Assembly: GCA_037441705.1 (NCBI GenBank)
Contig: JBBIRR010000003.1
Span: forward strand, 32,831 to 96,830
DNA length: 64,000 bases
Source: Ignavibacteriales bacterium
GTDB taxonomy: Bacteria > Bacteroidota > Ignavibacteria > UBA10030 > UBA6906
Direction of reading: 5' to 3'
Shown here: piece after piece, positions 1 to 64,000 of the stretch
Layout: the number at the start of each line of letters is the position of its first letter
Position numbering within the stretch: the first letter of the stretch is position 1
The notes under the pieces: model-generated
Told to the model about the DNA's origin: nothing
Seen by the model: the letters and a program-made list of their open reading frames with translations, nothing else
Database searches by the model: none
Position numbers and translations under genes: made by a program

Positions 1-866
1 ACTCCCGGAATCGAAAGACGCATGCGCACCTCGCGCGTGCTGCCTTTGCGTCTCAGGCGCAGCTCGGCGCGCCCGGCTCCATCCACGTCGCCGATAGCCC
101 CGCGCACCGAAGCGGTGGAGTTGCACCCATACGTCACTTTGTTCTTGAGCTTCCTGGCTCGACGACGAAGGAAGCTGTCGTCCACATTCACGAACGCTAC
201 AGCCCCGGTGCGTTGGGCGAGGGCATCGAACAACGCACACTCTTCTTTCGCGACGCCGCCGAGCGTGCGAAAGAACTCCAGATGCTCGCGGCCGATATTG
301 GTGATCAGGCCGTGCGTCGGTTCCAGCACGCGGCACAGATACGCGATCTCGCCCGGATGGTTTGTGCCAATCTCGATCACCGCAATCTCATGTTTCCGCC
401 TCAGCCGAAACAGCGTGTGCGGAACGCCGATATGGTTGTTGAGATTTCCTTCCGTACTGAGCACCGCATAGCGCCTGCTCAGCACGGCGGCGATCATGTC
501 CTTCGTTGTCGTCTTGCCGTTGCTGCCTCCGACGGCAAGAACCGGAATATCAAACTTCAACCGGTAATACCGCGCCAGTTCGCCGAGCGCTTTCGTCGTA
601 TCCGACACCACCAACAGCGGCATCGTCTTCACAGGTTCGATGGCTCCTTCACGGTCAACCACGGCCGCAACGGCTCCGCCGGCAAACGCCTCTGCAAGAA
701 ATCGGTGACCGTCGAAGTTCGTTCCACGAATGGCCACAAACAGGTCGCCCTCGCGGATCGTACGCGAGTCGGTCGAGATGCCGGTGATCGTTTCCCCCTT
801 CAACTTGCCTGCGTTTCGCAGTTCGTCGTGTGCGATGTGCAGTAGTTCGCTGGGGGAAAGTTTCAT
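1..866 (-). CDS. murF: UDP-N-acetylmuramoyl-tripeptide--D-alanyl-D-alanine ligase MurF. N-terminal part only; gene runs off the left edge.
   Basis: Manual minus-strand translation from ~866 gives MKLSPSELLHIAHDEL...ISTDSRTIREGDLFVAIRGTNFDGH...LAVGGSNGKTTTKDMIA, a Mur ligase N-domain with P-loop. The start overlaps the murE stop (ATGA). Expected position after murE in the dcw cluster. Absent from the ORF track because it is truncated. Confidence 0.8.
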   Translation of the reverse strand, partial: MKLSPSELLHIAHDELRNAGKLKGETITGISTDSRTIREGDLFVAIRGTNFDGHRFLAEAFAGGAVAAVVDREGAIEPVKTMPLLVVSDTTKALGELARYYRLKFDIPVLAVGGSNGKTTTKDMIAAVLSRRYAVLSTEGNLNNHIGVPHTLFRLRRKHEIAVIEIGTNHPGEIAYLCRVLEPTHGLITNIGREHLEFFRTLGGVAKEECALFDALAQRTGAVAFVNVDDSFLRRRARKLKNKVTYGCNSTASVRGAIGDVDGAGRAELRLRRKGSTREVRMRLSIPG

Positions 867-2371
867 CGTTGTGTTCGGATGAACGACTCTATTTCTTCCC
901 GATCATCAAAATGCACGCGCCGGTCGCCAACAATCTGATACGTCTCGTGTCCCTTGCCGGCAATCAACACAACATCCCCCGCGCGGGCCATGCCGAGCGC
1001 GAACGCAATCGCCTTTCGCCGATCGACCTCTGTATGCACGGTTTTCCCGGGCACGCAGCCCGCCTGGATGTCACGCAGAATTGCTTCCGGCCTCTCACTC
1101 CGTGGATTGTCCGAGGTGATGACGGTGACGTCACTCAGCTCAGTCGCCACGCGGCCCATCAACGGCCGTTTTCCTTTATCTCTATCCCCCCCACATCCAA
1201 AGACCGTGATGATACGTCCGCGCCTGTCTTCACCCATAATGTCGTGGATGGTCCGGAGGCAATGCGCAAGCGCATCGGGAGTGTGGGCATAGTCAACCAC
1301 CGCGATCCATCCCTCGGGCGATGCGATGTGTTGAAAACGTCCGGGCACCGCTTTGACGCGCGCAATGCCTTCTTCGATCGTCTTCCGATCGAAGCCCAGC
1401 GCGACACCCGTGGCATACGCGGCCAGCGCGTTCTGCACATTGAAGCGTCCGATGAGCGGCGTATGCACCGGACGCGGCTGCTGCTGATACGTTACGGTGA
1501 ACTGCGAACCTGAAAGACTCACCTGCACGTCCGATGCTCGGACCTGGGCAGTGTCGGACGTGCCGTAGGTGAAAATAGATACTGCCGTGTTTGCCACAAT
1601 TGCTTTTCCGCGCGGATCGTCGCTGTTGGTAATCGCCACCGCGTCGGACGAGAGTTCGTCGAACAGGATTTTCTTCGCGTGGAAGTAGTTGTCCATTGTT
1701 CGATGAAAATCCAGATGATCTTGCGTCAAGTTCGTGAAGACGGCTGCGCGGAAGTTGATTCCGGCGACCCGATGAAGCGTCAGAGCATGCGAGGACACTT
1801 CCATGACCGCTGCCTTGCAGCCCCGCTCAACCATGGTCGCCAGCAGCTTATTCAACTCTAAGGACTCCGGCGTCGTGTGTGTCGGGGGAAGAATCTCATC
1901 GCCGATTTGATATTCAACCGTTCCGATCAAGCCTGCTCTCCATCCTTGAGCTTCGAGGATCGCCTTGATGAGATAGGTTGTTGATGTCTTGCCGTTCGTG
2001 CCTGTCACGCCGATGAGTGTGAGCTTCTGCGCGGGATGGCCGAAGTAGTTCGCCGCCATTCGGGCAAGAGCTTTGCGCGTATCGGGCACGACGATCTTCA
2101 CCGCACCCGTGTGCATAAAGAACGAATCGGGCATGGCGGTGTCGTCTTCCACAACAACCACTTTCGCGCCTTTCGTCACCGCCGCGTTGATGTACTTGTG
2201 ACCGTCCGTGGTTGCGCCTTTGATGGCAACGAAAACGTCTCCGCGGCCGATCTGCCGCGAGTCATAGTGGATTGCGGCGATCTCGACATCGTGCGTCACC
2301 ACCATCTGTCCAAACACAGTCTGAAACATTTTGGACACGGACACTCCATCAAGCAAACGAGAAAGCGTCAT
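863..2371 (-). CDS. murE: UDP-N-acetylmuramoyl-L-alanyl-D-glutamate--2,6-diaminopimelate ligase MurE
   Basis: ORF 863..2914. The true start is the internal Met at MTLSRLLDGVS (residue 182), which forms an ATGA overlap with the ftsI stop. Motifs GVTGTNGKTSTTYL and DNPRSE fit the Mur ligase family. Confidence 0.9.
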   Translation of the reverse strand: MTLSRLLDGVSVSKMFQTVFGQMVVTHDVEIAAIHYDSRQIGRGDVFVAIKGATTDGHKYINAAVTKGAKVVVVEDDTAMPDSFFMHTGAVKIVVPDTRKALARMAANYFGHPAQKLTLIGVTGTNGKTSTTYLIKAILEAQGWRAGLIGTVEYQIGDEILPPTHTTPESLELNKLLATMVERGCKAAVMEVSSHALTLHRVAGINFRAAVFTNLTQDHLDFHRTMDNYFHAKKILFDELSSDAVAITNSDDPRGKAIVANTAVSIFTYGTSDTAQVRASDVQVSLSGSQFTVTYQQQPRPVHTPLIGRFNVQNALAAYATGVALGFDRKTIEEGIARVKAVPGRFQHIASPEGWIAVVDYAHTPDALAHCLRTIHDIMGEDRRGRIITVFGCGGDRDKGKRPLMGRVATELSDVTVITSDNPRSERPEAILRDIQAGCVPGKTVHTEVDRRKAIAFALGMARAGDVVLIAGKGHETYQIVGDRRVHFDDREEIESFIRTQR

Positions 2372-4536
2372 AACGAAGCAACCGACGAATTCGGATTCAC
2401 GCTGCAGCGGATACCGACCCGCGTTCCGGGTCGCACCTGTTGCCCCGGTGCCGGACTTTGCGCAACCACAATGCCTGATCCTTCGATGTACACATCGAGC
2501 CGCGCGAGGATCAGTCGGTTCAACGCCCTGCGCAGCGACAGTCCACGAACGTCGGGCACGGTCGTGGATCCGCCGGTCGTCGGCGCGGTGATTGATGCCG
2601 TAACCAGCCGAATGCTCGTCCCGCGTGCAACCTTCTGTCCGGGCGCCGGCGTTTGCTGCAGAACGATCGTTCCGCCGCCGTCGACGGTGACATTCAGATC
2701 GAGCGACGCGAGGGTAGCAGTCGCTGCTTCCAGCGTCAGCGTTCTGACGTCCGGCGTCGCAACCATCTCCTTGCTGTCGGGCAGCGGCGTCTCTGCCGCC
2801 ATCAGCGCACCGGAGGTGGTTGTGGTTTTTTCTGCTATGCCTTTGACGATCGGGGCACTGGTATACGCGCCATAGTATGCCTGCGCCTTCGGATTGTCTA
2901 ACACAACAAGACACACGACCTGCGGATCGGAGGCGGGGAACATTCCGACAAATGATGCTTTGTAGTGTTGCGTCGAGTAGGTCCCGTGAACGAGCTTGCG
3001 CGTGGTTCCGGTCTTGCCTGCGATCTCCACTATGGTACTTTGGGAATGTTTTCCCGTTCCGCGCTCGACAACACCCCGCAGGAACGAGCGGAGGGAATCG
3101 GCCGTCGCCCGCGAGATGACGCGTCGAATCGCCTGCGGATGCGTTTCGAGCAGCACCTCATTGTGTTCATTCAAGATTTGTTTTACGACGTACGGCTTCA
3201 TCAACACACCACCGTTGGCAACCGCGGCGTAGGCCGCGGCAATCTGGAGCGGCGTCGCGCTCACTTCGTACCCGTAGGCCATCGTGTTCAAGGTGGTGCC
3301 CGACCATTGCGTCGGCTTCTTCAGTTGTCCGGAGGCTTCGCCCAGTAATTCAATTCCGGTGGGTGTTCCGAACCCGAAATTGCGCGCCATGGTGTAGAAT
3401 CGCTCCGCGCCGATGATGTCCGATACTTTCGCCATGACGATGTTGCTGGAGAGTTCCGTTGCCTCGCGCAGGGTCAACATCCCGTACTTGTGCACGTCGG
3501 TAATCGTTTGTGGTCTCCCCGGCACGCGATAGGCTCCGTTCTCCGCGAAAAATCTCTGGCTCGGAGACACGAGTTGATATTCGATCGCTGCCGATACGGT
3601 CACAATCTTAAACAGCGACCCCGGCTCGAAAACGTCGGTGATTGCGCGGTTTCGCGCTGCGTCGGGATCGCTGCGCTGGTAGCGATTGGGATTGATGCTC
3701 GGAAAGTTTGCCATCGCGAGCACTTCGCCTGTCCGCGGGTCCAGCATGACGACAACACCGCTTTCGGCAGCGCTTCGCTCGATGCCTTTGCGCAGCTCCT
3801 CTTCAGCAATCGCCTGACACTCCAGATCGATCGTGAGCACGATGTTGTTTCCGTTCACCGGTTCGACACGCGGGTAATCAACGGTCGGCCGTTTGCGTCC
3901 CAGGCCATCACGCTGCATCACTACATAGCCGTCCCGTCCCTTCAGATACCGATCGAACTGCAGCTCGATGCCACTGAGACCGTTGTTGTCAATGTCGGTG
4001 AATCCTAAGAGTTGACCCGCGACGTGGTCGTAATGATAGATGCGCTGCGGTTCGTTCGTCTGAATCACCCCCTCAAGCTGATGCGGTTTGAGCGCTGCCA
4101 CCGTTTGTTGGCCTGCTCGCCGTTCCAGCCACACAAAGCGCGAATCCTTCTTGCGAAGACGTGCGAGATACATCTCCCGTTTCTCCCGGCCGAACACGTT
4201 TGCGAACCGTTCGGCAACTGCTTCAGCATTCGCACCGATCACCTGGGGATCTGCGGCGTAGGAGACGGCCATCGCGCTGGAGACCAAGATTTGTCCGTTG
4301 CGATCGTAGATGTTGCCCCGCGTGGCAAGAAGCGGAACCTTCACCTCGTATTGCCGGCGGGCAATTTCCTTGTACTTCGGCGCATCGAAGACCTGAACCT
4401 CCACCAGACGCGCTGCTATGATGAGAAAGAACAACACGAAGCCAAGCTTCAGCCACAGAACTCGTCGCATCATCTCCTGTCCCGGTATGGCGGAGGTTTG
4501 CGACGGCAGACGGACGTTCGTGTTTGTCTGTTGCAT
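2368..4536 (-). CDS. ftsI: Class B penicillin-binding protein (FtsI-like transpeptidase) with two C-terminal PASTA domains
   Basis: An N-terminal TM helix, a PBP dimerisation region and a transpeptidase domain (SSNIVMAKV; KTGT) are present. The C-terminal ~130 aa hold two PASTA-like repeats (VPDVRGLSLRRALNRLILARLDVYIEGSGIVVAQSPAPGQQVRPGTRV). The gene sits between ftsL and murE. Confidence 0.85.
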   Translation of the reverse strand: MQQTNTNVRLPSQTSAIPGQEMMRRVLWLKLGFVLFFLIIAARLVEVQVFDAPKYKEIARRQYEVKVPLLATRGNIYDRNGQILVSSAMAVSYAADPQVIGANAEAVAERFANVFGREKREMYLARLRKKDSRFVWLERRAGQQTVAALKPHQLEGVIQTNEPQRIYHYDHVAGQLLGFTDIDNNGLSGIELQFDRYLKGRDGYVVMQRDGLGRKRPTVDYPRVEPVNGNNIVLTIDLECQAIAEEELRKGIERSAAESGVVVMLDPRTGEVLAMANFPSINPNRYQRSDPDAARNRAITDVFEPGSLFKIVTVSAAIEYQLVSPSQRFFAENGAYRVPGRPQTITDVHKYGMLTLREATELSSNIVMAKVSDIIGAERFYTMARNFGFGTPTGIELLGEASGQLKKPTQWSGTTLNTMAYGYEVSATPLQIAAAYAAVANGGVLMKPYVVKQILNEHNEVLLETHPQAIRRVISRATADSLRSFLRGVVERGTGKHSQSTIVEIAGKTGTTRKLVHGTYSTQHYKASFVGMFPASDPQVVCLVVLDNPKAQAYYGAYTSAPIVKGIAEKTTTTSGALMAAETPLPDSKEMVATPDVRTLTLEAATATLASLDLNVTVDGGGTIVLQQTPAPGQKVARGTSIRLVTASITAPTTGGSTTVPDVRGLSLRRALNRLILARLDVYIEGSGIVVAQSPAPGQQVRPGTRVGIRCSVNPNSSVASL

Positions 4537-4539
4537 AGA

Positions 4540-5016
4540 TTACTTATCGCGAAACTTCTCCCAACGGCTTGCATCAATCTCAAGCTGCTCGGGGCGCTCT
4601 TTCGGATACAGCAGCCCGAGCTGCTGCGTTGCCACATTCCCAATCCGCTCCCACGCGGACTTCCTGTTGATCTCCGCTTTGAGAACTTTATTGGCGTTCT
4701 CGATTTTATCGTATTGCTGTTCGAGTCGATTCACTTCCACAGTGAGTTGATTGACCGCGAGAATATTGCTGACGTACGCGACACTTACGATAGCAACAAG
4801 AAACAGAGCCACAACAATATTAAACGTCGAGCGTTTGCGCGGCCCGCCTGCTGTCGTGTTGCGCGGGCGAATGGCGTATCCGGGGATTTTGTCCTGCGGA
4901 TCGCCGCTATAAATGTACCGGCGCTCGGCAGAAGAAGTAGCCGTCTGCGCCGACCGTGCGTCCCGTTCCGCGCGACGAAGCAATGGCGCGACGCCATCCG
5001 GTGAATTCTTCGTCAT
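4540..5016 (-). CDS. ftsL: Cell division protein FtsL-like. Small bitopic protein with a coiled coil.
   Basis: 158 aa with one TM helix (FNIVVALFLVAIVSVAYV) followed by a heptad-rich coiled coil. It sits between rsmH and ftsI with 4-nt overlaps, typical of the dcw cluster. Confidence 0.6.
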   Translation of the reverse strand: MTKNSPDGVAPLLRRAERDARSAQTATSSAERRYIYSGDPQDKIPGYAIRPRNTTAGGPRKRSTFNIVVALFLVAIVSVAYVSNILAVNQLTVEVNRLEQQYDKIENANKVLKAEINRKSAWERIGNVATQQLGLLYPKERPEQLEIDASRWEKFRDK

Positions 5017-5960
5017 CGCAACTCCTTCGCAGCGGTGTCTCCGATGCGTTCCGCCGCACGAAGCTTCGCACTCCGCGCGCGCGGGTTGCGCTCCACCTCA
5101 CCGGCCGACGCCGTCACCGGCGTTTTCGTCAGAAGTCGAAGCTTCGGCGCCAGCGGAATGTCGGGAAGGTACTTGTGGGGTGCGCGGCGAACCGTCATGG
5201 ACGCGTTACGAAACACGGTTTTCACGATTCGATCTTCTAATGAGTGGTAGGAGATAACGACAATGCGACCTCCGGGTGCCAACATGTCAATCCCATCGGT
5301 GAGCGCCCGCTCGAGATGGCGCAGCTCGTCGTTCACCTCAATACGGATTGCCTGAAAGACACGCGCTAACGTCTTGTGAAGATAACGCGCGCCGGTAACC
5401 GCCTCCACAATGCGGGCAAGTTGCCCGGTTGTATTCACGGGTCGTGCCCGTACGACGGCTTTGGCGATGCGGCGCGCGGCTCTCTCCTCGCCGTACGCCG
5501 AAATAATCGCGGCAAGCCTCTGCTCGTCGTACTCGTTCACAACATGCCATCCGCTGTGCTGCTGTCGTCGATCCATCCTCATATCCAGACGTTCATCGCC
5601 GCGAAAGGAAAAGCCTTTGGTCTGCTCATCAAGTTGGTACGATGATACACCGAGGTCGAGAAGCAAACCGTTGATGGCCGCAATGCCCAGACGGGCCAGT
5701 TCCGCTTTCAGCGTGCCCACGTTTGCATGAACAAGAACAACGCGCGGCGTCACGGCTTGCAGCCGCTCCGACGCGACGCGCAGTGCGTCGTCGTCCACAT
5801 CGAATCCGATCAAGCATGCTTCCGCCGTAAGCATCCGACAAATTCCTTCCGCGTGCCCTCCTCCACCCACGGTTCCGTCAACATACGTTCCCGTTGTCGT
5901 TGTAATGAGATATTGAAGAACCTCCTCGTAGAGAACGGGAGTGTGAAATGAATCCGTCAC
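5013..5960 (-). CDS. rsmH: 16S rRNA (cytosine1402-N4)-methyltransferase RsmH (MraW)
   Basis: N-terminus TPVLYEEVLQYL...YVDGTVGGGGHAEGI is the RsmH signature. ATGA-type overlaps link it to mraZ and ftsL. Confidence 0.9.
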   Translation of the reverse strand: MTDSFHTPVLYEEVLQYLITTTTGTYVDGTVGGGGHAEGICRMLTAEACLIGFDVDDDALRVASERLQAVTPRVVLVHANVGTLKAELARLGIAAINGLLLDLGVSSYQLDEQTKGFSFRGDERLDMRMDRRQQHSGWHVVNEYDEQRLAAIISAYGEERAARRIAKAVVRARPVNTTGQLARIVEAVTGARYLHKTLARVFQAIRIEVNDELRHLERALTDGIDMLAPGGRIVVISYHSLEDRIVKTVFRNASMTVRRAPHKYLPDIPLAPKLRLLTKTPVTASAGEVERNPRARSAKLRAAERIGDTAAKELR

Positions 5961-6409
5961 CCGTCGTTGTTCCAGAGAACCGTTTCAGCTACTTCTGCGT
6001 AACTCTTCTGCTGCGCGGCAAGATACGCCTTGTACTCCTGGGGATTCCATAGTTCAATATGGTCAAGCAGTCCGAGGATGAACACCTCGCTGTCGATCGC
6101 AGCAAAGTCCAGGAGTTCTTTCGGAATCGTGATGCGGGCTTGTGCATCGAGTTGTGACTCCGTAGCCTGCTGCAACAACATGCGCATGAAAAACCTGTGT
6201 TGGGGGTTCGTCTGTGAAAGCGCGCGAATCTTGTTCTCGATCTTCACCCATTCGTCTTGCGGATACACGAACAAGCACTTCTCAAATCCGCGCGTGATGG
6301 TGAAGGTTTCGTTTGCGTTGGGCGAAATGGATTTTCGCATTCTCGCCGGAATGTTGATACGCCCCTTGCTATCGACCGAGTATATGTTTGAACCCTTGAA
6401 AACCGACAC
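5957..6409 (-). CDS. mraZ: Transcriptional regulator MraZ
   Basis: MSVFKGSNIYSVDSKGRINIPARMRK carries the MraZ DXXXR motifs in both halves. It is the first gene of the dcw cluster. Confidence 0.9.
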   Translation of the reverse strand: MSVFKGSNIYSVDSKGRINIPARMRKSISPNANETFTITRGFEKCLFVYPQDEWVKIENKIRALSQTNPQHRFFMRMLLQQATESQLDAQARITIPKELLDFAAIDSEVFILGLLDHIELWNPQEYKAYLAAQQKSYAEVAETVLWNNDG

Positions 6410-6448
6410 GGGATGTTTCTACTCTTGTCAAGGGAAAAAAATCCTCTT

Positions 6449-6470
6449 CTACCCACACTTACCCACCAGT
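6449..6470 (-). promoter_or_regulatory. Putative MraZ operator. Tandem GTGGG(TA) direct repeats with 10-nt spacing upstream of mraZ.
   Basis: The minus strand reads ctGGTGGGTAAGTGTGGGTAGAAGAGG about 40 nt upstream of the mraZ start. MraZ proteins bind arrays of GTGGG/TGGGN repeats in their own promoter. Confidence 0.45.
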
Positions 6471-6634
6471 GTGCACAAGATACGGAAATCTACCCCAAAG
6501 TCAAGGGCAAAACTGAAGAATTTGGACGAAATTGGCCAAAAAAGTCTGCGATATTACGGTGAAGAACTTTGGCTCGCTTGGCGTGTACCAGCTCCGACCA
6601 AAAGGTGTCGCTTTTAGGCGTCCTGAGATGGATC

Positions 6635-9600
6635 TCAGGTTGCTCCAACTCCAACACTGGAATCTGAAGACGGTTGGTTTTGGCTCGCGGTCAGGGCGTG
6701 AAGCAGATGATCCGCGGTGCGAAACGGGTCAAGGCGTGTGGTGTGATCTAACACATAAGCAAGCGTCAGAACTTTCCCGTCCTGCTGCAAGGATGCCTGC
6801 CGCTTGTCGAGACGGGAGACGTACGACATCAGGTGCTGGAATGTCGGACTCTCGTAGAAGTGACTGTCCGATTCAGGTGGGAACTCAATGAGAATTCTTT
6901 GTTTGCCAATGATGAGCTTGCGGAAACCGATTTCTGTTGCTTTCAGTCTGAGCCGTACCAGCGTAAGAAGATGTTCCACCTGCTTCGGATACGTACCAAA
7001 GCGATCCTTCAGCTCAGAGGCAATCAGGTTGACCTCATCGGCACAGATCACACTGAAAAGTCGGCGATACACGGACAGTCTCTCATTGCCGTCTTCGATA
7101 TAGTGCTCAGGGATGCGAACGTCGAATTCCGCATCAACCACGGTTTGTTCTCTGGTCCCGGGCCGCGCTGGATGCTGGGCGAACATTTCCTGAAACTCCT
7201 GCTCTCTCAACTCAGCCACTGCTTCCTCGAGCACCTTCGTGTACATCTCGAATCCCATCGCCTCAATGAATCCGCTTTGCTCGCCGCCGAGAAGATTCCC
7301 CGCTCCGCGAATTTCTAAGTCGCGCATTGCCAGGTTGAACCCCGACCCAAGCTCGGTGAACTCCTCCAATGCCTGCAGTCGTCTCACAGTTTCGCGCGGC
7401 AGAGAGGAGATCGGCGGGACCAGCAGATAGGCGTAGGCTTGTACATTCGAGCGTCCGACTCGGCCGCGGAGCTGATACAGTTCCGCCATGCCGAATCTGT
7501 CCGCGCGATTGATGATAATCGTGTTCACATTCGGGATGTCGATGCCCGACTCGATAATTTTCGTCGCGACCAGCACATCGAACTTCCGCTCCAGAAAGTC
7601 GAGCATGACCTCCTCGAGCTCGTATGCGTGCATCTGGCCGTGGGCGCTGCGGATGCGAACGTTGGGGACGAGCGTCTGCAGCCGACCGACAATCTCCATC
7701 ATGTTGTGCACCCGATCGTGCACGAAGAAGACCTGCCCGCCGCGCTGGATTTCGCGCAGAATCGCCTCTCGGATGAGCGCTTCGTCATATTGGATGATCT
7801 CGGTTATCACCGGCAGCCGATTGCGCGGCGGTGTTGCTATGATGGAAAGATCACGCGCGCCCAGCAGCGAAAAATGCAGCGTCCGCGGAATGGGCGTAGC
7901 TGTCAACGTCAGCGTATCAACCGTTGCCTTCAACTGACGCAACTTCTCCTTCGCGGCAACGCCGAACCGATGTTCCTCATCGATGATAAGCAGACCAAGA
8001 TCCTTGAACACAACATCCCGCGACAGCAGCCGATGCGTGCCGATGATGATGTCGATCGTGCCGGCTGCAAGGCGCTGGAGGATCGTGGCTTGTTCTCTCT
8101 TCGTCTTGAATCGTGAGATGACCTCGACGTTGGTTGTGTAATGCGACAGCCGGTCAACGAACGTGTTGTAGTGCTGTTGCGCAAGAATGGTGGTAGGAAC
8201 GAGGAGGGCAACCTGTTTCCCACTCATGACCGCCTTGAACGCGGCGCGGACGGCCACTTCGGTCTTCCCGAACCCGACATCGCCACAGATCAGCCGGTCC
8301 ATAGGATACTGTGCCTCCATGTCACGCTTGACATCTTCGGTCGCTGTTGCCTGGTCGGGAGTGTCTTCATAGACGAACGACGCTTCCAGTTCGCGCTGCC
8401 ACAGGGTATCCGGAGAGGACGCGAACCCGGGCTGACTTCGACGTTTCGCATACAGCAGTATCAGCTCGCGGGCAATATCCTTCACGCGCTTCTTCGCGCG
8501 AGCCTTGAGTTTCTCCCACTCTCCCGTTCCCAATCGCGTCAACTGCGGAACATGACCGTCTCTTGATGAGTATTTCTGAATCTTGTTCAGATAGTTAAGA
8601 TTGACATAGAGCGTATCCTTCTCCGCGTAGAGGAGTTTTACGACCTCGTGTTCAACATCGTTGACGCTTATCTTTTTCAAGCCGTCGAACCGACCGATGC
8701 CGAAGTCGGCGTGAACGACGTAGTCTCCCTTGCGGAGTTCGTGAAGTTCACGCGCGGTGATGCCCTTGAACGTTGGTCGTTTACGCCTCCCTCTCCGCTT
8801 CTGGCGGTTGAAGACTTGATGCTCGGTAAGCACAGCGATGCGCGCCGAAGGAAAAACAAAACCCTCATGGATGGAATCGAGCGAAAACTCGATGCGCGAC
8901 ACATCAAGGAGGTGCGGGCGGGCGTGGGCAAGACGTTCTTCATCCTCCGCAAGCGGCTCAAGCTCGGTGAGCAGGTCGTGCAAGCGCTGACGCTCTGCGT
9001 CAGTGTCGGAGGTGAGGATGATGCGGAACGACGACTCCTGCAGCTCCGCCAGGTGATCGCGAAGAACCTTTATGCTGCTGTTGATTGCGGGCTGGGGCAA
9101 CGCGCCAAAATCCAACGCCGATGAACGTGCCCTGCGCGCGAATCGAAGGCGCGTGTATATTGCAGCGAGGTCGAGCAGCTCTTCCCAGGAAATCGTACTC
9201 GCCGCGTCGCCTGCTCCGTCATCCTGCTTCGCAACGGACAGGAATTCGTCCAGCGCGAGTATGGCACGAGGCTGCAGGTAATCGAGAAGTGTCGTATGCG
9301 CCTGTGCAGGCAGGGAAAGCAGGTCGGGGACAATGCTGGCCTCGGACAATGGCTGGATGGAACGCTGCGACAGCGGATCGAACTCCCGGATCGATTCCAC
9401 AACGTCGCCGTCGAATTCGATCCGAAGCGGATTGCTTCCGGTGTACGGATAGACATCCAGGATGCCGCCACGTTGAGCGTACTCGCCCACGGCTTGCACA
9501 TACTGCTGCTTCGTAAATCCGAATTCCGTCAGGGCTGCAACGAGCCGCGTTGGGTTGTGCTCGCTTCCCCGTCGAAGTCGCAGGACATTGTCCTTCAGCA

Positions 9601-9997
9601 GCGCGGGAGGAGGAAGGATTTGCGTGAGAGCCTTGGGAAAGGTGACAACAATCCTCGCGTATCCATCCAGGAGCGAACGAAGAGTCTCCACATCTTCGAC
9701 ATTGGACGAAAGGCCCTCAACGGTCCTTGCACGCGTCGCGTCGAACATGTGTACAGCATTGGCGCCGACTACAAGTCGAAGGTCATCGGCGATCTTGCGC
9801 GCGTCGTCGGCATCATCAACCACAACGAGGAACTGGCGCGCGAGATCCTCCTCAAGCGCCCCCACCACAATCGCACGAAGCGAACCTGCGAGACCGGAGA
9901 CATCAACGAAGCTTCCGTCCTCTCTTCTCTCCAAACGTGATCGGAGAGATTGGTACTGATCGGTTTGACGGACTCTCTCACGTACCGTATCTATCAT
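6635..9997 (-). CDS. mfd: Transcription-repair coupling factor Mfd
   Basis: 1120 aa. UvrB-homology N-region, RNAP-interacting domain, and superfamily-2 helicase motifs (GDVGFGKTEVA, DEEHRFGV, QLRGRVGR) plus a TRCF C-domain. Confidence 0.9.
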   Translation of the reverse strand: MIDTVRERVRQTDQYQSLRSRLERREDGSFVDVSGLAGSLRAIVVGALEEDLARQFLVVVDDADDARKIADDLRLVVGANAVHMFDATRARTVEGLSSNVEDVETLRSLLDGYARIVVTFPKALTQILPPPALLKDNVLRLRRGSEHNPTRLVAALTEFGFTKQQYVQAVGEYAQRGGILDVYPYTGSNPLRIEFDGDVVESIREFDPLSQRSIQPLSEASIVPDLLSLPAQAHTTLLDYLQPRAILALDEFLSVAKQDDGAGDAASTISWEELLDLAAIYTRLRFARRARSSALDFGALPQPAINSSIKVLRDHLAELQESSFRIILTSDTDAERQRLHDLLTELEPLAEDEERLAHARPHLLDVSRIEFSLDSIHEGFVFPSARIAVLTEHQVFNRQKRRGRRKRPTFKGITARELHELRKGDYVVHADFGIGRFDGLKKISVNDVEHEVVKLLYAEKDTLYVNLNYLNKIQKYSSRDGHVPQLTRLGTGEWEKLKARAKKRVKDIARELILLYAKRRSQPGFASSPDTLWQRELEASFVYEDTPDQATATEDVKRDMEAQYPMDRLICGDVGFGKTEVAVRAAFKAVMSGKQVALLVPTTILAQQHYNTFVDRLSHYTTNVEVISRFKTKREQATILQRLAAGTIDIIIGTHRLLSRDVVFKDLGLLIIDEEHRFGVAAKEKLRQLKATVDTLTLTATPIPRTLHFSLLGARDLSIIATPPRNRLPVITEIIQYDEALIREAILREIQRGGQVFFVHDRVHNMMEIVGRLQTLVPNVRIRSAHGQMHAYELEEVMLDFLERKFDVLVATKIIESGIDIPNVNTIIINRADRFGMAELYQLRGRVGRSNVQAYAYLLVPPISSLPRETVRRLQALEEFTELGSGFNLAMRDLEIRGAGNLLGGEQSGFIEAMGFEMYTKVLEEAVAELREQEFQEMFAQHPARPGTREQTVVDAEFDVRIPEHYIEDGNERLSVYRRLFSVICADEVNLIASELKDRFGTYPKQVEHLLTLVRLRLKATEIGFRKLIIGKQRILIEFPPESDSHFYESPTFQHLMSYVSRLDKRQASLQQDGKVLTLAYVLDHTTRLDPFRTADHLLHALTASQNQPSSDSSVGVGAT

Positions 9998-10034
9998 TCC
10001 CTCGTTTCCATCTGCAGTCCATCATGCATGCGAG

Positions 10035-10979
10035 CTATGCCTTTCCGATAGCTGCGCGGACGAATCCGCCGGCTTGTTCAAGACAGGCCCGCGCTTCTTC
10101 AGCAGTCATGTTATTGGCGATCATCACGATTGCCGTCTTCACGTGTCCGCCCGATCGGTCAAGGTACGTGGACGCAGTGTCGTAATCCACGCCGGTAACA
10201 ACCATGATGATACGTTTGGCCCGCTCAACCAATTTCTGGCTGTTCAGCTGCACGTCTACCATCATGTTTTCGTAAACCTTTCCCAACTTGATCATTGATG
10301 CTGTCGTCAGCATGTTCAAGACCATCTTCTGCGCCGTACCCGACTTCATCCGCGTGGAGCCCATAATCACTTCGGGGCCTACCTCGGGACAGATCGCTAC
10401 ATCAACATCGAGAGTGAAGGAGTGGCGAGGATTCGTCGTGATGAAGACTGTTTTGGCTCCCACCTGTCTGGCTCGGGACACGGCTGCAACTACATACGGC
10501 GTTCGCTTGCTTGCTGCAAGTCCGCAAACTACATCAACGGCCCGAACCTCGTGGCGCTCGATGTCGCGAAGCGCCTGCTCGGCGTCATCCTCTGCGCCCT
10601 CCTGCGAACGCCTCAATGCCTGGTCTCCTCCGGCGATAACACCTACGACCATTTCCGGTGGGACACCAAATGTCGGCGGGCATTCGGCGGCGTCAAGCAC
10701 GCCGAGTCGGCCGCTTGTGCCAGCGCCAAAGTACAACAGGCGCCCTCCGTTCCGAAAGCTTTCCACTATCACGTCGACAGCCCGAGCTATGTGGGGCAAC
10801 TCCTTTTCAACGGCGAGAGCTACGAGCTTATCCTCTGAATTGATGATGCGCAAAATCGCATCGGTACTCTGGAGATCTATCTCACGCGATCGAGGATTGC
10901 GTTGCTCGGTCAGAAGTGAAGCAAACTCCTCTGCGGTGCTGGGGACGGTGTTCATGTTGCAGCAATAACGGCTTATCAT
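10035..10979 (-). CDS. murQ: N-acetylmuramic acid 6-phosphate etherase MurQ
   Basis: SIS domain with LYFGAGTSGRLGVLDAAECPPTFGV, closely matching MurQ. ATGA overlap with the rsmG stop. An alternative start at M9 (10955) is possible. Confidence 0.85.
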   Translation of the reverse strand: MISRYCCNMNTVPSTAEEFASLLTEQRNPRSREIDLQSTDAILRIINSEDKLVALAVEKELPHIARAVDVIVESFRNGGRLLYFGAGTSGRLGVLDAAECPPTFGVPPEMVVGVIAGGDQALRRSQEGAEDDAEQALRDIERHEVRAVDVVCGLAASKRTPYVVAAVSRARQVGAKTVFITTNPRHSFTLDVDVAICPEVGPEVIMGSTRMKSGTAQKMVLNMLTTASMIKLGKVYENMMVDVQLNSQKLVERAKRIIMVVTGVDYDTASTYLDRSGGHVKTAIVMIANNMTAEEARACLEQAGGFVRAAIGKA

Positions 10980-11680
10980 TGAATTTGTATGATGACGAGC
11001 TTCTTTTCAACCAAATCAATCTCTTCGCTTCCATCGAAAACGATCTCTCGAACCACCACTGAAGCCGATGCAAATCGCTTGGTTAGCGATCGCAGTTCGT
11101 CTGTTATGTCTCCTCCTTTGTAGGCCACGAGACAAGGGGTCGGCAAGAAGCCCTTGGTGCTTGATCTGTGATTCGCAACCTTCGTCAACAAAGGTTTCGA
11201 CCACTTCATCAAATCCACAAGCGGAGCCACGCCGCGCGCAAGTACCAGATCGACAGGCTGAAAGCCCGGGACAGTGGGCAGGTCCTCGGCACGGCAGACT
11301 AACGCCTCGACATTGTGGAGCTGAAGCCGACTGAGGATATCTTGAACAGCCGAGATTTTCTTTCTGATGGAATCCGCCAGCGTTACTTTCAAGTCGCCCC
11401 TGAGTATTGCGATGGGGATTCCCGGCAACCCCCCGCCGGTGCCCAAGTCAAGGACCCGCAGCCCAGGCTCAATTCGAAATAGAAGAGTGGGCGAGATCGA
11501 ATGCAGAATGTGAGCGAACCAGATGTCCTTCTTATCGCTTCTCGATATCAGGTTGACTTTGGCGTTCCACTCCTTCAGAAGAGTCACATACTCCTGAAGT
11601 TTTCTCAGTTGATCATCGGAGATGTCCAGACCGTTGCGCCTGCAAATAGACCTGAACTTGAGTATAGACTCGCCTTCCAT
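10976..11680 (-). CDS. rsmG: 16S rRNA (guanine527-N7)-methyltransferase RsmG (GidB)
   Basis: LLKEWNAKVNLISRSD...VLDLGTGGGLPGIPIAI is the GidB methyltransferase signature. It sits in the conserved position downstream of mnmG. Confidence 0.85.
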   Translation of the reverse strand: MEGESILKFRSICRRNGLDISDDQLRKLQEYVTLLKEWNAKVNLISRSDKKDIWFAHILHSISPTLLFRIEPGLRVLDLGTGGGLPGIPIAILRGDLKVTLADSIRKKISAVQDILSRLQLHNVEALVCRAEDLPTVPGFQPVDLVLARGVAPLVDLMKWSKPLLTKVANHRSSTKGFLPTPCLVAYKGGDITDELRSLTKRFASASVVVREIVFDGSEEIDLVEKKLVIIQIQ

Positions 11681-11681
11681 T

Positions 11682-13607
11682 TCACGTGAAACGTAGTTTC
11701 TTCAGCGAAACCAACAAGACGGAAACATCGGCGGGCGTGACTCCGCTAATGCGCGTGGCCTGGCCGATTGTTCGCGGTCTCACTCTGCTGAGCTTCTCCT
11801 TTCCCTCCTTGCTGAGTGATGCAACCTTCTCAAATTCAAAATTAGCCGGGATGGTAATTGATTCGTTTCTGGCAAACCGCTGAACTTCTTCTTCCTGTCG
11901 CTTCAGGTACCCTTCGTATTTGATCTCAATCTCCACTCTCTCAAGCGCCTCCCTATCATCAAGCAACGAAGCGAGTGATGGCTCTGTTCTAACCTGTTCC
12001 AGCCGAAAAAGGTCAGTGAGTGATACTTCTGGGCGCTTCAGCAATCTTTCGAGTGGCTCGCGCTCCGAGATACATTGAGTGCCGAGAGAGTTCAGAAGAT
12101 CATTGACCTCCGTCGGCAAAACCGAAATGGTTGAGACAGCCTTCTTTGCTTTCCTGACCAACTCTTCTTTCCTTTCAAGTCGCCTCAGTGCATCGATGCT
12201 GATCAGTCCGATACGATGACCCTTACGCATGAGCCGTGAGTCCGCATTGTCTTGCCGTAGCAACAGCCTGTACTCCGCTCGGGACGTGAAGATACGATAC
12301 GGCTCATCAGTCCCCTTGTTGATCAGATCGTCAATCAAGACACCGATGTAGGCTTCGCTTCTCTGAAGAACAAGTGGCTCCTCTCCTTTCACCTGCAGAG
12401 CCGCGTTGATTCCGGCTATGAGTCCCTGCGCCCCGGCTTCTTCGTATCCGCTCGTACCGTTCACCTGGCCCGCGAAGTAGAATCCCTTGACTATCTTCGA
12501 CTCAAGTGTATGCTCGAGCTGATGGGGTGGAAAATAGTCGTACTCTACGGCATAGCCCGCGCGGGTCATCACGGCATTCCTCAGACCTGGGATGGTTCTT
12601 AAGGCCCGCTGCTGTATGTCCGCAGGAAGGCTTGTTGAGAAGCCGTTGATGTACACGATATCCGACTCGTAGCCTTCCGGCTCAAGGAATATCTGGTGCC
12701 TCTCGCGATCGGCAAACCGACTGATCTTGTCTTCAATGGAAGGGCAGTACCTGGGCCCGACTCCCTTGATTCTGCCGGTAAACATCGGCGACTCATCAAA
12801 ACCCTCTCGAAGAATATCGTGGGTGGTTTCGTTCGTGAATGTGAGAAACATCGGAATCTGCTCGTTCCTGATTCTTCTGTTCTGAAACGAGAAAGGAACA
12901 GGCTCTCTGTCCGCATGCTGTACTTCCGTCTCTCCGAAATCTATACTCCTGCGCGCTACGCGCGGGGGCGTGCCTGTTTTCAGGCGCCCCACCTGAAAAC
13001 CAAGCCTCTTAAGGTGGTCGGAGAGTTCTGTAGAAGGGGGCTCATTATATCGCCCGCCCGCAGTCGAGCTGCGCCCCGTATGCATTACTGCGTTCAAGAA
13101 CGTTCCGCTACAGATAACGAGTGCCGCACACCTTAGCTGCCTTCCACTTTGGGTGATGACGCCTTTCAGGACACGGCCATCTACATAGATATCTGTTATG
13201 GAATCCTTCAAAACGGTCAGATTCTCTTGCGACAGAACTCTTCTGGCGGCTTCTCGACTGTACCATTCACGATCGTTCTGGCAGCGCGGCGACCAGATGG
13301 CGGGTCCCTTGGATTTGTTCAGCATTCGAAAATGAATGCCCGTTGCGTCTGCCAGCTTGCCCATCTCACCTCCCAGGGCATCGATTTCTCGGACCAGATG
13401 GCCCTTTGCCGTACCCCCGATAGCGGGATTGCATGACATGCGGCCTATCGCATTGAGGTCCATTGTCACAAGGGCTGTTTTGCATCCCATTCGGGCTGCC
13501 GCAAGCGAGGCCTCGATACCGGCATGGCCGGCACCTATCACAATCACATCATATTTTGAGGTTTCGTCGATCACCGTTTCACGTGAAATAGAAGACCTAC
13601 TTACCAA
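11682..13607 (-). CDS. mnmG: tRNA uridine 5-carboxymethylaminomethyl modification enzyme MnmG (GidA)
   Basis: [18 protein letters not shown]-binding N-terminus. 641 aa with GidA family conservation throughout. Confidence 0.9.
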
Positions 13608-15006
13608 TGCAAAACTTCTGGAAAATGTTGTTCAGCATATCCTCCGTGCTCACCTCACCGATAATCTCAGCAAGGGCATCGGCCGCAGAGTGAATATCAA
13701 CCGCAACAAACTCTCCTGACTTTCCTTCTTCCGCTGCTTGCGATGCCGCATGCAGCCTATCAATAGCGTGCAAGATTGCCCGATGATGGCGACTGTTCGT
13801 CACTTGAACCTCTGCCGCTTCCGAACCGAGCTTGTGAATTGCTCCTATCAAGCATTTCCGCAACTGGTCAAGACCCTCACCCGTCTTAGCCGAAGTGAGC
13901 ACTTCGGCGAATTCTGTCCCATTGACTCGGAACTCCTGGGCCTGATAGCCAAGTCCTCCGCTCAAATCTATTTTGTTGTACGCAACGACTACGCTCTCAG
14001 GGATATCTAACCCATCAAGGAATGAAAGCGCTGCGTCCCTTGCAATCGTCTCGCTCGCATCAACAACCAGCACGACAACCTGGGATCGTCGCACGATGGA
14101 TTTCGTTCTCAGAACACCCTGCTGCTCGACAGGGTCAGAGGTCTCTCGAAGGCCAGCCGTATCGTGAAGACGAAAGAGGACGCCGTCAATCGAAATGCTC
14201 TCCTCCAATGTATCTCGAGTCGTTCCGGGAATTTCGGTGACGATGGCGCGATCTTCGCGAAGTAGGGAATTGAAGAGGCTGGACTTACCAGCATTCGGCT
14301 TCCCAACGATGGCCACGGAAACCCCGTCTCGATACAACCTGCCGAGGCGGTAGGAATCCGCCATCTTTTGTAGCTGATTTCTGACCCTTGAAATCCTCGC
14401 GAGGATTTCCGATTTCTGAATGAGGTCCAGCCCTTCCTCGCTGAAGTCCAGCTCTAATTCGATCAGCGAGCTGAGGTCAAGCAGGTCTGCACGAAGCTGA
14501 CGCAACTGCGCGGAGAACTTTCCTTCGAGCAGGTTAAGGGATGCCCTGTGGGCTACTTCACTCCGGGCAGCGATCAATTCAGCAACAGCCTCTGCCTGCG
14601 ACAGGTCCAGCTTGCCATTGAGAAACGCCCGCTTCGTGAACTCCCCCGGCTGAGCCTGTCTGGCCCCTGCGGAAAATATCGCATTGAGCACGCGCTGCGT
14701 ATTGTAAATGCCTCCGTGGCAACTTACCTCAACAGATTCTTCTCCTGTATACGAGTGCGGCGCTCTGAAGACCGTAACAACAACGTCATCGAGGTGTTGT
14801 CCATTTCGATCAATCAATTTGCCATAATGAGCCGTATGCGTCGCTGCCTCTGAAAGGGAAACCCTGCCTCTAAAGACTGCATCCACAGTCGTTATTGCAG
14901 ACCTGCCGCTAACACGAATGACGGCAATGGCTCCTTCTCCGTGCGGAGTAGCAATTGCAGCAATCGTATCGTCCTCATAAGCTTTCAGCATACTTCCCAT
15001 CTCCAC
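13597..15006 (-). CDS. mnmE: tRNA modification GTPase MnmE (TrmE)
   Basis: [22 protein letters not shown]-domain, a G-domain ([12 protein letters not shown]; DTAGLR) and the C-terminal CIGK tetrapeptide characteristic of MnmE. Confidence 0.9.
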
Positions 15007-15124
15007 TCACGCATCTGGTTCGTCTAACACGCAAAGATGAACCTAACAATTTCTGCGTAGACTATCAATTCACTTCTCGTGAGCGCTCCACAGATCTGAG
15101 CTTCGCGTCTTCCATCTTTGCAGA

Positions 15125-15154
15125 ACAAAAAGGCCCGCCTGCTACGGACGGGCC
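15125..15154 (-). terminator. Rho-independent terminator downstream of yidC
   Basis: Plus strand reads caaaaaGGCCCGcctgctacggaCGGGCC. On the minus-strand RNA this is a GC hairpin followed by a U-tract, just 3' of the yidC stop. Confidence 0.5.
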
Positions 15155-15186
15155 TTGAGTCTCCGATTTTCAGCACGCTGCTCGAA

Positions 15187-16986
15187 CTATCTCCGCCTCG
15201 TATCGGGGATGTTCTTTGCCAAACGGCCGATCCAGCCGCCCTGGGCTTTCTTCGGATCGACCTTCCTGAGCGGTTCGTCTCCGTGCTTCTTGTTGATCCA
15301 GATTTGCTGTCCGATCGAAAGCAGGTTGAAGACAAAGTAGTAGAGATTAAGACCTGACGGTAAGCTGTTGAATATCAGAAGCATCATGATCGGCATGAGC
15401 CAAACCATTGCCTTTTGCCGCGGATCTGTCACCGTCTGTTTTTGTTGGATGAACATCGTAATGCTCATCGCAAGGGCAAGCCCGCTCAGCTGATTCATGC
15501 CAAAGAGCGGAAGGGTAAAGGGGAGCTTCACGATGGTGTCGGGAATGGAAAGGTCCGTAATCCATCCCACAAAATGCGATTGACGCAATTGAATTGTCGC
15601 GCTGAACACGTTGTACAACGCGTAGAGTATCGGCATCTGCAGCAAGAGCGGAAGACAACCGCCTGCAGGATTCACCCCATACTCTCGATACAGATTCATG
15701 ATCGCTTTGTTCATCTGCTCGGGGTTGTCCTTGTACTTCTCTCGAATCTCATTCATCATCGGCTGCAGCTTCTGCATTTTCCGCATCGAGTTCATGCTGG
15801 ACTTCGTCAGCGGGTGCAGCGCGATCTTGATGATGATGGAGAAAACGATAATGACGACGCCCCAATTGGCAATGAAGAGATGGAGGAAATTGAAAAGCGG
15901 AATGAGGGCGTATTCGGTGATCGGACGGATGATCCAGGCCGCGCCCAAGGACATGATCTGATCGAGATCGCGCTCCATCGAACGAATGAGTTTGAAGTCG
16001 AGCGGTCCCAAGAACACCGTCACCCTCGCTCGTTCACTTGCCGTTCCCTTGAACGGCATCTTCAAAGCGATGCTGTATGTTTCCTTGACTCCTCGATCAG
16101 GCTGGGCCATGCGGTGTCCTTCGATAAATGCCCCTTCACTCGTGCCCTTCGTCGGCATCAACGCGACTGCGAAGTACTTGTTGCGCGCTGCCACCCAGTC
16201 GGTTGCGCCCGAGATATCTTTCTTTGCGCTTTCCGACTCGCTTGAAGCATCCAGCTCGGCAAGTTCGCCCCCCGAGTATGCATACGCCAACGCGTAGTGC
16301 GACTCGTCAATGCTGTTATGCTCGGCATAGGGAAGCGCGTGTTCCCAAAGAATCTGATACTCAAATCCCGCTATGACGTCAGCAGCGTTTTCGAAAACAA
16401 TCTCCGCGTCATACGTGTACTTTTTATTGGTGAAGGTCAGACGTTTCACAATACTCTTCCCCTCACCGGCGGGAAGGGTTAGATCAACCGAGATCGAATC
16501 ATCACCCGCTAAGACAATTTTCTTCCACGCGGGGAAGTCGGCATCAAAGTAGAGATTTCGTGTGTTGATCTGCTTCCCATCTTTCGAGAGAAACAAGAGA
16601 CTGAAGTCTCCGCCTTGTGTCCAGTCCACAAGGTTGACGGGATACTGGTTCCACGTCTTGAAGTCCTTCAGCTCCCACCTGCGGATAAGCCCGCCCTTTG
16701 AAGTCACTTCGGCAGTATAAAGGTCGGTCTCGACAATGAGGATCTTCTCAGACCCGCGAAGCCGCCGCGAAAAAAACTCTCCGTAGTCTTCCGAAGATTG
16801 CTGTTCTGGCTGGGCTCTCTCGCGGAGCTGCTTTTCGTATACAGTGTCCCTCGCCGGTTGTGCTGCAGCGTGTGTTGTATCCGTCGGTGGGCGTCTTGAG
16901 GCCGGCGGAGCTGGCGCGTTGTACCACATCCACACCATCAGCACGAGACCGATGAGGATAAAGCCTAATGTTGCCTGTCTATCCAT
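15187..16986 (-). CDS. yidC: Membrane protein insertase YidC
   Basis: 599 aa. N-terminal TM, a large periplasmic domain, and the conserved C-terminal 5-TM core (PLTKSSMNSMRKMQKLQPMM; GCLPLLLQMPI). Confidence 0.9.
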   Translation of the reverse strand: MDRQATLGFILIGLVLMVWMWYNAPAPPASRRPPTDTTHAAAQPARDTVYEKQLRERAQPEQQSSEDYGEFFSRRLRGSEKILIVETDLYTAEVTSKGGLIRRWELKDFKTWNQYPVNLVDWTQGGDFSLLFLSKDGKQINTRNLYFDADFPAWKKIVLAGDDSISVDLTLPAGEGKSIVKRLTFTNKKYTYDAEIVFENAADVIAGFEYQILWEHALPYAEHNSIDESHYALAYAYSGGELAELDASSESESAKKDISGATDWVAARNKYFAVALMPTKGTSEGAFIEGHRMAQPDRGVKETYSIALKMPFKGTASERARVTVFLGPLDFKLIRSMERDLDQIMSLGAAWIIRPITEYALIPLFNFLHLFIANWGVVIIVFSIIIKIALHPLTKSSMNSMRKMQKLQPMMNEIREKYKDNPEQMNKAIMNLYREYGVNPAGGCLPLLLQMPILYALYNVFSATIQLRQSHFVGWITDLSIPDTIVKLPFTLPLFGMNQLSGLALAMSITMFIQQKQTVTDPRQKAMVWLMPIMMLLIFNSLPSGLNLYYFVFNLLSIGQQIWINKKHGDEPLRKVDPKKAQGGWIGRLAKNIPDTRRR

Positions 16987-17024
16987 CTAATAACCTCCAA
17001 AAGGGGACGGGCGGCGACGCATGG

Positions 17025-17234
17025 CTACGCCGGATCATACCCGCCCGGGTGCAAAGGGTGACACTTGCTGATGCGCTTCAAGGACTTCCAAACACCTCGG
17101 GCTGGGCCATACTTCGAAATTGCATCGAGTGCATACTGAGAGCACGTGGGATAAAACCTGCAGGTGTTCGGCGGAAGCAACGGTGATATCACTGCTCGGT
17201 ACGCTCGAATGAGGGATGTCAGCATCAGCGTCAT
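17025..17234 (-). CDS. yidD: Membrane protein insertion efficiency factor YidD
   Basis: [32 protein letters not shown]...[11 protein letters not shown] is the YidD signature. The start is chosen at the internal Met, which gives an ATGA overlap with the rnpA stop (tcat at 17231-17234). The track ORF extends to 17270. Confidence 0.8.
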
Positions 17235-17635
17235 GACCCCTGTCTCAGCCGCATGTGTAACATTCGGCAAATCTCACTCACCTCTCTCTGAATGTCTGCC
17301 AATGAGAGCCGCCTCACTGAAACATCATCCCGACCTTTGAAATACAGCACCAAGGCAATTCTTGTATGTGAAGATGGGAGGGACGCTTGCAAGGAGCGGT
17401 ATTCTATTCGCATCGCTTCGCGCATCAGTCTTTTCAACCTGTTGCGACGAACGGCATTGAAATTTCTTGAGGAAACCTTGAATCCGACCAAGACTTGTGC
17501 ACGCTCGCCGCCGTGACCTGGCCCAACCGGATCAAGGACATAGCGACAACGCAACCATCGTGTATCGATTGTTCTACCGGCTTCGGCTATCCGCTTGAAG
17601 AGATCGCGTCCGCGCAGAATCTCCGTTTTCTTCAA
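17231..17635 (-). CDS. rnpA: Ribonuclease P protein component RnpA
   Basis: 134 aa basic protein with the RNR motif ([13 protein letters not shown]). It lies between rpmH and yidD as in most bacteria. Confidence 0.8.
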
Positions 17636-17657
17636 GCCCGGGCTCTTGCTATCCGTC

Positions 17658-17804
17658 CTATCGCTCGTCGCTTACCGTTAACTTCTTCCTGCCTTTGGCC
17701 CGACGACGAGCAAGGACTGCTCTTCCTTGCTTCGTTGCCATCCGTGCACGAAAGCCGTGCGTGTTTCGCCTTTTCCGCTCGTGTGGTTGGAACGTTCGTT
17801 TCAT
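17658..17804 (-). CDS. rpmH: 50S ribosomal protein L34
   Basis: Manual minus-strand translation gives [48 protein letters not shown], a canonical L34. It is below the ORF-track size cutoff. Coordinates are +/-2 nt. Confidence 0.85.
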
Positions 17805-18009
17805 CGTGTACTCCAGAAATCTATTAACACTATGATGCTCGGAACGCTGACAGACTTTGCCCCGCTAAGGTGTGTGTTTACGACCTTGCGAATTGTGCGA
17901 CAATAAAGGTAACCAACCGCTCCCTGAGAAACAACAAGATTTTCCACTTTTCGCTTGCTAAGCGCTGTTCCATGTTGTATAATTGCGTACAACCCTCCGT
18001 CAACCGCAG

Positions 18010-18224
18010 TGTTGATAACTCGTGAGTAGTTTGCTTTTCGTTCGCTATTTATGACCCTATGGTTTCACACGAACTGGTTGTCTGATACTTCTGTGTCACC
18101 ATTAGGCCTTATCAGGAAATGTGTTACATCCTTTGATATTGCTTTATCCACATCGTGGATAACCGCTGGATAACTCATGAAAAATTTCTTGGCTCCCTTG
18201 TCCTGTGAACAGAGTTGTGGATAA
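18010..18224 (+). promoter_or_regulatory. DnaA-box cluster in the rpmH-dnaA intergenic region (putative oriC upstream part / dnaA promoter)
   Basis: Perfect TTATCCACA at ~18144-18152 and perfect TGTGGATAA at ~18216-18224. One-mismatch boxes are CGTGGATAA (~18154) and TGTTGATAA (~18010), with weaker ones nearby. All fall within the 470-nt non-coding gap. Confidence 0.6.
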
Positions 18225-18275
18225 CTCAGCCAAGTGCGTTGAAAAATCATCTGACACATTATCCCTATTGGTGTT

Positions 18276-19742
18276 ATGATCGAGATGTTACATTCTACTG
18301 CAGAGCCCACAGAGTTTGAGCAGGCGCAGCGTATGTGGGCCGCATGCCTCGGCATGCTTAGCGAGCACATCAACTCACAGACCTTCAAGACGTGGATCGA
18401 ACCTCTGACCCCCCTTGGTCTCGAGGCGAGTGTGCTTACGCTACGCGTCCCAAGCCAGTTCTTTTACGATTGGATTGCCGAGCACTATGAGGAACTGATT
18501 ACCTCCGTGGCGTCGCATGTGCTGGGCCGACCTGCCACGATCTGTTATGAAATCGCCACCGAGGATCCTCTCGTGGACACTGAGCCGGAGACCCATCCTG
18601 TGCCCCAACAATCCCGAACGGAGAAGCGCGTCTTGCCGGCTCAATCAGAGTCTTCGCGCATGGGAAACCCGTCTCCCGCGAGTGCTCACCGAAACTCGAT
18701 GAGCTTCGAATCGCATTTGAATTACCGGTACACGTTCGAGAACTTCATCAAAGGGGAAAGCAACCAGTTTGCTCGAGCCGCCGCCACGGCCGTTGCCAAC
18801 AATCCGGGTGGAACGACGTTCAACCCGTTGGTCATCTACGGTGGGACGGGGCTCGGCAAGACCCACCTGGTGCAAGCCATCGGTAATTACGTTGCCCAAC
18901 ATAACAAGAACAAACGAGTCATCTACGTTTCGAGCGAGAAGTTCACCGTGGAGTTCGTCGACGCAATCCAAAGCGATCGCGTCAACAACTTCGCAGCGTT
19001 CTATCGCAGCATGGATATTCTCATTGTCGATGACATCCAGTTTTTTGTCGGCAAGGAGAAGACGCAGGATATGTTCTTCCACACCTTCAACGCGCTGTAC
19101 AATCTCTCCAAGCAGATTATCCTCTCGTCCGATAGGCCGCCCAAAGATCTTGACGGACTTGACGATCGACTGATTTCGCGCTTTCAATGGGGTTTAACGG
19201 CAGACATCCAGCCGCCGGACCTCGAAACACGCATTGCTATTCTCCAGCACAAGGCAAAGGACCAGCAGATCGAACTGCCGGGTGACGTGATTGAATGTCT
19301 CGCTGCGAACGTTACCACAAATATTCGTGAGCTTGAGGGCTGCCTTATCAGCTTGCTGGCGAAAGTATCCCTGGAAGGAAAAGAGCTCAATGTGGATCTC
19401 GCTCACGAAGTACTCAAGACGGTCGTCGGGCAGGTGAAATCACCCATTACAATCGAAGAGATTCAACGGACCGTCTGCGAGTATTTTGGGATTCCGGAAG
19501 ACCTCGTTCGTGCAAAAACACGAAAGCAAGAGATTGTAAATGCCCGGCAGGTTGCTATGTACCTTGCCAAGGAGCTCACTAACTCGTCGCTCAAGACGAT
19601 CGGCACACACTTCGGCGGGCGAGATCACAGCACCGTTATTCACGCCTACCAGTGCGTTGAAGATCAGATGAAGATCGATTCAAAATATCGGTCCACCGTC
19701 GAGCAGATCAAGCGTCGCCTTGAAACACGTACGCGAGTGTAA
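18276..19742 (+). CDS. dnaA: Chromosomal replication initiator protein DnaA
   Basis: 488 aa. AAA+ motifs (GGTGLGKTHL; DDIQF) and a domain IV DNA-binding helix-turn-helix (VAMYLAKELTNSSLKTIGTHFGGRDHSTVIHA). Confidence 0.95.
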   Translation: MIEMLHSTAEPTEFEQAQRMWAACLGMLSEHINSQTFKTWIEPLTPLGLEASVLTLRVPSQFFYDWIAEHYEELITSVASHVLGRPATICYEIATEDPLVDTEPETHPVPQQSRTEKRVLPAQSESSRMGNPSPASAHRNSMSFESHLNYRYTFENFIKGESNQFARAAATAVANNPGGTTFNPLVIYGGTGLGKTHLVQAIGNYVAQHNKNKRVIYVSSEKFTVEFVDAIQSDRVNNFAAFYRSMDILIVDDIQFFVGKEKTQDMFFHTFNALYNLSKQIILSSDRPPKDLDGLDDRLISRFQWGLTADIQPPDLETRIAILQHKAKDQQIELPGDVIECLAANVTTNIRELEGCLISLLAKVSLEGKELNVDLAHEVLKTVVGQVKSPITIEEIQRTVCEYFGIPEDLVRAKTRKQEIVNARQVAMYLAKELTNSSLKTIGTHFGGRDHSTVIHAYQCVEDQMKIDSKYRSTVEQIKRRLETRTRV

Positions 19743-19765
19743 GACCCGCGGGAAGTTTTGGTTCG

Positions 19766-19809
19766 TACTCCATTCTGTTGTAGTGCAGGATGGAGTATTT
19801 CTTTTCTTG
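19766..19809 (+). terminator. Rho-independent terminator after dnaA
   Basis: Inverted repeat TACTCCAT...ATGGAGTA followed by TTTCTTTTCTTG, immediately 3' of the dnaA stop. Confidence 0.55.
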
Positions 19810-20039
19810 TGATGAGTTTTTTCTTGGGTTCGGAGTTGTTGTACACACAATGTGCGCAAGTGTGTTGGTGAGGTGAAGAATGGCGTTGACAGCAGGTTGA
19901 TCAGTTTGTTCCTCTTCCGCTGATGTGCCCGCACGGCGTTCTGATGTTGATATCAACGAAGCTTACTGACATCTCATACCATCAATTTACCACTTGAGAC
20001 GATGGCTTGCTTCGCTTCAGGGTCAATCGACAACTTTGT

Positions 20040-20297
20040 TGACGAGTGCACCTGTCAACATATTCACATCCTTTATTACTACTCTTTCTTTATCCATATC
20101 TAGAAAGAAAACAATTATTACACTCATACTTGGAGACAAGCGAAGGCGGTCTAACTACGACGATCATCTTTCTATCACCTTACAGGTCAACAGGTTACTG
20201 GAAAAACATTTCTTTGAAGTCTCCCCCTTTTTGAGTAAATTTATGCTGTTTGAAGCGTCTTCATGACCCCTCATTTTCCTTACCGAAGGAGTTTAGG
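20040..20297 (+). other. Putative oriC DUE region between dnaA and dnaN. AT-rich tract with a DnaA-box-like site.
   Basis: A ~60-nt AT-rich stretch (ctttattactactctttctttatccatatctagaaagaaaacaattattacac) sits in an otherwise ~60% GC genome. It contains TTATCCATA (one mismatch to a DnaA box) at ~20089. GTTGAC/GTCAAC palindromes lie nearby. This is the classical dnaA-dnaN oriC location. Confidence 0.4.
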
Positions 20298-21413
20298 ATG
20301 AAATTCACAACAACCACCGGTGAACTTCAGCGCGCACTATCCAAGGTCAGCAGTGTCGTACCCGCGAAGTCGACGATGCCGATTCTCGAGAATATTCTGT
20401 TCGATCTTGTCAACGACACGCTGGTACTGACGGCTACGGACATGGAGATTACGCAAACGATTTCTCTTGCCGTGAAGGGGACTGAAGATGGAAGGATAGC
20501 GATACCGTCAAAGCGACTCATCGACACAGTACGCGCACTTCCGGATACGGAGATTGCGTTTACAATTGATACTACGTCTCAGAAGATAAAGCTCACAACG
20601 AAGAACGGCGAGTACAGCATCACTGGAGAGGATGCGAAGGATTTTCCGCCTGTCCCCATCATGACAAACAAAGATGAACTCGTCATTGATGGTGCCGTTC
20701 TGCGGAAGATCATCAATCGGACTGTGTTTGCCGTAAGTACCGATGAGTTGCGGCCTGCGATGATGGGTGTTTTGCTGCAACTCAAACCGAATGAATTACG
20801 GGCCGTCTCAACTGACGGGCATCGTCTTGTTCGTTTTTCGTACAAGCTGCCAAAGGATGGAGGAATAAAGGGCGATTTCATTGTACCCGCAAAAGCACTG
20901 AACGTTGTGAGCAGAACGCTTGAAGGTGGCACAGTAAAACTCGGCATCAGTCAGACGCATGTTCGTTTTGACTTCGATTCCAGCATTCTTGTTTCACGGT
21001 TGATCGCCGAAACGTATCCGAACTACGAAAGTGTCATTCCTACAGAGAATGACAAGCTCTTGACGGCTAATCGTGAGGAGATGATGTCTGCAATCCGTCG
21101 CGTTGCGCTGTATGCAAGCGCAACAACGCATCAGATCAAACTCTCGCTCCGAAAGAATCAGCTCACCGTAAGTGCTCAGGATATCGACTTCGGCGGTGAA
21201 GCGAAAGAAAAATTAGAGTGTGAATACGATGCAGATGATCTCGATATCGGATTCAATTCCGTCTACCTGGTTGACATTCTCTCCCATCTCGAGAGCGAAG
21301 CGGTCGCGTTCAAATTCAGTTCGCCTACCCGTGCCGGGGTCGTCACGCCCGCAGGCGAACACGTGGATGAGGATGTTCTGATGCTTGTGATGCCCGTACG
21401 CTTGAATGTCTGA
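20298..21413 (+). CDS. dnaN: DNA polymerase III subunit beta (sliding clamp) DnaN
   Basis: MKFTTTTGELQRALSKVSSVVPAKSTMPILENILF is typical of DnaN. An AAGGAG RBS precedes the internal ATG. The track ORF starts 48 nt upstream. Confidence 0.9.
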   Translation: MKFTTTTGELQRALSKVSSVVPAKSTMPILENILFDLVNDTLVLTATDMEITQTISLAVKGTEDGRIAIPSKRLIDTVRALPDTEIAFTIDTTSQKIKLTTKNGEYSITGEDAKDFPPVPIMTNKDELVIDGAVLRKIINRTVFAVSTDELRPAMMGVLLQLKPNELRAVSTDGHRLVRFSYKLPKDGGIKGDFIVPAKALNVVSRTLEGGTVKLGISQTHVRFDFDSSILVSRLIAETYPNYESVIPTENDKLLTANREEMMSAIRRVALYASATTHQIKLSLRKNQLTVSAQDIDFGGEAKEKLECEYDADDLDIGFNSVYLVDILSHLESEAVAFKFSSPTRAGVVTPAGEHVDEDVLMLVMPVRLNV

Positions 21414-21427
21414 TAATCAAGGAGTGA

Positions 21428-22576
21428 ATGAGAGTCACGCACTTGCGGCTGAAACATTTCAGGAACCACACCGACACATCGCTGACGTTTGGAGAGGGCA
21501 TCAATGCGTTCCTGGGAGATAACGGACAGGGGAAGACCAACGTGCTGGAGGCGCTTTCGTACCTCAGCCTCACGAAGAGTTTTTATGCCTCCGGCGACGG
21601 GACGGTTCTGCAGATCGGACGCGAGACGTTTGAGGTAGAGGGAACGATTGTGTCGGACAACGGGGTGGGGCATCAAGTACGAGTCACGTACAATCGTGGC
21701 GGTGAAAAGACGTTTACGATCAACAGCATCAAACCTGAGACACACGCCTCTGTTATCGGTCGCTTCCCGATCGTTATTCTCTCGCCGGAGAACAATGCAA
21801 TAACCTTCGGTGGGCCAGCCGAGCGCCGGAAGTTTCTCGATCTGCTGCTCTCGCAAATCAGTCGCACCTACCTCGAGGATCTGCTGGAGTACCGTCGAGC
21901 GCTCAAGCAGCGCAACAAGCTCCTGGCCGACGCACGAAACTCTCAGACATTCATTCCGGAACTTCTCGAACCGTGGACGGCTGCCCTTGTGGACCACGGC
22001 GCACGGATCATTCGTCAACGGCGCGTTTTCGTGGAAGAATTCCGCAGCGAGGTCCAGAAGGCATATCGAGAGCTTGTTGGAGAGGCGACGGGCAGCCGGG
22101 TCAGCGAGTCTCCCGACATGCGCTATTCATCCCTCCCGGGGATCGAGCAGACCGCTACGCTTGAGGAAATCAAGCGCCTGATGGCCGATGAGCTGCAGGA
22201 GCGGGTTGGCGAAGAGCGACGCAGAGGAACCACACTCGTCGGTCCGCATCGCGATGATCTGTACCTAACAATCAATGGCATCAGCATGCAGCAATTTGCA
22301 TCGCAGGGACAGCACAAGACGATGCTGATTGCTCTGAAGATTGCGGAGTTTCATTATCTCAAAGAGCGCCGTGGAGAAGTTCCGGTGGTGCTTCTTGATG
22401 ACGTGTTCAGCGAATTGGATGAACATCGCTCTCGCTTGCTGCTAACGGCCGCGTCGAGACTCGGGCAAACGTTTATCACCACGACGGACGAAGCCGTTTT
22501 CCGCGACGTCATTCGCTGGGACGGTACGCATCGAAAGTTTTATGTCGAAGCAGGAAACGTTACGAGCGTGCATTGA
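21428..22576 (+). CDS. recF: DNA replication and repair protein RecF
   Basis: MRVTHLRLKHFRNH...FLGDNGQGKTNVLEA Walker A, plus an ABC-type signature and Walker B (VVLLDDVFSELD). Confidence 0.9.
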   Translation: MRVTHLRLKHFRNHTDTSLTFGEGINAFLGDNGQGKTNVLEALSYLSLTKSFYASGDGTVLQIGRETFEVEGTIVSDNGVGHQVRVTYNRGGEKTFTINSIKPETHASVIGRFPIVILSPENNAITFGGPAERRKFLDLLLSQISRTYLEDLLEYRRALKQRNKLLADARNSQTFIPELLEPWTAALVDHGARIIRQRRVFVEEFRSEVQKAYRELVGEATGSRVSESPDMRYSSLPGIEQTATLEEIKRLMADELQERVGEERRRGTTLVGPHRDDLYLTINGISMQQFASQGQHKTMLIALKIAEFHYLKERRGEVPVVLLDDVFSELDEHRSRLLLTAASRLGQTFITTTDEAVFRDVIRWDGTHRKFYVEAGNVTSVH

Positions 22577-22920
22577 TGCAGAGGATAGGGCTCATGGCGG
22601 AGAACAAACGCAGACGACGTGTGCAGGAAGGAACGAAGAAGCAACCTGAAGCGTTCGGCAGCGCATGGGAAACGCTGGTGCATCAGTTGGGTATCACGAA
22701 GAAGATGAAGCAGGCGTTGGTGCTCAGCTCGTGGGCCGAGATCGTGGGCGAACAGATCGCGCGCGTGACGGAAGCAGAGCGCATCGAGAACGGAATTTTG
22801 TTCGTGAAAACCCTGAACGCCCCCTGGCGCAACGAGCTGACAATGCGCCGGCTGCAGATCATAGAAAAATTGAATGCAGCAGCCGGAAGCAAGGTCGTGA
22901 AAGAAATCCGATTTCGATAG
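22576..22920 (+). CDS. DUF721-domain protein, DciA-like (putative replicative-helicase operator), in the recF-gyrB slot
   Basis: ~114 aa basic protein. The segment WETLVHQLGITKKMKQALVLSSWAEIVGEQIARVTEAERIENGILFVKT resembles DUF721. Its position between recF and gyrB matches Rv0004/DciA in other phyla. TGATG overlap with the recF stop. Confidence 0.6.
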   Translation: MQRIGLMAENKRRRRVQEGTKKQPEAFGSAWETLVHQLGITKKMKQALVLSSWAEIVGEQIARVTEAERIENGILFVKTLNAPWRNELTMRRLQIIEKLNAAAGSKVVKEIRFR

Positions 22921-22937
22921 GATGCATGAGTTTTTGA

Positions 22938-24991
<2,054 letters not shown>

Positions 24992-24992
<1 letters not shown>

Positions 24993-25213
24993 TGATCAAG
25001 AACGCTCGTATCCTTGAGCAGCTCGACGCGGAGTACGATCGAGAACATCTCCGGACGCTGGAGCAGAAGTATGCAATTCTCGATGCACTCTATCTTCTTG
25101 CGAAAGATGCGGGCCACTTCGATCCCAACGATACCTCGATCGACGAGCTGGACATTGAGCTTGCAAGAGTCTTGAATGCCGACCTTTCAAAAGCTGCTGG
25201 CAAGAATTGCTGA
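24992..25213 (+). CDS. Hypothetical small protein (73 aa), translationally coupled to gyrB
   Basis: Its ATG overlaps the gyrB stop (TGATG). Helical and acidic, with no recognisable domain. It may be the partner of the adjacent nucleotidyltransferase remnant. Confidence 0.35.
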
Positions 25214-25319
25214 GGCGTTCGATCAGCATCGTATTCCGTATATGATTATTGGAGGCGTCGCGGCAATCCGGTACGGTCGGCCACGCTTGACGGATGATAT
25301 CGATATCACCTTAGTTTGA
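25176..25319 (+). pseudogene. Truncated minimal nucleotidyltransferase (MNT/Pol-beta-like) gene fragment, 47 codons
   Basis: The frame-0 ORF MPTFQKLLARIAEAFDQHRIPYMIIGGVAAIRYGRPRLTDDIDITLV* carries the GG-x-A...G-x-R-x-T-x-D-I-D-I signature of small nucleotidyltransferases. It stops after ~47 aa, ~30 nt before the gyrA RBS, whereas family members are ~100-170 aa. It overlaps the preceding small ORF. Confidence 0.4.
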
Positions 25320-25350
25320 GGCTCTCGAAGGCACACGAAGGAAAACATAA

Positions 25351-28146
25351 ATGGCAACACTGAACGAACGGATCATCCCCGTTGATATTGAAGATGAGAT
25401 GAAGGGATCGTACATCGACTACTCGATGTCGGTCATTGTGGCGCGTGCGCTGCCCGACGTGCGCGACGGCTTGAAGCCGGTTCATCGCCGCGTGTTGTTC
25501 GGCATGCACGAGCTGGGTCTCGCGTCCAACCGCCCCTACAAGAAGTCTGCCCGCATCGTGGGCGAGGTGCTCGGCAAATATCACCCCCACGGCGACGCGG
25601 CGGTGTACGATACGATGGTGCGCATGGCGCAGGATTTCTCGATGCGCTACCCGCTGGTGGACGGACAGGGGAACTTCGGTTCGATTGACGGCGACTCACC
25701 TGCGGCGATGCGGTACACCGAGGCGCGTCTGTCGCGCATTGCCGAGGAGATGCTGCGCGATCTGGAGAAGAACACCGTTGACTTCCTTCCCAACTTCGAC
25801 GACACGCTGAAAGAACCCACGGTCCTGCCGGCCCTCGTGCCGAATCTGCTCGTCAACGGCACCAGCGGCATTGCCGTCGGCATGTCCACCAACATCCCGC
25901 CGCACAATCTCTCCGAAGTGGTTGATGCCTGCATTGCCTACATCAAGGACGAGAAGATCACGAGCGAGAAGTTGATGAAGTACATCAAGGCGCCTGACTT
26001 CCCGACCGGCGGCATCATCTACGGCTACGAGGGCGTCAAGGAAGCGTACCTGACGGGCAGAGGCAAGATCATCGTCCGGGCAAAGGCAACGATCGAAACG
26101 GACAAGAAGGATCGCCAAAACATCATCATCACCGAAATACCCTATCAGGTCAACAAGCTCAGCCTCATCGAGCGCATCGCCGAGTTGGTGAACGAGAAGA
26201 AGATCGACGACATTGCAAACGTCAACGACGAATCGGACCGGGATGGGTTCCGCATCGTCGTCTCGCTGAAGAAGGATGCGAACGCCCAGGTCGTGCTGAA
26301 CAGTCTGTACAAACACACGCAGATGCAGACCACCTTCGGCGTCATCATGCTCGCGTTGGTGGACGGCAGGCCGCAGATTCTGACGCTGCGCGATCTGATC
26401 GAGAAGTTCATTCAGCATCGCAACGAAGTGGTTGTGCGGCGCGCGAAGTACGAGCTGGACGAAGCCGAGAAACGTGCGCACATCCTCGAGGGCTTCATCA
26501 TCGCGCTCGACAATATCGACGCCGTTATCAAGCTGATCAAAGGGTCGAAGGATTACGATACCGCGAAGAACGGCTTGATGAAGAAGTTCAAGCTCTCGGA
26601 GATACAGGCAAAGGCCATCCTCGACATGCGCTTGCAGCGGTTGACGGGCCTGGAGCGAAAGAAGATCGAAGAAGAGTATCGCGAGACGATCAAACTCATC
26701 GAGCAGTTGAAAGCGCTCCTGGCGAGCAAGAAACTGCAGATGCAGCTCATCGAGAAGGAGCTGCTGCAGGTGAAGGAGAAGTACGGGGACGAGCGCCGCA
26801 CGGAGATCGTCTACAAAGCCGAAGAGTTCAGCATTGAAGATACGATCGCAGAGGAAGAAGTCGTCATCACCATTTCGCACGGCGGGTACATCAAGCGCTT
26901 TCCGGTGAGCGGCTATCGGCGGCAGTCGCGTGGAACGCGCGGAGCGACCGGCGCTGCAACGCGGGAAGACGACTTCATCGAAGCGGTGTTCATCGCCTCC
27001 ACTCACGAACACATCATGCTCTTCACCGATCAGGGACGCTGCTACTGGCTGAAGGTGCATGAAATTCCCGAAGGCGGCCGGGCAACGCGCGGAAAATCCA
27101 TTGCCAACCTGATCTCGAAAGGTCCGCACGAAACGATCGTTGCCTACGTTGCGGTGAAGAGCTTCGTCGAAAATCTGAACGTGGTGATGGTAACGGAACA
27201 GGGCGTGATCAAGAAGACCGCGCTTGCCGAGTTCAGCAATCCCCGCAAGACCGGCATCGGCGCGATTGGCCTGGACAAGGGCGACAGGCTCGTGGATGTC
27301 CACCTGACCGATGGAAAGAACGACGTGGTGATCGGCACAGCTGAAGGCGTCGCGATTCGTTTCCACGAATCGGACGTGCGCGTGATGGGGAGGGCAGCCG
27401 GTGGTGTCCGTGCCATCAAGCTCGAGAAAGGTGACAAGGTGATCGGTGCAGTCGTTCTCCGCAGAGCAGGAACGTCGATCCTCGTCGCAACCGAGAACGG
27501 CTACGGCAAGCGCAGCGCTACCGACGACTATCGCGTGCAGTCGCGCGGCGGCAAAGGCATCATCACGATGAAGACCAACGAGAAGACGGGACGCATGGTC
27601 GCGATCAAAGAAGTGGCCGAGACGGACGACGTGGTCATCGTGACAGCCAACGGCATCATCCTGCGGCAGCATGCTTCAGAGATTCGACTCGCGGGGCGCA
27701 ACACGCAGGGTGTACGTCTCATCAAACTCGTCGAAGGCGACAAAGTTTCGGACGTTGCTGCCGTCCCCGCTGAAGAGGAAGAGCCGACCAACGGTGCAGC
27801 AACCATGCAAACTGCCGGCGGCGAAAAGACAAAAGCCGACGGCGACCAGCAATCACTCTTTGAAGGAGAGGATTCAGAAAAAAAAACTCTGAAGGGGGGA
27901 CAGGAGAAGAAGAGTGAGCCGTCGGGGACGAAGACCGAAACAACGACATCCCCAGTCAAGCAAACGCCAACGAAGCCGGAAAGAAAGAAGGTGCAACCGA
28001 AAGCTTCACCCGCTGTGAAGAAGACATCAGGCGGAACGAAAAAGATTCAGAAACAGCAGAAGCAAACCGGCAAGCCCGCGAGGAAACCTCAATCGAAGAA
28101 GCTCTCGAAAAAACCCGCGCCGAAAGCAGGGGGCAAGAAGAAATAG
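25351..28146 (+). CDS. gyrA: DNA gyrase subunit A with an unusual lysine-rich C-terminal tail
   Basis: Catalytic-Tyr region and a QRDR-like region ([18 protein letters not shown]), a GyrA-box-bearing beta-pinwheel CTD, then a ~125-aa low-complexity K/P/T/E tail ([42 protein letters not shown]). Confidence 0.95.
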
Positions 28147-28218
28147 CTCGAACACCCCCGGCTGTTCACCGCATGGTGGACGGTGTTTGAGTTTGGATAA
28201 CATCTGAGATACTCTGCC

Positions 28219-30375
28219 ATGAGAACAATTCTCCTTCTCGTCGGAATCGCTCTTGCGGTCGCAACGCCGTGCGCGTCGCAGACTCTTCATTCTCCCAACC
28301 AAAAGCTCACGCTCACGTTTTCGCTTTCCTCCGAGGGCGAGCCGATGTACAGGCTTGACTTCGGCAGAACGCCGGTGATTCTTCCCAGCAAGCTCGGCCT
28401 GGAGGTGAAGGATGCGCCTGCATTCATGAAGGGCTTTGCGATCGCGGCAATCGAAACGACACGCGTCGACGAGACATGGGAGCCTGTGTGGGGCGAAGTG
28501 AAACGCGTTCGCAATCAATACCGCGAGTTGAAGCTCACGCTGCGGCAGAGAGCGTCGAACGACCGGACGCTCGGGATCGTGTTTCGATTGTTCGATGAGG
28601 GACTGGCGTTCCGCTATGAGTTTGCACAGCAGAAGAACCTGAACCACTTCGTGGTCACCGACGAACGGACGGAGTTTCAGGTAACCGGCGACCACAAAAC
28701 GTTCTGGATTCCCGGCGACTTCGATACGAACGAGTATGCATACCATGAAACGCCGTTGAGTAAGGTGGATGCGGAGATCGGCAGACGTGTCGGGGAAATC
28801 TTCACGCGCTCGCCGATCAGCACCAACTATGTGCAAACGCCCGTGCTGATGAAGACCGCGGAGCATCTCTACATTGTTCTCTTCGAAGCTGCGCTCGTCA
28901 ATTATCCAGCAATGTGTTTGCGCATCGATCGGGCTGCCGGCGGCGCGTTCACACTCACCGCTGCTCTCGCCCCCGATGCCGTTGGCAACAAGGCTTATCT
29001 GCAAACTCCCTGCACGACGCCCTGGCGTACCGTTCTGGTAAGCGACACCGCGGCAGATATTCTTGCATCGAAGATGATTCTCAATCTCAACGAGCCGTGC
29101 AGGCTGACCGACACGCGTTGGATCAAGCCAATGAAGTATGTGGGCATCTGGTGGGAGATGCATGTCGGCAAATCCTCGTGGAACTATGCCGACGTGGACA
29201 ACGTCCATCTCGGCACAACAGATTGGAAAGGACTGAAGCCGAACGGCCGCCACGGAGCAACAACGGCGCGCACCAAGTACTACATTGATTTCGCCGCGAA
29301 GCACGGCTTCGACGCGGTGCTCGTCGAAGGCTGGAACGTCGGGTGGGAGGATTGGTTCGGGAAGTGGAAGGAGGAGGTGTTCGATTTCGTGACGCCGTAT
29401 CCGGATTTCGATGTGGCCGAATTGCAGAAGTATGCCGAGGCGCGCGGCGTGAAGCTCATCATGCATCATGAAACGTCCGCGTCGGTCACGAACTACGAGC
29501 GCCGGATGGACGAGGCGTTCCGATTCATGAAACAGTATGGCTATGATGCGGTGAAGACGGGCTACGTCGGCAAAATCATTCCGCGGGGCGAGTACCACGA
29601 CGGGCAGTGGATGACCAACCACTACGTTCGCGTCGTGGAGAAGGCGGCGAAGTACAACATCATGGTAAATGCCCATGAGCCGGTGCGGCCGACGGGACTG
29701 CACCGCACGTATCCGAACTGGCTCGCGTGCGAAGCGGCACGGGGGAATGAGTTCAACGCGTGGAGTCAGGGAAATCCGCCGGCACACGAGACGATTCTTC
29801 CGTTCACCCGCTTGCTGGGCGGGCCGATGGATTACACGCCCGGCATCTTCGAGATCAAAATGAGTTTCTACGATCCGAAGAAGACGGAACAGGTGCACAC
29901 GACGCTTGCCAAGCAGCTTGCACTCTATGTGACGATGTACAGTCCGCTGCAGATGGCGGCGGACCTGCCCGAGAACTACGAGCGCAGGCTCGATGCGTTC
30001 CAGTTTATCAAGGACGTTGCCGTGGATTGGGACGATACGAGAATCCTCGAAGCCGAGCCGGGCGACTACATCACCATCGCACGCAAGGCGAAAAACAGAG
30101 ATGCCTGGTTCATCGGTGCTATCACCGACGAGAATTCCCGAACAGCGACTGCGCCGTTGACGTTTCTCGATGATCATCGTCCGTACGTTGCCACCATCTA
30201 TGCCGACGCTCCCGACGCGCACTGGGAGCGCAACCCGATGGCGTACACCGTGAAGCGATGGCGCGTTGAGAAAACGACCGTGCTGAAGCTGAATCTTGCG
30301 CCGGGAGGCGGCGCGGCGGTCAGCATCGTTCCTGCGCGCAACGACGAGTTACAGACGCTGCAACCCTACCGTTGA
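28219..30375 (+). CDS. Secreted glycoside hydrolase family 97 (SusB-like alpha-glucosidase/alpha-galactosidase family)
   Basis: Signal peptide, then SPNQKLTLTF...LGLEVKD...DETWEPVWGEVKRVRNQYRELKLTL...GIVFRLFDEGLAFRYEF. This matches the GH97 N-domain pattern. 718 aa is typical for the family. Confidence 0.75.
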   Translation: MRTILLLVGIALAVATPCASQTLHSPNQKLTLTFSLSSEGEPMYRLDFGRTPVILPSKLGLEVKDAPAFMKGFAIAAIETTRVDETWEPVWGEVKRVRNQYRELKLTLRQRASNDRTLGIVFRLFDEGLAFRYEFAQQKNLNHFVVTDERTEFQVTGDHKTFWIPGDFDTNEYAYHETPLSKVDAEIGRRVGEIFTRSPISTNYVQTPVLMKTAEHLYIVLFEAALVNYPAMCLRIDRAAGGAFTLTAALAPDAVGNKAYLQTPCTTPWRTVLVSDTAADILASKMILNLNEPCRLTDTRWIKPMKYVGIWWEMHVGKSSWNYADVDNVHLGTTDWKGLKPNGRHGATTARTKYYIDFAAKHGFDAVLVEGWNVGWEDWFGKWKEEVFDFVTPYPDFDVAELQKYAEARGVKLIMHHETSASVTNYERRMDEAFRFMKQYGYDAVKTGYVGKIIPRGEYHDGQWMTNHYVRVVEKAAKYNIMVNAHEPVRPTGLHRTYPNWLACEAARGNEFNAWSQGNPPAHETILPFTRLLGGPMDYTPGIFEIKMSFYDPKKTEQVHTTLAKQLALYVTMYSPLQMAADLPENYERRLDAFQFIKDVAVDWDDTRILEAEPGDYITIARKAKNRDAWFIGAITDENSRTATAPLTFLDDHRPYVATIYADAPDAHWERNPMAYTVKRWRVEKTTVLKLNLAPGGGAAVSIVPARNDELQTLQPYR

Positions 30376-30387
30376 CCGTTCTGTGCG

Positions 30388-31542
30388 ATGACGCCTCCTC
30401 GCAGGATACTCTTCATCACGGAAGGGGGATTGGGCGATCAAGTCGCGTTGACGGCGGCTCTCCGCGTGGCAAAGGAGTCGTTCCCGCATTCGTTTGTCGC
30501 AGTCTTTGCCACGTATCGCCATCCCACCGACACGGGGAAAGAGAGACCGTTCGAGAATCTTTCTCCTTCTCCCACCGAACGCGCCAACACGGTCTTTTCA
30601 ACCGATCCGAACGTGGATGAACTGTACATCCTCAACCGTTACGCGTTCAAGTCGCTTTCTCTCCGTTCGCGTCTTGCGGCGGAATGGTCGGTGGTACGGT
30701 TTCTCCGCGAGAAACACTTCGACACGGTCATCTCCACCTTTCCTCATCGTGAGCGATTCATTCTGTGGGGCCTGCTGGCAGGCGCGCGCACGCGCGTGGG
30801 CGCGCGGAATCAAGGCATGCATTGGCTCCTCACGCACGCGCCCGACATCGAAAAGGCGCAGCGTGGTGTGGTCGAGTATTATTGCGATTTGGTGCGGGCG
30901 ATAGGCGGGCAGGTTCGTTCGCCGCGGACAGCGTACACCGTGCCGGACGATGCGCTGCACTGGGCTGATCGCGAACTTCGACACATCGGCGTGCGGACTG
31001 GAGCCTCGTTCGTCGCAGTCCATCCGGGGGCAAGCGGATTGTACAAAGCGTGGCCTCCCGAGCGCTACGCCGCGCTGATCGAGGCACTGCGCCGGCGGTG
31101 GCGTGTTGCCGTTGTGATGGTAGCGGGTGAACACGACCGGCAGATCGCCGATGCTCTTCAATTCCACTTAGAGGAGCCGATACCAGAAATTGATTGCACC
31201 GGTTCGGTGGCGAAGCTCGCCGCTGTGCTGCGCCGGAGTGTGTTGTGCATCTCGAATGATTCCGGTCCGCGGCATCTTGCTGTTGCTGTCGGCACGCCGT
31301 CGCTTGCATTTTTCCGACATCATCACGATAAGGAGTGGGATGTGTACGGGGAGGTGCCGTTCTGCTGGACGCTCAAGAGCAGTGAACCGTGTCCTGCTTG
31401 CCCCCCGGAGAAATGCTACGATCGCATTCCGGAGGGCGAGCAGTTCGGTGCCTGCTGTGTGCGAATGATCGGCGTGGAGCAGGCCGTCGAGCGAGCAGAC
31501 GCGCTCATGAGCGCGGTGCTGGAACACACAACGAGCGGCTGA
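30388..31542 (+). CDS. Glycosyltransferase family 9 (LPS heptosyltransferase-like)
   Basis: RILFITEGGLGDQVALTAAL N-terminus, and ...KAWPPERYAALIEAL...ISNDSGPRHLAVAVGTPSLAFF C-terminal GT9 signature. Confidence 0.75.
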   Translation: MTPPRRILFITEGGLGDQVALTAALRVAKESFPHSFVAVFATYRHPTDTGKERPFENLSPSPTERANTVFSTDPNVDELYILNRYAFKSLSLRSRLAAEWSVVRFLREKHFDTVISTFPHRERFILWGLLAGARTRVGARNQGMHWLLTHAPDIEKAQRGVVEYYCDLVRAIGGQVRSPRTAYTVPDDALHWADRELRHIGVRTGASFVAVHPGASGLYKAWPPERYAALIEALRRRWRVAVVMVAGEHDRQIADALQFHLEEPIPEIDCTGSVAKLAAVLRRSVLCISNDSGPRHLAVAVGTPSLAFFRHHHDKEWDVYGEVPFCWTLKSSEPCPACPPEKCYDRIPEGEQFGACCVRMIGVEQAVERADALMSAVLEHTTSG

Positions 31543-31553
31543 TGCGCGCGAGC

Positions 31554-32447
31554 TTATTTGGTATCGAGAATCACCGGTAAGCCGTCCTTACCCGCCCCCA
31601 CGATGATCACTTTGGTGTTGGGGGAGTTGGCAAGCTTCTCCGTTGCTTCGATGCCCTTCCAGCGCAGCAAACGTTCATCGATGCCGGTGGCGACGATCTT
31701 CTGGAAGTCGGCGATGCCCTGAGCTTCGATGCGTTTGCGGTCGGCTTCCTTGCGTTCCTTCTCCAGAATGAATTCCATCCGCTGGCTTTCCTGATCCGCT
31801 CGCTGTTTCTGTTCGATCGCGTCGGTCAACTGTTGCGGCAAGGCGACGTTCCGCAGCGGCGTGGATTCGATGATGATGCCGCGCGGCGCCACCGTCAACG
31901 CCAGCTCTTCTTGAATCTTTGTGCCCAACCGTTCGCGTTCGGCGGAATACAGCGCGCTCGCCTGGAAGCTTGCCGTTACGGAACGGCACACGGAGCGGAA
32001 TTGCGGTATGAGGACGATCTCCTCATAGTTGCCGCCGCTGATTTTCTTGTACACGCTCGCTGCCGAGTCGGCTTCGAGGCGATACAGCACGCTGATCTCA
32101 AGCCCGATCGTCAACCCCTCGCGCGAAAGAACCTGCATGGTTTCCTTGTGCTCTTTCGTCTGGACGGAGAATTTGATCACGCGAGCCAGCGGGTTGACGA
32201 GATTGACGCCGGACTTCAGCGTGTTCTCGGAAACAACGCCGAAGAAGTCGATGACGCCGACATGCCCTGCGGGGATAACCGTGAATGCTTGCGCGAAGGA
32301 CGCTAAAGCGAAGAAGATCGTGATGGCGCCCGTAATGCCGGCGGTGCGTTGGTACATCAGGTTACGCTCTCGCACGACTTTCCGCCGCGCCGAGAGCCAG
32401 GCGAAGAACGCGCCAACAGCAATCAGAAATGTCAATACGAACAACAT
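31554..32447 (-). CDS. SPFH/band-7 (prohibitin/HflC-like) membrane protein
   Basis: N-terminal TM, an SPFH domain (VIPAGHVGVIDFFGVV...) and a coiled-coil C-region (QRADQESQRMEFILEKERKEADRKRIEAQ). Confidence 0.8.
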   Translation of the reverse strand: MLFVLTFLIAVGAFFAWLSARRKVVRERNLMYQRTAGITGAITIFFALASFAQAFTVIPAGHVGVIDFFGVVSENTLKSGVNLVNPLARVIKFSVQTKEHKETMQVLSREGLTIGLEISVLYRLEADSAASVYKKISGGNYEEIVLIPQFRSVCRSVTASFQASALYSAERERLGTKIQEELALTVAPRGIIIESTPLRNVALPQQLTDAIEQKQRADQESQRMEFILEKERKEADRKRIEAQGIADFQKIVATGIDERLLRWKGIEATEKLANSPNTKVIIVGAGKDGLPVILDTK

Positions 32448-32463
32448 GGGGAGTCTCCTTTCA

Positions 32464-33474
32464 TTAGTTGGGGGATTTCATACGGAGCGATTCCGGCTGA
32501 ACCTTGTAACGTTCGATGCAGGTCAGCAGAGCAGAACGGAGACGCTCGGCGTCGATATGCTGCGCCCGCGCGGGGTCCTTGCGCTTCCAGTTCTCGATGC
32601 GCTCCTGCGTCAAACCAAGATCCATCAAACGCCGGGCGTTTTCGTGCCTGCCGACAGCGGCAAGAGACATCACCTGTTCCATAAAGTGGGTGAGGGAAAG
32701 ATCTGCCGCAAGAGAATCGAGACTGACGGGCAGTGCAAAACGGTGTGGGTATAAGTCGGAGTGATGCTTGTACACTTTCTCCTTCACGTCCCAGGTGTAC
32801 AGCAGCGTGACCCGCGGGAAATCGTCGGGGCGAAACGCCGGATCCCCCTCGAAGAAATCATCAACAGCCAGACACTCGGGATAGGGAGTTTTGTCGATGT
32901 TATCTGTCACGACCGGTTCCAGGGGCACGCCTTGTGGAGCGCCGCGACGATACCGTTGTGGAACGTTGCCCGCAACGAGCACCGAGCGAAGCCGTTCCTC
33001 TTTCGTCACTTCATAGATCGAAAGCGAATAACAGAGCAGCGGCACGAGCATACCTTCGGGCGGCTTGCATGCACCGCTGATGACGAATTTCGTGGTACCC
33101 GAACCGTCAAAATCCGCGGCAAGAGCAAATGAGATACTGGCCTTATCCAGAAACACGGAGTCCTTGACGGCAACGGTCGAATCATTCACCACTCTGTAGA
33201 GCCGCACTTGCGGCAGACGTTTGCCGCAGGGTGCGGCTGATAGGCCCGTCGAACCCTTTGGCGCGATCGCCTCGCGGTCGACAAACGCTGCTAACACATA
33301 GCTCCGCCCGTTCTGTTTGATGATGCGGTAGTCCTTGAAATAGTAGCAGTCCTTCGCCATCCGATACGTTTCGTCGAGCAGAACGGTGGGAGCCTGCGGC
33401 GCGCGACTCTGCGAACGAACAGACGGAGCGACAATACATGCTGCGAACAGCAACATCATACAAAAAGAACGCAT
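32464..33474 (-). CDS. Hypothetical secreted protein
   Basis: Start chosen at the internal Met with the signal peptide MRSFCMMLLFAACIVAPSVRSQS. The track ORF extends 89 codons further upstream and overlaps the next gene. No recognisable domain. Confidence 0.5.
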   Translation of the reverse strand: MRSFCMMLLFAACIVAPSVRSQSRAPQAPTVLLDETYRMAKDCYYFKDYRIIKQNGRSYVLAAFVDREAIAPKGSTGLSAAPCGKRLPQVRLYRVVNDSTVAVKDSVFLDKASISFALAADFDGSGTTKFVISGACKPPEGMLVPLLCYSLSIYEVTKEERLRSVLVAGNVPQRYRRGAPQGVPLEPVVTDNIDKTPYPECLAVDDFFEGDPAFRPDDFPRVTLLYTWDVKEKVYKHHSDLYPHRFALPVSLDSLAADLSLTHFMEQVMSLAAVGRHENARRLMDLGLTQERIENWKRKDPARAQHIDAERLRSALLTCIERYKVQPESLRMKSPN

Positions 33475-33664
33475 GGGCAAACCCTCATGTTCATTTTTGA
33501 TCATAAGGAAAAAGCATGATACCTGCCGTGAAGGCTTAGTATCAACATACAAAACCATCGAGGGGAAAACAATAATCGCCGCGGATGTGGTGCAGGGAAG
33601 AGATAACTGATGGCGACGGAACACGGATGACGACCGCTGCGCCATCCGTGTCCGCGGCGCGCTG

Positions 33665-34642
33665 CTACTGCTGGCGAGGCGTAAACTTCTCCACGCGGTT
33701 TCGGACGGCAGGAATCGTGCGCAGGTATTGATAGATTGCACCGAGGTCTTCGTCGGTCATCCCCGCGTACATCGTCCACGGCATAGGCGTATTGAAGTCC
33801 GCCGGGGTAAGTGTCGCCTGCATCGTTTCAGGAGCAAGGTACGACCGGAAGCGCGCGAGGAAATCGTCCCTGGTCCACAACCCGATTCCCGTCTCCTGGT
33901 CGGGCGTGATGTTCAAGGCACGGACGGTGCCGGCCGGAAGCAGGAACGGATTTCCTCCGGCGAGCATCATGCCGGCGATATCCTGCCCCCGGTCATCGCG
34001 CGGCGTATGACAGCCCTCGCAAGCGGCAATTGTCGTTAGGTACTTTCCGTATTCCACCGGATCGTTCTTGTGCGGCTCCGATGACGGGTTGAAAGATTTC
34101 GGCGGGATGGTGTTGACAATGAAGTTGAGCGGAAAATTCAGGGACGATGCCTTCACCGCGTTCTCAATCGGGGTGAGGGATTTGATATACGCAACGATCG
34201 CGTAAGCATCCTCCTGCGTCAGCCTGTTGTACATCGGATACGGCATGAGTGGAAACATTGCGCTGCCGTCGCGCTTGACACCGACCGTGAACGCCCGCAG
34301 CAACTCGCCGTCCGTGTATTCTCCGATGGCCGCGGGAGTGATGTTCGACGACACGAGCATGCCGACGGCTTCGGCGAACTCCTGTCCGCCCTTGCCCTCC
34401 GTGCCGGCGACGATAGGGCCTGAGAACTTCGTCCAATCCCTTGTGGAATGACAGTCAATGCACACCGTAACGTGATGCGCCAGGTATTTGCCGCGCGCAA
34501 GGCGTTCCGGCGTCCGCTCGACCGTTATCGTCGGCGCCGGGTCGACATCCGGATACTTGAAATTGAAATACGTGAGGAACACGACTGCGGTCAGGACAAC
34601 AGCACCCACAATCCCGCCAAGGATTTTGAGAACCTTCCTCAT
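33665..34642 (-). CDS. Membrane-anchored diheme c-type cytochrome
   Basis: N-terminal TM helix and two CXXCH motifs (CIDCH and CEGCH), each in a ~120-aa cytochrome c-like half. Confidence 0.7.
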   Translation of the reverse strand: MRKVLKILGGIVGAVVLTAVVFLTYFNFKYPDVDPAPTITVERTPERLARGKYLAHHVTVCIDCHSTRDWTKFSGPIVAGTEGKGGQEFAEAVGMLVSSNITPAAIGEYTDGELLRAFTVGVKRDGSAMFPLMPYPMYNRLTQEDAYAIVAYIKSLTPIENAVKASSLNFPLNFIVNTIPPKSFNPSSEPHKNDPVEYGKYLTTIAACEGCHTPRDDRGQDIAGMMLAGGNPFLLPAGTVRALNITPDQETGIGLWTRDDFLARFRSYLAPETMQATLTPADFNTPMPWTMYAGMTDEDLGAIYQYLRTIPAVRNRVEKFTPRQQ

Positions 34643-34920
34643 TGTTATCCCTTTCTGTTTGTTGGTGATGAGTGGACGGTTACGGATGTCGTACCGGGAA
34701 GTCTATGAGAAAGAACTGGGCGCTTCATGATAGTCAATGGCCAAAAGAGAGTCAACATCGCTGACGTGTATGAGTGCCCACCATCCACGCTGTGCTGAGC
34801 TTGTGGGCGCGAACGGATCCACGCGTTTTCTTGATATTCACTCGCCATTTACGTACCATAAAAGGCCAACAACCATCACACAACCCGTCTCTTTTCAAAA
34901 ACTACGGAGTCTACGTCGTT

Positions 34921-37287
34921 ATGCATGTCCTGAAAACGCTCGCGTCCAAACGACCGCTGGACGTTATGAGCTGCGCTCTTGTATGCTTTGCGGTCCTGTC
35001 GGGCTGTTCTGCCAAACAAGGAGAACTTGTGGTTGCTACCGTTGGCAAGAATGCCATCACCTTGAAGGAATATGAAGACCTCTACCTCAAGAGTACCGGA
35101 AGCCGTGAGCAGGCGGCGGCGACAACGCAGGAAGAGCGTGAGAAATTTCTCGACTTGCTCACGAAATTCAAATTGAAGCTGAGCGATGCATACGATCAGA
35201 AACTGGATCAACGACCCGAGATCAGGAACGAGATCGAACAATACAAGGGAAGCCTCGTGGCTTCTTTCCTGACCGAGCGCGAGGTGAATGCGCCGGGCGT
35301 GAAGAGGATGTACGACAGCCGCAGGATGGAAGTGAGGGCGAGCCACATCCTGTTGAATCTTTCCTCCAACCCCTCACCCGAAGACTCCCAAAAAACATAC
35401 GCGCTTGCGTATGAGTTGATTGATAAATTGCGCGCGGGCGCATCGTTCGAGTCGCTTGCCGTGGCGCATTCCAACGACCCGTCCGTTTCGCAGAACAAAG
35501 GCGATCTGTACTACTTCACCGGCGGCCAGATGGTGCCGGAGTTCGAAGAGGCCGCCTTCGCCATGAAGCCGGGGGAGATTTCCTCGAAGCCCGTCCGAAC
35601 ATCCTACGGGCTGCACATCATCAAACTGGTGGATCGAAGACCGTCGCCGGGTGAAATCAAATGCAGCCACATTATGATCCGCTTCGACAAGCAGGATCCC
35701 ACCCCGGAAGACACCCTTGCTGCCTACGAGAAGATAAAAGCCATTCAGGATAGTTTGCGTCAGGGCGTGGACTTTGCGGAGCTGGCCATCCGCAACTCGC
35801 AGGACCCCGGCTCGGCCCCTCGCGGCGGCGACCTCGGATGGTTCTCGCGTCGGCGATGGATTCAATCGTTCGACGAGGTTGCGTTTACCCTCAAGCCCGG
35901 GCAGGTCTCGAACATTGTTCGCACCATCTACGGCTATCATCTCATCAAGTGCTACGATGCTCGGCCGATGAAGTCGTTCGAGGAAGCTCGCAAAGACATG
36001 CAGCAGCTCTTTCAGCAGACGCGCTTTCAGGCCGAATACAACAAATTCCTCGATCGCATCAAGAAACAGGTGCAGTACAGCCGCAACGACAGCATCCTGA
36101 ACATCCTCGCCGTTTCGTTCGACTCGACCAAGACGACGCGCGATAGCGGATGGACGGCGATGGCGCCGAAGGAGCTTGCGGCCCAGCCGGTATTCCGATT
36201 TGGTCAGCGCACGATTTCGGCCGACAGCATGCTGAAGCTGGCCGCGGCCCGTCCCGACATGGGCAGCATGCCGCTGACCTCCAACTCCATCCGCATGATG
36301 GCTGACAAGGTCGGCGAGCAGTTGATCTTTCAGGTGCGCGGTGAGACGATCGAGAAGGATTACCCGGAGTTTGCCGCCATCATGAAGGAGTACGTTGACG
36401 GTATTCTTCTCTATCAAATCGAACAGGAGCAGGTGTGGGGGAGAGTGACGGTGAACGACTCGTTGCTGCAAGCGTACTTCCAGGCCAACCGCGAGAAGTT
36501 CATGTGGCCCGACCGCGTCGACTTCACCTCGGCGCAGGCCGCCAACGATTCGCTTGCCCGTCTCATTTCGGAGAAGATCAAGAACGGAAAGAGCATAGAG
36601 GAGGTCTTTGCAGAAGACTCCGCTCGCACGAGAGTACCGTCGCGGTATCAGATCGCGTTTGCGAAAAATTCCGCAGTCTTGAGCACAGCCGCCCGCGCGG
36701 CACTGGCTTCGCTCGCGCGCGAGCTGAAGAGCGATCCCGCCTGGAGTGTCGTGTTCACGCTTCAGTACGACACGACCACGCGCAAAGCCGCAAACGAACG
36801 CCTGGCACAGAAGCGGCGCGATGCCGTGAAGACAGCCCTGACAGGTTCGCACAAAATTGCCGAGAGCAGACTCACGTTCACGCTGCGTGGAGTGGGGCGT
36901 GATACGACCAAGGCGAAAGAGCTGGATGCGCTCTTCAATCGCGCGGATGCCGAGATCACGGGCAAGCGTCCGTGGTTTGTGGGCGCAATCGAGCACGGCA
37001 TTCAGCCCGTAACGGCCGACGAACGGACGGCAAAAGCCGATTCGCTGCAGGTGGGCCAGTACTCCGCCCCGTTCTCGTATCGCGGCTACCCGACGATCGT
37101 CCGGCTGAACAAGCGTGATCCTCTGCGCGAGAAGACGTACGAAGAAGCCGGCACAGAAGTCTCAAGCTCCTATCAAGAATACGAATCGAAGCGACTGGAG
37201 AACGAATGGCTGAATGCCTTGCAAGCGAAGTATCCGGTTGCCGTGTTCAAAGAACGATTGAAGTACGCATTTGCGCCTGTACAGTAG
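34921..37287 (+). CDS. Peptidyl-prolyl cis-trans isomerase, SurA/PpiC family lipoprotein, with two parvulin domains and a long C-terminal extension
   Basis: Lipoprotein signal (LSGCS). SurA-N-like region. Two parvulin domains (ASHILLNL...GDLYYFTGGQMVPEFEEAAF...YGLHIIKL and CSHIMIRF...GDLGWFSRRRWIQSFDEVAF...YGYHLIKC). Start chosen at the internal Met MHVLKT, whereas the track ORF starts at 34774. Confidence 0.7.
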   Translation: MHVLKTLASKRPLDVMSCALVCFAVLSGCSAKQGELVVATVGKNAITLKEYEDLYLKSTGSREQAAATTQEEREKFLDLLTKFKLKLSDAYDQKLDQRPEIRNEIEQYKGSLVASFLTEREVNAPGVKRMYDSRRMEVRASHILLNLSSNPSPEDSQKTYALAYELIDKLRAGASFESLAVAHSNDPSVSQNKGDLYYFTGGQMVPEFEEAAFAMKPGEISSKPVRTSYGLHIIKLVDRRPSPGEIKCSHIMIRFDKQDPTPEDTLAAYEKIKAIQDSLRQGVDFAELAIRNSQDPGSAPRGGDLGWFSRRRWIQSFDEVAFTLKPGQVSNIVRTIYGYHLIKCYDARPMKSFEEARKDMQQLFQQTRFQAEYNKFLDRIKKQVQYSRNDSILNILAVSFDSTKTTRDSGWTAMAPKELAAQPVFRFGQRTISADSMLKLAAARPDMGSMPLTSNSIRMMADKVGEQLIFQVRGETIEKDYPEFAAIMKEYVDGILLYQIEQEQVWGRVTVNDSLLQAYFQANREKFMWPDRVDFTSAQAANDSLARLISEKIKNGKSIEEVFAEDSARTRVPSRYQIAFAKNSAVLSTAARAALASLARELKSDPAWSVVFTLQYDTTTRKAANERLAQKRRDAVKTALTGSHKIAESRLTFTLRGVGRDTTKAKELDALFNRADAEITGKRPWFVGAIEHGIQPVTADERTAKADSLQVGQYSAPFSYRGYPTIVRLNKRDPLREKTYEEAGTEVSSSYQEYESKRLENEWLNALQAKYPVAVFKERLKYAFAPVQ

Positions 37288-38116
37288 GATTGTCAGTCTG
37301 GTGGCAGGGGGGATGGTGGCGTGGGCCGGCTGCGCGCGCGAGACGTCCGAGAAGAAGTACGTGGCGCGGGTGGACGACGCCGTGCTGACAACCGAACAGG
37401 TGCACGAACACACCGGCGGCGATACCCTCAGCCCCGCAAGCGAATACGTTGCCGCGTGGGTCATGTCGGAGCTGCTCTATCAGGAAGCGAAACGGCGCGG
37501 GCTGCTCGAGGCCGATGAAGTCGTAAAACAGGTTGACGATGCCCGCCGGCAGTTTGCGGTCAATGCCCTCCTGGAGCGTGAGGTCTTCAGCGCCGATACA
37601 ACAACGTTGAAGACCGACGTTTTGATGCGCGAGTTCGAGGAACAGCGAGACCAGTATCGCTTGCGCGAGGATGTCGTCAACATCAGCTACGCGATGTTCG
37701 GCGAGCGGGACGCGGCGAACGCGTTCCGCTCGAAGCTCCTGCGCGGGATGGCCTGGCAGGATGCTCTCGACTCGGTCAAAGCCGAGATGCCCGAAGCTCT
37801 GCTGCGCAGCGCGCGGCACGCCTATTTCACGCAGGGGAGTCTCTATCCCGAAGAACTCTGGAAGGCCACGCGTGTGTTACGAAAAGAGGATGTGTCGTAC
37901 GCCATCCGCTCGGAAGCAGGCTACGGGGTCATGATCGTGCACTCGACAAAAGCACAGGGCGAGATTCCGGATTTTGAATATGTTCAAGAAGAGGTTCGCA
38001 GCCGGGTGCTTCTTCGCATGCGGCGCGAGAAGTACAATGCCCTGCTTTCTCGTCTCCGCACGCAACACAAAGTTGAGGTGGCACTTCCTTCATCCGACGA
38101 GCAGCGGCAGGAGTGA
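37271..38116 (+). CDS. SurA N-terminal-domain-like periplasmic chaperone lipoprotein (no parvulin domain)
   Basis: Lipobox AWAGC after a hydrophobic N-terminus. Helical chaperone-like region resembling SurA/PpiD N-domains. TTG start overlaps the upstream gene by 17 nt. Confidence 0.5.
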   Translation: MRLYSRIVSLVAGGMVAWAGCARETSEKKYVARVDDAVLTTEQVHEHTGGDTLSPASEYVAAWVMSELLYQEAKRRGLLEADEVVKQVDDARRQFAVNALLEREVFSADTTTLKTDVLMREFEEQRDQYRLREDVVNISYAMFGERDAANAFRSKLLRGMAWQDALDSVKAEMPEALLRSARHAYFTQGSLYPEELWKATRVLRKEDVSYAIRSEAGYGVMIVHSTKAQGEIPDFEYVQEEVRSRVLLRMRREKYNALLSRLRTQHKVEVALPSSDEQRQE

Positions 38117-38186
38117 ACTCGTGCGAACAGATCGTAAGACCCATCGGCTTTCAGCAGATGCACAAGTGGAGGTTCAATAAGGCGAA

Positions 38187-39473
38187 ATGAGGAGAACGAT
38201 GAGAATCGGTTTGGTGAGCGCCCTCGCGGCAGGAGTGTGGATGATTGCCGGAGCGCAGATCCTTGATCGCGTTGTCGCCGTCGTCGGCGATGAGATGATC
38301 CTGCAATCGCAGCTGGAGCAGCAGATCCAGTTTTTCGTGCTCAACAACAAGCTCGATCCGAACACCCCCGGTCTGCGCGAGCAAGTGCTGCAATCCATGA
38401 TCAACGAAAAACTGATCGTTGCCAAAGCGATCGAGGATAGTGTCGTCGTCTCGGAAGAGGAAGTGACGCAGCAACTGGAAGCCGTCATACGCGAGCGCGT
38501 GCAGGCGGTCGGGTCGGAGGAACGCCTCGAACAGTATTACGGCATGCCCATTTCGCGGATCAAGCGGGAGTTTCGGGACGAGATGCGCAACAGCCTGCTG
38601 GCGCAAAAGCTGCAGCAGCAGCGCTTCGGTGCCGCGCATATCGGACGATTGGAGGTGGAGGAGTTTTACCGAACGTACAAAGACAGCCTCGGCGACGTAC
38701 CGGAGGAAGTGGAGCTTGCCCACATTCTTGTGAAGCCGAAGTTCGACGAGATGGCGAAGGCCGAAGCGCGCAAGAAGATGCAAGCGCTTCTCGACAGCCT
38801 CAAGGCAGGCGTGCCGTTTGAGGACCTCGCCCGGCGACACTCGCAGGACCCCGGCTCTGCTCCGCAGGGTGGCGACCTCGGGCTGGTGCGACGCGGATTG
38901 TTCGTGAAAGAATTTGAGAGCGCCGTCTTTGGCCTGAAGGAAGGTCAGGTCTCCGACATCGTGGAGACGGAATTCGGCATGCATATCATCCAGCTATTAG
39001 AACGGCGCGGCGACGCAGTGCACCCACGGCACATCCTGCTGCGCATCGACCGCACACAGGCAAGCGACGATTCTGCCATAGCATTCCTTCGATCGCTGCG
39101 GCAGCGGATTCTGGCCGGCGAAAGCTTCGCCGATGCAGCGAAGAAATATTCCGAAGACCCTGAGACCGCCAACATCGGAGGCAACGTCGGCGTCGTGGAG
39201 CTAAGCCAGCTCCAGCAGTTCGACAAAACGTACTACGAGACCGTGATGGCCATGAAACCGGGCGAGATCAGCGAACCGGTGAAAGTCACCGTGGGCTCAC
39301 AATACGCCTACCACATCATCTGGCTCAAGAGCCGTACGCCTGCGCACAAACCCGCATTGGAGCAGGACTACCGCCGCATCGAGAATATCGCGCTCAACTT
39401 CAAACGCCAGAAAGAGTATGCGGCGTGGATTGAAGAGTTGAAGAAAGACATCTACTGGGAATCGCGGTTGTAA
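38187..39473 (+). CDS. surA: Periplasmic chaperone/peptidyl-prolyl isomerase SurA-like (two parvulin domains)
   Basis: Signal peptide, SurA N-domain, and two parvulin domains (AHILVKP...GDLGLVRRGLFVKEFESAVF...FGMHIIQL; RHILLRI...GNVGVVELSQLQQ...YAYHIIWL). 428 aa, matching SurA architecture. Confidence 0.75.
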   Translation: MRRTMRIGLVSALAAGVWMIAGAQILDRVVAVVGDEMILQSQLEQQIQFFVLNNKLDPNTPGLREQVLQSMINEKLIVAKAIEDSVVVSEEEVTQQLEAVIRERVQAVGSEERLEQYYGMPISRIKREFRDEMRNSLLAQKLQQQRFGAAHIGRLEVEEFYRTYKDSLGDVPEEVELAHILVKPKFDEMAKAEARKKMQALLDSLKAGVPFEDLARRHSQDPGSAPQGGDLGLVRRGLFVKEFESAVFGLKEGQVSDIVETEFGMHIIQLLERRGDAVHPRHILLRIDRTQASDDSAIAFLRSLRQRILAGESFADAAKKYSEDPETANIGGNVGVVELSQLQQFDKTYYETVMAMKPGEISEPVKVTVGSQYAYHIIWLKSRTPAHKPALEQDYRRIENIALNFKRQKEYAAWIEELKKDIYWESRL

Positions 39474-39546
39474 CACAGCGCGTGAGACGCGAACGCAGAT
39501 CCGCTCGAAGCGTGCTGCCTCACGCGCATATGGGAACGGCTCCGCG

Positions 39547-42500
39547 CTACCTTCCGAACCACCCCTTCAGGTCTTGATACCGTTCCGTCAGCCACGTGAG
39601 CGCGGGGTGACCGAAGAGCGTATCCACGCCGAGCGCCGCGAGAGTCAACAGCGCCGCAACAATCAGAACAAGCACGGCGCGAAGCAGCGTGTTCTTGCCG
39701 CGCATGTAGTCGCCCAACAACCGCACGACGAGATGCACGCCGATCGTAATCCCTACCAGCGTCAGCGCTAACTGCTGCATCGGGCTGATGGTGAGTACCG
39801 TGGCAAAGACGAGCAGCAACGCTTCAAAGGTGTAGAGAACTTTGAGCCAATGTTTGAAGATGAGATTGAGGAGACTGCCCGGGGAAGCGACGATTACGAG
39901 ACTCCAGAAGATTTGACCGATCCGCGCAATCCACGCCACCGACGTCTTGTTCATGCTGCGCTTCTCAGCCATTCCCTCCAGCATCTTGCCGATGATCCGT
40001 GTTGATCGTGAGATGATCGTCAGCATTGCCTCGGGGTCAGGCGCGCGGCGCACCGTGTAGCCCGTGCGGAAATATTCGAGCAACTGTTCCTTCGTGAGCA
40101 GATAGCGGAACACGGACTGCATCTTTGTGTTGAGCGAGGAGCCGTATGCCTCTTCCAGCATTTCACGCAGCGCGGAGTCGCTCAAGCGCTTGGCGGGAGC
40201 TGTGCGTGCGAGAATCTCCGTCAGCACGGTCCAGATTTCCTGACGATCCTCCGGCTGCAAGTCCTCTTCGAGGATAGCCGCGTGCGCTTCGGCAATTAAC
40301 TGCTTGCGTTGTTCGGCAAGCTCCTCTCCCGGCAGCATTGCCGCAATGATGCGTTCCGCGCCATCGAGTCTGCCCCAGAGGATGTCGTTCTTACGCCAGA
40401 GCGTGTCGAGGAAGGCTCCGAAGTTCGCCAGCGCCGTTCCGGCAAGCTTGCTGCGGCCGTCGGGACGCCGCCGCTCGGCGCGCTCGTCAATCAGGCTCCG
40501 CGCATCTTCGGGACTGATGCGGATGACCTCGACGGTATCCAGCTCGCCGGCGCCGGTGTTGTACAGCGCGGGAAACGTAATCAGGTCGTAGTCGTCGTAG
40601 TACTGATAGTAGTGCCAGAGGCATTCTTTCGCGATCCGTTCCGGTGTCTCCTTTTCACCCCTTGCCGGTTTGAGCGTCTCGACGCTCAGGCGCGAGGCCT
40701 CGCTGGTTGCTTTGAGAATGTACTCGGCAAGTTTTGCCGCGAGAATCTTCAGTCGTTGTTCCACGACGGGGTCGTCAACGATTGCTCGCGCTTGCGGCAT
40801 CCGCTCAAGCTCGCTCCGTTTCAGAATACTCTCCAGGCGTTCGGCAGAAATACCTATTGCCGTGACGTACTCGTGCATGGGGTTTTTGTTGATACGAGCA
40901 TGAAGGGCTTGCTGCGCCGCGTTGAGTATGGAAAACGCCTCGTTGAGTCGTGAACGCATAAGGACCAGCTGCCTGCGGAATGCCTCGGCCTCCTTCCCAT
41001 TCAGATTGAAACTGATGCCGATGCTCTTGAGCAGGCCTTCCGCCTCCGGGCCGCCGCCGTAGAGAACATCCGACTTCCCTTGAACAAACACCGTGCGCCG
41101 AATTCTGTAGCCAAGATCAAAGTCTAACAGAAAGCGATTCTCGGTAAGCTGCTCCTCTTTCGGCTTGTTCTTCGCGTAGTAGACGGTGTAGTGCTTGCTG
41201 CGCCAGGCGCGGATGAGATAGCGGATGGCAAGCAGATGGTCGGAGTTCTCATCAAGACCGGCCGCGCGCACGATCAGCTCGGCAAGCTCGTCAGTCACCG
41301 CGCCCACCTTCAGGCGCTGGTACCCGCCGTAGCCGATGCCTTTCTGACGAATCATCTCCTTCAAATCCTGATTCGCCCAGTCCAGTCCCTTCTTCGGCTC
41401 TATGCGCGCCCCTTTCACCGCATTCACATCATCCTCGATGCCGCGCGTGATGCGCATGATGCGTTCCACCATTGCGTTGCGCTGCAGAACACGCTGCAAA
41501 TCCTCGCGGATTGTTTCGTAGCGCGGCAGCGTCAGCACGGCCGCCTGCACATTCTCCAGGGCGTCGGGCTTAGCTGATGTTTCGGGAATTTCCTCCGGAT
41601 GCTGCGGCGCCGGCTCGATGTAGATCAGCTTGCGATCGATGGGAAGATTTGCCTGCCTCCCGACGAGCGCATCAATGGCGTAGCTGAAGGGCTTGTTGTC
41701 GAGATAGCCGCCGTCGCCGAAGAAGCGATTCGGGAACGGAATACTCGCGCCGGTTTGCACCGCACGGTAGTTCTCGATGAATCGTTCCCATAACGGACTG
41801 CCGGACGTGAGATCCGTCTTGCTGTAAGGCTCAATGCGGCGGACGAAGTCGTCGATATCGCTCAGGCGCATTGGTTCGAAGGCGAACGGAAAGGACGACG
41901 TGCAGCGCGCGGCAAAGGCGAGGAAAGGATTGAACTCACGCGCAAAGTCGTTGCGGAGATAAACCGTCTGCGTTCCTGTGGAGGCAGCAAAGTCGGTGCG
42001 CGACGGCTCGCCGTGCGGCGTCGCGTAGTAGCGGAAGTGAAACACATTCTTGTGGCGGCGTTCGTAGACGATGTCGTCGGCCAGACGCAGCGGCACCGTC
42101 ACGCCCTGGATGTCCGTTGCGGTCACGAACAGATCCACCTCATCGCCGAACGGCGAGCGTTCGCTCGCTCCCGCGGCTTCCATCCCATCGAATGCCTTCA
42201 ACAGTTTCAGGTACATGCGTTTGCTGTTGAGCAGGGACGTTGGCGGGTCTTGTAGTGAAAGAAGGGATTCCTTCTTCACCGAATGCTTATCGTTCAGCAG
42301 CAAGCCGATATCGCCCTCCTCCACCCACAAACGTTTGAGATCGTCAAGAGGCTGGTTGTTGGCGAGCGCTTTGGCGAGAAAGATGGCATTGATGCCGCCG
42401 GCGGAGGTTCCCGAAAGCACATCAATGACGAAGCGCGTGCGGATAGGGTCGGATTCTCCCACCTCTTGCAGCGGCCGATGGCCCGTGAGCATCTGTCCCA

Positions 42501-42723
42501 ACTTGCGGTAGACTCGCTCGGTGCCCGTCAGCTCCGCGTTGAGCAGGAGAGGCTGATCGGGACTGTCGGGATTGGCAGGGGCGGTCGCACGCACCAGACG
42601 ATACAACTCCTGCGCAATGCCGTTGATGTAGATGGCCAGCGAGACGCCGCCGTACATCACGATGGCGAGTCGAACTTCCTGAGTGAATCGGCATTGCGGC
42701 GTGACAGTCGACGCGGCACTCAT
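39547..42723 (-). CDS. Large patatin-like phospholipase (1058 aa) with a DUF3376-like C-region and C-terminal TM helices
   Basis: N-terminal patatin domain with the oxyanion G-G-x-S motif (MYGGVSLAIYINGIAQEL), the GTSAG nucleophile (GXSXG) and the catalytic Asp in FFGDGGYLDNKPF (DGG). It is followed by ~650 aa of helical sequence ending in 3-4 predicted TM helices. Confidence 0.8.
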   Translation of the reverse strand: MSAASTVTPQCRFTQEVRLAIVMYGGVSLAIYINGIAQELYRLVRATAPANPDSPDQPLLLNAELTGTERVYRKLGQMLTGHRPLQEVGESDPIRTRFVIDVLSGTSAGGINAIFLAKALANNQPLDDLKRLWVEEGDIGLLLNDKHSVKKESLLSLQDPPTSLLNSKRMYLKLLKAFDGMEAAGASERSPFGDEVDLFVTATDIQGVTVPLRLADDIVYERRHKNVFHFRYYATPHGEPSRTDFAASTGTQTVYLRNDFAREFNPFLAFAARCTSSFPFAFEPMRLSDIDDFVRRIEPYSKTDLTSGSPLWERFIENYRAVQTGASIPFPNRFFGDGGYLDNKPFSYAIDALVGRQANLPIDRKLIYIEPAPQHPEEIPETSAKPDALENVQAAVLTLPRYETIREDLQRVLQRNAMVERIMRITRGIEDDVNAVKGARIEPKKGLDWANQDLKEMIRQKGIGYGGYQRLKVGAVTDELAELIVRAAGLDENSDHLLAIRYLIRAWRSKHYTVYYAKNKPKEEQLTENRFLLDFDLGYRIRRTVFVQGKSDVLYGGGPEAEGLLKSIGISFNLNGKEAEAFRRQLVLMRSRLNEAFSILNAAQQALHARINKNPMHEYVTAIGISAERLESILKRSELERMPQARAIVDDPVVEQRLKILAAKLAEYILKATSEASRLSVETLKPARGEKETPERIAKECLWHYYQYYDDYDLITFPALYNTGAGELDTVEVIRISPEDARSLIDERAERRRPDGRSKLAGTALANFGAFLDTLWRKNDILWGRLDGAERIIAAMLPGEELAEQRKQLIAEAHAAILEEDLQPEDRQEIWTVLTEILARTAPAKRLSDSALREMLEEAYGSSLNTKMQSVFRYLLTKEQLLEYFRTGYTVRRAPDPEAMLTIISRSTRIIGKMLEGMAEKRSMNKTSVAWIARIGQIFWSLVIVASPGSLLNLIFKHWLKVLYTFEALLLVFATVLTISPMQQLALTLVGITIGVHLVVRLLGDYMRGKNTLLRAVLVLIVAALLTLAALGVDTLFGHPALTWLTERYQDLKGWFGR

Positions 42724-42829
42724 GGGGATGCCTCCGGTTGGATAGTGGGAGATGGCGAAGTTGTGCGACCATCTTACTCATTCGCATTGCCAATGTCAAG
42801 CAAAACATCTGCTCGCGGCCACTTCCTCC

Positions 42830-43975
42830 GTCATTCTGAGCGAGCGCAGCGAGCGAGGAATCCAGAACGAGCATCAGCCTGAATCTTGAACCCCAAACCT
42901 CAAACCTCGAACCGACCCGCGCCTCACGCCGCCCGCTCTTCCGTCACGGCACAAGGTTGCGCACAGAAGCCGTGATGTCCGGTCGCCGTCGTCACCCTGA
43001 GCGCAGTCCCGCCGCTTTTCAGGCGGGACGGAGTCGAAGGGTGTTCCGCGCAATTGTGTAGGGACACGGCTCCGCCGTGTCCTAATGTGAGGAACGCTGA
43101 ATGGTTGCGTTGATGATCCGCGGCGTGTACACGCGTAAAGCAGGACATGCCGGAGGCATGTCCCTACAATCATGTTCGCCGGGTCTGGATGCTTCGCGCT
43201 TGGAAAGCAGCGCTCAGCATGACGGAGTAGTCCACTTCCCGCCCTTCCGTCACGGCACAAGGTTGCGCGCGTAAGCCGTGACATCCGATCGCTTCGTCAC
43301 CCCGAGCGCAGTCCCGCCGCTTTTCAGGCGGGACGGAGTCGAAGGGTGGATGCTTCGCGCTTGGAAAGCAGCGCTCAGCATGACAGTGTTGGCCAGTGCA
43401 ACCTCCGCGTTGCGTACTCGTGGGTCACGTAGTGACCTCACGACGATAGCCCGACCTTTCAAGGTCGGGATACCAATCACAGGCCCATCATACCCGTCGC
43501 GTAGCGACGGAATGAAAACTTGGTGATCACGAGAGAAGCGCGAAACGGAGTGTCAACGTGGCGAGGCGATACAGGCCGCCCCTACGGGGCTTACGTTCTT
43601 TTAGGCATTGTCAGCGCTACAAACAGGTCGTCCCTACGGGACTTGCGAGGAGCACGAGTGTTGATTTGAGCATCCGCTCCGTAGGAGCGGTACTGTCTGT
43701 AGAACTCAACGGCAAGGACATCGCGCAAGCCCCATCGGCGCGACCTGATCATGTTCCGATCCGCGAATCCTGAATCCGCCCGCCGAACCCCGAACCTCGA
43801 ACCATGCATCCGCGATTGAACATGGCGACCCGGGTCTCACGCCGCCCGCCCTTCCGTCACGGCACAAGGTTGCGCGCATAAGCCGTGACGTCCGATCGCT
43901 TCGTCATTCTGAGCCTCGCTTTTCGGAGGCGAAGAATCCAGAACGAGAATCAACCTGAATCCTGAATCTCGAATC
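42830..43975. repeat. Intergenic nest of modular structured short repeats (REP/MITE-like): families X, Y, Z, W plus extra hairpins
   Basis: Unit X (GTCATTCTGAGC...GAATCCAGAACGAG-ATCA-CCTGAATCyTGAA) at ~42830-42895 and ~43902-43975. Unit Y (CGCCGCCCGCyCTTCCGTCACGGCACAAGGTTGCGC...AAGCCGTGAyrTCCGrTCGC..CGTCAC) at ~42927-43043, ~43236-43347 and ~43840-43905. Copies A and B of Y continue with GAGCGCAGTCCCGCCGCTTTTCAGGCGGGACGGAGTCGAAGGGTG. Unit Z (GGATGCTTCGCGCTTGGAAAGCAGCGCTCAGCATGAC) at ~43187-43223 and ~43346-43383. Unit W (CCGyCCCTACGGGrC) hairpins at ~43575, ~43627 and ~43674. Several further perfect hairpins lie between them. Confidence 0.7.
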
Positions 43976-44139
43976 CTGCATCGTAACTCCCCACCACAAC
44001 CCCCGAACGCGAATCCGTCGCTCCAGCATTCCGGGGTAGCCAGATGCGGTTCGTTGATTTTCCCTATGCTTTTGGTTACTTTGAATCCCAGTTCTGTCCC
44101 GGCACTAAAGTCGGGAGTGGTATTTGTTGAGAAGCCTTC

Positions 44140-45273
44140 ATGCCCGATCAGACATCCGAACCCTCCGGCCAGCAACAACCCGAGCGCCCGCAGCGTCCCT
44201 ACCGGGGTCGCCATTACTATCGTGACCGGCGACGGGAAGCCGAAACGACCACGGCCGAGACGGAAGGACAACCGACGCAGACGCCGCAGGTGCCGCCGCA
44301 GCAGCGACAGGAGCAGAGACAACACGGTCAGCAGCATCATAAAGGGATCGACATCAGTGTTGTCATCCCGCTCTATAACGAAGAGGAGTCGCTCAAAGAA
44401 CTCCACCAGCAGCTCCGCTCCACGTTGCAGCGGATGCGCGTTCGCTATGAACTGCTGTTCGTTGACGACGGCAGCACGGATCGTTCGTTCAATGTGCTGC
44501 GCGACGCGAAGCGATTCGATGGTCGCGTCAAAATCATCCGCTTCCGCCGCAACTACGGCAAATCTGCAGCGCTTGCCGTCGGCTTCGAGAAAGCTCAGGG
44601 CACGTACGTCGTTACCATGGACGCCGATTTGCAGGATGATCCGGCAGAGATTCCTTCGCTGATCAAGAAACTCGAAGAGGGCTATGATCTGGTCTCGGGA
44701 TGGAAGAAGGTACGCCGCGATCCCATCACGAAGACAATTCCCTCCCGCTTCTTCAACTTCGTTACGTCGTTGATGACGGGAATAAAGATTCACGACTTCA
44801 ACTGTGGATTGAAGGCGTATCGCAACGAAGTGGTGAAGGCAATTCAGCCGTACGGCGAGCTTCATCGCTATCTGCCCGTGCTTGCGCACAACGCGGGGTT
44901 TCGGGTGGGGGAGATGGTGGTGCAACACCGGCCGCGCAAGTACGGCAAAACGAAGTTCGGGGTGGGGAGATTCTGGAAAGGGTTTCTCGACCTTCTGACG
45001 GTGCTCTTTACGACGCGCTATTTCCGCCGTCCGCTCCATCTGTTTGGTTTTTGGGGGATGGCGTGTGCGCTGACCGGCATGGTGATCGACGGCTGGCTTG
45101 CCATCGAGTGGCTTCAGGGCAAGACGGCATTGAGCAACCGGCCGCTCTTCCTCGGTGGTATTCTTCTGATCATTGTGGGGATTCAGTTCGTGTCGATCGG
45201 TCTTCTCGGTGAGATGATTAGCAAGTCGAAACGCACGACCGACGAATATACAATCCGCGACTACATCAAGTAA
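44140..45273 (+). CDS. GT2 polyprenyl-phosphate glycosyltransferase (GtrB/CsbB/ArnC-like) with a Q/R/P-rich N-terminal extension
   Basis: ISVVIPLYNEEESL...LLFVDDGSTDRS...YGKSAALAVGFEKAQGTYVVTMDADLQDDP (DXD), and two C-terminal TM helices as in GtrB/CsbB. The first ~70 aa are low complexity (QQQPERPQRP...QQRQEQRQHGQQHH). Confidence 0.8.
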   Translation: MPDQTSEPSGQQQPERPQRPYRGRHYYRDRRREAETTTAETEGQPTQTPQVPPQQRQEQRQHGQQHHKGIDISVVIPLYNEEESLKELHQQLRSTLQRMRVRYELLFVDDGSTDRSFNVLRDAKRFDGRVKIIRFRRNYGKSAALAVGFEKAQGTYVVTMDADLQDDPAEIPSLIKKLEEGYDLVSGWKKVRRDPITKTIPSRFFNFVTSLMTGIKIHDFNCGLKAYRNEVVKAIQPYGELHRYLPVLAHNAGFRVGEMVVQHRPRKYGKTKFGVGRFWKGFLDLLTVLFTTRYFRRPLHLFGFWGMACALTGMVIDGWLAIEWLQGKTALSNRPLFLGGILLIIVGIQFVSIGLLGEMISKSKRTTDEYTIRDYIK

Positions 45274-45358
45274 GCGAAATGATATCTGAACTCTCGAGGC
45301 GCAGCTCCTGTCCGCCCTTGCTCCTGCTGCGCGATCGAATGTTCCTATCCGCTCTGCC

Positions 45359-46456
45359 ATGACGATCTCGTACGAAACGCTCAAGACCGACTGCCGGTGG
45401 TTTGTGGGACAGGTGCCGTGCAGGCCTCACAAGCAGCACGGTGTGCATTGTGTTGACGAAGCAGGGAATGACTGTCCGCATTACGAACGGCAGATCTCCA
45501 ACATCCTTATCATCAAACTCGGTGCGCTGGGCGATGTCATTCGCACGACGCCGATCCTGCGGCGCTTGCGGGCAGAGTATCCACAGGCGCGTATCTGGTG
45601 GGTGACGCTCTCACCCGAAGTGGTGGAGCCGTTTGTTGATGTCGCGCTTCCGCTGGATGCCGAACATTTCCCGGCGTTGCAGTCCACGCAGTTCGACATC
45701 ATTTACAACCTCGACAAAGAAACCGAAGCCTGCGGCCTGATGGCCTCGCTTTCGGCGCGCGTCAAGAAAGGATTCACGCTTGTCCACGGCAAGCCGGCAC
45801 CGATCGATGCCGACGCAGTTCATAAGTTTATGACGGGGGTCTTCGATGATCTCAACAAAGCCAACACCAAGAGTTATCCGGAAGAGATTTTCGAAATCTG
45901 CGGCTTTCGCTTTGCCGGCGAAAAATATCTGTTAGATGTTCCGCCTGCAGATGCGTACCGATGGAAATTGCCGAAGAAGAAGCCTATCATTGGATTGAAC
46001 ACGGGTTGCGGCGGACGATGGGTTTCCCGCTTGTGGCCCGAGAAACACTGGGTAGCGCTTGCGCGCACGCTGAAGAAGGCTGGTTACGTGCCGCTGCTGT
46101 TGGGCGGAGAACAGGAGGATGCAAAGAATCGGCGTATAGCGCGATTGAGCGGCGCGACGTATCTCGGGCATTTCCCGTTTCGACAATTCATCTCCTTGGT
46201 TGACCAATGCGATCTCGTCGTGACCGCCGTGACGATGGCGATGCATGTGACAATTGGATTGAACAAGAAGATCGTGTTGTTCAATAATATCTTTAACAGG
46301 CACGAGTTCGAGTTGTATGGATTGGGGGAAATTTTGGAGCCGGACTTCGACTGCACATGTTATTTCTCACCAACGTGTCCCAACAACTGCATGCAGTACA
46401 TTTCGGTGGATCGCGTGTTCGAGACCGTTCGATCTCTACTCCGCCGTGATCACTAA
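45359..46456 (+). CDS. Glycosyltransferase family 9 (heptosyltransferase-like)
   Basis: NILIIKLGALGDVIRTTPILRRLRAEYPQARIWWVT N-terminus, and the ...GGRWVSRLWPEKHWVALARTL... GT9 C-domain. Confidence 0.7.
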   Translation: MTISYETLKTDCRWFVGQVPCRPHKQHGVHCVDEAGNDCPHYERQISNILIIKLGALGDVIRTTPILRRLRAEYPQARIWWVTLSPEVVEPFVDVALPLDAEHFPALQSTQFDIIYNLDKETEACGLMASLSARVKKGFTLVHGKPAPIDADAVHKFMTGVFDDLNKANTKSYPEEIFEICGFRFAGEKYLLDVPPADAYRWKLPKKKPIIGLNTGCGGRWVSRLWPEKHWVALARTLKKAGYVPLLLGGEQEDAKNRRIARLSGATYLGHFPFRQFISLVDQCDLVVTAVTMAMHVTIGLNKKIVLFNNIFNRHEFELYGLGEILEPDFDCTCYFSPTCPNNCMQYISVDRVFETVRSLLRRDH

Positions 46457-46474
46457 CGCATCTTCCCGTACCCG

Positions 46475-48775
46475 ATGAAGGTCGCACGACGAAAAAGAGA
46501 AATCGGACACTCGATAGGAACGGTTGGCGATCCACCGGCGATCCTGACCGATAGCCAGTGTATTGCAATTCTTATCGTGCTTGTCGCCATCTTCTTCCAC
46601 AAAATCTTGCTCGGCGAGGCGTACTTCTGGGAGGATTTCATTTATCAGAACTACCCTTTTCGTGTGTTTGCGGCGACCTCGCTTGCACAAGGAGAGCTGC
46701 CGTTGTGGAATCCGTACACGTTCAACGGCATGCCGTTTCTTGCCGACATTCAAACAACGGTGTTCTATCTTCCGAGCCTGCTGCTGACGCTCTTTGTCAG
46801 CGGGGGCACGCTGCATTACTACTGGCTCGAGATGATGATCATCCTGCATTTCGTGCTTGCAGGCATCGGTATGTTGTATCTCGCAAAGTCGTTTGGCGTG
46901 AGAAACACCCCGGCGTTGTTTGCCGGCGCGGCGTACATGCTCAGCGGGTACATGATCGTCCACACAATTCATCAGCAGAACCTGACGCTGGTCGCCTGGT
47001 ATCCTCTGGTCGTGCTGTTGTTCCGCAAAGCGTTGATAGGGGACGGCTGGCGTGCGGTATTTCTATGCAGCATCGTTCTCGGCCATTCCATCCTCGCCGG
47101 ATATCCGCAGCTCTCACTCTACCTCTACACATTTCTTGGCGCGTACTTCCTGTACGAGCTTCTGACGAGGTTCGCAGCGAACGATCTGCTGTCGCGTCCG
47201 GCTCTCACGATGGCGGCAAAAGCAGCAAGCATTGTCCTTCTTTCCGTCGCCCTTGCGATGATTCAACTGCTGCCGACGTTCGAGCTGTCCGATCTTTCAC
47301 AGCGCGCGCAGATGACGTTCGAAAAGGCAAGTGAAGGCTCGCTTGCATGGTCGCAGCTTGCAACGCTGTTCTTTCCAAAAATGTTCGGCGCTGCCGGTGC
47401 AACGGGCTTTGAGTACTTCGGTCCGGGAGTGTATTATTACTACTGGGAGACGTGTGTCTACGTCGGCATCCTTCCGCTCATCCTTGCCGGTGCGTCGATT
47501 CTCCGGCGCAAGGATCGCTATGTCATGTTCTTCCTGGGTACGGCTCTCGTCGCGCTGCTCTTCGCACTCGGCAAGAACTTTGTGCTGTTCAAGTTGTTCT
47601 ACGACTTCATTCCCGGATTCTCGAAATTCCGCATCCCTACCCGGATGGGTATCTGGTTGACGTTCTCCATCTCGCTGCTTTCTGCCTTTTCGCTTCAACA
47701 TCTTCTCTATGAATCGAAGTCCGGGCGCGAGGGAATACGGAACATTTTCGTGGGAGCGATCGCGTTGGGGCTTCTCCTCTATTTCCTGATTATCTCCGGC
47801 ACCTTCGCCGGTTCGTATGTGGAGACAACACATGCCCGCGTGGGCGAGATGGTTTCGAAAGGCGTAACGCCGTCGCTGCTGATACTTCTTCTTTCGGGTG
47901 TTGTGCTGCTGGTGGTGATGCGCAGGAACCTTGGAGGGCGTACTGCATCGCTTCTCCTCCTCGGCGCCTTCTTTCTCGATATGTTTGTGTTTGGGGGAGA
48001 ACAGAACAACGGGACAACGAACCCCGCGGACTACTTCAAACGGCGGAGCGATCTGGTAGCGTTCTTCAAGCAAGAAGGAGAGAAGGAACTGTTTCGCGTC
48101 AACACACGCAACGCGCACGGAATGCTGCCCGGCTGGGATCGGAATCAGGGCATGATCGATCGGATCTTTATGATGGAGGGCTACACGCCTCTTGCGCTGC
48201 AGCGTGCCTATGCGCCGCTCGCCTCCAACGATCAGTCATTCGATCTCCTGAACGTCAAGTACAAGACGGTTTTTGACGAGCGCACGCAGCAACAAACCCT
48301 CGTCGAACACCCGACACGTCTCCCGCGAGCATTCTTCGTGTATGCCGTCCATGTCGTACGATCAGAACAAGAATTGTTGGAGTACATCAAGAGTCCCGCG
48401 TTCGATCATCGCTCAACAGCAGTCATCGAACAACCGCTCGTGCTGCCGCAGCCGCAGAGTCAACCTCATTCGCAGGTGCGCGTGACGTCGTATCGCAACA
48501 ACCGTATCGAGCTGGCAGTGGAAACGAGCCACGACGGATTTCTGGTCCTCAGCGAAATTTTCTATCCTGGATGGAAAGCCTACATCGACGGGGTGGAGAC
48601 GCCCATCTATCGTACGGACTACAATCTGCGCGGGATGCCGGTACCGGCCGGCACGCACACCATCGACGTACGCTTCGAGCCTGCGACGTTCTCCAACGGC
48701 ATGTGGATAACGCTCACGACACTCACCATCTGCGGTGCCGGCGTGATCGTCTCACTTCGGCGGAGAGCGTCGTGA
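46475..48775 (+). CDS. YfhO-family GT-C membrane glycosyltransferase
   Basis: ~13 TM helices followed by a periplasmic C-domain ending FLVLSEIFYPGWKAYIDGVETPIYRTDYNLRGMPVPAGTHTIDVRFEP, the YfhO C-terminal signature. Confidence 0.7.
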   Translation: MKVARRKREIGHSIGTVGDPPAILTDSQCIAILIVLVAIFFHKILLGEAYFWEDFIYQNYPFRVFAATSLAQGELPLWNPYTFNGMPFLADIQTTVFYLPSLLLTLFVSGGTLHYYWLEMMIILHFVLAGIGMLYLAKSFGVRNTPALFAGAAYMLSGYMIVHTIHQQNLTLVAWYPLVVLLFRKALIGDGWRAVFLCSIVLGHSILAGYPQLSLYLYTFLGAYFLYELLTRFAANDLLSRPALTMAAKAASIVLLSVALAMIQLLPTFELSDLSQRAQMTFEKASEGSLAWSQLATLFFPKMFGAAGATGFEYFGPGVYYYYWETCVYVGILPLILAGASILRRKDRYVMFFLGTALVALLFALGKNFVLFKLFYDFIPGFSKFRIPTRMGIWLTFSISLLSAFSLQHLLYESKSGREGIRNIFVGAIALGLLLYFLIISGTFAGSYVETTHARVGEMVSKGVTPSLLILLLSGVVLLVVMRRNLGGRTASLLLLGAFFLDMFVFGGEQNNGTTNPADYFKRRSDLVAFFKQEGEKELFRVNTRNAHGMLPGWDRNQGMIDRIFMMEGYTPLALQRAYAPLASNDQSFDLLNVKYKTVFDERTQQQTLVEHPTRLPRAFFVYAVHVVRSEQELLEYIKSPAFDHRSTAVIEQPLVLPQPQSQPHSQVRVTSYRNNRIELAVETSHDGFLVLSEIFYPGWKAYIDGVETPIYRTDYNLRGMPVPAGTHTIDVRFEPATFSNGMWITLTTLTICGAGVIVSLRRRAS

Positions 48776-48805
48776 CCACACGGGAAGGTTGACGGAGCGA
48801 CAACG

Positions 48806-49957
48806 ATGAACATCATCATTCTCGGAACGGCCTATCCGCTGCGCGGCGGTATCGCTCACTACAACGCACTCCTCTACCACGAGTTGGCGAAACGACACAG
48901 CGTTGCTCTCATCACCTTCAAGCGTCAATATCCATCCTTGCTGTTCCCCGGCAAGACGCAGGCAGAGGCGGAGAGTGAACAACCGCAAGCGGGCCTGCCC
49001 TACGACTGGCATGTCCCGAGCGAACCGTTGGTTGATTCGATCAACCCGCTGAACTGGATCGCCGTCGGCAACATGATCCGCCGTCGTAAGCCCGACCTTC
49101 TCATCATGAAATACTGGCTGCCCTTCTTCGGTCCGTGTTTCGGGACGATTGCACGCGTTGCAAAACGGGGAAAGAACATGAAGGTGCTGTACATCTGCGA
49201 CAACGTTGTGCCGCACGAGAAGCGTCCGGGCGACACCGTGTTCACGCGATACGCCTTCGGCGCGGCGGATTTCTTCATCGTACAGTCCGATGCAGTCGAG
49301 CGCGACCTGAAGACGCTCTTTCCATGGGCGCGCTACAGGAAAGTGCCGCATCCGGTGTACAACATTTTCGGCGCGCCCATCGCGAAGCATGAGGCGCGGC
49401 GTCGCCTCAACATTGCGGACGAGCGTGTGCTGTTGTTCTTCGGATACGTGCGCCCGTACAAGGGCTTGAACGTGATGCTGCGGGCCATGAAATTGATCGT
49501 CGAAAAGCTGAACGTTCGACTCCTCGTCGTCGGCGAGTTCTACGATGACAGGGACAGGTACATGAGAATGATTGATGAGTTGGGATTGCAGAATTACGTG
49601 ACGGTGAATGCCGATTATGTTTCGAATGACAGAGTGGGATGGTACTTCTCCGCTTCCGACGTGGTGATGCTTCCGTACATTTCCGCAACGCAAAGCGGCA
49701 TTGCACAGATTGCGTACAACTTCGATAAGCCAGTGATTGCCACAAACGTCGGCGGGCTCGCCGAAGTGGTACGCGATGGCGTGACGGGATTCGTCGTGCC
49801 GTCCAATGACCCCGCGGCGCTTGCTCATGCCGTTGAGCGCTACTTTGTTGAGCAGCGGGAAGCCGAATTTGCCGCGAACGTCGCGCAGGAGAAGCGCAAG
49901 TATAGCTGGGAGGCAATGGTCAACGCCATCGAAACTTTGATGCAGTCGGAGGCATGA
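48806..49957 (+). CDS. Glycosyltransferase family 4
   Basis: GT-B fold. C-domain with LLFFGYVRPYKG...LPYISATQSGIAQIAYNFDKPVIATNVGGLAEVV (EX7E-type motif). Confidence 0.8.
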   Translation: MNIIILGTAYPLRGGIAHYNALLYHELAKRHSVALITFKRQYPSLLFPGKTQAEAESEQPQAGLPYDWHVPSEPLVDSINPLNWIAVGNMIRRRKPDLLIMKYWLPFFGPCFGTIARVAKRGKNMKVLYICDNVVPHEKRPGDTVFTRYAFGAADFFIVQSDAVERDLKTLFPWARYRKVPHPVYNIFGAPIAKHEARRRLNIADERVLLFFGYVRPYKGLNVMLRAMKLIVEKLNVRLLVVGEFYDDRDRYMRMIDELGLQNYVTVNADYVSNDRVGWYFSASDVVMLPYISATQSGIAQIAYNFDKPVIATNVGGLAEVVRDGVTGFVVPSNDPAALAHAVERYFVEQREAEFAANVAQEKRKYSWEAMVNAIETLMQSEA

Positions 49958-50886
49958 CTCGAACCTCGAATCCCGAACCCCGCATCGCCCCGCAATGTCC
50001 TGTCTGCGCTTCGGCGTCCGTTCGTTCGCTTCCGTTCGGGTACATGTTCAACGGACGCTGGCTCGGCGGCTGCGAGTGCCGCACGTGCGGCATCATCTTC
50101 CTTCATCCGCAACCGACCGCTGACGAGCTTGTGCAGATGTACTCGAAGGAGTATTTCGAGGGCGACTTTCGTTGCGGGCATGCGGGAAGCTACTTCGACG
50201 AGAGCACACACGACGCCCTGGCTGATCGGTCGTTAATTGCGAAGATCAAGCGGCTCAAACCCGAAGGCTCGTTTCTCGAAATCGGGTGTGCCGGCGGAGC
50301 GTTTCTGCATGCAGCACGTCAGGCGGGGTACCGCGTCACGGGAGTGGAGTTCTCCGACGCGGCGGCGCAACTCGCACGCGAGCGGTTCCACCTCGATGTC
50401 TTCACCGGCGATGTGCGCGACGCGCAGTTTTCGTCCAATACCTTTGATGTCGTCTTCATGGGGGACGTGCTCGAACATCTGACCGAACCGGTTGCAACGT
50501 GCAGCGAAGTTTATCGCGTCCTCGCTCCCGGAGGCATTTTCGTGATCGAATGCCCGATGCAAACAAACACGCTCTTTTCGCGTCTCGGCTTTGCGGTGTA
50601 TGCGTTGCTGCGGAAGCGAGCGATCGTGAATCTTCCCCCTTATCACGTGTTTGAATATCGCCGATCGAGCATGACGTCGTTGCTGAAGCGCTGCGGCTTT
50701 ACGATTGTCTGTGCGCGCGAGGGTATCATTCCGCCGCACAAGATTGCGCTGCGGGGCACAGGCGTCCAAAATCTGGGCAAGAAACTCTTCCAGTATCCCA
50801 ACGCCCTCCTGACGCGTCTGTTTGGTGTTTTCGGTGATCGGATTGAAATGATCGCGCAAAAGCCGTCGGGTGTGACAAGCGCGTGA
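49954..50886 (+). CDS. Class I SAM-dependent methyltransferase with an N-terminal zinc-ribbon
   Basis: CPVCASAS...CECRTCGII four-Cys ribbon, then LEIGCAGGAF motif I and a DVVFMGDVLEHL motif. Confidence 0.7.
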   Translation: MTRTSNPEPRIAPQCPVCASASVRSLPFGYMFNGRWLGGCECRTCGIIFLHPQPTADELVQMYSKEYFEGDFRCGHAGSYFDESTHDALADRSLIAKIKRLKPEGSFLEIGCAGGAFLHAARQAGYRVTGVEFSDAAAQLARERFHLDVFTGDVRDAQFSSNTFDVVFMGDVLEHLTEPVATCSEVYRVLAPGGIFVIECPMQTNTLFSRLGFAVYALLRKRAIVNLPPYHVFEYRRSSMTSLLKRCGFTIVCAREGIIPPHKIALRGTGVQNLGKKLFQYPNALLTRLFGVFGDRIEMIAQKPSGVTSA

Positions 50887-51656
50887 TGACTATGACCGAA
50901 CAAACAAAATTATACTGGCGGTATGAATACGATGTCGCCGCGAAGTACATGATCCCCCTGTTGGAACAGTGGGGCGTGTCGCTGCGCGACGCCGCCGTCA
51001 TCGATGTCGGGTGCGGTGAGGGAGGCGGACTCTGTGCAATGTTTGATGCGGGGGCTGCCCGCTGCGACGGATTCGACATCGAGCCTGGTCGAGTCGAAGC
51101 AGCGCAGCACCTGAAAGGCGACCGCCCGATCACTCTTACTACGGGCAATCTCTACGACGAGCGCCCTCCGTTCTACGGGGAGTACTATGACCTCGTGGTG
51201 CTTCACGATGTGTTCGAACATCTCGATTTCAAAGAAGAGGTCATGAACAAGCTTGCCTCGTATGCTCAGCCGAACGGCTACATCATGATCACATTTCCGC
51301 CGTACTACTCCGCCTACGGTGCGCATCAACAGTTGTTGAACACGCAATGGGCGAAAATGCCGTTCATCCATCTCGTGCCGTTCGCCTTCCGCAAAATTCT
51401 CCCGCAGCTCAAGAACGAGCATCCGCACATCGTCGAGGAAATTCTCAAACTCGGCAGATTGAAGATGGGCATGAAGAAGTTTGAAGCGATCGTCCGCCGG
51501 TGTGGATTGACGATCGGCGGAAAGCAAGCGTACTTCATCAGTCCCAATCACATCCGCTTCGGCTTGAAGCCGCTGCCGGCAGGAAGGATCGCCGAGCTGC
51601 CGATTCTCGGCGAACTGATCTGCACGGGCGTTGTGTATCTGATTGGAAGGAGGTAA
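50883..51656 (+). CDS. Class I SAM-dependent methyltransferase
   Basis: VIDVGCGEGGGL motif I and DLVVLHDVFEHL post-I motif. ATGA-type overlap with the upstream gene. Confidence 0.7.
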   Translation: MMTMTEQTKLYWRYEYDVAAKYMIPLLEQWGVSLRDAAVIDVGCGEGGGLCAMFDAGAARCDGFDIEPGRVEAAQHLKGDRPITLTTGNLYDERPPFYGEYYDLVVLHDVFEHLDFKEEVMNKLASYAQPNGYIMITFPPYYSAYGAHQQLLNTQWAKMPFIHLVPFAFRKILPQLKNEHPHIVEEILKLGRLKMGMKKFEAIVRRCGLTIGGKQAYFISPNHIRFGLKPLPAGRIAELPILGELICTGVVYLIGRR

Positions 51657-52569
51657 GTGGGTTGTACAGGTATGGAGTTTCCAGTGTCGTGAGTTCCTCC
51701 GATTTTTCTTTCGTATCGAAACTCGTATCTTGAATACGCCTGTTGTGTACATTGTGCTTGTCAACTGGAACGGGCGGGACGTGACGCTTGCGTGCCTCGA
51801 TTCGCTCGCGAAACTGACGTATCCGCAGTTCAAAGTCGTCGTCGTTGACAACGCATCAACCGATGGCTCGGTGCAGGCGATACGCGACCGACATCCCGCG
51901 GTTGTTGTGCTGGAACAGCAGCGCAATCTCCGCTTTGCCGGAGGCAGCAATGCCGGCATCCGCTACGCCCTCGAGCACGGTGCCGAGATGATCTGCTTGC
52001 TCAACAACGACACAACGGTTGACAGTAATTTTCTGACGGCTCTGGTTGCGCGCCTGCAGTCCGATGCAACGATCGGCGCCGTGGCTCCGAAAATCTATTA
52101 CTTCGACGAGCCGCAGCGCATCTGGTTTGCCGGCGGGGAGATTTCGATGTGGACGGGAACGATGCGGCATGTCGGCATCCGAGAGCTTGACCACGGGCAG
52201 TACGAGACGAGCCGTGAGATCGACTACGCTACCGGCTGCTGCATCCTGACAACGAGGCAAGTGATCGAACAAGTAGGCATGCTGGACGAATCGTACCACA
52301 TGTACACCGAAGACGCCGACTGGAGTATGCGTATCCGTCGGGCAGGCTACCGGATCATGTACGAACCGCGGGCGAGGGTGTGGCACAAACTTTCAATCGC
52401 CAGCGGCGGCCATCTCTCTTTTTTCAAGATGAAGAACAAGTTCATCAGCAATCTCCGTTTCTTCTTTCGCTACGCCACGCTGCCGCAGAAGCTGGTGTTT
52501 CCGTGGCTGAACGTGCTGGTCAACGCTCTTGCCGCCATCCGCTACGCGTGGGAGGTGCGGAAGCAGTAG
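51643..52569 (+). CDS. Glycosyltransferase family 2
   Basis: VYIVLVNWNGRDVTLACLDSLAKLTYPQFKVVVVDNASTDGS and ...CLLNNDT... DXD-type GT2-A motifs. The true start may be the TTG near 51730. Confidence 0.75.
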   Translation: MEGGKWVVQVWSFQCREFLRFFFRIETRILNTPVVYIVLVNWNGRDVTLACLDSLAKLTYPQFKVVVVDNASTDGSVQAIRDRHPAVVVLEQQRNLRFAGGSNAGIRYALEHGAEMICLLNNDTTVDSNFLTALVARLQSDATIGAVAPKIYYFDEPQRIWFAGGEISMWTGTMRHVGIRELDHGQYETSREIDYATGCCILTTRQVIEQVGMLDESYHMYTEDADWSMRIRRAGYRIMYEPRARVWHKLSIASGGHLSFFKMKNKFISNLRFFFRYATLPQKLVFPWLNVLVNALAAIRYAWEVRKQ

Positions 52570-53900
52570 TGGAATTCGGCAAACATCTCAGCAAAGGCAT
52601 CTGGGGGTTGGCGGACAAGGCGCTGCCCGTCGTGTACGGCGTTGCCTATGTCGTGCTGGTGATTCGTGTCTTGCCCGAGGAAGAGTTCGGAAACTTTGTG
52701 CTGATTCAGGAAATTTTTCTCGTGGTGACGGGACTGGCTATGGCGTTCGCGCTTCAGCCGTTGTTGAAGTTCGCCGCAGAGGAAACGAGTGACCAGCGCG
52801 GCGTTCTCAGCTCGGCACTCTGGTTGAACACGGCCTTCATCCTTCTCGCATCACTTCTGCTGGTCGGCCTGCGGGATCCGTTCAGCACCCTTCTGAACTC
52901 GCCGCGGCTGGGTCCCTTGATGCTGTACCTGCCGGCGATGTTTGCCGCGTCGTTCATTCGCAATTACACGCTGGTGCTGCTGCAGAGCAGGTTTCTTATC
53001 CAGCAGGTGTTCTGGGTGGACGCCTTTCATTTTCTTGGCGCGCCGATCCTCATTTACATCTACTCCAAGATGAACCTGTTCGACAGCGCGCTCGATCTGA
53101 TCATCATCAACATCATCTCGCTCTCTGCCTCGTCGCTCGTCGGCCTCATCCTCTCGCGAACCATCTTGCGTCTCCGGTTGCGGCCCGGAAAGGAAGAGAT
53201 GCGAAAGGTGTGGGACTACGGCAAGTATGCGCTCGGCGGTCTCGTCAGTTACATGGTGTACACGAAAGCGGATTCGTTCATCCTCTCGGCATTCAGCGGA
53301 CCGGTGCAGGTGGCAGTGTACAACTCGGTGAAAGTGTTCACGCGCATCTACGACATGGCGGCGCAGGTGCTGCAGATGTTTGTCCTGCCGGCAACATCGC
53401 GCCTGGCATCAAAAGGAGATGTCAACTCGCTCAAAGTGTTCGTTGAGAAGGCGCTCAACTTTTCGACCATCGGAATGCTTCCCGTGTTCGTGCTGTTTCT
53501 CGTACTCGCGTCGCCGTTGGTGAGGATCGTGTACCAGGGTCGGTACCTCGAAGCCATCCCCATGCTGCAAATCTTTTCGGCGCTGGCGTTGGTGGTGCCG
53601 GCGATAGCGATTGCGTCGAATACACTTCTGGGCTTGGGCCAGGCGAGACTTGGGTTTGTCATCGGCTTGTTTCTCCTCCTTGCGTCGGTTACGTTGTATC
53701 TGCTGTTTATCCCGTGGTCTGGGGCTATCGGAGCAACAATAGCTTACGTTCTTTCCTCGCTGGTGCTCGCATGGATGATGTTAGCATACATGAGGAAACA
53801 TGTTCCCGTGACTGTACACGAAGTTGCTGTTCGAACCAACGATATCAAAGTATTCATTAGGAACAAGCTCGGCTCATATCTAAGACCTCACTCAGAGTAG
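52569..53900 (+). CDS. Polysaccharide flippase (Wzx/MOP superfamily)
   Basis: 12-14 predicted TM helices. N-terminal KALPVVYGVAYVVLVIRVLPEEEFGNFVLIQEIFLVVTGLA is typical of Wzx/PST proteins. Start chosen at the GTG overlapping the upstream stop. The track ORF starts at 52380 inside the previous gene. Confidence 0.7.
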   Translation: MEFGKHLSKGIWGLADKALPVVYGVAYVVLVIRVLPEEEFGNFVLIQEIFLVVTGLAMAFALQPLLKFAAEETSDQRGVLSSALWLNTAFILLASLLLVGLRDPFSTLLNSPRLGPLMLYLPAMFAASFIRNYTLVLLQSRFLIQQVFWVDAFHFLGAPILIYIYSKMNLFDSALDLIIINIISLSASSLVGLILSRTILRLRLRPGKEEMRKVWDYGKYALGGLVSYMVYTKADSFILSAFSGPVQVAVYNSVKVFTRIYDMAAQVLQMFVLPATSRLASKGDVNSLKVFVEKALNFSTIGMLPVFVLFLVLASPLVRIVYQGRYLEAIPMLQIFSALALVVPAIAIASNTLLGLGQARLGFVIGLFLLLASVTLYLLFIPWSGAIGATIAYVLSSLVLAWMMLAYMRKHVPVTVHEVAVRTNDIKVFIRNKLGSYLRPHSE

Positions 53901-53907
53901 AGACTGC

Positions 53908-55038
53908 ATGACGATCGTTTACGATGTCAGCCATATTCGACAGCGAAGGGCAGGGATCGGCCGATTTGCCGCGCTTCTTTTGCGAGCACTCCTCGCTGCC
54001 GATGCCCAGCGAAGCTATATCTTGCATGCGTGGGGTCCTGATCTCGATAAGACAACAATAGAGTCCTTTTCGAGACCCAACGTTCGGTTGAATCTCGCTT
54101 CGGTCCCTGGAGCACTCAAACGCCTTTACTGGAACATTCTTCTCGCTCCAAAGCTTGAAAGGTTCATAGGTGCGTTTGACCTGTTTCATAGTTCAGAAGC
54201 GCTCTTGCCTCCGCTTGGAGTGAGACGCTCCGTGGTTACTTTTTATGATGCTGCATTCCATAAGTTTCCACAGTTCTATGGGGGATGGACTGCAAGAAAG
54301 TGGGAATACTTATTCCGGCGGTCAGTTTGGAAAGCCGATGCCGTCATTGTCATTTCGGAAAGTACACGCAATGATCTCATCGAGATGACAGGGATCTCCT
54401 CGCGCAAGGTTCATATTGTCCGCCCTCCCGTTGATCCGATCTTCAACGAGGCGGCTTCCTCTGAACAGAAGGATCGCGTACGCCGCAAGTACTCGTTACC
54501 GGACGAGTTCTTCTTGTTCGTAGGCACGCTCGAGCCGCGCAAGAACGTTGTACGGTTGGTCAAAGCCTTCGAGATGTTTCACCACCAACACCGCACCGAT
54601 GTGTCGCTGGTGCTTGTCGGAGGCAAGGGGTGGTTATACGAGGACACGATAGCGGCTATCGAAACGTCGTCTTTGCGAAACAGAATTCGCCTGCTTGACT
54701 ACGTCGAGGATGCAGATTTATCCGTTCTGTATCAGACAGCGATGATGTTCGTCTTTCCGTCTCTTTATGAAGGACACGGCTTTCCCGTCGCAGAAGCAAT
54801 GGCCTCCGGGGCTCCGGTCATAACATCGAACAATTCTTCTTTGAGAGAGATCGGAGAAAATGCAGCCTTGCTCGTCGACCCTGAGAATGTGAACGATCTT
54901 TCGCGAGCAATGGACTCGTTATTCACCAGCAAAGATTTGCGCGACGAGCTGTCTGCAAAAGGCCGTCAGCGAGCAACGCAATTCTCTCTGGCAAACGCAG
55001 CCCACGTGGTTCTCCACCTCTACGACACATTAGGTTGA
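53908..55038 (+). CDS. Glycosyltransferase family 4
   Basis: FLFVGTLEPRKN...FVFPSLYEGHGFPVAEAMASGAPVITSNNSSLREI, a classic GT4 C-domain. Confidence 0.8.
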   Translation: MTIVYDVSHIRQRRAGIGRFAALLLRALLAADAQRSYILHAWGPDLDKTTIESFSRPNVRLNLASVPGALKRLYWNILLAPKLERFIGAFDLFHSSEALLPPLGVRRSVVTFYDAAFHKFPQFYGGWTARKWEYLFRRSVWKADAVIVISESTRNDLIEMTGISSRKVHIVRPPVDPIFNEAASSEQKDRVRRKYSLPDEFFLFVGTLEPRKNVVRLVKAFEMFHHQHRTDVSLVLVGGKGWLYEDTIAAIETSSLRNRIRLLDYVEDADLSVLYQTAMMFVFPSLYEGHGFPVAEAMASGAPVITSNNSSLREIGENAALLVDPENVNDLSRAMDSLFTSKDLRDELSAKGRQRATQFSLANAAHVVLHLYDTLG

Positions 55039-55045
55039 GACAAAG

Positions 55046-55825
55046 ATGAAGGTTCACGCGCTTGTCGATGCTGCGTTGAAGGCGTACCATCTTGTGGTTC
55101 CTCCAAAAATCGACCGCGAAATCCAGCGTGCACTGCGTCTTCCGCAACCGGACTTCCCTCACTCGATAACCTTGCCGGCCAACTACGGACGTGGAATGAC
55201 CGAGCGCGTCGTGGAACTCCTTATTGCACGATTGACGTACCAACCCGGGAAGCATGTGCTGGATGTAGGTCACGCAAATATCATGAACGCCCATGCACGG
55301 ATGCTCAAAACCCTGCCGAGGCCTTTGACGATCACCGGCGTTGATATCGCTTCACCGAGCGAGGAGATCCGCTCGCTTTACACAGAGTCGGTTAGAGCAA
55401 GCATTACCGGCACGAACTTCCCCGACGAATCATTCGATCTCATTTGGTGCATTTCAACGCTCGAACATTTTGGAATGGATAACTCCCTCTACACGACTCA
55501 GTTCATTGTGGATCAAGAGATGGATCTCAAGGCGGTGCAGGAGATGATACGAATCCTGCGCCGGGATGGAACGCTCTACATTAGTGTTCCTTACGGAAAG
55601 TATGAAGACCTTGGGTGGCTTCGCAATTACGACCAGGCACGATGGCAGCAACTTCTCGCTGTTGCTCGGCCCGTTTCACGTGTCAGCGAATTGTATTTCA
55701 AGTACTCCGACGAACATGGCTGGAAGGTCGCCCGCCCCGATGAACTTGTGGACACCGGCTATTCGGATCACGACAACGCGGGTGCTTCCGGCCTGGCCGT
55801 TGCGCTCATTCATAAGATGAGGTAG
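55046..55825 (+). CDS. Hypothetical protein, possibly a divergent SAM-dependent methyltransferase
   Basis: HVLDVGHAN...FDLIWCISTLEHFG resembles Methyltransf_11 motifs I and post-II, but the glycine-rich loop is degenerate. Weak call. Confidence 0.4.
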   Translation: MKVHALVDAALKAYHLVVPPKIDREIQRALRLPQPDFPHSITLPANYGRGMTERVVELLIARLTYQPGKHVLDVGHANIMNAHARMLKTLPRPLTITGVDIASPSEEIRSLYTESVRASITGTNFPDESFDLIWCISTLEHFGMDNSLYTTQFIVDQEMDLKAVQEMIRILRRDGTLYISVPYGKYEDLGWLRNYDQARWQQLLAVARPVSRVSELYFKYSDEHGWKVARPDELVDTGYSDHDNAGASGLAVALIHKMR

Positions 55826-56014
55826 TCCGGAGCTTTTGGAGTTCGTCAAGGCATTCAGCTGCATTGAACAATCTCCAAACCCGAGACGGCAGAGAGCGCG
55901 TTTACGGGACACCCATCCTGCGAATGAACGACTCTTGCTTCTCTTGACAACAAAGTGTAGCTTCGTCCGGATGGTTTTTTGTGTTTGCCTCTTGATAAAA
56001 ACATGGAGGCTGCC

Positions 56015-57634
56015 ATGAAACATTTTCTCTTCCTCCTCTCGCTCTTTCCCTTGTTGATTCTTCCCGCTGGTTCTCAGACACCTGCACCGTTTGCATCTGA
56101 TGGACATACCGTCGGACTTTGGCATTTCAATGAATCAAGTGGTCCGCTCGTCCGGGGTAGTTCGATGTTCGGCAATCATGGATATGCCTACGGCACAACC
56201 ATCACCACCGGAAGATTTGGAAATGCCCGTTTTTTTGACGGCATATCGGACTACGTCTATATAGGTGACCCACTCAACGGTTCTCTCGATTTCGATGTGA
56301 ATCGCAGCTTCACCGTTGATGTTTGGTTTCAGACATCGGATGACCTCGGGTGGCTTTTTAGAAAGGGCCTTGCCCCGACGGCAGGATACGCTATAGCTAT
56401 CAAGGATGGATACGTACAGGGCGAACTCGGCAATCGTGAAGACAGCCGCTACCCGGACACCCTTGTGAGAATCCGAAGCCAGCAGAGATACAATGACGGC
56501 CATTGGCACCTTGCAACTCTGGAGCGAGATCGGGCGGCCCGACAGATTCGCTTGTACGTGGATGACGTTCTGGCGACCGCCCCCACCTTGGACCCAATTG
56601 TCTTTCCGCTGTCCAGCGAGCGTCCTATAACATTCGGGAAGTGGGAGAACAACGCCCAGCCGCAACTCTACAAGGGCAATATTGACGAGGTTCGTGTTTC
56701 GAATATCGCGCGCCATGCCCCACTGCACGATACCGTAACGCTCTGGCATTACGATGAAGTTAGCGGCAATCTCGTGCAGGATGCCTCGCCGAATCGCAAC
56801 GACGGAATCGCGTGGGGAACGACGGTTGTCCCTGGCATTCGCGGCAACGCGCGAGCATTTAGCGGATTGAACAGCTACGTGCTCGTTCAAAGTCCCGCCG
56901 CACTCAATTTTGATTCGTCGCAGAGCTTTACCGTTGAAGCCTGGTTCAAGACAACCCAGCAAGACACAGGTGAGATAATCCGACGAGGACTTGCACCTGT
57001 TCCCGGGTTTGCCTTTCGCATCTTGAACGGAAGGGTGCAGGGGATTATCGGCAACCGAGACGACTCCCGATACCCGAACACACTTCTCCGAATCACCAGC
57101 GCACGATCGTTCAATGACGGCCAATGGCATCGGGCAACGCTTGTCAGAGATTGCAGCATGAGAAAACTGTTCCTGTATGTTGATGGCGAACGTGCAGCAG
57201 AGCCGCTGAACGACCCGATCGGATTCCATTTGTGGAACGCCCGCCCCCTGACCATGGGTTGTTGGGAGAACTTTGTTCAGCCTACATTCTTCCGCGGTGC
57301 GTTAGACGAAGTGAAGATAGTTCGGCGAGCGCAACATCCGACTGAGGTGGGTCCTGGGTCGCCTCTGCCTGTAGAGTTTGCGTTGCATCAGAATTTTCCG
57401 AACCCATTTAATGCAAGCACGACGATACCCTTCGATGTTCCTGCGGCATCCTTTGTTACTATTCGAGTCTGGGATCTGCTGGGGCGCGAGGTTTCCGTTC
57501 TCGTCAATGGTATAAAGGAAGCGGGTCGGCACGAGACGAGGTGGAACGCACAAGGAGTGTCATCCGGTGTATATCTGTATCGTATGCAAGCGGTAGGACT
57601 TGCACAGACCCGGAAGCTCGTACTCACGAAATAG
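56015..57634 (+). CDS. Secreted protein with two LamG/concanavalin-A-like lectin domains and a T9SS C-terminal sorting domain
   Basis: Signal peptide MKHFLFLLSLFPLLILPAGSQ. Two ~200-aa repeats (GN.EDSRYP.TL.RI.S...YNDG.WH.ATL.RD....LYVD). The C-terminus HQNFPNPFNASTTIPFDVPAASFVTIRVWDLLGREVSVLVNG...GVYLYRMQA matches the Por/T9SS CTD (TIGR04183-like). Confidence 0.7.
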   Translation: MKHFLFLLSLFPLLILPAGSQTPAPFASDGHTVGLWHFNESSGPLVRGSSMFGNHGYAYGTTITTGRFGNARFFDGISDYVYIGDPLNGSLDFDVNRSFTVDVWFQTSDDLGWLFRKGLAPTAGYAIAIKDGYVQGELGNREDSRYPDTLVRIRSQQRYNDGHWHLATLERDRAARQIRLYVDDVLATAPTLDPIVFPLSSERPITFGKWENNAQPQLYKGNIDEVRVSNIARHAPLHDTVTLWHYDEVSGNLVQDASPNRNDGIAWGTTVVPGIRGNARAFSGLNSYVLVQSPAALNFDSSQSFTVEAWFKTTQQDTGEIIRRGLAPVPGFAFRILNGRVQGIIGNRDDSRYPNTLLRITSARSFNDGQWHRATLVRDCSMRKLFLYVDGERAAEPLNDPIGFHLWNARPLTMGCWENFVQPTFFRGALDEVKIVRRAQHPTEVGPGSPLPVEFALHQNFPNPFNASTTIPFDVPAASFVTIRVWDLLGREVSVLVNGIKEAGRHETRWNAQGVSSGVYLYRMQAVGLAQTRKLVLTK

Positions 57635-57642
57635 TATCCCCC

Positions 57643-58782
57643 ATGCCCGCGGCTAAGCGCGTCCTCATCTATTCCGAATACTGGTCCAGCCGCGGCGGCG
57701 GGGAGAAATATCTGCTGGCGATTGCCGAGACGCTGCTGCGTGCAGGCTACGACGTGACGTTCGCGGCACAAGCCTCGGCGTTCGACATGAAAGAGCTGGC
57801 CCGCTACTTTGCGGTCTCGCTCGACGGGGCAAACGCGCATCTCGTCCACCTCGAGGCTTTGCGCCGCGAAGCCGAGAATCTCTCCCGCCATTTCGATATC
57901 TGCATCTACATCACGAACTATCGTTTTTTCAACTCTCGTGCGCGGCAAACCTTCGTCATACTTCAAATCCCGTACGGAAGACTGACGCCGTTCACCATCT
58001 CCTCGCGCATACTGCGCGGCAAGCCAAAGGAAGCAGCAAAAGACATTCTTCGTGCCCGGCTCTTGAGCAAACTCAGGGAAACCCAGGCCGTGCTCGTGTA
58101 CTCGAAGTTCGTCCACGATGCCCTGGAAACCATTCACGGCATTCCTTCGACTGTGCTGGAACCGCCGATTGACGATTTCCTGATCGAAGGGATGCCGAAG
58201 GAACGAGTCATTCTGAGCGTCGGCAGGTTCTTCCGCGGGTTGTACAATGACAAGCGCTATGACATTCTAATTGAGGCGTTCAAAAAACTGCATGCCCGCC
58301 TTCCGCACACGACGTGGATGTATCGTCTCGTGGGAAGCTGCGGCAACGATGAGGCGTCGCGGCGGTATGTGGAGGAGTTGCAGGAGTCGGTTCGCGGACT
58401 GCCGGTGTACTTTCACATCAACTCACCGTATGAAGAGTTGAAACGGCACTACAGTGAAGCGACGCTCTTCTGGCATGCAGCGGGCTTCGGGGTGGATGAA
58501 CAGCGCCATCCCGAACGCGCCGAACACTTCGGCATGTCCACTCTCGAAGCGATGTCAGCGCGGTGCGTTCCGATTGTCATCAACCGGGGTGGGCAGAAAG
58601 AAATTGTTTCGCACGGCGAATCTGGCTATCTTTGGAACACAATGGACGAGCTTGTGAACTATTCGCTGGAGCTGATCGGTACGCCGTCGCGGCTCGCCCG
58701 GATGCAGGCGCGGGCGCGCGAGGAATTTATGCGCTTCGAACGCAGCAGATTCTCCGAAAAGCTTCTTGCCCTTCTGGAGTAG
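57643..58782 (+). CDS. Glycosyltransferase family 4
   Basis: Start at the internal Met MPAAKRVLIYSEYWSSRGGGE. GT-B fold with a ...FWHAAGFGVDE...EHFGMSTLEAMSARCVPIVINRGGQKEIV C-domain. Confidence 0.75.
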   Translation: MPAAKRVLIYSEYWSSRGGGEKYLLAIAETLLRAGYDVTFAAQASAFDMKELARYFAVSLDGANAHLVHLEALRREAENLSRHFDICIYITNYRFFNSRARQTFVILQIPYGRLTPFTISSRILRGKPKEAAKDILRARLLSKLRETQAVLVYSKFVHDALETIHGIPSTVLEPPIDDFLIEGMPKERVILSVGRFFRGLYNDKRYDILIEAFKKLHARLPHTTWMYRLVGSCGNDEASRRYVEELQESVRGLPVYFHINSPYEELKRHYSEATLFWHAAGFGVDEQRHPERAEHFGMSTLEAMSARCVPIVINRGGQKEIVSHGESGYLWNTMDELVNYSLELIGTPSRLARMQARAREEFMRFERSRFSEKLLALLE

Positions 58783-58821
58783 TCAAGGCTTCCACCCAAA
58801 ACAACATCCGATACAGCACAC

Positions 58822-61326
58822 ATGGCCAAAGCCAGGAAAGCTTCGCCGATTCGCGAACAGAAATCGCCCTCTGTGATTTCCCATCTCTCGCCAACAACAC
58901 AGGACGTACTGTGCGTGGCCTTTCTCTACCTCATCACGCTGATTCTGTTTCGAGGGATCGTCTTCGAGAACAAAGCCTTCTCGACCGGCGGCGATACGAA
59001 GAACGCCATCACCTACGCGAAAGTCGGCGACGACCTCAGGGCAGCGGAGGGCGAGGACCCATTGTGGATGCCGAACTTTTTCAGCGGCATGCCGACGTTC
59101 GGAAACGTCCACTACGTCCCGCACGATGTGAGTTATCTACAATCTGCCGTGGTCGCCGTCCTCAAGCTTTTCTATCTGAACGGAAAATGGAGTTGGTTTC
59201 CCGTGTACTACCTCTTCTGCGGCGTGTTCATGTTTCTGCTGCTGCGGATGTGGAACCTCTCGCGCATCGCTGCACTGCTCGGAGCCATCACGTTCATGCT
59301 CAGCCCGTACGGCATCGGGCTGGCTGCCGAGGGACACGGCTCGAAGCTGATGGCGCTGAGCTACCTTCCGCTCGTGTTCCTGCTGACCCATCTGCTCTTC
59401 GAACGGCGTGACGCGCTGAGCTTCGGCTTGCTCTCGGCTGCGATCGGAACCCTGCTGCTGACCAATCACATGCAGATTGTCTACTATGTGTTCATTGTTC
59501 TGGGACTGTATCTCCTTTATCACGCGGTTCGGGACTTCAAGGAGAACAAAGGAGTCATTCCCAAGAAAGTTCTTCTGTTCGGTGCAGCGCTGGCGATCGG
59601 GTTGTGCATTTCGTCGTACATCTATCTTTCTGTGTACGAGTACGCACAGTACTCCATTCGCGGCGGCGGCACGGCTGGGGCCAAGGGCGGACTGACGTGG
59701 GAGTATGCCACGAACTGGTCGTTTCATCCACAGGAATTGCTCACCCTGATTATTCCGTCGTTCTTCGGATTCTCCTCGCAGTACGTTTACCCGTGGCAGG
59801 GGCAACAGGTGCCTCTCCCGCTGTACTGGGGGACGATGCCGTTCAACACATCGAGTGTGTACATCGGCATTGTGCCGCTGCTGCTGGCGGTCGTTGCGCT
59901 GGTATATCGGCGGAATGCGACCACGCTCTTTTTCGCGCTGCTGAGTGTTGTGGTGGTGTTGCTGTCGTTCGGCAAGCACTTCGCGTTGTTGTATCAGATC
60001 TTGTTCGAGCTGTTGCCGTTCTTCAACAAGTTTCGCGCGCCGGCAATGATTCTGCATCTGCTGACGTTTGCGGTTGCGGCGTTGGGGGCGTTCGGTATGC
60101 AAGGATTGTTGGAGGAGAGAGAAATCAACAAAGAAAAATTGAAGAAGGGACTGCTCTATACGGCAGGCGCAATCGCTGCCGTGCTTGTGCTCGGTCTGGT
60201 GATGAAATCCTCGCTCTTCGAAATGTTCGGCTTCACTTTTACGCGCGAGGGCGAAAATTACGGCGCGCAGGCGATGGCGCAACTGAAGAACATCCGGTTC
60301 GAAGTGTTGTGGGCGGACTATATCAAGTTCGTCTTCATTGCCGGGGCCGCGATCGGGGCCACGCTGTTGTATCTCAACGGACGCCTCAAGGCAGCGGGCT
60401 TGAGCAGCGCCTTGATTGGTCTTCTTGTTATTGATCTGTTCATCATCGACAGCAAGTTCATTGATCCGAAGCCGCAGGAGGAGCTGGAGCAAACGTTGCG
60501 CGCGGATGCCACGGTGCAGTTTCTCAAGCAGCAGCCGGGGTTGTTTCGCGTGTTTCCGTTGGGTGATTTATACGGCGAGACGACTTACGCCTATCACGGT
60601 CTGCAATCGGTCGGCGGGTACAGTCCGGCGAAGCTGAAGATTTACCAGACGGTTGTCGATTCATGCTTCTTCCGCGGCCCCGATCCTGCATTTCCGCTGA
60701 ACATGAACATCGTGAACATGTTGAATGCGAAGTACGTGTTAGCGCAGGGGCAACTGCCGCCGGAGAAGTTTCGTCATGCATTTACCGATCAGGCCACGGG
60801 GGTGATGACGTACGAGAATCCGGGTGCGCTGCCGCGCGCATGGTTTGTGCAGAACGTCGTGGTTGCTTCATCCGACAACGAGGTGTTTGCACTTCTGAAC
60901 TCTCGCGACTTCACTCCCGCGACAACAGCCATCCTGCAGCAACCGCTGGCGCAGCAGATGACGGTGCCCGACAGCGCCGCTCGCGTTTCGATTACTCAGT
61001 ATAAATCACGCGAGATCAGGCTGCAGGCGGCAACCTCGGGTCCGGCGCTGCTCGTCGTAAGCGAGGTCTATTATCCGGCAGGATGGAAAGCGTTTGTGGA
61101 CGGTAAGGAGACCGAGATCTATCGAACGAATTCCATCCTTCGCTCCATTGTGATTCCGGCGGGAACGCATGAGGTTGTGTTCCGCTTCGATCCGCTGATG
61201 TACGAAGTGGGCTGGGACGTGACACATGCGGGATGGGGTGTGGCAGCTGTGTGCATTCTCATCGGACTGTGGAGGTCGCCGGGTGTGCGTGCGCGTCTGC
61301 CTGGAAGGAAGCAAGGCAGAAGCTGA
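58822..61326 (+). CDS. YfhO-family GT-C membrane glycosyltransferase (second paralogue)
   Basis: Multi-TM N-region and a C-terminal LLVVSEVYYPAGWKAFVDGKETEIYRTNSILRSIVIPAGTHEVVFRFDP, matching the YfhO signature and paralogous to 46475..48775. Confidence 0.7.
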   Translation: MAKARKASPIREQKSPSVISHLSPTTQDVLCVAFLYLITLILFRGIVFENKAFSTGGDTKNAITYAKVGDDLRAAEGEDPLWMPNFFSGMPTFGNVHYVPHDVSYLQSAVVAVLKLFYLNGKWSWFPVYYLFCGVFMFLLLRMWNLSRIAALLGAITFMLSPYGIGLAAEGHGSKLMALSYLPLVFLLTHLLFERRDALSFGLLSAAIGTLLLTNHMQIVYYVFIVLGLYLLYHAVRDFKENKGVIPKKVLLFGAALAIGLCISSYIYLSVYEYAQYSIRGGGTAGAKGGLTWEYATNWSFHPQELLTLIIPSFFGFSSQYVYPWQGQQVPLPLYWGTMPFNTSSVYIGIVPLLLAVVALVYRRNATTLFFALLSVVVVLLSFGKHFALLYQILFELLPFFNKFRAPAMILHLLTFAVAALGAFGMQGLLEEREINKEKLKKGLLYTAGAIAAVLVLGLVMKSSLFEMFGFTFTREGENYGAQAMAQLKNIRFEVLWADYIKFVFIAGAAIGATLLYLNGRLKAAGLSSALIGLLVIDLFIIDSKFIDPKPQEELEQTLRADATVQFLKQQPGLFRVFPLGDLYGETTYAYHGLQSVGGYSPAKLKIYQTVVDSCFFRGPDPAFPLNMNIVNMLNAKYVLAQGQLPPEKFRHAFTDQATGVMTYENPGALPRAWFVQNVVVASSDNEVFALLNSRDFTPATTAILQQPLAQQMTVPDSAARVSITQYKSREIRLQAATSGPALLVVSEVYYPAGWKAFVDGKETEIYRTNSILRSIVIPAGTHEVVFRFDPLMYEVGWDVTHAGWGVAAVCILIGLWRSPGVRARLPGRKQGRS

Positions 61327-61667
61327 GGTGTTCACGTTCAGGGAGCTTCACGCGCGCAAACGTATCGGTTGGTGATGACGGTGGAGTTGTGAGATGCCGG
61401 TGGTGCTGCGCGCGTTAGGCGCCCGAAGGGTGCCCGCCGTTTTGGGGCGGGCAGTGCTGAGCGCTGTTCAGCGAAGCACCGCAGCGGAAGCGGAGCCCGC
61501 AGGGCGCCGACGGCGCTGCGAAGCGTTCAGCGCCGGAACGCCCAACATTTCTCTTGTTTGCGCGTGCTCCGTGTAGGTTGATTCTGTGCTCCGCCTTGTC
61601 TATATTGCACGTGCTTCTCAACGACCGTTCAACTGTTTATTCATTAGCTTAGAGGAGAGAATCTCTC

Positions 61668-61964
61668 ATGCCAGACCTATCTTTGGACGCGCTTGGGATG
61701 GTGGAAACGAAGGGGCTGGTTGGTTCGATCGAGGCGGCCGATGCGATGGTAAAAGCTGCACGCGTGACCCTGATCGGGAAAGAGGTGATCGGTGGTGGAT
61801 ATGTTACCGTCATGGTGCGGGGCGATGTCGGTGCCGTGAAAGCGGCGACGGATGCAGGCGCAGCGGCAGCGCAACGCGTAGGCGAGTTGGTGTCGGTGCA
61901 TGTGATCCCGCGGCCGCATGCCGACGTTGAGATGATTCTCCCCAAGCGTCCCGCCGACAAGTAA
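61668..61964 (+). CDS. Bacterial microcompartment shell protein, BMC-H (PduA/EutM/CcmK family, Pfam00936)
   Basis: [77 protein letters not shown] matches the PduA-type BMC-H hexamer protein across its full length. AGGAGAG RBS upstream. Confidence 0.9.
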
Positions 61965-62019
61965 GATCCGCATCTTCGAACGCGCCGGCTCCGAATGGGG
62001 CAGGCCGGCGCATGAGCGA

Positions 62020-62562
62020 TTGCCTATGATGACCCTGGAATATGCACTGGGCATGGTCGAGACCCGCGGCCTCGTGGGTTCCATCGAGGCTGCCGACGTG
62101 ATGGTGAAGACTGCCAACGTTCGCCTGCTCGATGCGGAATACATCCGCAACGGGTACGTCACGATCAAGTGTGTCGGTGACGTAGCGGCGGTGAAAGCGG
62201 CCGTGGAGGCGGCGGCGGCAGCGGCACAGCGTGTCGGGCAGTTGATTGCCACGCACGTGATCCCGCGCCCTGCAGCGGAGGTAGAGCCGATCATGCGCAG
62301 GCAAGCGAAGGGGTTGGGGCCAGCATCCCCTACGGCCACAGGGTCGGGGTCGTTTGCGGAGGATAGGCCCGCCGCGCCCGATCTGTTCCAGGCGAGCGCC
62401 GATGATAATGAGTATCGCGCTCAGCTTGAAGCCATGACCGTGCATCAACTGCGAACGCTTGCCCGTGAAGTGGGGGGACTGGGGATTTATGGGCGAGAGA
62501 TTTCCAAAGCCGACAAGAAGCAGTTGATCTCCGAGCTTATGAAGAGACGAAAGGGCGCGTAG
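62020..62562 (+). CDS. BMC-H shell protein fused to a ~90-aa C-terminal extension ending in a Rho_N/SAP-like helical motif
   Basis: N-terminal 90 aa ([76 protein letters not shown]) form a BMC-H domain. The tail LEAMTVHQLRTLAREVGGLGIYGREISKADKKQLISELMKRRKG resembles the Rho termination factor N-terminal (Rho_N) helix-extended motif. Confidence 0.85.
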   Translation: MPMMTLEYALGMVETRGLVGSIEAADVMVKTANVRLLDAEYIRNGYVTIKCVGDVAAVKAAVEAAAAAAQRVGQLIATHVIPRPAAEVEPIMRRQAKGLGPASPTATGSGSFAEDRPAAPDLFQASADDNEYRAQLEAMTVHQLRTLAREVGGLGIYGREISKADKKQLISELMKRRKGA

Positions 62563-62616
62563 CCGCATGGACGGCACATGTCAACTCCATCGGAGCCTCG
62601 CTGATGGAGTTTTTTA

Positions 62617-63558
62617 TTGTGTCGGTGGATGATGAAAGAGCGGAATATCCATATCGTTGTGGCTACAACCTTCTTTGCTCTCCTGCTCTGGCTATCGGTG
62701 AGTCTGAGCGATCAGTATCAGATACACGTGCGTGTGCCGGTGGTGGTGCAGAATGTTCCGTCGGGGCGGGCAGTCAGCAGCCTTCTGCCGCATGATGTGC
62801 GCGTCACCTTCAACGATTACGGCTGGCGTTTGGCGAAGGTCGTCTGGGGGACGCAGGTGGAGTGGGCGATCGACATGAACCTTCTGCCGCCGCAGCAACA
62901 CGCGCTCACGGTGCGCGACCTTGCGGAACAGCTTGGCAGCCGATTCGGTCTCCAGCCCCTTTCGATGATGCCTGATTCCCTCTACATCATGCTGGACACG
63001 GTGGAGGTCAAACGGTTGCCCGTGGTGCCGCGCTACGCGGCAACGTTTCGTGAGGGATATGGACAGATTGGTCCGGCAGTCGTTCGGCCTGAGAGCGTTA
63101 CCGTTCGCGGCGCGAAGCGCATCGTCCGTGCGCTGCAATCATGGCCTACGGAACTCCGGCGCTTCGAGCAACTGCGGCAGCCGGTTGATGTGGTCGTGCG
63201 ATTGGCCGATACAGCGGCGATGCTCGAGTTCACGCCGAAGGAGGTACGGCTTCACATCGTGGTTCAGCAGTTTGCGGAAAAGACGTTCACGCAAATTCCT
63301 CTTGAACTGACCTCGGTGCCACCGCATCGTGAAGTCATCCTCAGTTCTCGGAACGTGGACATCGTGATTCGCGGAGGCATCGAGCAGTTGGCGGCGGTGG
63401 AACCGGCATCTATCCGGGCGACGATTGATTACCGCGTGATTCTGGCCGATACGAGCGGGATTGTGGAGCCTGAGGTGAGCGTTCCTTCAGGGCTTCGGAT
63501 TGTGCGCGTAAGCCCGGAGCGCATTCAATACGTGATACGAAGGAAGCTTTTGTTCTAA
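62617..63558 (+). CDS. YbbR-like domain membrane protein (CdaR-like)
   Basis: N-terminal TM (IHIVVATTFFALLLWLSV) followed by 3-4 degenerate YbbR-type repeats (e.g. PAVVRPESVTVRGAKRIVRALQSW...VDVVVRL; IVIRGGIEQLAAVEPASIRATID). Moderate confidence. Confidence 0.5.
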   Translation: MCRWMMKERNIHIVVATTFFALLLWLSVSLSDQYQIHVRVPVVVQNVPSGRAVSSLLPHDVRVTFNDYGWRLAKVVWGTQVEWAIDMNLLPPQQHALTVRDLAEQLGSRFGLQPLSMMPDSLYIMLDTVEVKRLPVVPRYAATFREGYGQIGPAVVRPESVTVRGAKRIVRALQSWPTELRRFEQLRQPVDVVVRLADTAAMLEFTPKEVRLHIVVQQFAEKTFTQIPLELTSVPPHREVILSSRNVDIVIRGGIEQLAAVEPASIRATIDYRVILADTSGIVEPEVSVPSGLRIVRVSPERIQYVIRRKLLF

Positions 63559-63588
63559 GGACATTTCCATCACTCCTTGTACAACGCG

Positions 63589-64000
63589 ATGCGCTTAGCC
63601 ATCAACATTGATCATGTTGCTACCCTGCGCGAAGCGCGCGGGGGTGTCGAGCCGGACCCCGTCGCCGCAGCAGCACTGTGTGAGCTTGCCGGCGCCGAAG
63701 GGATCGTCTGCCACCTGCGCGAAGACCGACGCCATGTGAACGACCGCGATGTGCGTTTGCTGCGCGAAACCGTCAAGACCAAGCTCGATTTGGAAATGGC
63801 GGCGACAGACGAGATTATCCGTATCGCGCTTGACACGGTACCGGACCTTGTGACCCTCGTGCCGGAGAAGCGTCAGGAGTTGACGACGGAAGGCGGACTG
63901 GATGTGCGGGCACACAAGAGCTATCTCCAGGATGTCATCAAGGAATTTCACAATCATGACATCGAGGTGAGTTTGTTCGTTGACCCGGTTGCCGAACAAA
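63589..64000 (+). CDS. pdxJ: Pyridoxine 5'-phosphate synthase PdxJ. N-terminal part; runs off the right edge.
   Basis: Manual translation gives [58 protein letters not shown]..., the PdxJ signature. Absent from the ORF track because there is no stop within the window. Confidence 0.85.

Follow-up and report, generated by a model that had tools for sequence, protein, structure and literature searches.

Location and boundaries of the repeat block

The gap between the divergently transcribed genes for a patatin with DUF3376 (ORF 39547-42723, minus strand) and for the GT2 protein of the glycan operon (ORF 44140-45273, plus strand) spans 1416 bp (positions 42724-44139) and raises the question of what kind of DNA fills it with so many hairpins. 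An earlier note had described a dense nest of hairpin-forming repeats at this place, and an unstranded block of repeat and hairpin modules, 1.24 kb in length (42804-44045), was indeed found within the gap. Kilobase 43 of the window (the whole 64-kb stretch of DNA that was analysed) held 14 perfect hairpin entries with a stem of at least 7 bp, about seven of them distinct, compared with about 1.4 entries per kb window-wide.

The block is bordered by conserved sequences that lie outside the nest. The left flank, proximal to the patatin promoter (42724-42803, minus strand), was 93% identical to positions 9709-9751 of the syntenic relative L122 and carried a sigma-70-like -35/-10 match for the patatin gene (TTGACA-17-TAAGAT at 42799-42771, minus strand). 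The right flank (44046-44139, plus strand), assigned to the promoter or 5' leader of the GT2 operon, was 91-95% identical in L118-L123. A Bacteroidetes-type -7 box (TAnnTTTG) was considered in the right flank; the fit was inexact (TACTTTG), and no claim is made for it. As the nest is located between the sigma-70-like site of the patatin gene and the conserved GT2-proximal flank, it probably lies upstream of both divergent promoters.

In L122, whose GT2 is 87% identical, the gap measures 329 bp and the block is missing. The best local alignment between the nest and the middle segment of L122 was no better than those obtained with shuffled sequences. Judged from these alignments, the block is a lineage-specific insertion between conserved flanks.

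A family of two-stem hairpins

At least five repeat families had been proposed for the nest, including unit X at both ends, unit Y in three copies and unit Z in two. All of these copies were recovered: X at 42853-42890 and 43929-43966 (89% identity), Y at 42932-43043 and 43238-43348 (91%) and again at 43238-43299 and 43845-43906 (97%), and Z at 43186-43223 and 43347-43384 (38 of 38 nt identical), the latter two on either side of Y2 and M4. All stems named previously are present as perfect hairpins. The number of families was set too high, however, because X, Z (once reverse-complemented) and M, as the 3' half of Y is termed here, are all members of one family, whose six copies fall into three subtypes.

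Units of this X/Z/M family start with a (C/T)GTC head, followed by an outer stem of 5-6 bp with A as its first base, an internal loop of GA/GA, an inner stem of 5-8 bp that varies and covaries, and a conserved 8-nt loop (GCTTTYCR); the interior measures 24-41 nt, and an ATCCAG tail is present in the X and Z subtypes. The stem starts with AT in X and Z and with AC in M. Heads read CGTCAT in X1, X2 and Z1, TGTCAT in Z2, and CGTCAC in M2, M4 and the three Y hairpins. A C follows the palindrome where a tail is present, the tail being ATCCAG in X1, X2 and Z1 and ATCCAC in Z2, and CCA after the stem is found in all four of these units and is missing from M. In M2 and M4, which have no ATC tail, GGGTG is followed by T or G after the palindrome. 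The usual sequence 5' of every head is CTTCC. The gap contained six occurrences of the motif GTCANNCTGAGC, five of them exact and the sixth with one mismatch; a further, chance occurrence lies within a gene.

The leftmost unit, X1 (42829-42865, plus strand), is a CGTC-headed hairpin with a degenerate interior, which scored 23.5 bits (E 2.7e-4) with the family model R1. M2 (42990-43043, plus strand), a long CGTC-headed hairpin that was also matched by the model, has the outer stem CACCCT/AGGGTG, the inner stem GTCCCGCC/GGCGGGAC and the loop GCTTTTCA. Z1 (43186-43224, minus strand; 57.8 bits) is CGTC-headed and reads ATGCT / GA / GCGCT / GCTTTCCA / AGCGC / GA / AGCAT. The second long copy, M4 (43295-43348, plus strand), forms a tail-to-tail dimer with the TGTC-headed Z2 (43347-43385, minus strand; 59.6 bits), which is identical to Z1 over 38 nt. 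X2 (43902-43941, plus strand; 59.4 bits) is CGTC-headed with a CCAG tail and reads ATTCT / GA / GCCTC / GCTTTTCG / GAGGC / GA / AGAAT. Z1, Z2 and X2 were seeds of the model; X1 and M2 were found by it without being seeds and are therefore counted as support for one family.

When folded as DNA, M and the pair of GTAG-headed elements described below were far more stable than shuffled sequences (z -3.1 to -4.8; -3.3 for M2). X2 and Z folded as described with modest z values (-1.1 to -1.9), and the degenerate X1 folded no better than shuffles (z +0.7). Elements of the nest occupy both strands of the gap, and X1 and X2 are direct, not inverted, repeats. An inverted repeat of 17 nt (94% complementary), made up of the heads of X1 and Z1, encloses a segment of 402 nt, and the octamer CCACTTCC is present on either side of the X1...Z1 segment. 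Since CTTCC precedes most heads, this octamer may be no target-site duplication.

Other modules of the nest

Three Y hairpins were located on the plus strand at 42942-42977 (Y1; CGTCACGGC, an 18-nt loop and GCCGTGATG), 43248-43283 (Y2, by repeat comparison and DNA folding) and 43855-43890 (Y3), with linkers preceding Y1 (42913-42941) and Y3 (43826-43854). Each is placed at a fixed distance of 11-12 nt upstream of an X or M CGTC head, and the CGTC tag of Y pairs within its own stem.

A different type of head characterises R1 (43058-43082, plus strand), in which GTAG is followed by the perfect hairpin GGACACGGC-TCC-GCCGTGTCC, and its inverted counterpart R2 (43143-43167, minus strand; z -4.8). 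Together these GTAG-headed REPs make up a REPIN-like doublet with 9-bp stems, a 58-nt spacer and 27-nt arms that are 85% complementary. Further GTAGGG matches were at chance level and without hairpins.

Three heptamer microsatellites, which add to the previous inventory, were detected by TRF on the plus strand: AACCTCA (3.6 copies, 42889-42913) in repeat tail 1 (42866-42913), CCGAACC (3 copies, 43783-43803) in tail 3 (43763-43803) and CCTGAAT (4.1 copies, 43954-43982) in tail 4 (43942-44010).

Contrary to the view that the nest consists almost entirely of reused modules, a tally of the mapped modules assigned about 60% of the insert to them, and the unstranded stretch at 43389-43764 is single-copy. 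It contains six small palindromes (43423-43437, 43450-43469, 43494-43510, 43578-43590, 43630-43642 and 43674-43690), five of which have GTA/TAC triloops. One palindrome had been reported in three copies; two are exact (CCCTACGGG at 43580 and 43632), and the third, at 43678, is the variant TCCGTAGGA. Neither a Pfam family for the ORFs of this stretch nor a GIY-YIG remnant was found.

The nest is no CRISPR array, as had been stated: start-to-start spacings are irregular (161, 305-306, 607 and 1073-1076 nt), the units differ from one another and both orientations are found. Likewise, the ORFs of the gap, which had been regarded as spurious, matched no Pfam family.

Relatives of the hairpins in other genomes

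The two-stem variant was present in at least 116 stretches of GTDB genomes, nearly all of them from Acidobacteriota and with several copies per genome, where it is clustered and often forms inverted pairs. Family model R1 gave 152 matches in 100 loci. Among the heads of this wider family, 69 of 129 were TGTC and 45 were CGTC. The outer-stem pairs were TC/GA (81), TG/CA (6), TT/AA (3) and CC/GG (2), and 26 distinct inner stems were counted. Perfect stems of at least 7 bp were formed by 16 of 79 unique elements, compared with 0.4% after re-pairing of the halves; the covariation score was 0.419 as against 0.091 in shuffles (reached in 0 of 500) and at most 0.061 in slid registers. By these measures on the aligned sequences, the hairpin structure is conserved through compensatory change. 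In 889 kb containing 211 heads, neighbours within 400 nt were arranged in tandem (26), heads-outward (17) or heads-inward (2), and the Acidobacteriota relatives form composites of 130-250 nt with long terminal inverted repeats.

At four gene loci examined in Acidobacteriota, the two-stem variant brackets GIY-YIG genes coding for 109-113 aa (loci L011, L110, L124-L133 and L134-L139). The ORFs at L110 and L011 encode PF01541-only proteins of 112-113 aa with inverted hairpins on both sides, both L110 hairpins scoring 27.4 bits with family model R1, and the loci of P0241 and P0176 have two to three flanking hairpins. The number of units differs at the same locus, with three in tandem in L124 and two in L127. 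Searched against NCBIfam, the Acidobacteriota GIY-YIG proteins had no match; comparison with the PDB gave only a weak match, to a UPF0213 protein, and an AlphaFold model (pLDDT 54.7) was too poor for a fold search.

Relation to CGTC repeats and SRM hairpins

CGTC repeats were described in 2013 in four groups, CGTC-1 to CGTC-4, with a CGTC, TGTC or CCTC tag, a stem starting with A-T and a 3-nt CCA tail (Di Nocera, De Gregorio and Rocco, BMC Genomics 2013, 14:522, PMC3733652); at that time their partner protein was unknown, and no association with RAYT was found (PMC3733652). The partner of CGTC-headed repeats was identified in 2025 as Ssn and has been characterised in four species only (Nat Commun 2025, 16:2388, PMC11893778). 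Ssn proteins (cd10448) are small single-domain GIY-YIG nucleases that bind and cut the hairpins of Ssn-related motifs (SRM) in Neisseria and Wolbachia, exclusively as single-stranded DNA, and their genes are typically bracketed by such hairpins (PMC11893778).

All six X/Z/M units share with CGTC repeats the unpaired CGTC or TGTC tag. Further common features are the A-T, T-A start of the stem, the CCA tail in X1, X2, Z1 and Z2, and the intergenic occurrence in dimers and clusters without an adjacent transposase. They differ in that the stem of 5+5 bp is split by GA/GA, whereas that of CGTC repeats is contiguous (8-9 bp), and in that the loop has 8 nt instead of 4-5, which places the units outside the CGTC-1 to CGTC-4 definitions. 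Moreover, inverted pairs in Acidobacteriota are mostly tail-to-tail (17 versus 2), while mostly head-to-head pairs were reported previously, and Acidobacteria are not among the five phyla listed (PMC3733652).

With SRM hairpins, and with the Neisseria Transformation Sequence NTS, or dRS3 (CGTCATTC...GAATCYRG; PMC11893778), both X/Z/M and Y have in common the (H)GTCWY head immediately 5' of the palindrome. X2 (CGTCATTC...GAATCCAG) matches the NTS in its head and in the tail ATCYRG. Of the C and the tail RNCYNB that follow the palindrome in SRM hairpins, counterparts are present in X1, X2, Z1 and Z2 and absent from M2 and M4. Clustering beside particular gene groups is likewise shared, and in other genomes this variant brackets small single-domain GIY-YIG genes with its heads outward. 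On the other hand, SRM stems have 8-9 bp and loops of 3-5 nt, unlike the two stems, GA/GA and 8-nt loop found here; M is without a tail, the window contains no ssn-like gene, and the host appears to be of the Bacteroidota/Ignavibacteria type, whereas the link to GIY-YIG genes was seen in Acidobacteriota only. The published SRM pattern, HGTCWYN(0-2)YYVSBRHN(0-5)WNVSBRGN(0-2)RNCYNB (PMC11893778), matched neither strand of the window because the interior of the window hairpins is too long.

Taken together, 42804-44045 is likely to be a cluster of REP-class palindromes, mainly of an expanded-interior CGTC-REP/SRM variant, in a dispensable spacer between divergent promoters. The stacked REP/MITE-like elements envisaged in the earlier note are supported by the heads, the stem start, the tail and the multi-copy relatives elsewhere.

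Alternative explanations

A purely local segmental duplication, in which unique spacer DNA was copied and rearranged in place while the genome holds no dispersed or mobile family, was weighed against the results of several searches. No copies of X, Z, M or Y were found in the remaining 62.6 kb of the window, save one marginal tag-less hairpin, nor any copies of the family in relatives of the locus. GTDB representatives, JGI metagenomes and IMG/VR contained no exact Y core, JGI metagenomes no exact M core, and IMG/VR neither the exact Z core nor the generic hairpin pattern; blastn of the whole gap against plasmids and phages gave no match. These results would be expected from local duplication, as would the identities of 91-100% within the locus, and L124 and L127 illustrate that arrays can change their copy number in place. 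Yet the units share the architecture of head, stem and tail with a family of which many genomes carry multiple copies and whose stems show compensatory changes, and three subtypes with different stems on one scaffold are hard to derive by duplication alone. Furthermore, a protein search with a spurious ORF of the gap returned a single match, P0121, itself a spurious ORF in another public genome whose protein cluster carries no name. P0121 contains the Z-M dimer, the Y stem and heptamer tails in an order different from that of the window; the M4-Z2 dimer is conserved in it (79% aa identity over 34 aa, E 5e-15). We therefore regard local duplication as the whole explanation to be unlikely.

A group of weaker, tag-less hairpins was noticed at the far edge of the glycan island (61415-61545).

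Clusters of mixed REPs, or BIMEs, are well known, and the nest as a whole resembles a BIME-like mosaic. It might be a classical REP/BIME cluster mobilised by RAYT, the HUH tyrosine transposase of the IS200/IS605 type, with no link to GIY-YIG proteins. The inverted GTAG doublet (43058-43167) fits this idea, since its GTAG heads, 9-bp GC-rich stems and short spacer match the description of REPs and REPINs (PMC3733652). However, it is a single doublet of which no further copy was found: only two of about 11 hairpin units have a GTAG head, the others being headed by CGTC or TGTC, for which the 2013 study had found no RAYT association (PMC3733652). No transposase of any kind, including RAYT, is encoded in the window, and at the loci inspected the genes bracketed by the CGTC-type variant encode GIY-YIG proteins and not Y1 transposases. 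Mobilisation by RAYT is accordingly given little credence.

Equally improbable is that the block is the scar of a larger mobile element (a hairpin-ssn-hairpin unit or an IS) which has decayed and lost its gene, with X1 and Z1 or X1 and X2 as its bounds. Like MITEs and composites of the Correia/RPE type, the elements are small and non-coding, have inverted repeats as their bounds, occur nested or in clusters, and give rise to spurious ORFs; the inverted heads of X1 and Z1, the flanking octamer and the heads-outward pairs, an arrangement also seen around GIY-YIG genes, could be read as remains of such an element. In contrast to MITEs, however, their ends are structured hairpins and not simple terminal inverted repeats, and neither a clear target-site duplication nor a related transposase was found. 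In addition, the gap contained no remnant of a GIY-YIG or other protein at very permissive thresholds, X1 and X2 are not inverted, and the presence of CTTCC in the 5' context of every head weakens the octamer as a target duplication.

Least probable of all, and unsupported, is a cluster of genes for small structured RNAs, an idea raised in the earlier note, or an extended structured leader regulating the patatin gene or the glycan operon: stable hairpins, covarying stems and the view of Di Nocera et al. that many REPs act as RNA elements (PMC3733652) would agree with it, but the whole window had no Rfam match at the gathering threshold (a permissive scan of the gap gave noise, with best sub-threshold scores of 13-15 bits versus gathering scores of 37-45), units lie on both strands, the block is placed upstream of either gene's conserved promoter-proximal flank, a close relative has both genes but no block, and SsnA is inactive on RNA (PMC11893778).

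Possible origin and significance of the cluster

Having preferred a cluster of REP-class palindromes, we consider the block most likely to be without coding or RNA-gene function; a search for tRNAs also found none. The cluster is real but fairly ordinary bacterial junk or recombination-control DNA. Local duplication and recombination among the hairpins may have been the main routes of its growth, which fits the identities of the Y+M (91%), Y (97%) and Z (100%) copies and the mosaic junctions. Y hairpins, the GTAG doublet, heptamer microsatellites and small palindromes travel with the X/Z/M units.

By analogy with SRM hairpins, the X/Z/M hairpins would be putative substrates for an Ssn-like nuclease whose gene lies elsewhere in the genome. 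As no GIY-YIG gene or remnant was found in the 64-kb window, in the gap (also when thresholds were very permissive) or in about 52 kb of relatives, this link is made for the window organism by analogy only. The tail-to-tail dimer of M4 and Z2 could represent a gene-less derivative of a hairpin-ssn-hairpin unit. Bordering the glycan island, the block could also influence recombination or local DNA topology, a speculation prompted by the NTS clusters.

A more far-reaching proposal, to which we assign a small chance, is that the two-stem CGTC-headed hairpin, with its GA/GA internal loop, invariant GCTTTYC loop and freely varying inner stem, is what a distinct and uncharacterised clade of GIY-YIG ssDNA nucleases recognises, a clade spread across Acidobacteriota and the FCB group. 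Clusters such as the present one, at the edge of a surface-glycan island whose far edge has the weaker tag-less hairpins, would then act as recombination fences controlling island exchange, as NTS clusters do around variable Neisseria genes, and heads-outward dimers would be gene-less derivatives of GIY-YIG mobile units. If this were true, a GIY-YIG-based mobile unit would provide a non-HUH, non-DDE route to REP proliferation.

Irrespective of that proposal, the locus and its Acidobacteriota relatives appear as a structurally expanded SRM-type hairpin with a freely varying interior and a fixed head, GA/GA bulge, loop and tail. If the pairing of such hairpins with Ssn-like nucleases holds, the target range of Ssn would be widened, which would be useful for programmable cutting of ssDNA, and a concrete candidate for the mode of repeat spread would be at hand. 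It would also account for a class of repeats at which short-read assemblies break and from which spurious ORFs arise in soil metagenomes. For annotation, 42804-44045 is to be treated as non-coding repeat DNA, and its ORFs are best left unannotated. In an independent assembly (SRR11582170), two Logan contigs confirmed the edges of the gap (42724-42930 and 43935-44139), and both break off within repeats.

The repeat nest is a block between conserved flanks

The nest of short repeats (42804-44045) lies in a gap of 1416 bp (42724-44139) which separates two divergent genes, one for a Patatin/DUF3376 protein of 1058 aa (39547-42723, minus strand) on the left and one for a GT2 glycosyltransferase (44140-45273, plus strand) on the right. 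The latter is the first gene of a long glycan-biosynthesis operon (GT9, YfhO, GT1, methyltransferases, flippase). A syntenic relative (L122; GCA_964539775.1) shares the order SurA, patatin, GT2 with the window, and its GT2 protein is 87% identical; the patatin-GT2 gap of this relative measures only 329 bp. Its leftmost 80 nt align with positions 42724-42803, which include a promoter-like TTGACA-17-TAAGAT for the patatin gene, and its rightmost ~90 nt align with 44046-44139. Similarity of its middle part to the nest was no better than that of shuffled sequences. Two more relatives also keep the right flank, and in one of them the left neighbour differs. The block is present in the window and missing from the relative. 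Because both flanks are conserved and the nest is missing from the middle of the L122 gap, the nest is, as judged by sequence comparison, a lineage-specific block of 1.24 kb. It probably occupies a synteny breakpoint on the border of the glycan island, with both divergent promoters downstream of it, and its place on that border may matter.

Both edges of the gap were matched exactly by two contigs of an independent short-read assembly (sample SRR11582170) that break within the repeats. Position 1 of three independent contigs (L123, L001 and L140) lies precisely at the repeat block that precedes the GT2 operon, or within that block, so these repeats break short-read assemblies. A 515-aa ORF (43837-45384, minus strand), which is antisense to the GT2 gene and extends into the nest, is almost certainly spurious.

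X, Z and M share one hairpin scaffold

All repeats listed in the earlier note were found in the gap. Unit Y is present three times (copies 91-97% identical), unit Z twice (38 identical nt, flanking the middle Y), and unit X at both ends, X1 being a degenerate copy. The palindrome CCCTACGGG, reported to occur three times, has two exact copies, the third being a variant. Perfect hairpins (stem of at least 7 bp) are dense, with 14 entries (~7 distinct) in kilobase 43 versus a window mean of ~1.4 entries per kb. Beyond the repeats already listed, the nest contains three heptamer microsatellites. The description of the stretch as built almost entirely from reused modules was too strong: by a tally of mapped modules they make up ~60% of the block, and the stretch 43389-43764, which contains six small palindromes, occurs in single copy. 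Likewise, the proposed number of five families was too high, as X, Z and M (the 3' half of Y) are one family on a shared scaffold.

Read on its proper strand, each of these units starts with a (C/T)GTC head, followed by A plus an outer arm of 4-5 nt, GA, an inner stem and the loop GCTTTYCR; on the 3' side follow the inner stem complement, GA, the outer arm complement, T and, in X and Z, the tail CCAG. The outer arms vary by subtype with complementarity kept (ATTCT/AGAAT, ATGCT/AGCAT, CACCCT/AGGGTG). Six copies start at 42829 (+), 42990 (+), 43224 (-), 43295 (+), 43385 (-) and 43902 (+). A covariance model (R1) seeded with twelve short-type elements picked up two non-seed copies, X1 (23.5 bits, E 2.7e-4) and M2 (15.4 bits); its sole match in the window outside the gap was a marginal, tag-less hairpin (61454-61480). 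When folded as DNA, M and the region of a pair of GTAG-headed hairpins were better than shuffled controls (z -3.1 to -4.8); X2 and Z folded as described, with modest z values (-1.1 to -1.9).

The Y hairpin consists of CGTCACGGC, an 18-nt loop and GCCGTGAC. Each copy follows a conserved linker and precedes an M or X unit, whose CGTC head is always 11-12 nt further downstream. Junctions are mosaic in that Y1 has its upstream linker in common with Y3 and its downstream unit in common with Y2. The nest may have grown via local duplication and recombination.

The hairpin family in other genomes

GTDB species representatives were searched with the generic pattern GTCANNCTGAGC...GCTTTYCR...CGAAG, which yielded at least 116 stretches, with about a dozen expected by chance according to our estimate. 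Nearly all matches listed belong to Acidobacteriota, with several per genome. Among 129 instances the head was TGTC in 69 and CGTC in 45, the outer stem was maintained across four pair combinations, and the constant loop was surrounded by 26 distinct inner stems. A perfect inner stem of at least 7 bp was present in 16 of 79 unique elements, as compared with 0.4% after random re-pairing of halves. In an alignment of 12 sequences 96% of cells pair, and the covariation score was 0.419 versus 0.091 for shuffles (0/500) and at most 0.061 for slid registers. X, Z and M are a single family whose stems are conserved through compensatory change. In other genomes it is multi-copy and clustered: the R1 model gave 152 matches over 100 loci, clusters reach seven hairpins in 8 kb, and a separate count of heads with neighbours within 400 nt revealed many inverted pairs, mostly with heads outward.

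Exact cores of Y (GTDB, JGI metagenomes, IMG/VR), M (JGI) and Z (IMG/VR) were absent from the collections scanned, and the gap had no blastn match in plasmids and phages. A spurious ORF of 200 aa (P0121), from a genome at NCBI, includes in translation the Z-M dimer (79% identity over 34 aa, E 5e-15), the Y stem together with its spacer (RSDVTAY) and peptides of the heptamer tails, arranged in an order different from that in the window. A purely local duplication, which is possible for Y, agrees poorly with the conservation of the scaffold and with this second genome.

In several Acidobacteriota loci (L052, L053, L100, L024; L031, L058, L113) the hairpin lies within larger MITE-like composites of 130-250 nt whose terminal inverted repeats are long (GGTAGTGGTGCAGTTTGA ... 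CAAATTGCACCACTACC); hairpins nested in one another (...CGAAGagcctgCCCTGAGCG.AGTCGAAGGGATC) are also present. At loci L048, L054 and L087 hairpin elements are immediately followed by an 18-nt unit, GGAAAATCAAAACCTTAG, repeated in tandem, which is reminiscent of the heptamer tails behind X1 and X2.

Relation to known repeats and to Ssn targets

The nest might also be a decayed mobile element, which is possible given that X1 and Z1 enclose 402 nt as the arms of a 17-nt inverted repeat, but a protein remnant was not detectable in the gap. ORFs of the gap matched no Pfam family, and neither a transposase nor a GIY-YIG gene was found in the 64-kb window. The octamer CCACTTCC brackets the X1...Z1 composite (42818-42825 and 43233-43240) and resembles a target duplication, a reading against which counts the normal 5' context of most heads, CTTCC. 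A BIME driven by a RAYT would account for the GTAG-headed 9-bp hairpins (43058-43082 and 43143-43167; an inverted pair, 58 nt apart) but for nothing else. Small RNA genes, proposed earlier as a cluster of small structured RNAs, are disfavoured by position and by an Rfam scan without match.

The nest is a real REP/SRM-type hairpin cluster, and its hairpin is a new form of this known type with an expanded interior. CGTC-tagged REPs, which have no dedicated transposase, are defined by an unpaired CGTC/TGTC tag, an A-T stem start, a loop of 4-5 nt and a CCA tail (Di Nocera et al. 2013, PMC3733652); tag, stem start and tail are all present in X and Z. Hairpins of the CGTC type are reported to be bound and cut, as ssDNA only, by Ssn (cd10448), small single-domain GIY-YIG nucleases whose target is NTS, CGTCATTCCCGCGMAVGCGGGAATCYRG, or SRM in generalised form (2025, PMC11893778). 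Cleavage requires three nucleotides 5' of the palindrome and binding a C right after it, whereas the identity of the loop is dispensable and its extension tolerated; ssn genes are typically flanked by repeats on both sides (PMC11893778). X2 reads CGTCATTC[24 nt]GAATCCAG, i.e., the head and tail of NTS enclose an expanded interior. Against a reading of the window's hairpins as Ssn targets, M lacks this tail, and the published SRM search pattern gives no match in the window.

GIY-YIG genes are associated with the hairpin in Acidobacteriota. Both genes found (L110 and L011; 112-113 aa, PF01541 only) lie between inverted hairpins of the two-stem variant with heads outward, and the L110 hairpins, neither of which was used in model training, score 27.4 bits each with R1. 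Two-stem hairpins, two or three per locus, also flank two GIY-YIG homologues from other samples. Since the Acidobacteriota genes are bracketed by it, the two-stem variant appears to play the part of an SRM for a clade of GIY-YIG proteins that may belong to Ssn. At a mutS2/GIY-YIG/dnaG locus, two samples (L124 and L127) encode an identical GIY-YIG protein and differ in the number of tandem hairpin units of ~190 nt upstream (three versus two), so the number of units in such arrays varies within a population. M4-Z2 and other dimers with outward heads look as if derived from a hairpin-gene-hairpin unit, without its gene. Also against the Ssn reading, no ssn-like gene was found near the nest; the window organism may encode a cognate nuclease, and the hairpins of the window may be cut as ssDNA. 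By itself the nest is modestly interesting, and it is somewhat more so as a pointer to the range of targets that Ssn-like nucleases have.

Other features of the window

A second, smaller group of hairpins is located at the far end of the glycan island (61415-61545; folds at z -2.3 to -2.7). It includes TGCCCGCCGTTTTGGGGCGGGCA, which is similar to the inner hairpin of M, and GTGCTGAGCGCTGTTCAGCGAAGCAC, which has the scaffold of outer stem, GA/GA and inner stem without a CGTC head (R1 model, 17.1 bits, E 0.016). Two genes for BMC-domain (bacterial microcompartment shell) proteins are present at 61668-61964 and 62020-62562 (plus strand; PF00936, E 3e-29 and 5e-27); no family was found for longer minus-strand ORFs that overlap them. 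The window also encodes a T9SS sorting domain; together with the names that GT2 homologues carry, this domain assigns the organism to Bacteroidota or Ignavibacteria-like bacteria. The neighbourhood of the chromosomal replication origin (15187-28146) comprises yidC (minus strand), dnaA, dnaN, recF, gyrB and gyrA, with the minimum of cumulative GC skew and a dip in GC content (0.47-0.50) at ~19-21 kb, and the nest lies ~23 kb to the right of these.

Follow-up and report, generated by a model that had tools for sequence, protein, structure and literature searches.

A conserved pair of BMC-H genes that probably belongs to the fragmented FRAG1 type of bacterial microcompartment

The closest described system to the locus reported here is FRAG1, a fragmented, shell-protein-only type of bacterial microcompartment (BMC) of unknown function that occurs chiefly in Ignavibacteria (Sutter et al. 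2021, Nat Commun 12:3809, PMC8217296, Supplementary Data 2). In that catalogue, which includes 57 FRAG1 loci, the FRAG types have no organised main locus; FRAG1 shell genes are scattered over the genome without enzymes, and FRAG genomes contain no recognisable enzymes and no encapsulation peptides. Two BMC-H proteins characterise FRAG1, a standard one and another that is extended at its C-terminus by a large ordered region; a triplet of BMC-P genes (green, grey and orange clades) is commonly present elsewhere in such genomes, and an optional pair of PduS/PduT homologues was recorded in 24 of the 57 loci (PMC8217296). No literature on FRAG1 was found beyond this catalogue and its preprint. Shell genes away from any main locus were also described by Axen et al. 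(2014), who defined a satellite locus as contiguous shell genes containing only PF00936 or only PF03319 and who found shell-gene-only satellite loci to be common, with 149 recorded. In the same study Melioribacter roseus had seven BMC-P genes in five loci, four of which were satellite or satellite-like. FRAG1 components and a MIC4 main locus coexist in this organism as separately recorded loci; MIC4, an aldehyde-dehydrogenase type present in some Ignavibacteria, is itself rare, with 15 loci and its own BMC-H set (Sutter et al. 2021, PMC8217296).

The window, meaning the whole 64 kb stretch of DNA that was analysed, contains two adjacent genes that a sequence-only reading had identified as encoding BMC-H shell proteins:

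61668..61964, + strand: BMC-H 1, 98 aa, a canonical PduA/EutM-like hexamer subunit (Pfam BMC, NCBIfam and PDB matches)
62026..62562, + strand: BMC-H 2, 178 aa, a BMC domain followed by a C-terminal extension of ~88 residues

Both are genuine BMC-H shell-protein genes. The two open reading frames lie on the + strand where that reading had placed them, and their products matched Pfam PF00936 (gathering cut-off 24.5 bits) at 101.1 bits (E 3.3e-29) for BMC-H 1 and 94.3 bits (E 4.3e-27, residues 7-82) for BMC-H 2, in each case over model positions 1-75 of 75. Homologue alignment placed the start of gene 2 at the ATG at 62026, the ORF list having used a TTG at 62020. BMC-H 1 aligned over ~89 residues with few mismatches to the structures of PduA (7mmx, E 7.5e-43) and C. 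difficile EutM (4axj, E 4.9e-42), and it scored above the cut-off of 133 bits for the NCBIfam EutM equivalog NF012018 (137.8 bits), which BMC-H 2 did not reach (93.2 bits). The lysine of D-x-x-x-K and the Arg of PRPH are the standard hexamer-edge motifs of BMC-H proteins, and the pair has both. Alignments to solved PduA, EutM and Haliangium ochraceum (HO) BMC-H proteins showed DVMVK and IPRPA in BMC-H 2, whose pore loop reads Arg/Lys-Asn-Gly in place of Gly-Ser/Gly-Gly, and BMC-H 1 has the DAMVK lysine, a GGGY pore loop and IPRPH. The PRPH motif is thus complete in BMC-H 1 only. More than 120 full-length homologues of BMC-H 2 were found, at 59-100% identity.

The C-terminal extension of BMC-H 2 is made up of two parts:

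62311..62382, + strand: linker, ~residues 96-119, variable in length and sequence and predicted to be disordered
62404..62553, + strand: C-terminal domain, ~residues 127-176, predicted helix-extended-helix, Rho_N/SAP-like

Residues 96-119 of the linker had an AlphaFold pLDDT below 50, and in an alignment of BMC-H 2 homologues the linker columns were gappy and without conservation, whereas the BMC and C-terminal domains on either side were conserved. After the disordered linker a four-helix fold was confidently predicted; the C-terminal domain has the helix-extended-helix arrangement in this prediction, and its top structural matches were Rho_N and SAP domains. Compared with the Rho_N/SAP families of Pfam (PF07498, PF02037), the domain scored 21.3 bits (E 2.6e-4) against a threshold of 24.9, and 15 of 17 orthologous C-terminal domains matched Rho_N, the best at E 4.5e-6. 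A profile of the domain gave no match among PDB chains up to E 10, and sequence homology of the extension to any solved structure was rejected on this basis. On the predicted structure, the extension is a disordered linker followed by a Rho_N/SAP-like helix-extended-helix domain, a detail that is new here. The ~88-residue extension, which is the diagnostic feature of FRAG1, had been missed by the sequence-only reading.

Around the two genes, three candidate expression signals were recognised:

61578..61606, + strand: candidate promoter of the pair, TTGATT, a 17-nt spacer containing TGCTCC, and TATATT (consensus scan)
61652..61659, + strand: Shine-Dalgarno-like GAGGAGAG, ~10 nt 5' of the gene 1 ATG (read from the sequence)
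62583..62617, + strand: intrinsic-terminator-like hairpin, stem AACTCCATCGG, loop, CTGATGGAGTT, then a T run, which would close the two-gene unit

The pattern TTGAYN-N17-TATATT was present in 80 of 80 distinct upstream regions from related loci, all of which have TATATT unchanged as the -10 hexamer, and it had a single match in the 64 kb window even when 2 mismatches were allowed. This suggests that the TTGATT-N17-TATATT element acts as a promoter. TGCTCC/GGAGCA sites were conserved around it, and RGGAG occurred within 20 nt of the gene 1 start codon in 73 of the 80 related upstream regions. The terminator scan described the hairpin as 11 pairs plus a T run. It was found once per locus, 20-25 nt past the stop codon, in at least 30 related loci, its stem sequence was kept while its loops varied, and 3 of the 11 pairs showed compensatory changes; one copy was present in the window compared to 0 expected by chance. 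The GGAG in the hairpin was considered as the ribosome-binding site of the YbbR-like gene and rejected because a conserved ATG lies 17-25 nt further on. An Rfam search in and around the pair detected no known RNA family, the sole match being a chance snoRNA (E 0.8). Based on these signals, we propose that the two genes are transcribed together as an autonomous unit, from a strong, near-consensus promoter to a terminator of their own and with a strong ribosome-binding site for gene 1, and that they are probably highly expressed.

The pair proved to be widespread. The C-terminal domain of BMC-H 2 was encoded in 282 species-representative genomes, the best 80 of the 282 were all Ignavibacteria, Ignavibacteriota, Chlorobi or Bacteroidota assemblies, and the pair was also present in many metagenome contigs. 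Given these numbers and the fact that the type has already been catalogued, the earlier description of the locus as a rare orphan pair does not hold. Exactly two BMC domains were found in 88 of 90 loci, and the position of the pair, beside the YbbR-like gene, was fixed in the 92 loci examined. Across 78 species loci BMC-H 1 had a median identity of 94% and a minimum of 86%, whereas proteins neighbouring the pair were only 39-55% identical across the same loci, which fits a self-assembling protein with multiple interfaces.

Domain matches agreed with the neighbours named in the sequence-only reading. A glycosyltransferase island lies upstream of the pair (glycosyltransferases, methyltransferases, a flippase and a YfhO-like protein), the YbbR-like and PdxJ genes lie on the 3' side, proteins with Por_Secre_tail domains neighbour the locus, and dnaA is found ~42 kb from the pair within the window. 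The 10 kb that follow the window encode YbbR-like, PdxJ, BFN/UVR, ETF alpha/beta, S20, TPR, GT2, LptE, a sigma-54 activator and MiaB. Neither the window nor the 10 kb after it encodes a PF03319 vertex protein or any of AldDh, PduS, aldolase, DeoC and RpiB, and none of these came within 10 kb of the pair in any of 92 related loci. BMC-T proteins were absent from the window and the 92 related loci, the PduS/PduT pair from the window and from within 10 kb of the pair, and eut genes from the window and the next 10 kb. These results bear out the earlier claim that no BMC locus is in view, since no vertex gene or BMC enzyme lies in the window, and the suggested check of the genes at the right edge had the same outcome over the next 10 kb. 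The gene content there also led us to reject the possibility that BMC-P or enzyme genes lie just beyond the edge.

Vertex genes were also sought by other means. An HMM built from BMC-P representatives of 80-125 residues along with grey- and orange-type members recovered all positive controls, and nothing more, in the window and related loci. Searches by tblastn and HMM from four BMC-P sequences, of which the EutN query was identical to PDB 2hd3, also detected no BMC-P in the window and related loci. The BMC-P triplet of the pair-carrying genomes was not found by homologue and profile searches, which were dominated by cyanobacterial CcmL and Polyangia HO-type proteins: a mixed BMC-P profile matched mostly the former, a viridian3-like profile matched mostly the latter, a representative-library search gave 1428 BMC-P clusters (best 150 of 1428 listed), and three atypical matches were SPU/HO-like main loci in other organisms. 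The promoter pattern was scanned for in metagenomes, which gave 102 stretches, and 80 of these were kept as loci, with 37 pair promoters and 40 occurrences before other genes. BMC-P and the BMC enzymes sought were absent from these 80 further loci, 37 of them pair contexts, and a shared FRAG1 promoter was rejected as a marker for BMC-P genes after none was found in 448 kb of metagenome loci.

The best explanation of these data includes the reading, to which we give a probability of roughly 80%, that these genes encode the hexamers of a fragmented BMC of the FRAG1 type in an Ignavibacteria-like bacterium. The assignment was made by matching the verbal description in the catalogue together with taxonomy. 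The pair combines a standard 98-aa BMC-H with a 178-aa BMC-H that has an extension, its lineage is Ignavibacteria or related FCB-group bacteria as judged by the 80 closest species genomes and the Por_Secre_tail neighbours, and its shell genes are not clustered with enzymes in the window or in the 92 loci. Two adjacent PF00936 genes with no PF03319 also fit the definition of a satellite locus. The FRAG1 reading is further supported because scattered BMC-P genes are documented in the lineage, in M. roseus and in a 60% G+C 'Bacteroidetes' assembly that carries FRAG1 satellite BMC-P. On this assignment the pair is the standard FRAG1 hexamer pair, already catalogued, and not a rare orphan. The sequence-only reading had offered a satellite of a distant BMC locus as one explanation. 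Its notion of distant shell genes comes near the truth, but FRAG1 genomes are without recognisable enzymes (PMC8217296). It had also named a complete enzyme locus elsewhere as the finding that would overturn it, which is ill suited to FRAG1 because FRAG1 genomes have distant vertex genes and no enzymes.

If the FRAG1 reading is correct, BMC-H 1 would be the standard facet-forming hexamer and BMC-H 2 a second hexamer to which a Rho_N/SAP-like domain is tethered at the C-terminus by a flexible linker. In solved shells the BMC-H termini lie on the concave face, which faces the cytosol, so by analogy the C-terminal domain would be displayed outside the shell. In that position it may contact nucleic acid, as its predicted fold suggests, or some other partner in the cytosol. 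Closure of the shell needs vertex pentamers (the BMC-P triplet); these and, in some genomes, the PduS/PduT pair would be encoded at unlinked sites, and the two hexamers would presumably assemble into shells with the products of these distant BMC-P genes. We know of no cargo enzyme for FRAG1. A more specific proposal, which we consider improbable as it stands, is a constitutive, enzyme-free compartment or lattice that is coupled to DNA or RNA by six outward Rho_N/SAP-like domains per hexamer, with the TGCTCC/GGAGCA sites marking a dedicated regulator. Such a lattice may be a housekeeping organelle, for example one for nucleoid-linked positioning or for sequestration of nucleic acids or small molecules, and not a catabolic metabolosome.

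Two other readings were considered. The hexamers could act without vertex proteins, a co-option that the sequence-only reading had also raised: instead of closing into a metabolic compartment they would form open assemblies (sheets, tubes or a lattice), a constitutive scaffold that the helix-extended-helix domain anchors to the nucleoid or to RNA. The absence of BMC-P and enzymes near the pair in 92 loci and 80 metagenome loci is in line with this, as are the absence of enzymes and encapsulation peptides from FRAG genomes in the catalogue (PMC8217296), the housekeeping neighbourhood with dnaA ~42 kb away, the near-invariant strong promoter and extreme sequence conservation, an extension fold typical of nucleic-acid binders, and the failure to find a BMC-P of the same genome in the homologue and profile searches. 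However, the catalogue reports the BMC-P triplet as common in FRAG1 genomes (PMC8217296), and a triplet that is kept across the class argues that vertices are in use; scattered BMC-P genes are known in Ignavibacteria (Axen et al. 2014), and BMC-H 1 retains the standard interface motifs of closed shells. We regard a purely open scaffold as very unlikely.

We are just as doubtful that the pair is an ordinary satellite that provides spare or alternative hexamers for an enzyme-bearing BMC elsewhere, such as MIC4, in the way that CcmK3/K4 do for the beta-carboxysome. Shell-only satellites are indeed common (149; Axen et al. 2014), and M. roseus holds a MIC4 main locus together with FRAG1 components (PMC8217296). 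However, MIC4 is rare, with 15 loci and its own BMC-H set, and the catalogue ranks FRAG1 as a type of its own, separate from MIC4 in the same taxon (PMC8217296), whereas the C-terminal domain occurs in 282 species genomes and the pair keeps a fixed position in 92 loci. The 94% conservation of BMC-H 1 and the private promoter also point to an autonomous, lineage-wide function and not to accessory tuning of catabolism.

FRAG-type BMCs are the least understood bacterial protein organelles, with shell genes but without recognisable cargo, and they span whole phyla of environmentally abundant bacteria. The locus does not establish a further class; what it brings is a clearer view of FRAG1, whose hexamer pair appears as an autonomous, seemingly strongly expressed unit that is kept nearly unchanged across hundreds of species at a fixed chromosomal site, one of its hexamers bearing a domain with a predicted nucleic-acid-binding fold. 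Added to FRAG1 here are the Rho_N/SAP-like fold, the fixed position next to the YbbR-like gene and the conserved candidate promoter and terminator, as well as greater breadth, the C-terminal domain being encoded in 282 species genomes compared to 57 catalogue loci. The promoter motif, the candidate operator, the terminator, the candidate DNA/RNA-binding domain and cultured hosts such as Melioribacter provide handles on the contents and function of FRAG1. There is also a lesson for annotation in that BMC-H 1 passes the 'EutM' equivalog cut-off with no ethanolamine pathway in view.

E. coli EutK, a protein of the ethanolamine-utilisation microcompartment, consists of a BMC domain and a C-terminal putative nucleic-acid-binding domain. 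BMC-H 2 shares this layout, a single BMC domain with a small helical domain behind it whose fold belongs to a nucleic-acid-binding class, but the two are not orthologous: BMC-H 2 scored 67.6 bits against NCBIfam EutK NF012010 (cut-off 218), the match was confined to the BMC domain (model positions 4-84 of 166), and the pair is without a eut operon. The likeness of the FRAG1 extension to EutK was also drawn in the catalogue (Sutter et al. 2021, PMC8217296). BMC-H 1 follows PduA and EutM nearly residue for residue, including the interface lysine and PRPH, whereas BMC-H 2 differs from them in its PRPA and its Arg/Lys-Asn-Gly pore loop, and no pdu or eut genes are in view. The name 'EutM' would be misleading as to the function of BMC-H 1 because no eut genes surround the pair. 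In Haliangium ochraceum, the source of a model shell, a main locus encodes an aldehyde dehydrogenase together with one BMC-H and three BMC-T proteins. FRAG1 shares with this organism partly dispersed shell genes and a BMC-P triplet, the green BMC-P of FRAG1 falls in the same viridian3 subclade as the HO main-locus BMC-P in the phyloxml tree of the catalogue, and BMC-H 1 has the GGGY pore loop, but FRAG1 lacks a main locus and a known enzyme. CcmK3/CcmK4, a satellite of the beta-carboxysome, are likewise a BMC-H pair away from the other shell genes and with regulation of their own, though the carboxysome has a defined main locus and known cargo and FRAG1 has neither known. As for FRAG1 itself, the BMC-P triplet and PduS/PduT come from the catalogue and were not seen with the pair, yet no difference contradicts membership, and the likeness extends to the combination of BMC-H proteins, the Ignavibacteria-type lineage, shell genes remote from enzymes and the lack of a signature enzyme.

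The two adjacent BMC-H shell-protein genes lie on the plus strand where the sequence-only reading had placed them, and its BMC-H assignment is borne out by Pfam: both proteins match PF00936 (BMC) over the whole model (101.1 bits for protein 1 and 94.3 bits for protein 2; cut-off 24.5). The start of gene 2 was set from homologues to the ATG at 62026, while the ORF table gives a TTG at 62020.

Features of the shell-gene pair and its surroundings (window coordinates)
11682-28146, origin gene neighbourhood: mnmG, mnmE and yidC on the - strand; dnaA, dnaN, recF, gyrB and gyrA on the + strand
18276-19742, +, dnaA
61578-61606, +, sigma-70-type promoter TTGATT-17 nt-TATATT, 62 nt upstream of gene 1
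about 10 nt before the gene 1 ATG, +, ribosome-binding site GAGGAGAG, read from the sequence
61668-61964, +, gene 1 (BMC-H 1, 98 aa), ORF table, PF00936
62026-62562, +, gene 2 (BMC-H 2, 178 aa), start from homologues, PF00936
62583-62617, +, hairpin of 11 pairs plus T run, beginning 21 nt past the gene 2 stop codon
62617-63558, YbbR-like protein with N-terminal membrane anchor, directly downstream of the pair

Protein 1 is a textbook PduA/EutM-type hexamer subunit. It aligns nearly residue for residue with solved PduA (7mmx, E 7.5e-43) and C. difficile EutM (4axj, E 4.9e-42), carries the interface lysine (DAMVK), the GGGY pore loop and IPRPH, and at 137.8 bits exceeds the NCBIfam EutM equivalog cut-off of 133 bits. 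The JGI product names for these families look swapped: BMC-H homologues of protein 2 are called 'microcompartment protein CcmL/EutN', and true BMC-P vertex proteins (PF03319) are called 'microcompartment protein CcmK/EutM'.

The description of the locus as a plain BMC-H pair holds for the BMC domain in both proteins but overlooked an extension of protein 2, in which the domain (residues 7-82) is followed by about 88 more residues. Alignment of 23 full-length homologues showed a conserved BMC domain, a linker variable in length and sequence, and a conserved C-terminus, with the last ~50 residues strongly conserved (EY..QL..MTVHQLR.LAR...GL.I.GR.ISKA.K..LI.ELMK). Structural matches of this 53-residue C-terminal domain include DEK, the SAP domains of FAN1, PIAS1, Hcc-1 and Ku70, and the LEM domain of emerin, at modest scores that unrelated helical proteins also reach, as expected at such a size. 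Pfam Rho_N was found in 15 of 17 orthologous C-terminal domains (best E 4.5e-6), and the window copy scored 21.3 bits, slightly below the 24.9-bit cut-off. No PDB chain matched the domain profile by sequence at E up to 10, and the NCBIfam EutK model covered the BMC domain of protein 2 alone, with a score far under its cut-off. The likeness to EutK of E. coli therefore lies in domain architecture and does not reflect common descent.

The BMC domain of protein 2 also differs from the standard hexamer, with IPRPA replacing IPRPH. Its pore loop (window 62137-62157, about residues 38-44) reads E-Y-I-R-N-G-Y whereas the PduA equivalent is E-K-I-G-S-G-L, so that I-R/K-N-G stands in place of I-G-S-G; the Asn and Gly are invariant and the Arg/Lys is conserved in the 23 sequences. 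This predicts a positively charged and narrower pore. A more distant orthologue in the related locus L059 (9593-10159) has a different pore loop.

The window covers housekeeping genes surrounding the replication origin genes, and the pair lies ~42 kb from dnaA. Beyond the origin genes come envelope genes and then a glycan-synthesis island ending in a YfhO-like protein, and the neighbours described earlier (this island upstream, YbbR-like and PdxJ downstream) were all found. One related locus, L007, matches the window exactly; in a near-identical contig (L001, GCA_037444205.1) the genes past PdxJ are BFN/UVR, ETF alpha/beta, S20, TPR, GT2, LptE, a sigma-54 activator and MiaB. Two long ORFs in the window, 32464-33741 (-, 425 aa) and 43837-45384 (-, 515 aa), had no Pfam match at E up to 1e-5.

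From its sequence features the pair is probably its own transcription unit, with signals taken to be active. The signals are unusually well conserved. Each of the 80 distinct upstream regions taken from related loci shows TTGAYN-N17-TATATT; the -10 hexamer never varies, the -35 hexamer is TTGACA in 51, and RGGAG stands before the start codon in 73. Around the promoter (window 61540-61620 and the same region in the related loci L001-L092), TGCTCC or its complement GGAGCA is ~20-fold enriched: TGCTCC stands exactly 3 nt past the -35 hexamer in 27/79 loci, ~45/79 have one copy, in one or the other orientation, 9-25 nt ahead of the -35, and additional copies occur near the transcription start. These sites look like the putative operator of a regulator. 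At the other end, a terminator stands between the pair and the YbbR-like gene. The hairpin stem sequence is kept in at least 30 loci (ACTCCAYYGG ... CYGRTGGAG + T5-9, with variable loops; 10916-10948 in L001), and the stem ACTCCATCGG / CTGATGGAGT is retained among species whose neighbouring proteins are just 39-55% identical, with compensatory changes in 3 of 11 pairs. The 64 kb window has a single copy of the hairpin, where chance would give 0, and the hairpin is absent from L002-L005 and L015. One idea is that the Rho_N-like domain of protein 2 might bind this stem.

The pair had been called a rare orphan, which does not agree with its distribution. The protein 2 C-terminal domain is encoded in 282 species-representative genomes, and the best 80 of these are all Ignavibacteria, Ignavibacteriota, Chlorobi or Bacteroidota metagenome-assembled genomes, in agreement with the Por_Secre_tail proteins that adjoin the locus. 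By tblastn (E < 1e-3, so that divergent copies may escape), exactly two BMC domains, adjacent, were present in 88/90 loci, and the YbbR-like gene lies directly downstream in 61 of the 76 loci with sufficient flank, PdxJ within 2.5 kb in 36/67 and the YfhO-like gene upstream in 32/72. At L059 the YbbR-like position is occupied by another gene, which runs on the opposite strand, and the linkage of pair and YbbR may be functional or merely inherited gene order. Protein 1 has a median identity of 94% over 78 species (minimum 86%), against 39% for YbbR-like, 40% for PdxJ and 55% for YfhO in the same loci, and it is unchanged at every residue in ten contigs from other samples. The arrangement is thus widespread, is old within this lineage and has been very strongly constrained.

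The statement that no BMC locus is in view stood, as PF03319 and typical microcompartment enzymes are absent from the window. A BMC-P HMM, built from retrieved 80-125-residue representatives together with grey- and orange-type members, recovered all BMC-P in six control loci and found none in the window or 92 related loci at E up to 1. Searches of the same sequences by tblastn for AldDh, PduS, class II aldolase, DeoC, RpiB and BMC-T found none beyond the pair, which matched the BMC-T queries. Homologue, tree-guided and promoter-bait searches placed no BMC-P triplet in any pair-carrying genome, the window's included. Results with the mixed BMC-P profile were dominated by CcmL and those with a viridian3-like profile by Polyangia proteins of the Haliangium ochraceum (HO) type, and three BMC-P look-ups led to SPU/HO-like main loci of other organisms. 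In the catalogue tree, 'green' BMC-P of FRAG1, the fragmented, shell-protein-only type, fall into viridian3, a subclade that also contains BMC-P from HO main loci (Sutter et al. 2021, PMC8217296). With the pair promoter as bait, 80 metagenome loci gave 37 pair promoters and 40 sites ahead of unrelated genes; no BMC-P was among them, so there is no sign of a shared FRAG1 promoter. Separately, a conserved block, TTGACATACTGCTCCCTTTTTCGTATATT then CAACnCAnCCnAAAGCGAGTTCTTATCA, occurs in ~17 metagenome contigs of some other lineage (L099, L106, L112, L117, L119, L125, L129, L136, L138, L139, L151, L152, L159 and L165 among them), and because the genes after it are unrelated it looks like a repeated promoter and leader element. 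Two metagenome proteins, P0400 (179 aa) and P0401 (173 aa), have tandem BMC-P domains, a green-like half then a grey-like half, and represent either genuine fusions or neighbouring genes that were merged.

How the pair might work can be proposed from established shell structures. Protein 1 would make up most of the flat facets, and protein 2 a further hexamer type whose pore is more polar and positively charged. In solved shells, BMC-H hexamers turn their concave face, on which both termini sit, to the cytosol, so a hexamer of protein 2 would expose six flexibly tethered Rho_N/SAP-like domains on the shell exterior. These domains could anchor the compartment to DNA or RNA or recruit a partner, and the shell would be closed by pentamers encoded elsewhere. 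With so strong a private promoter and gene 1 ribosome-binding site, and with such extreme conservation, the pair looks more like a structure expressed constitutively and at high level than like a catabolic organelle that is induced. A rival reading, in which the hexamers act without vertices as a nucleic-acid-tethered lattice, is disfavoured by the BMC-P triplets reported for FRAG1. A second rival, in which the pair is an ordinary satellite to some enzyme-bearing locus, for example MIC4 (the aldehyde-dehydrogenase type known in some Ignavibacteria), is disfavoured too, since the pair is broad and autonomous whereas MIC4 is rare.

The shell-protein-only reading agrees with the literature. In 'FRAG' BMCs, shell genes are scattered over as many as six places in the genome, for the most part distant from enzyme genes, and a BMC-P triplet is shared among them (Sutter et al. 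2021, PMC8217296). FRAG1 (57 loci) is shell-protein-only and most prominent in Ignavibacteria (Supplementary Data 2, PMC8217296); it also occurs in Kryptonia, Bacteroidetes, Chlorobi and Rhodothermaeota, has a PduS/PduT pair in 24/57 loci, and gave negative encapsulation-peptide searches (Sutter et al. 2021, PMC8217296). In Melioribacter roseus, seven BMC-P genes are spread over five loci, of which four count as satellite or satellite-like (Axen et al. 2014, PMC4207490). The catalogue BMC-P tree includes a satellite BMC-P of FRAG1 from a 'Bacteroidetes' assembly with 60% G+C (PMC8217296); the window has 56% G+C. Support for a vertex triplet in pair-carrying genomes comes solely from the literature. 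No paper mentioning FRAG1 was found beyond the Sutter et al. 2021 catalogue and preprint, so the type remains uncharacterised.

The earlier interpretation was thus partly right, in that no BMC locus is in view, but it erred on rarity and missed the extension. The catalogue's description of FRAG1 fits the pair point for point, and the pair is assigned to FRAG1 by this match, four defining features having been tested and found. The kind is already catalogued, and a specialist would recognise the pair at once as FRAG1. What this analysis adds is how the extension folds, an invariant promoter around which the TGCTCC/GGAGCA motif is enriched, a terminator that is conserved, a position fixed beside the YbbR-like gene, the 94% identity of protein 1 and the C-terminal domain in 282 species genomes, details through which the role of FRAG compartments becomes somewhat more approachable.
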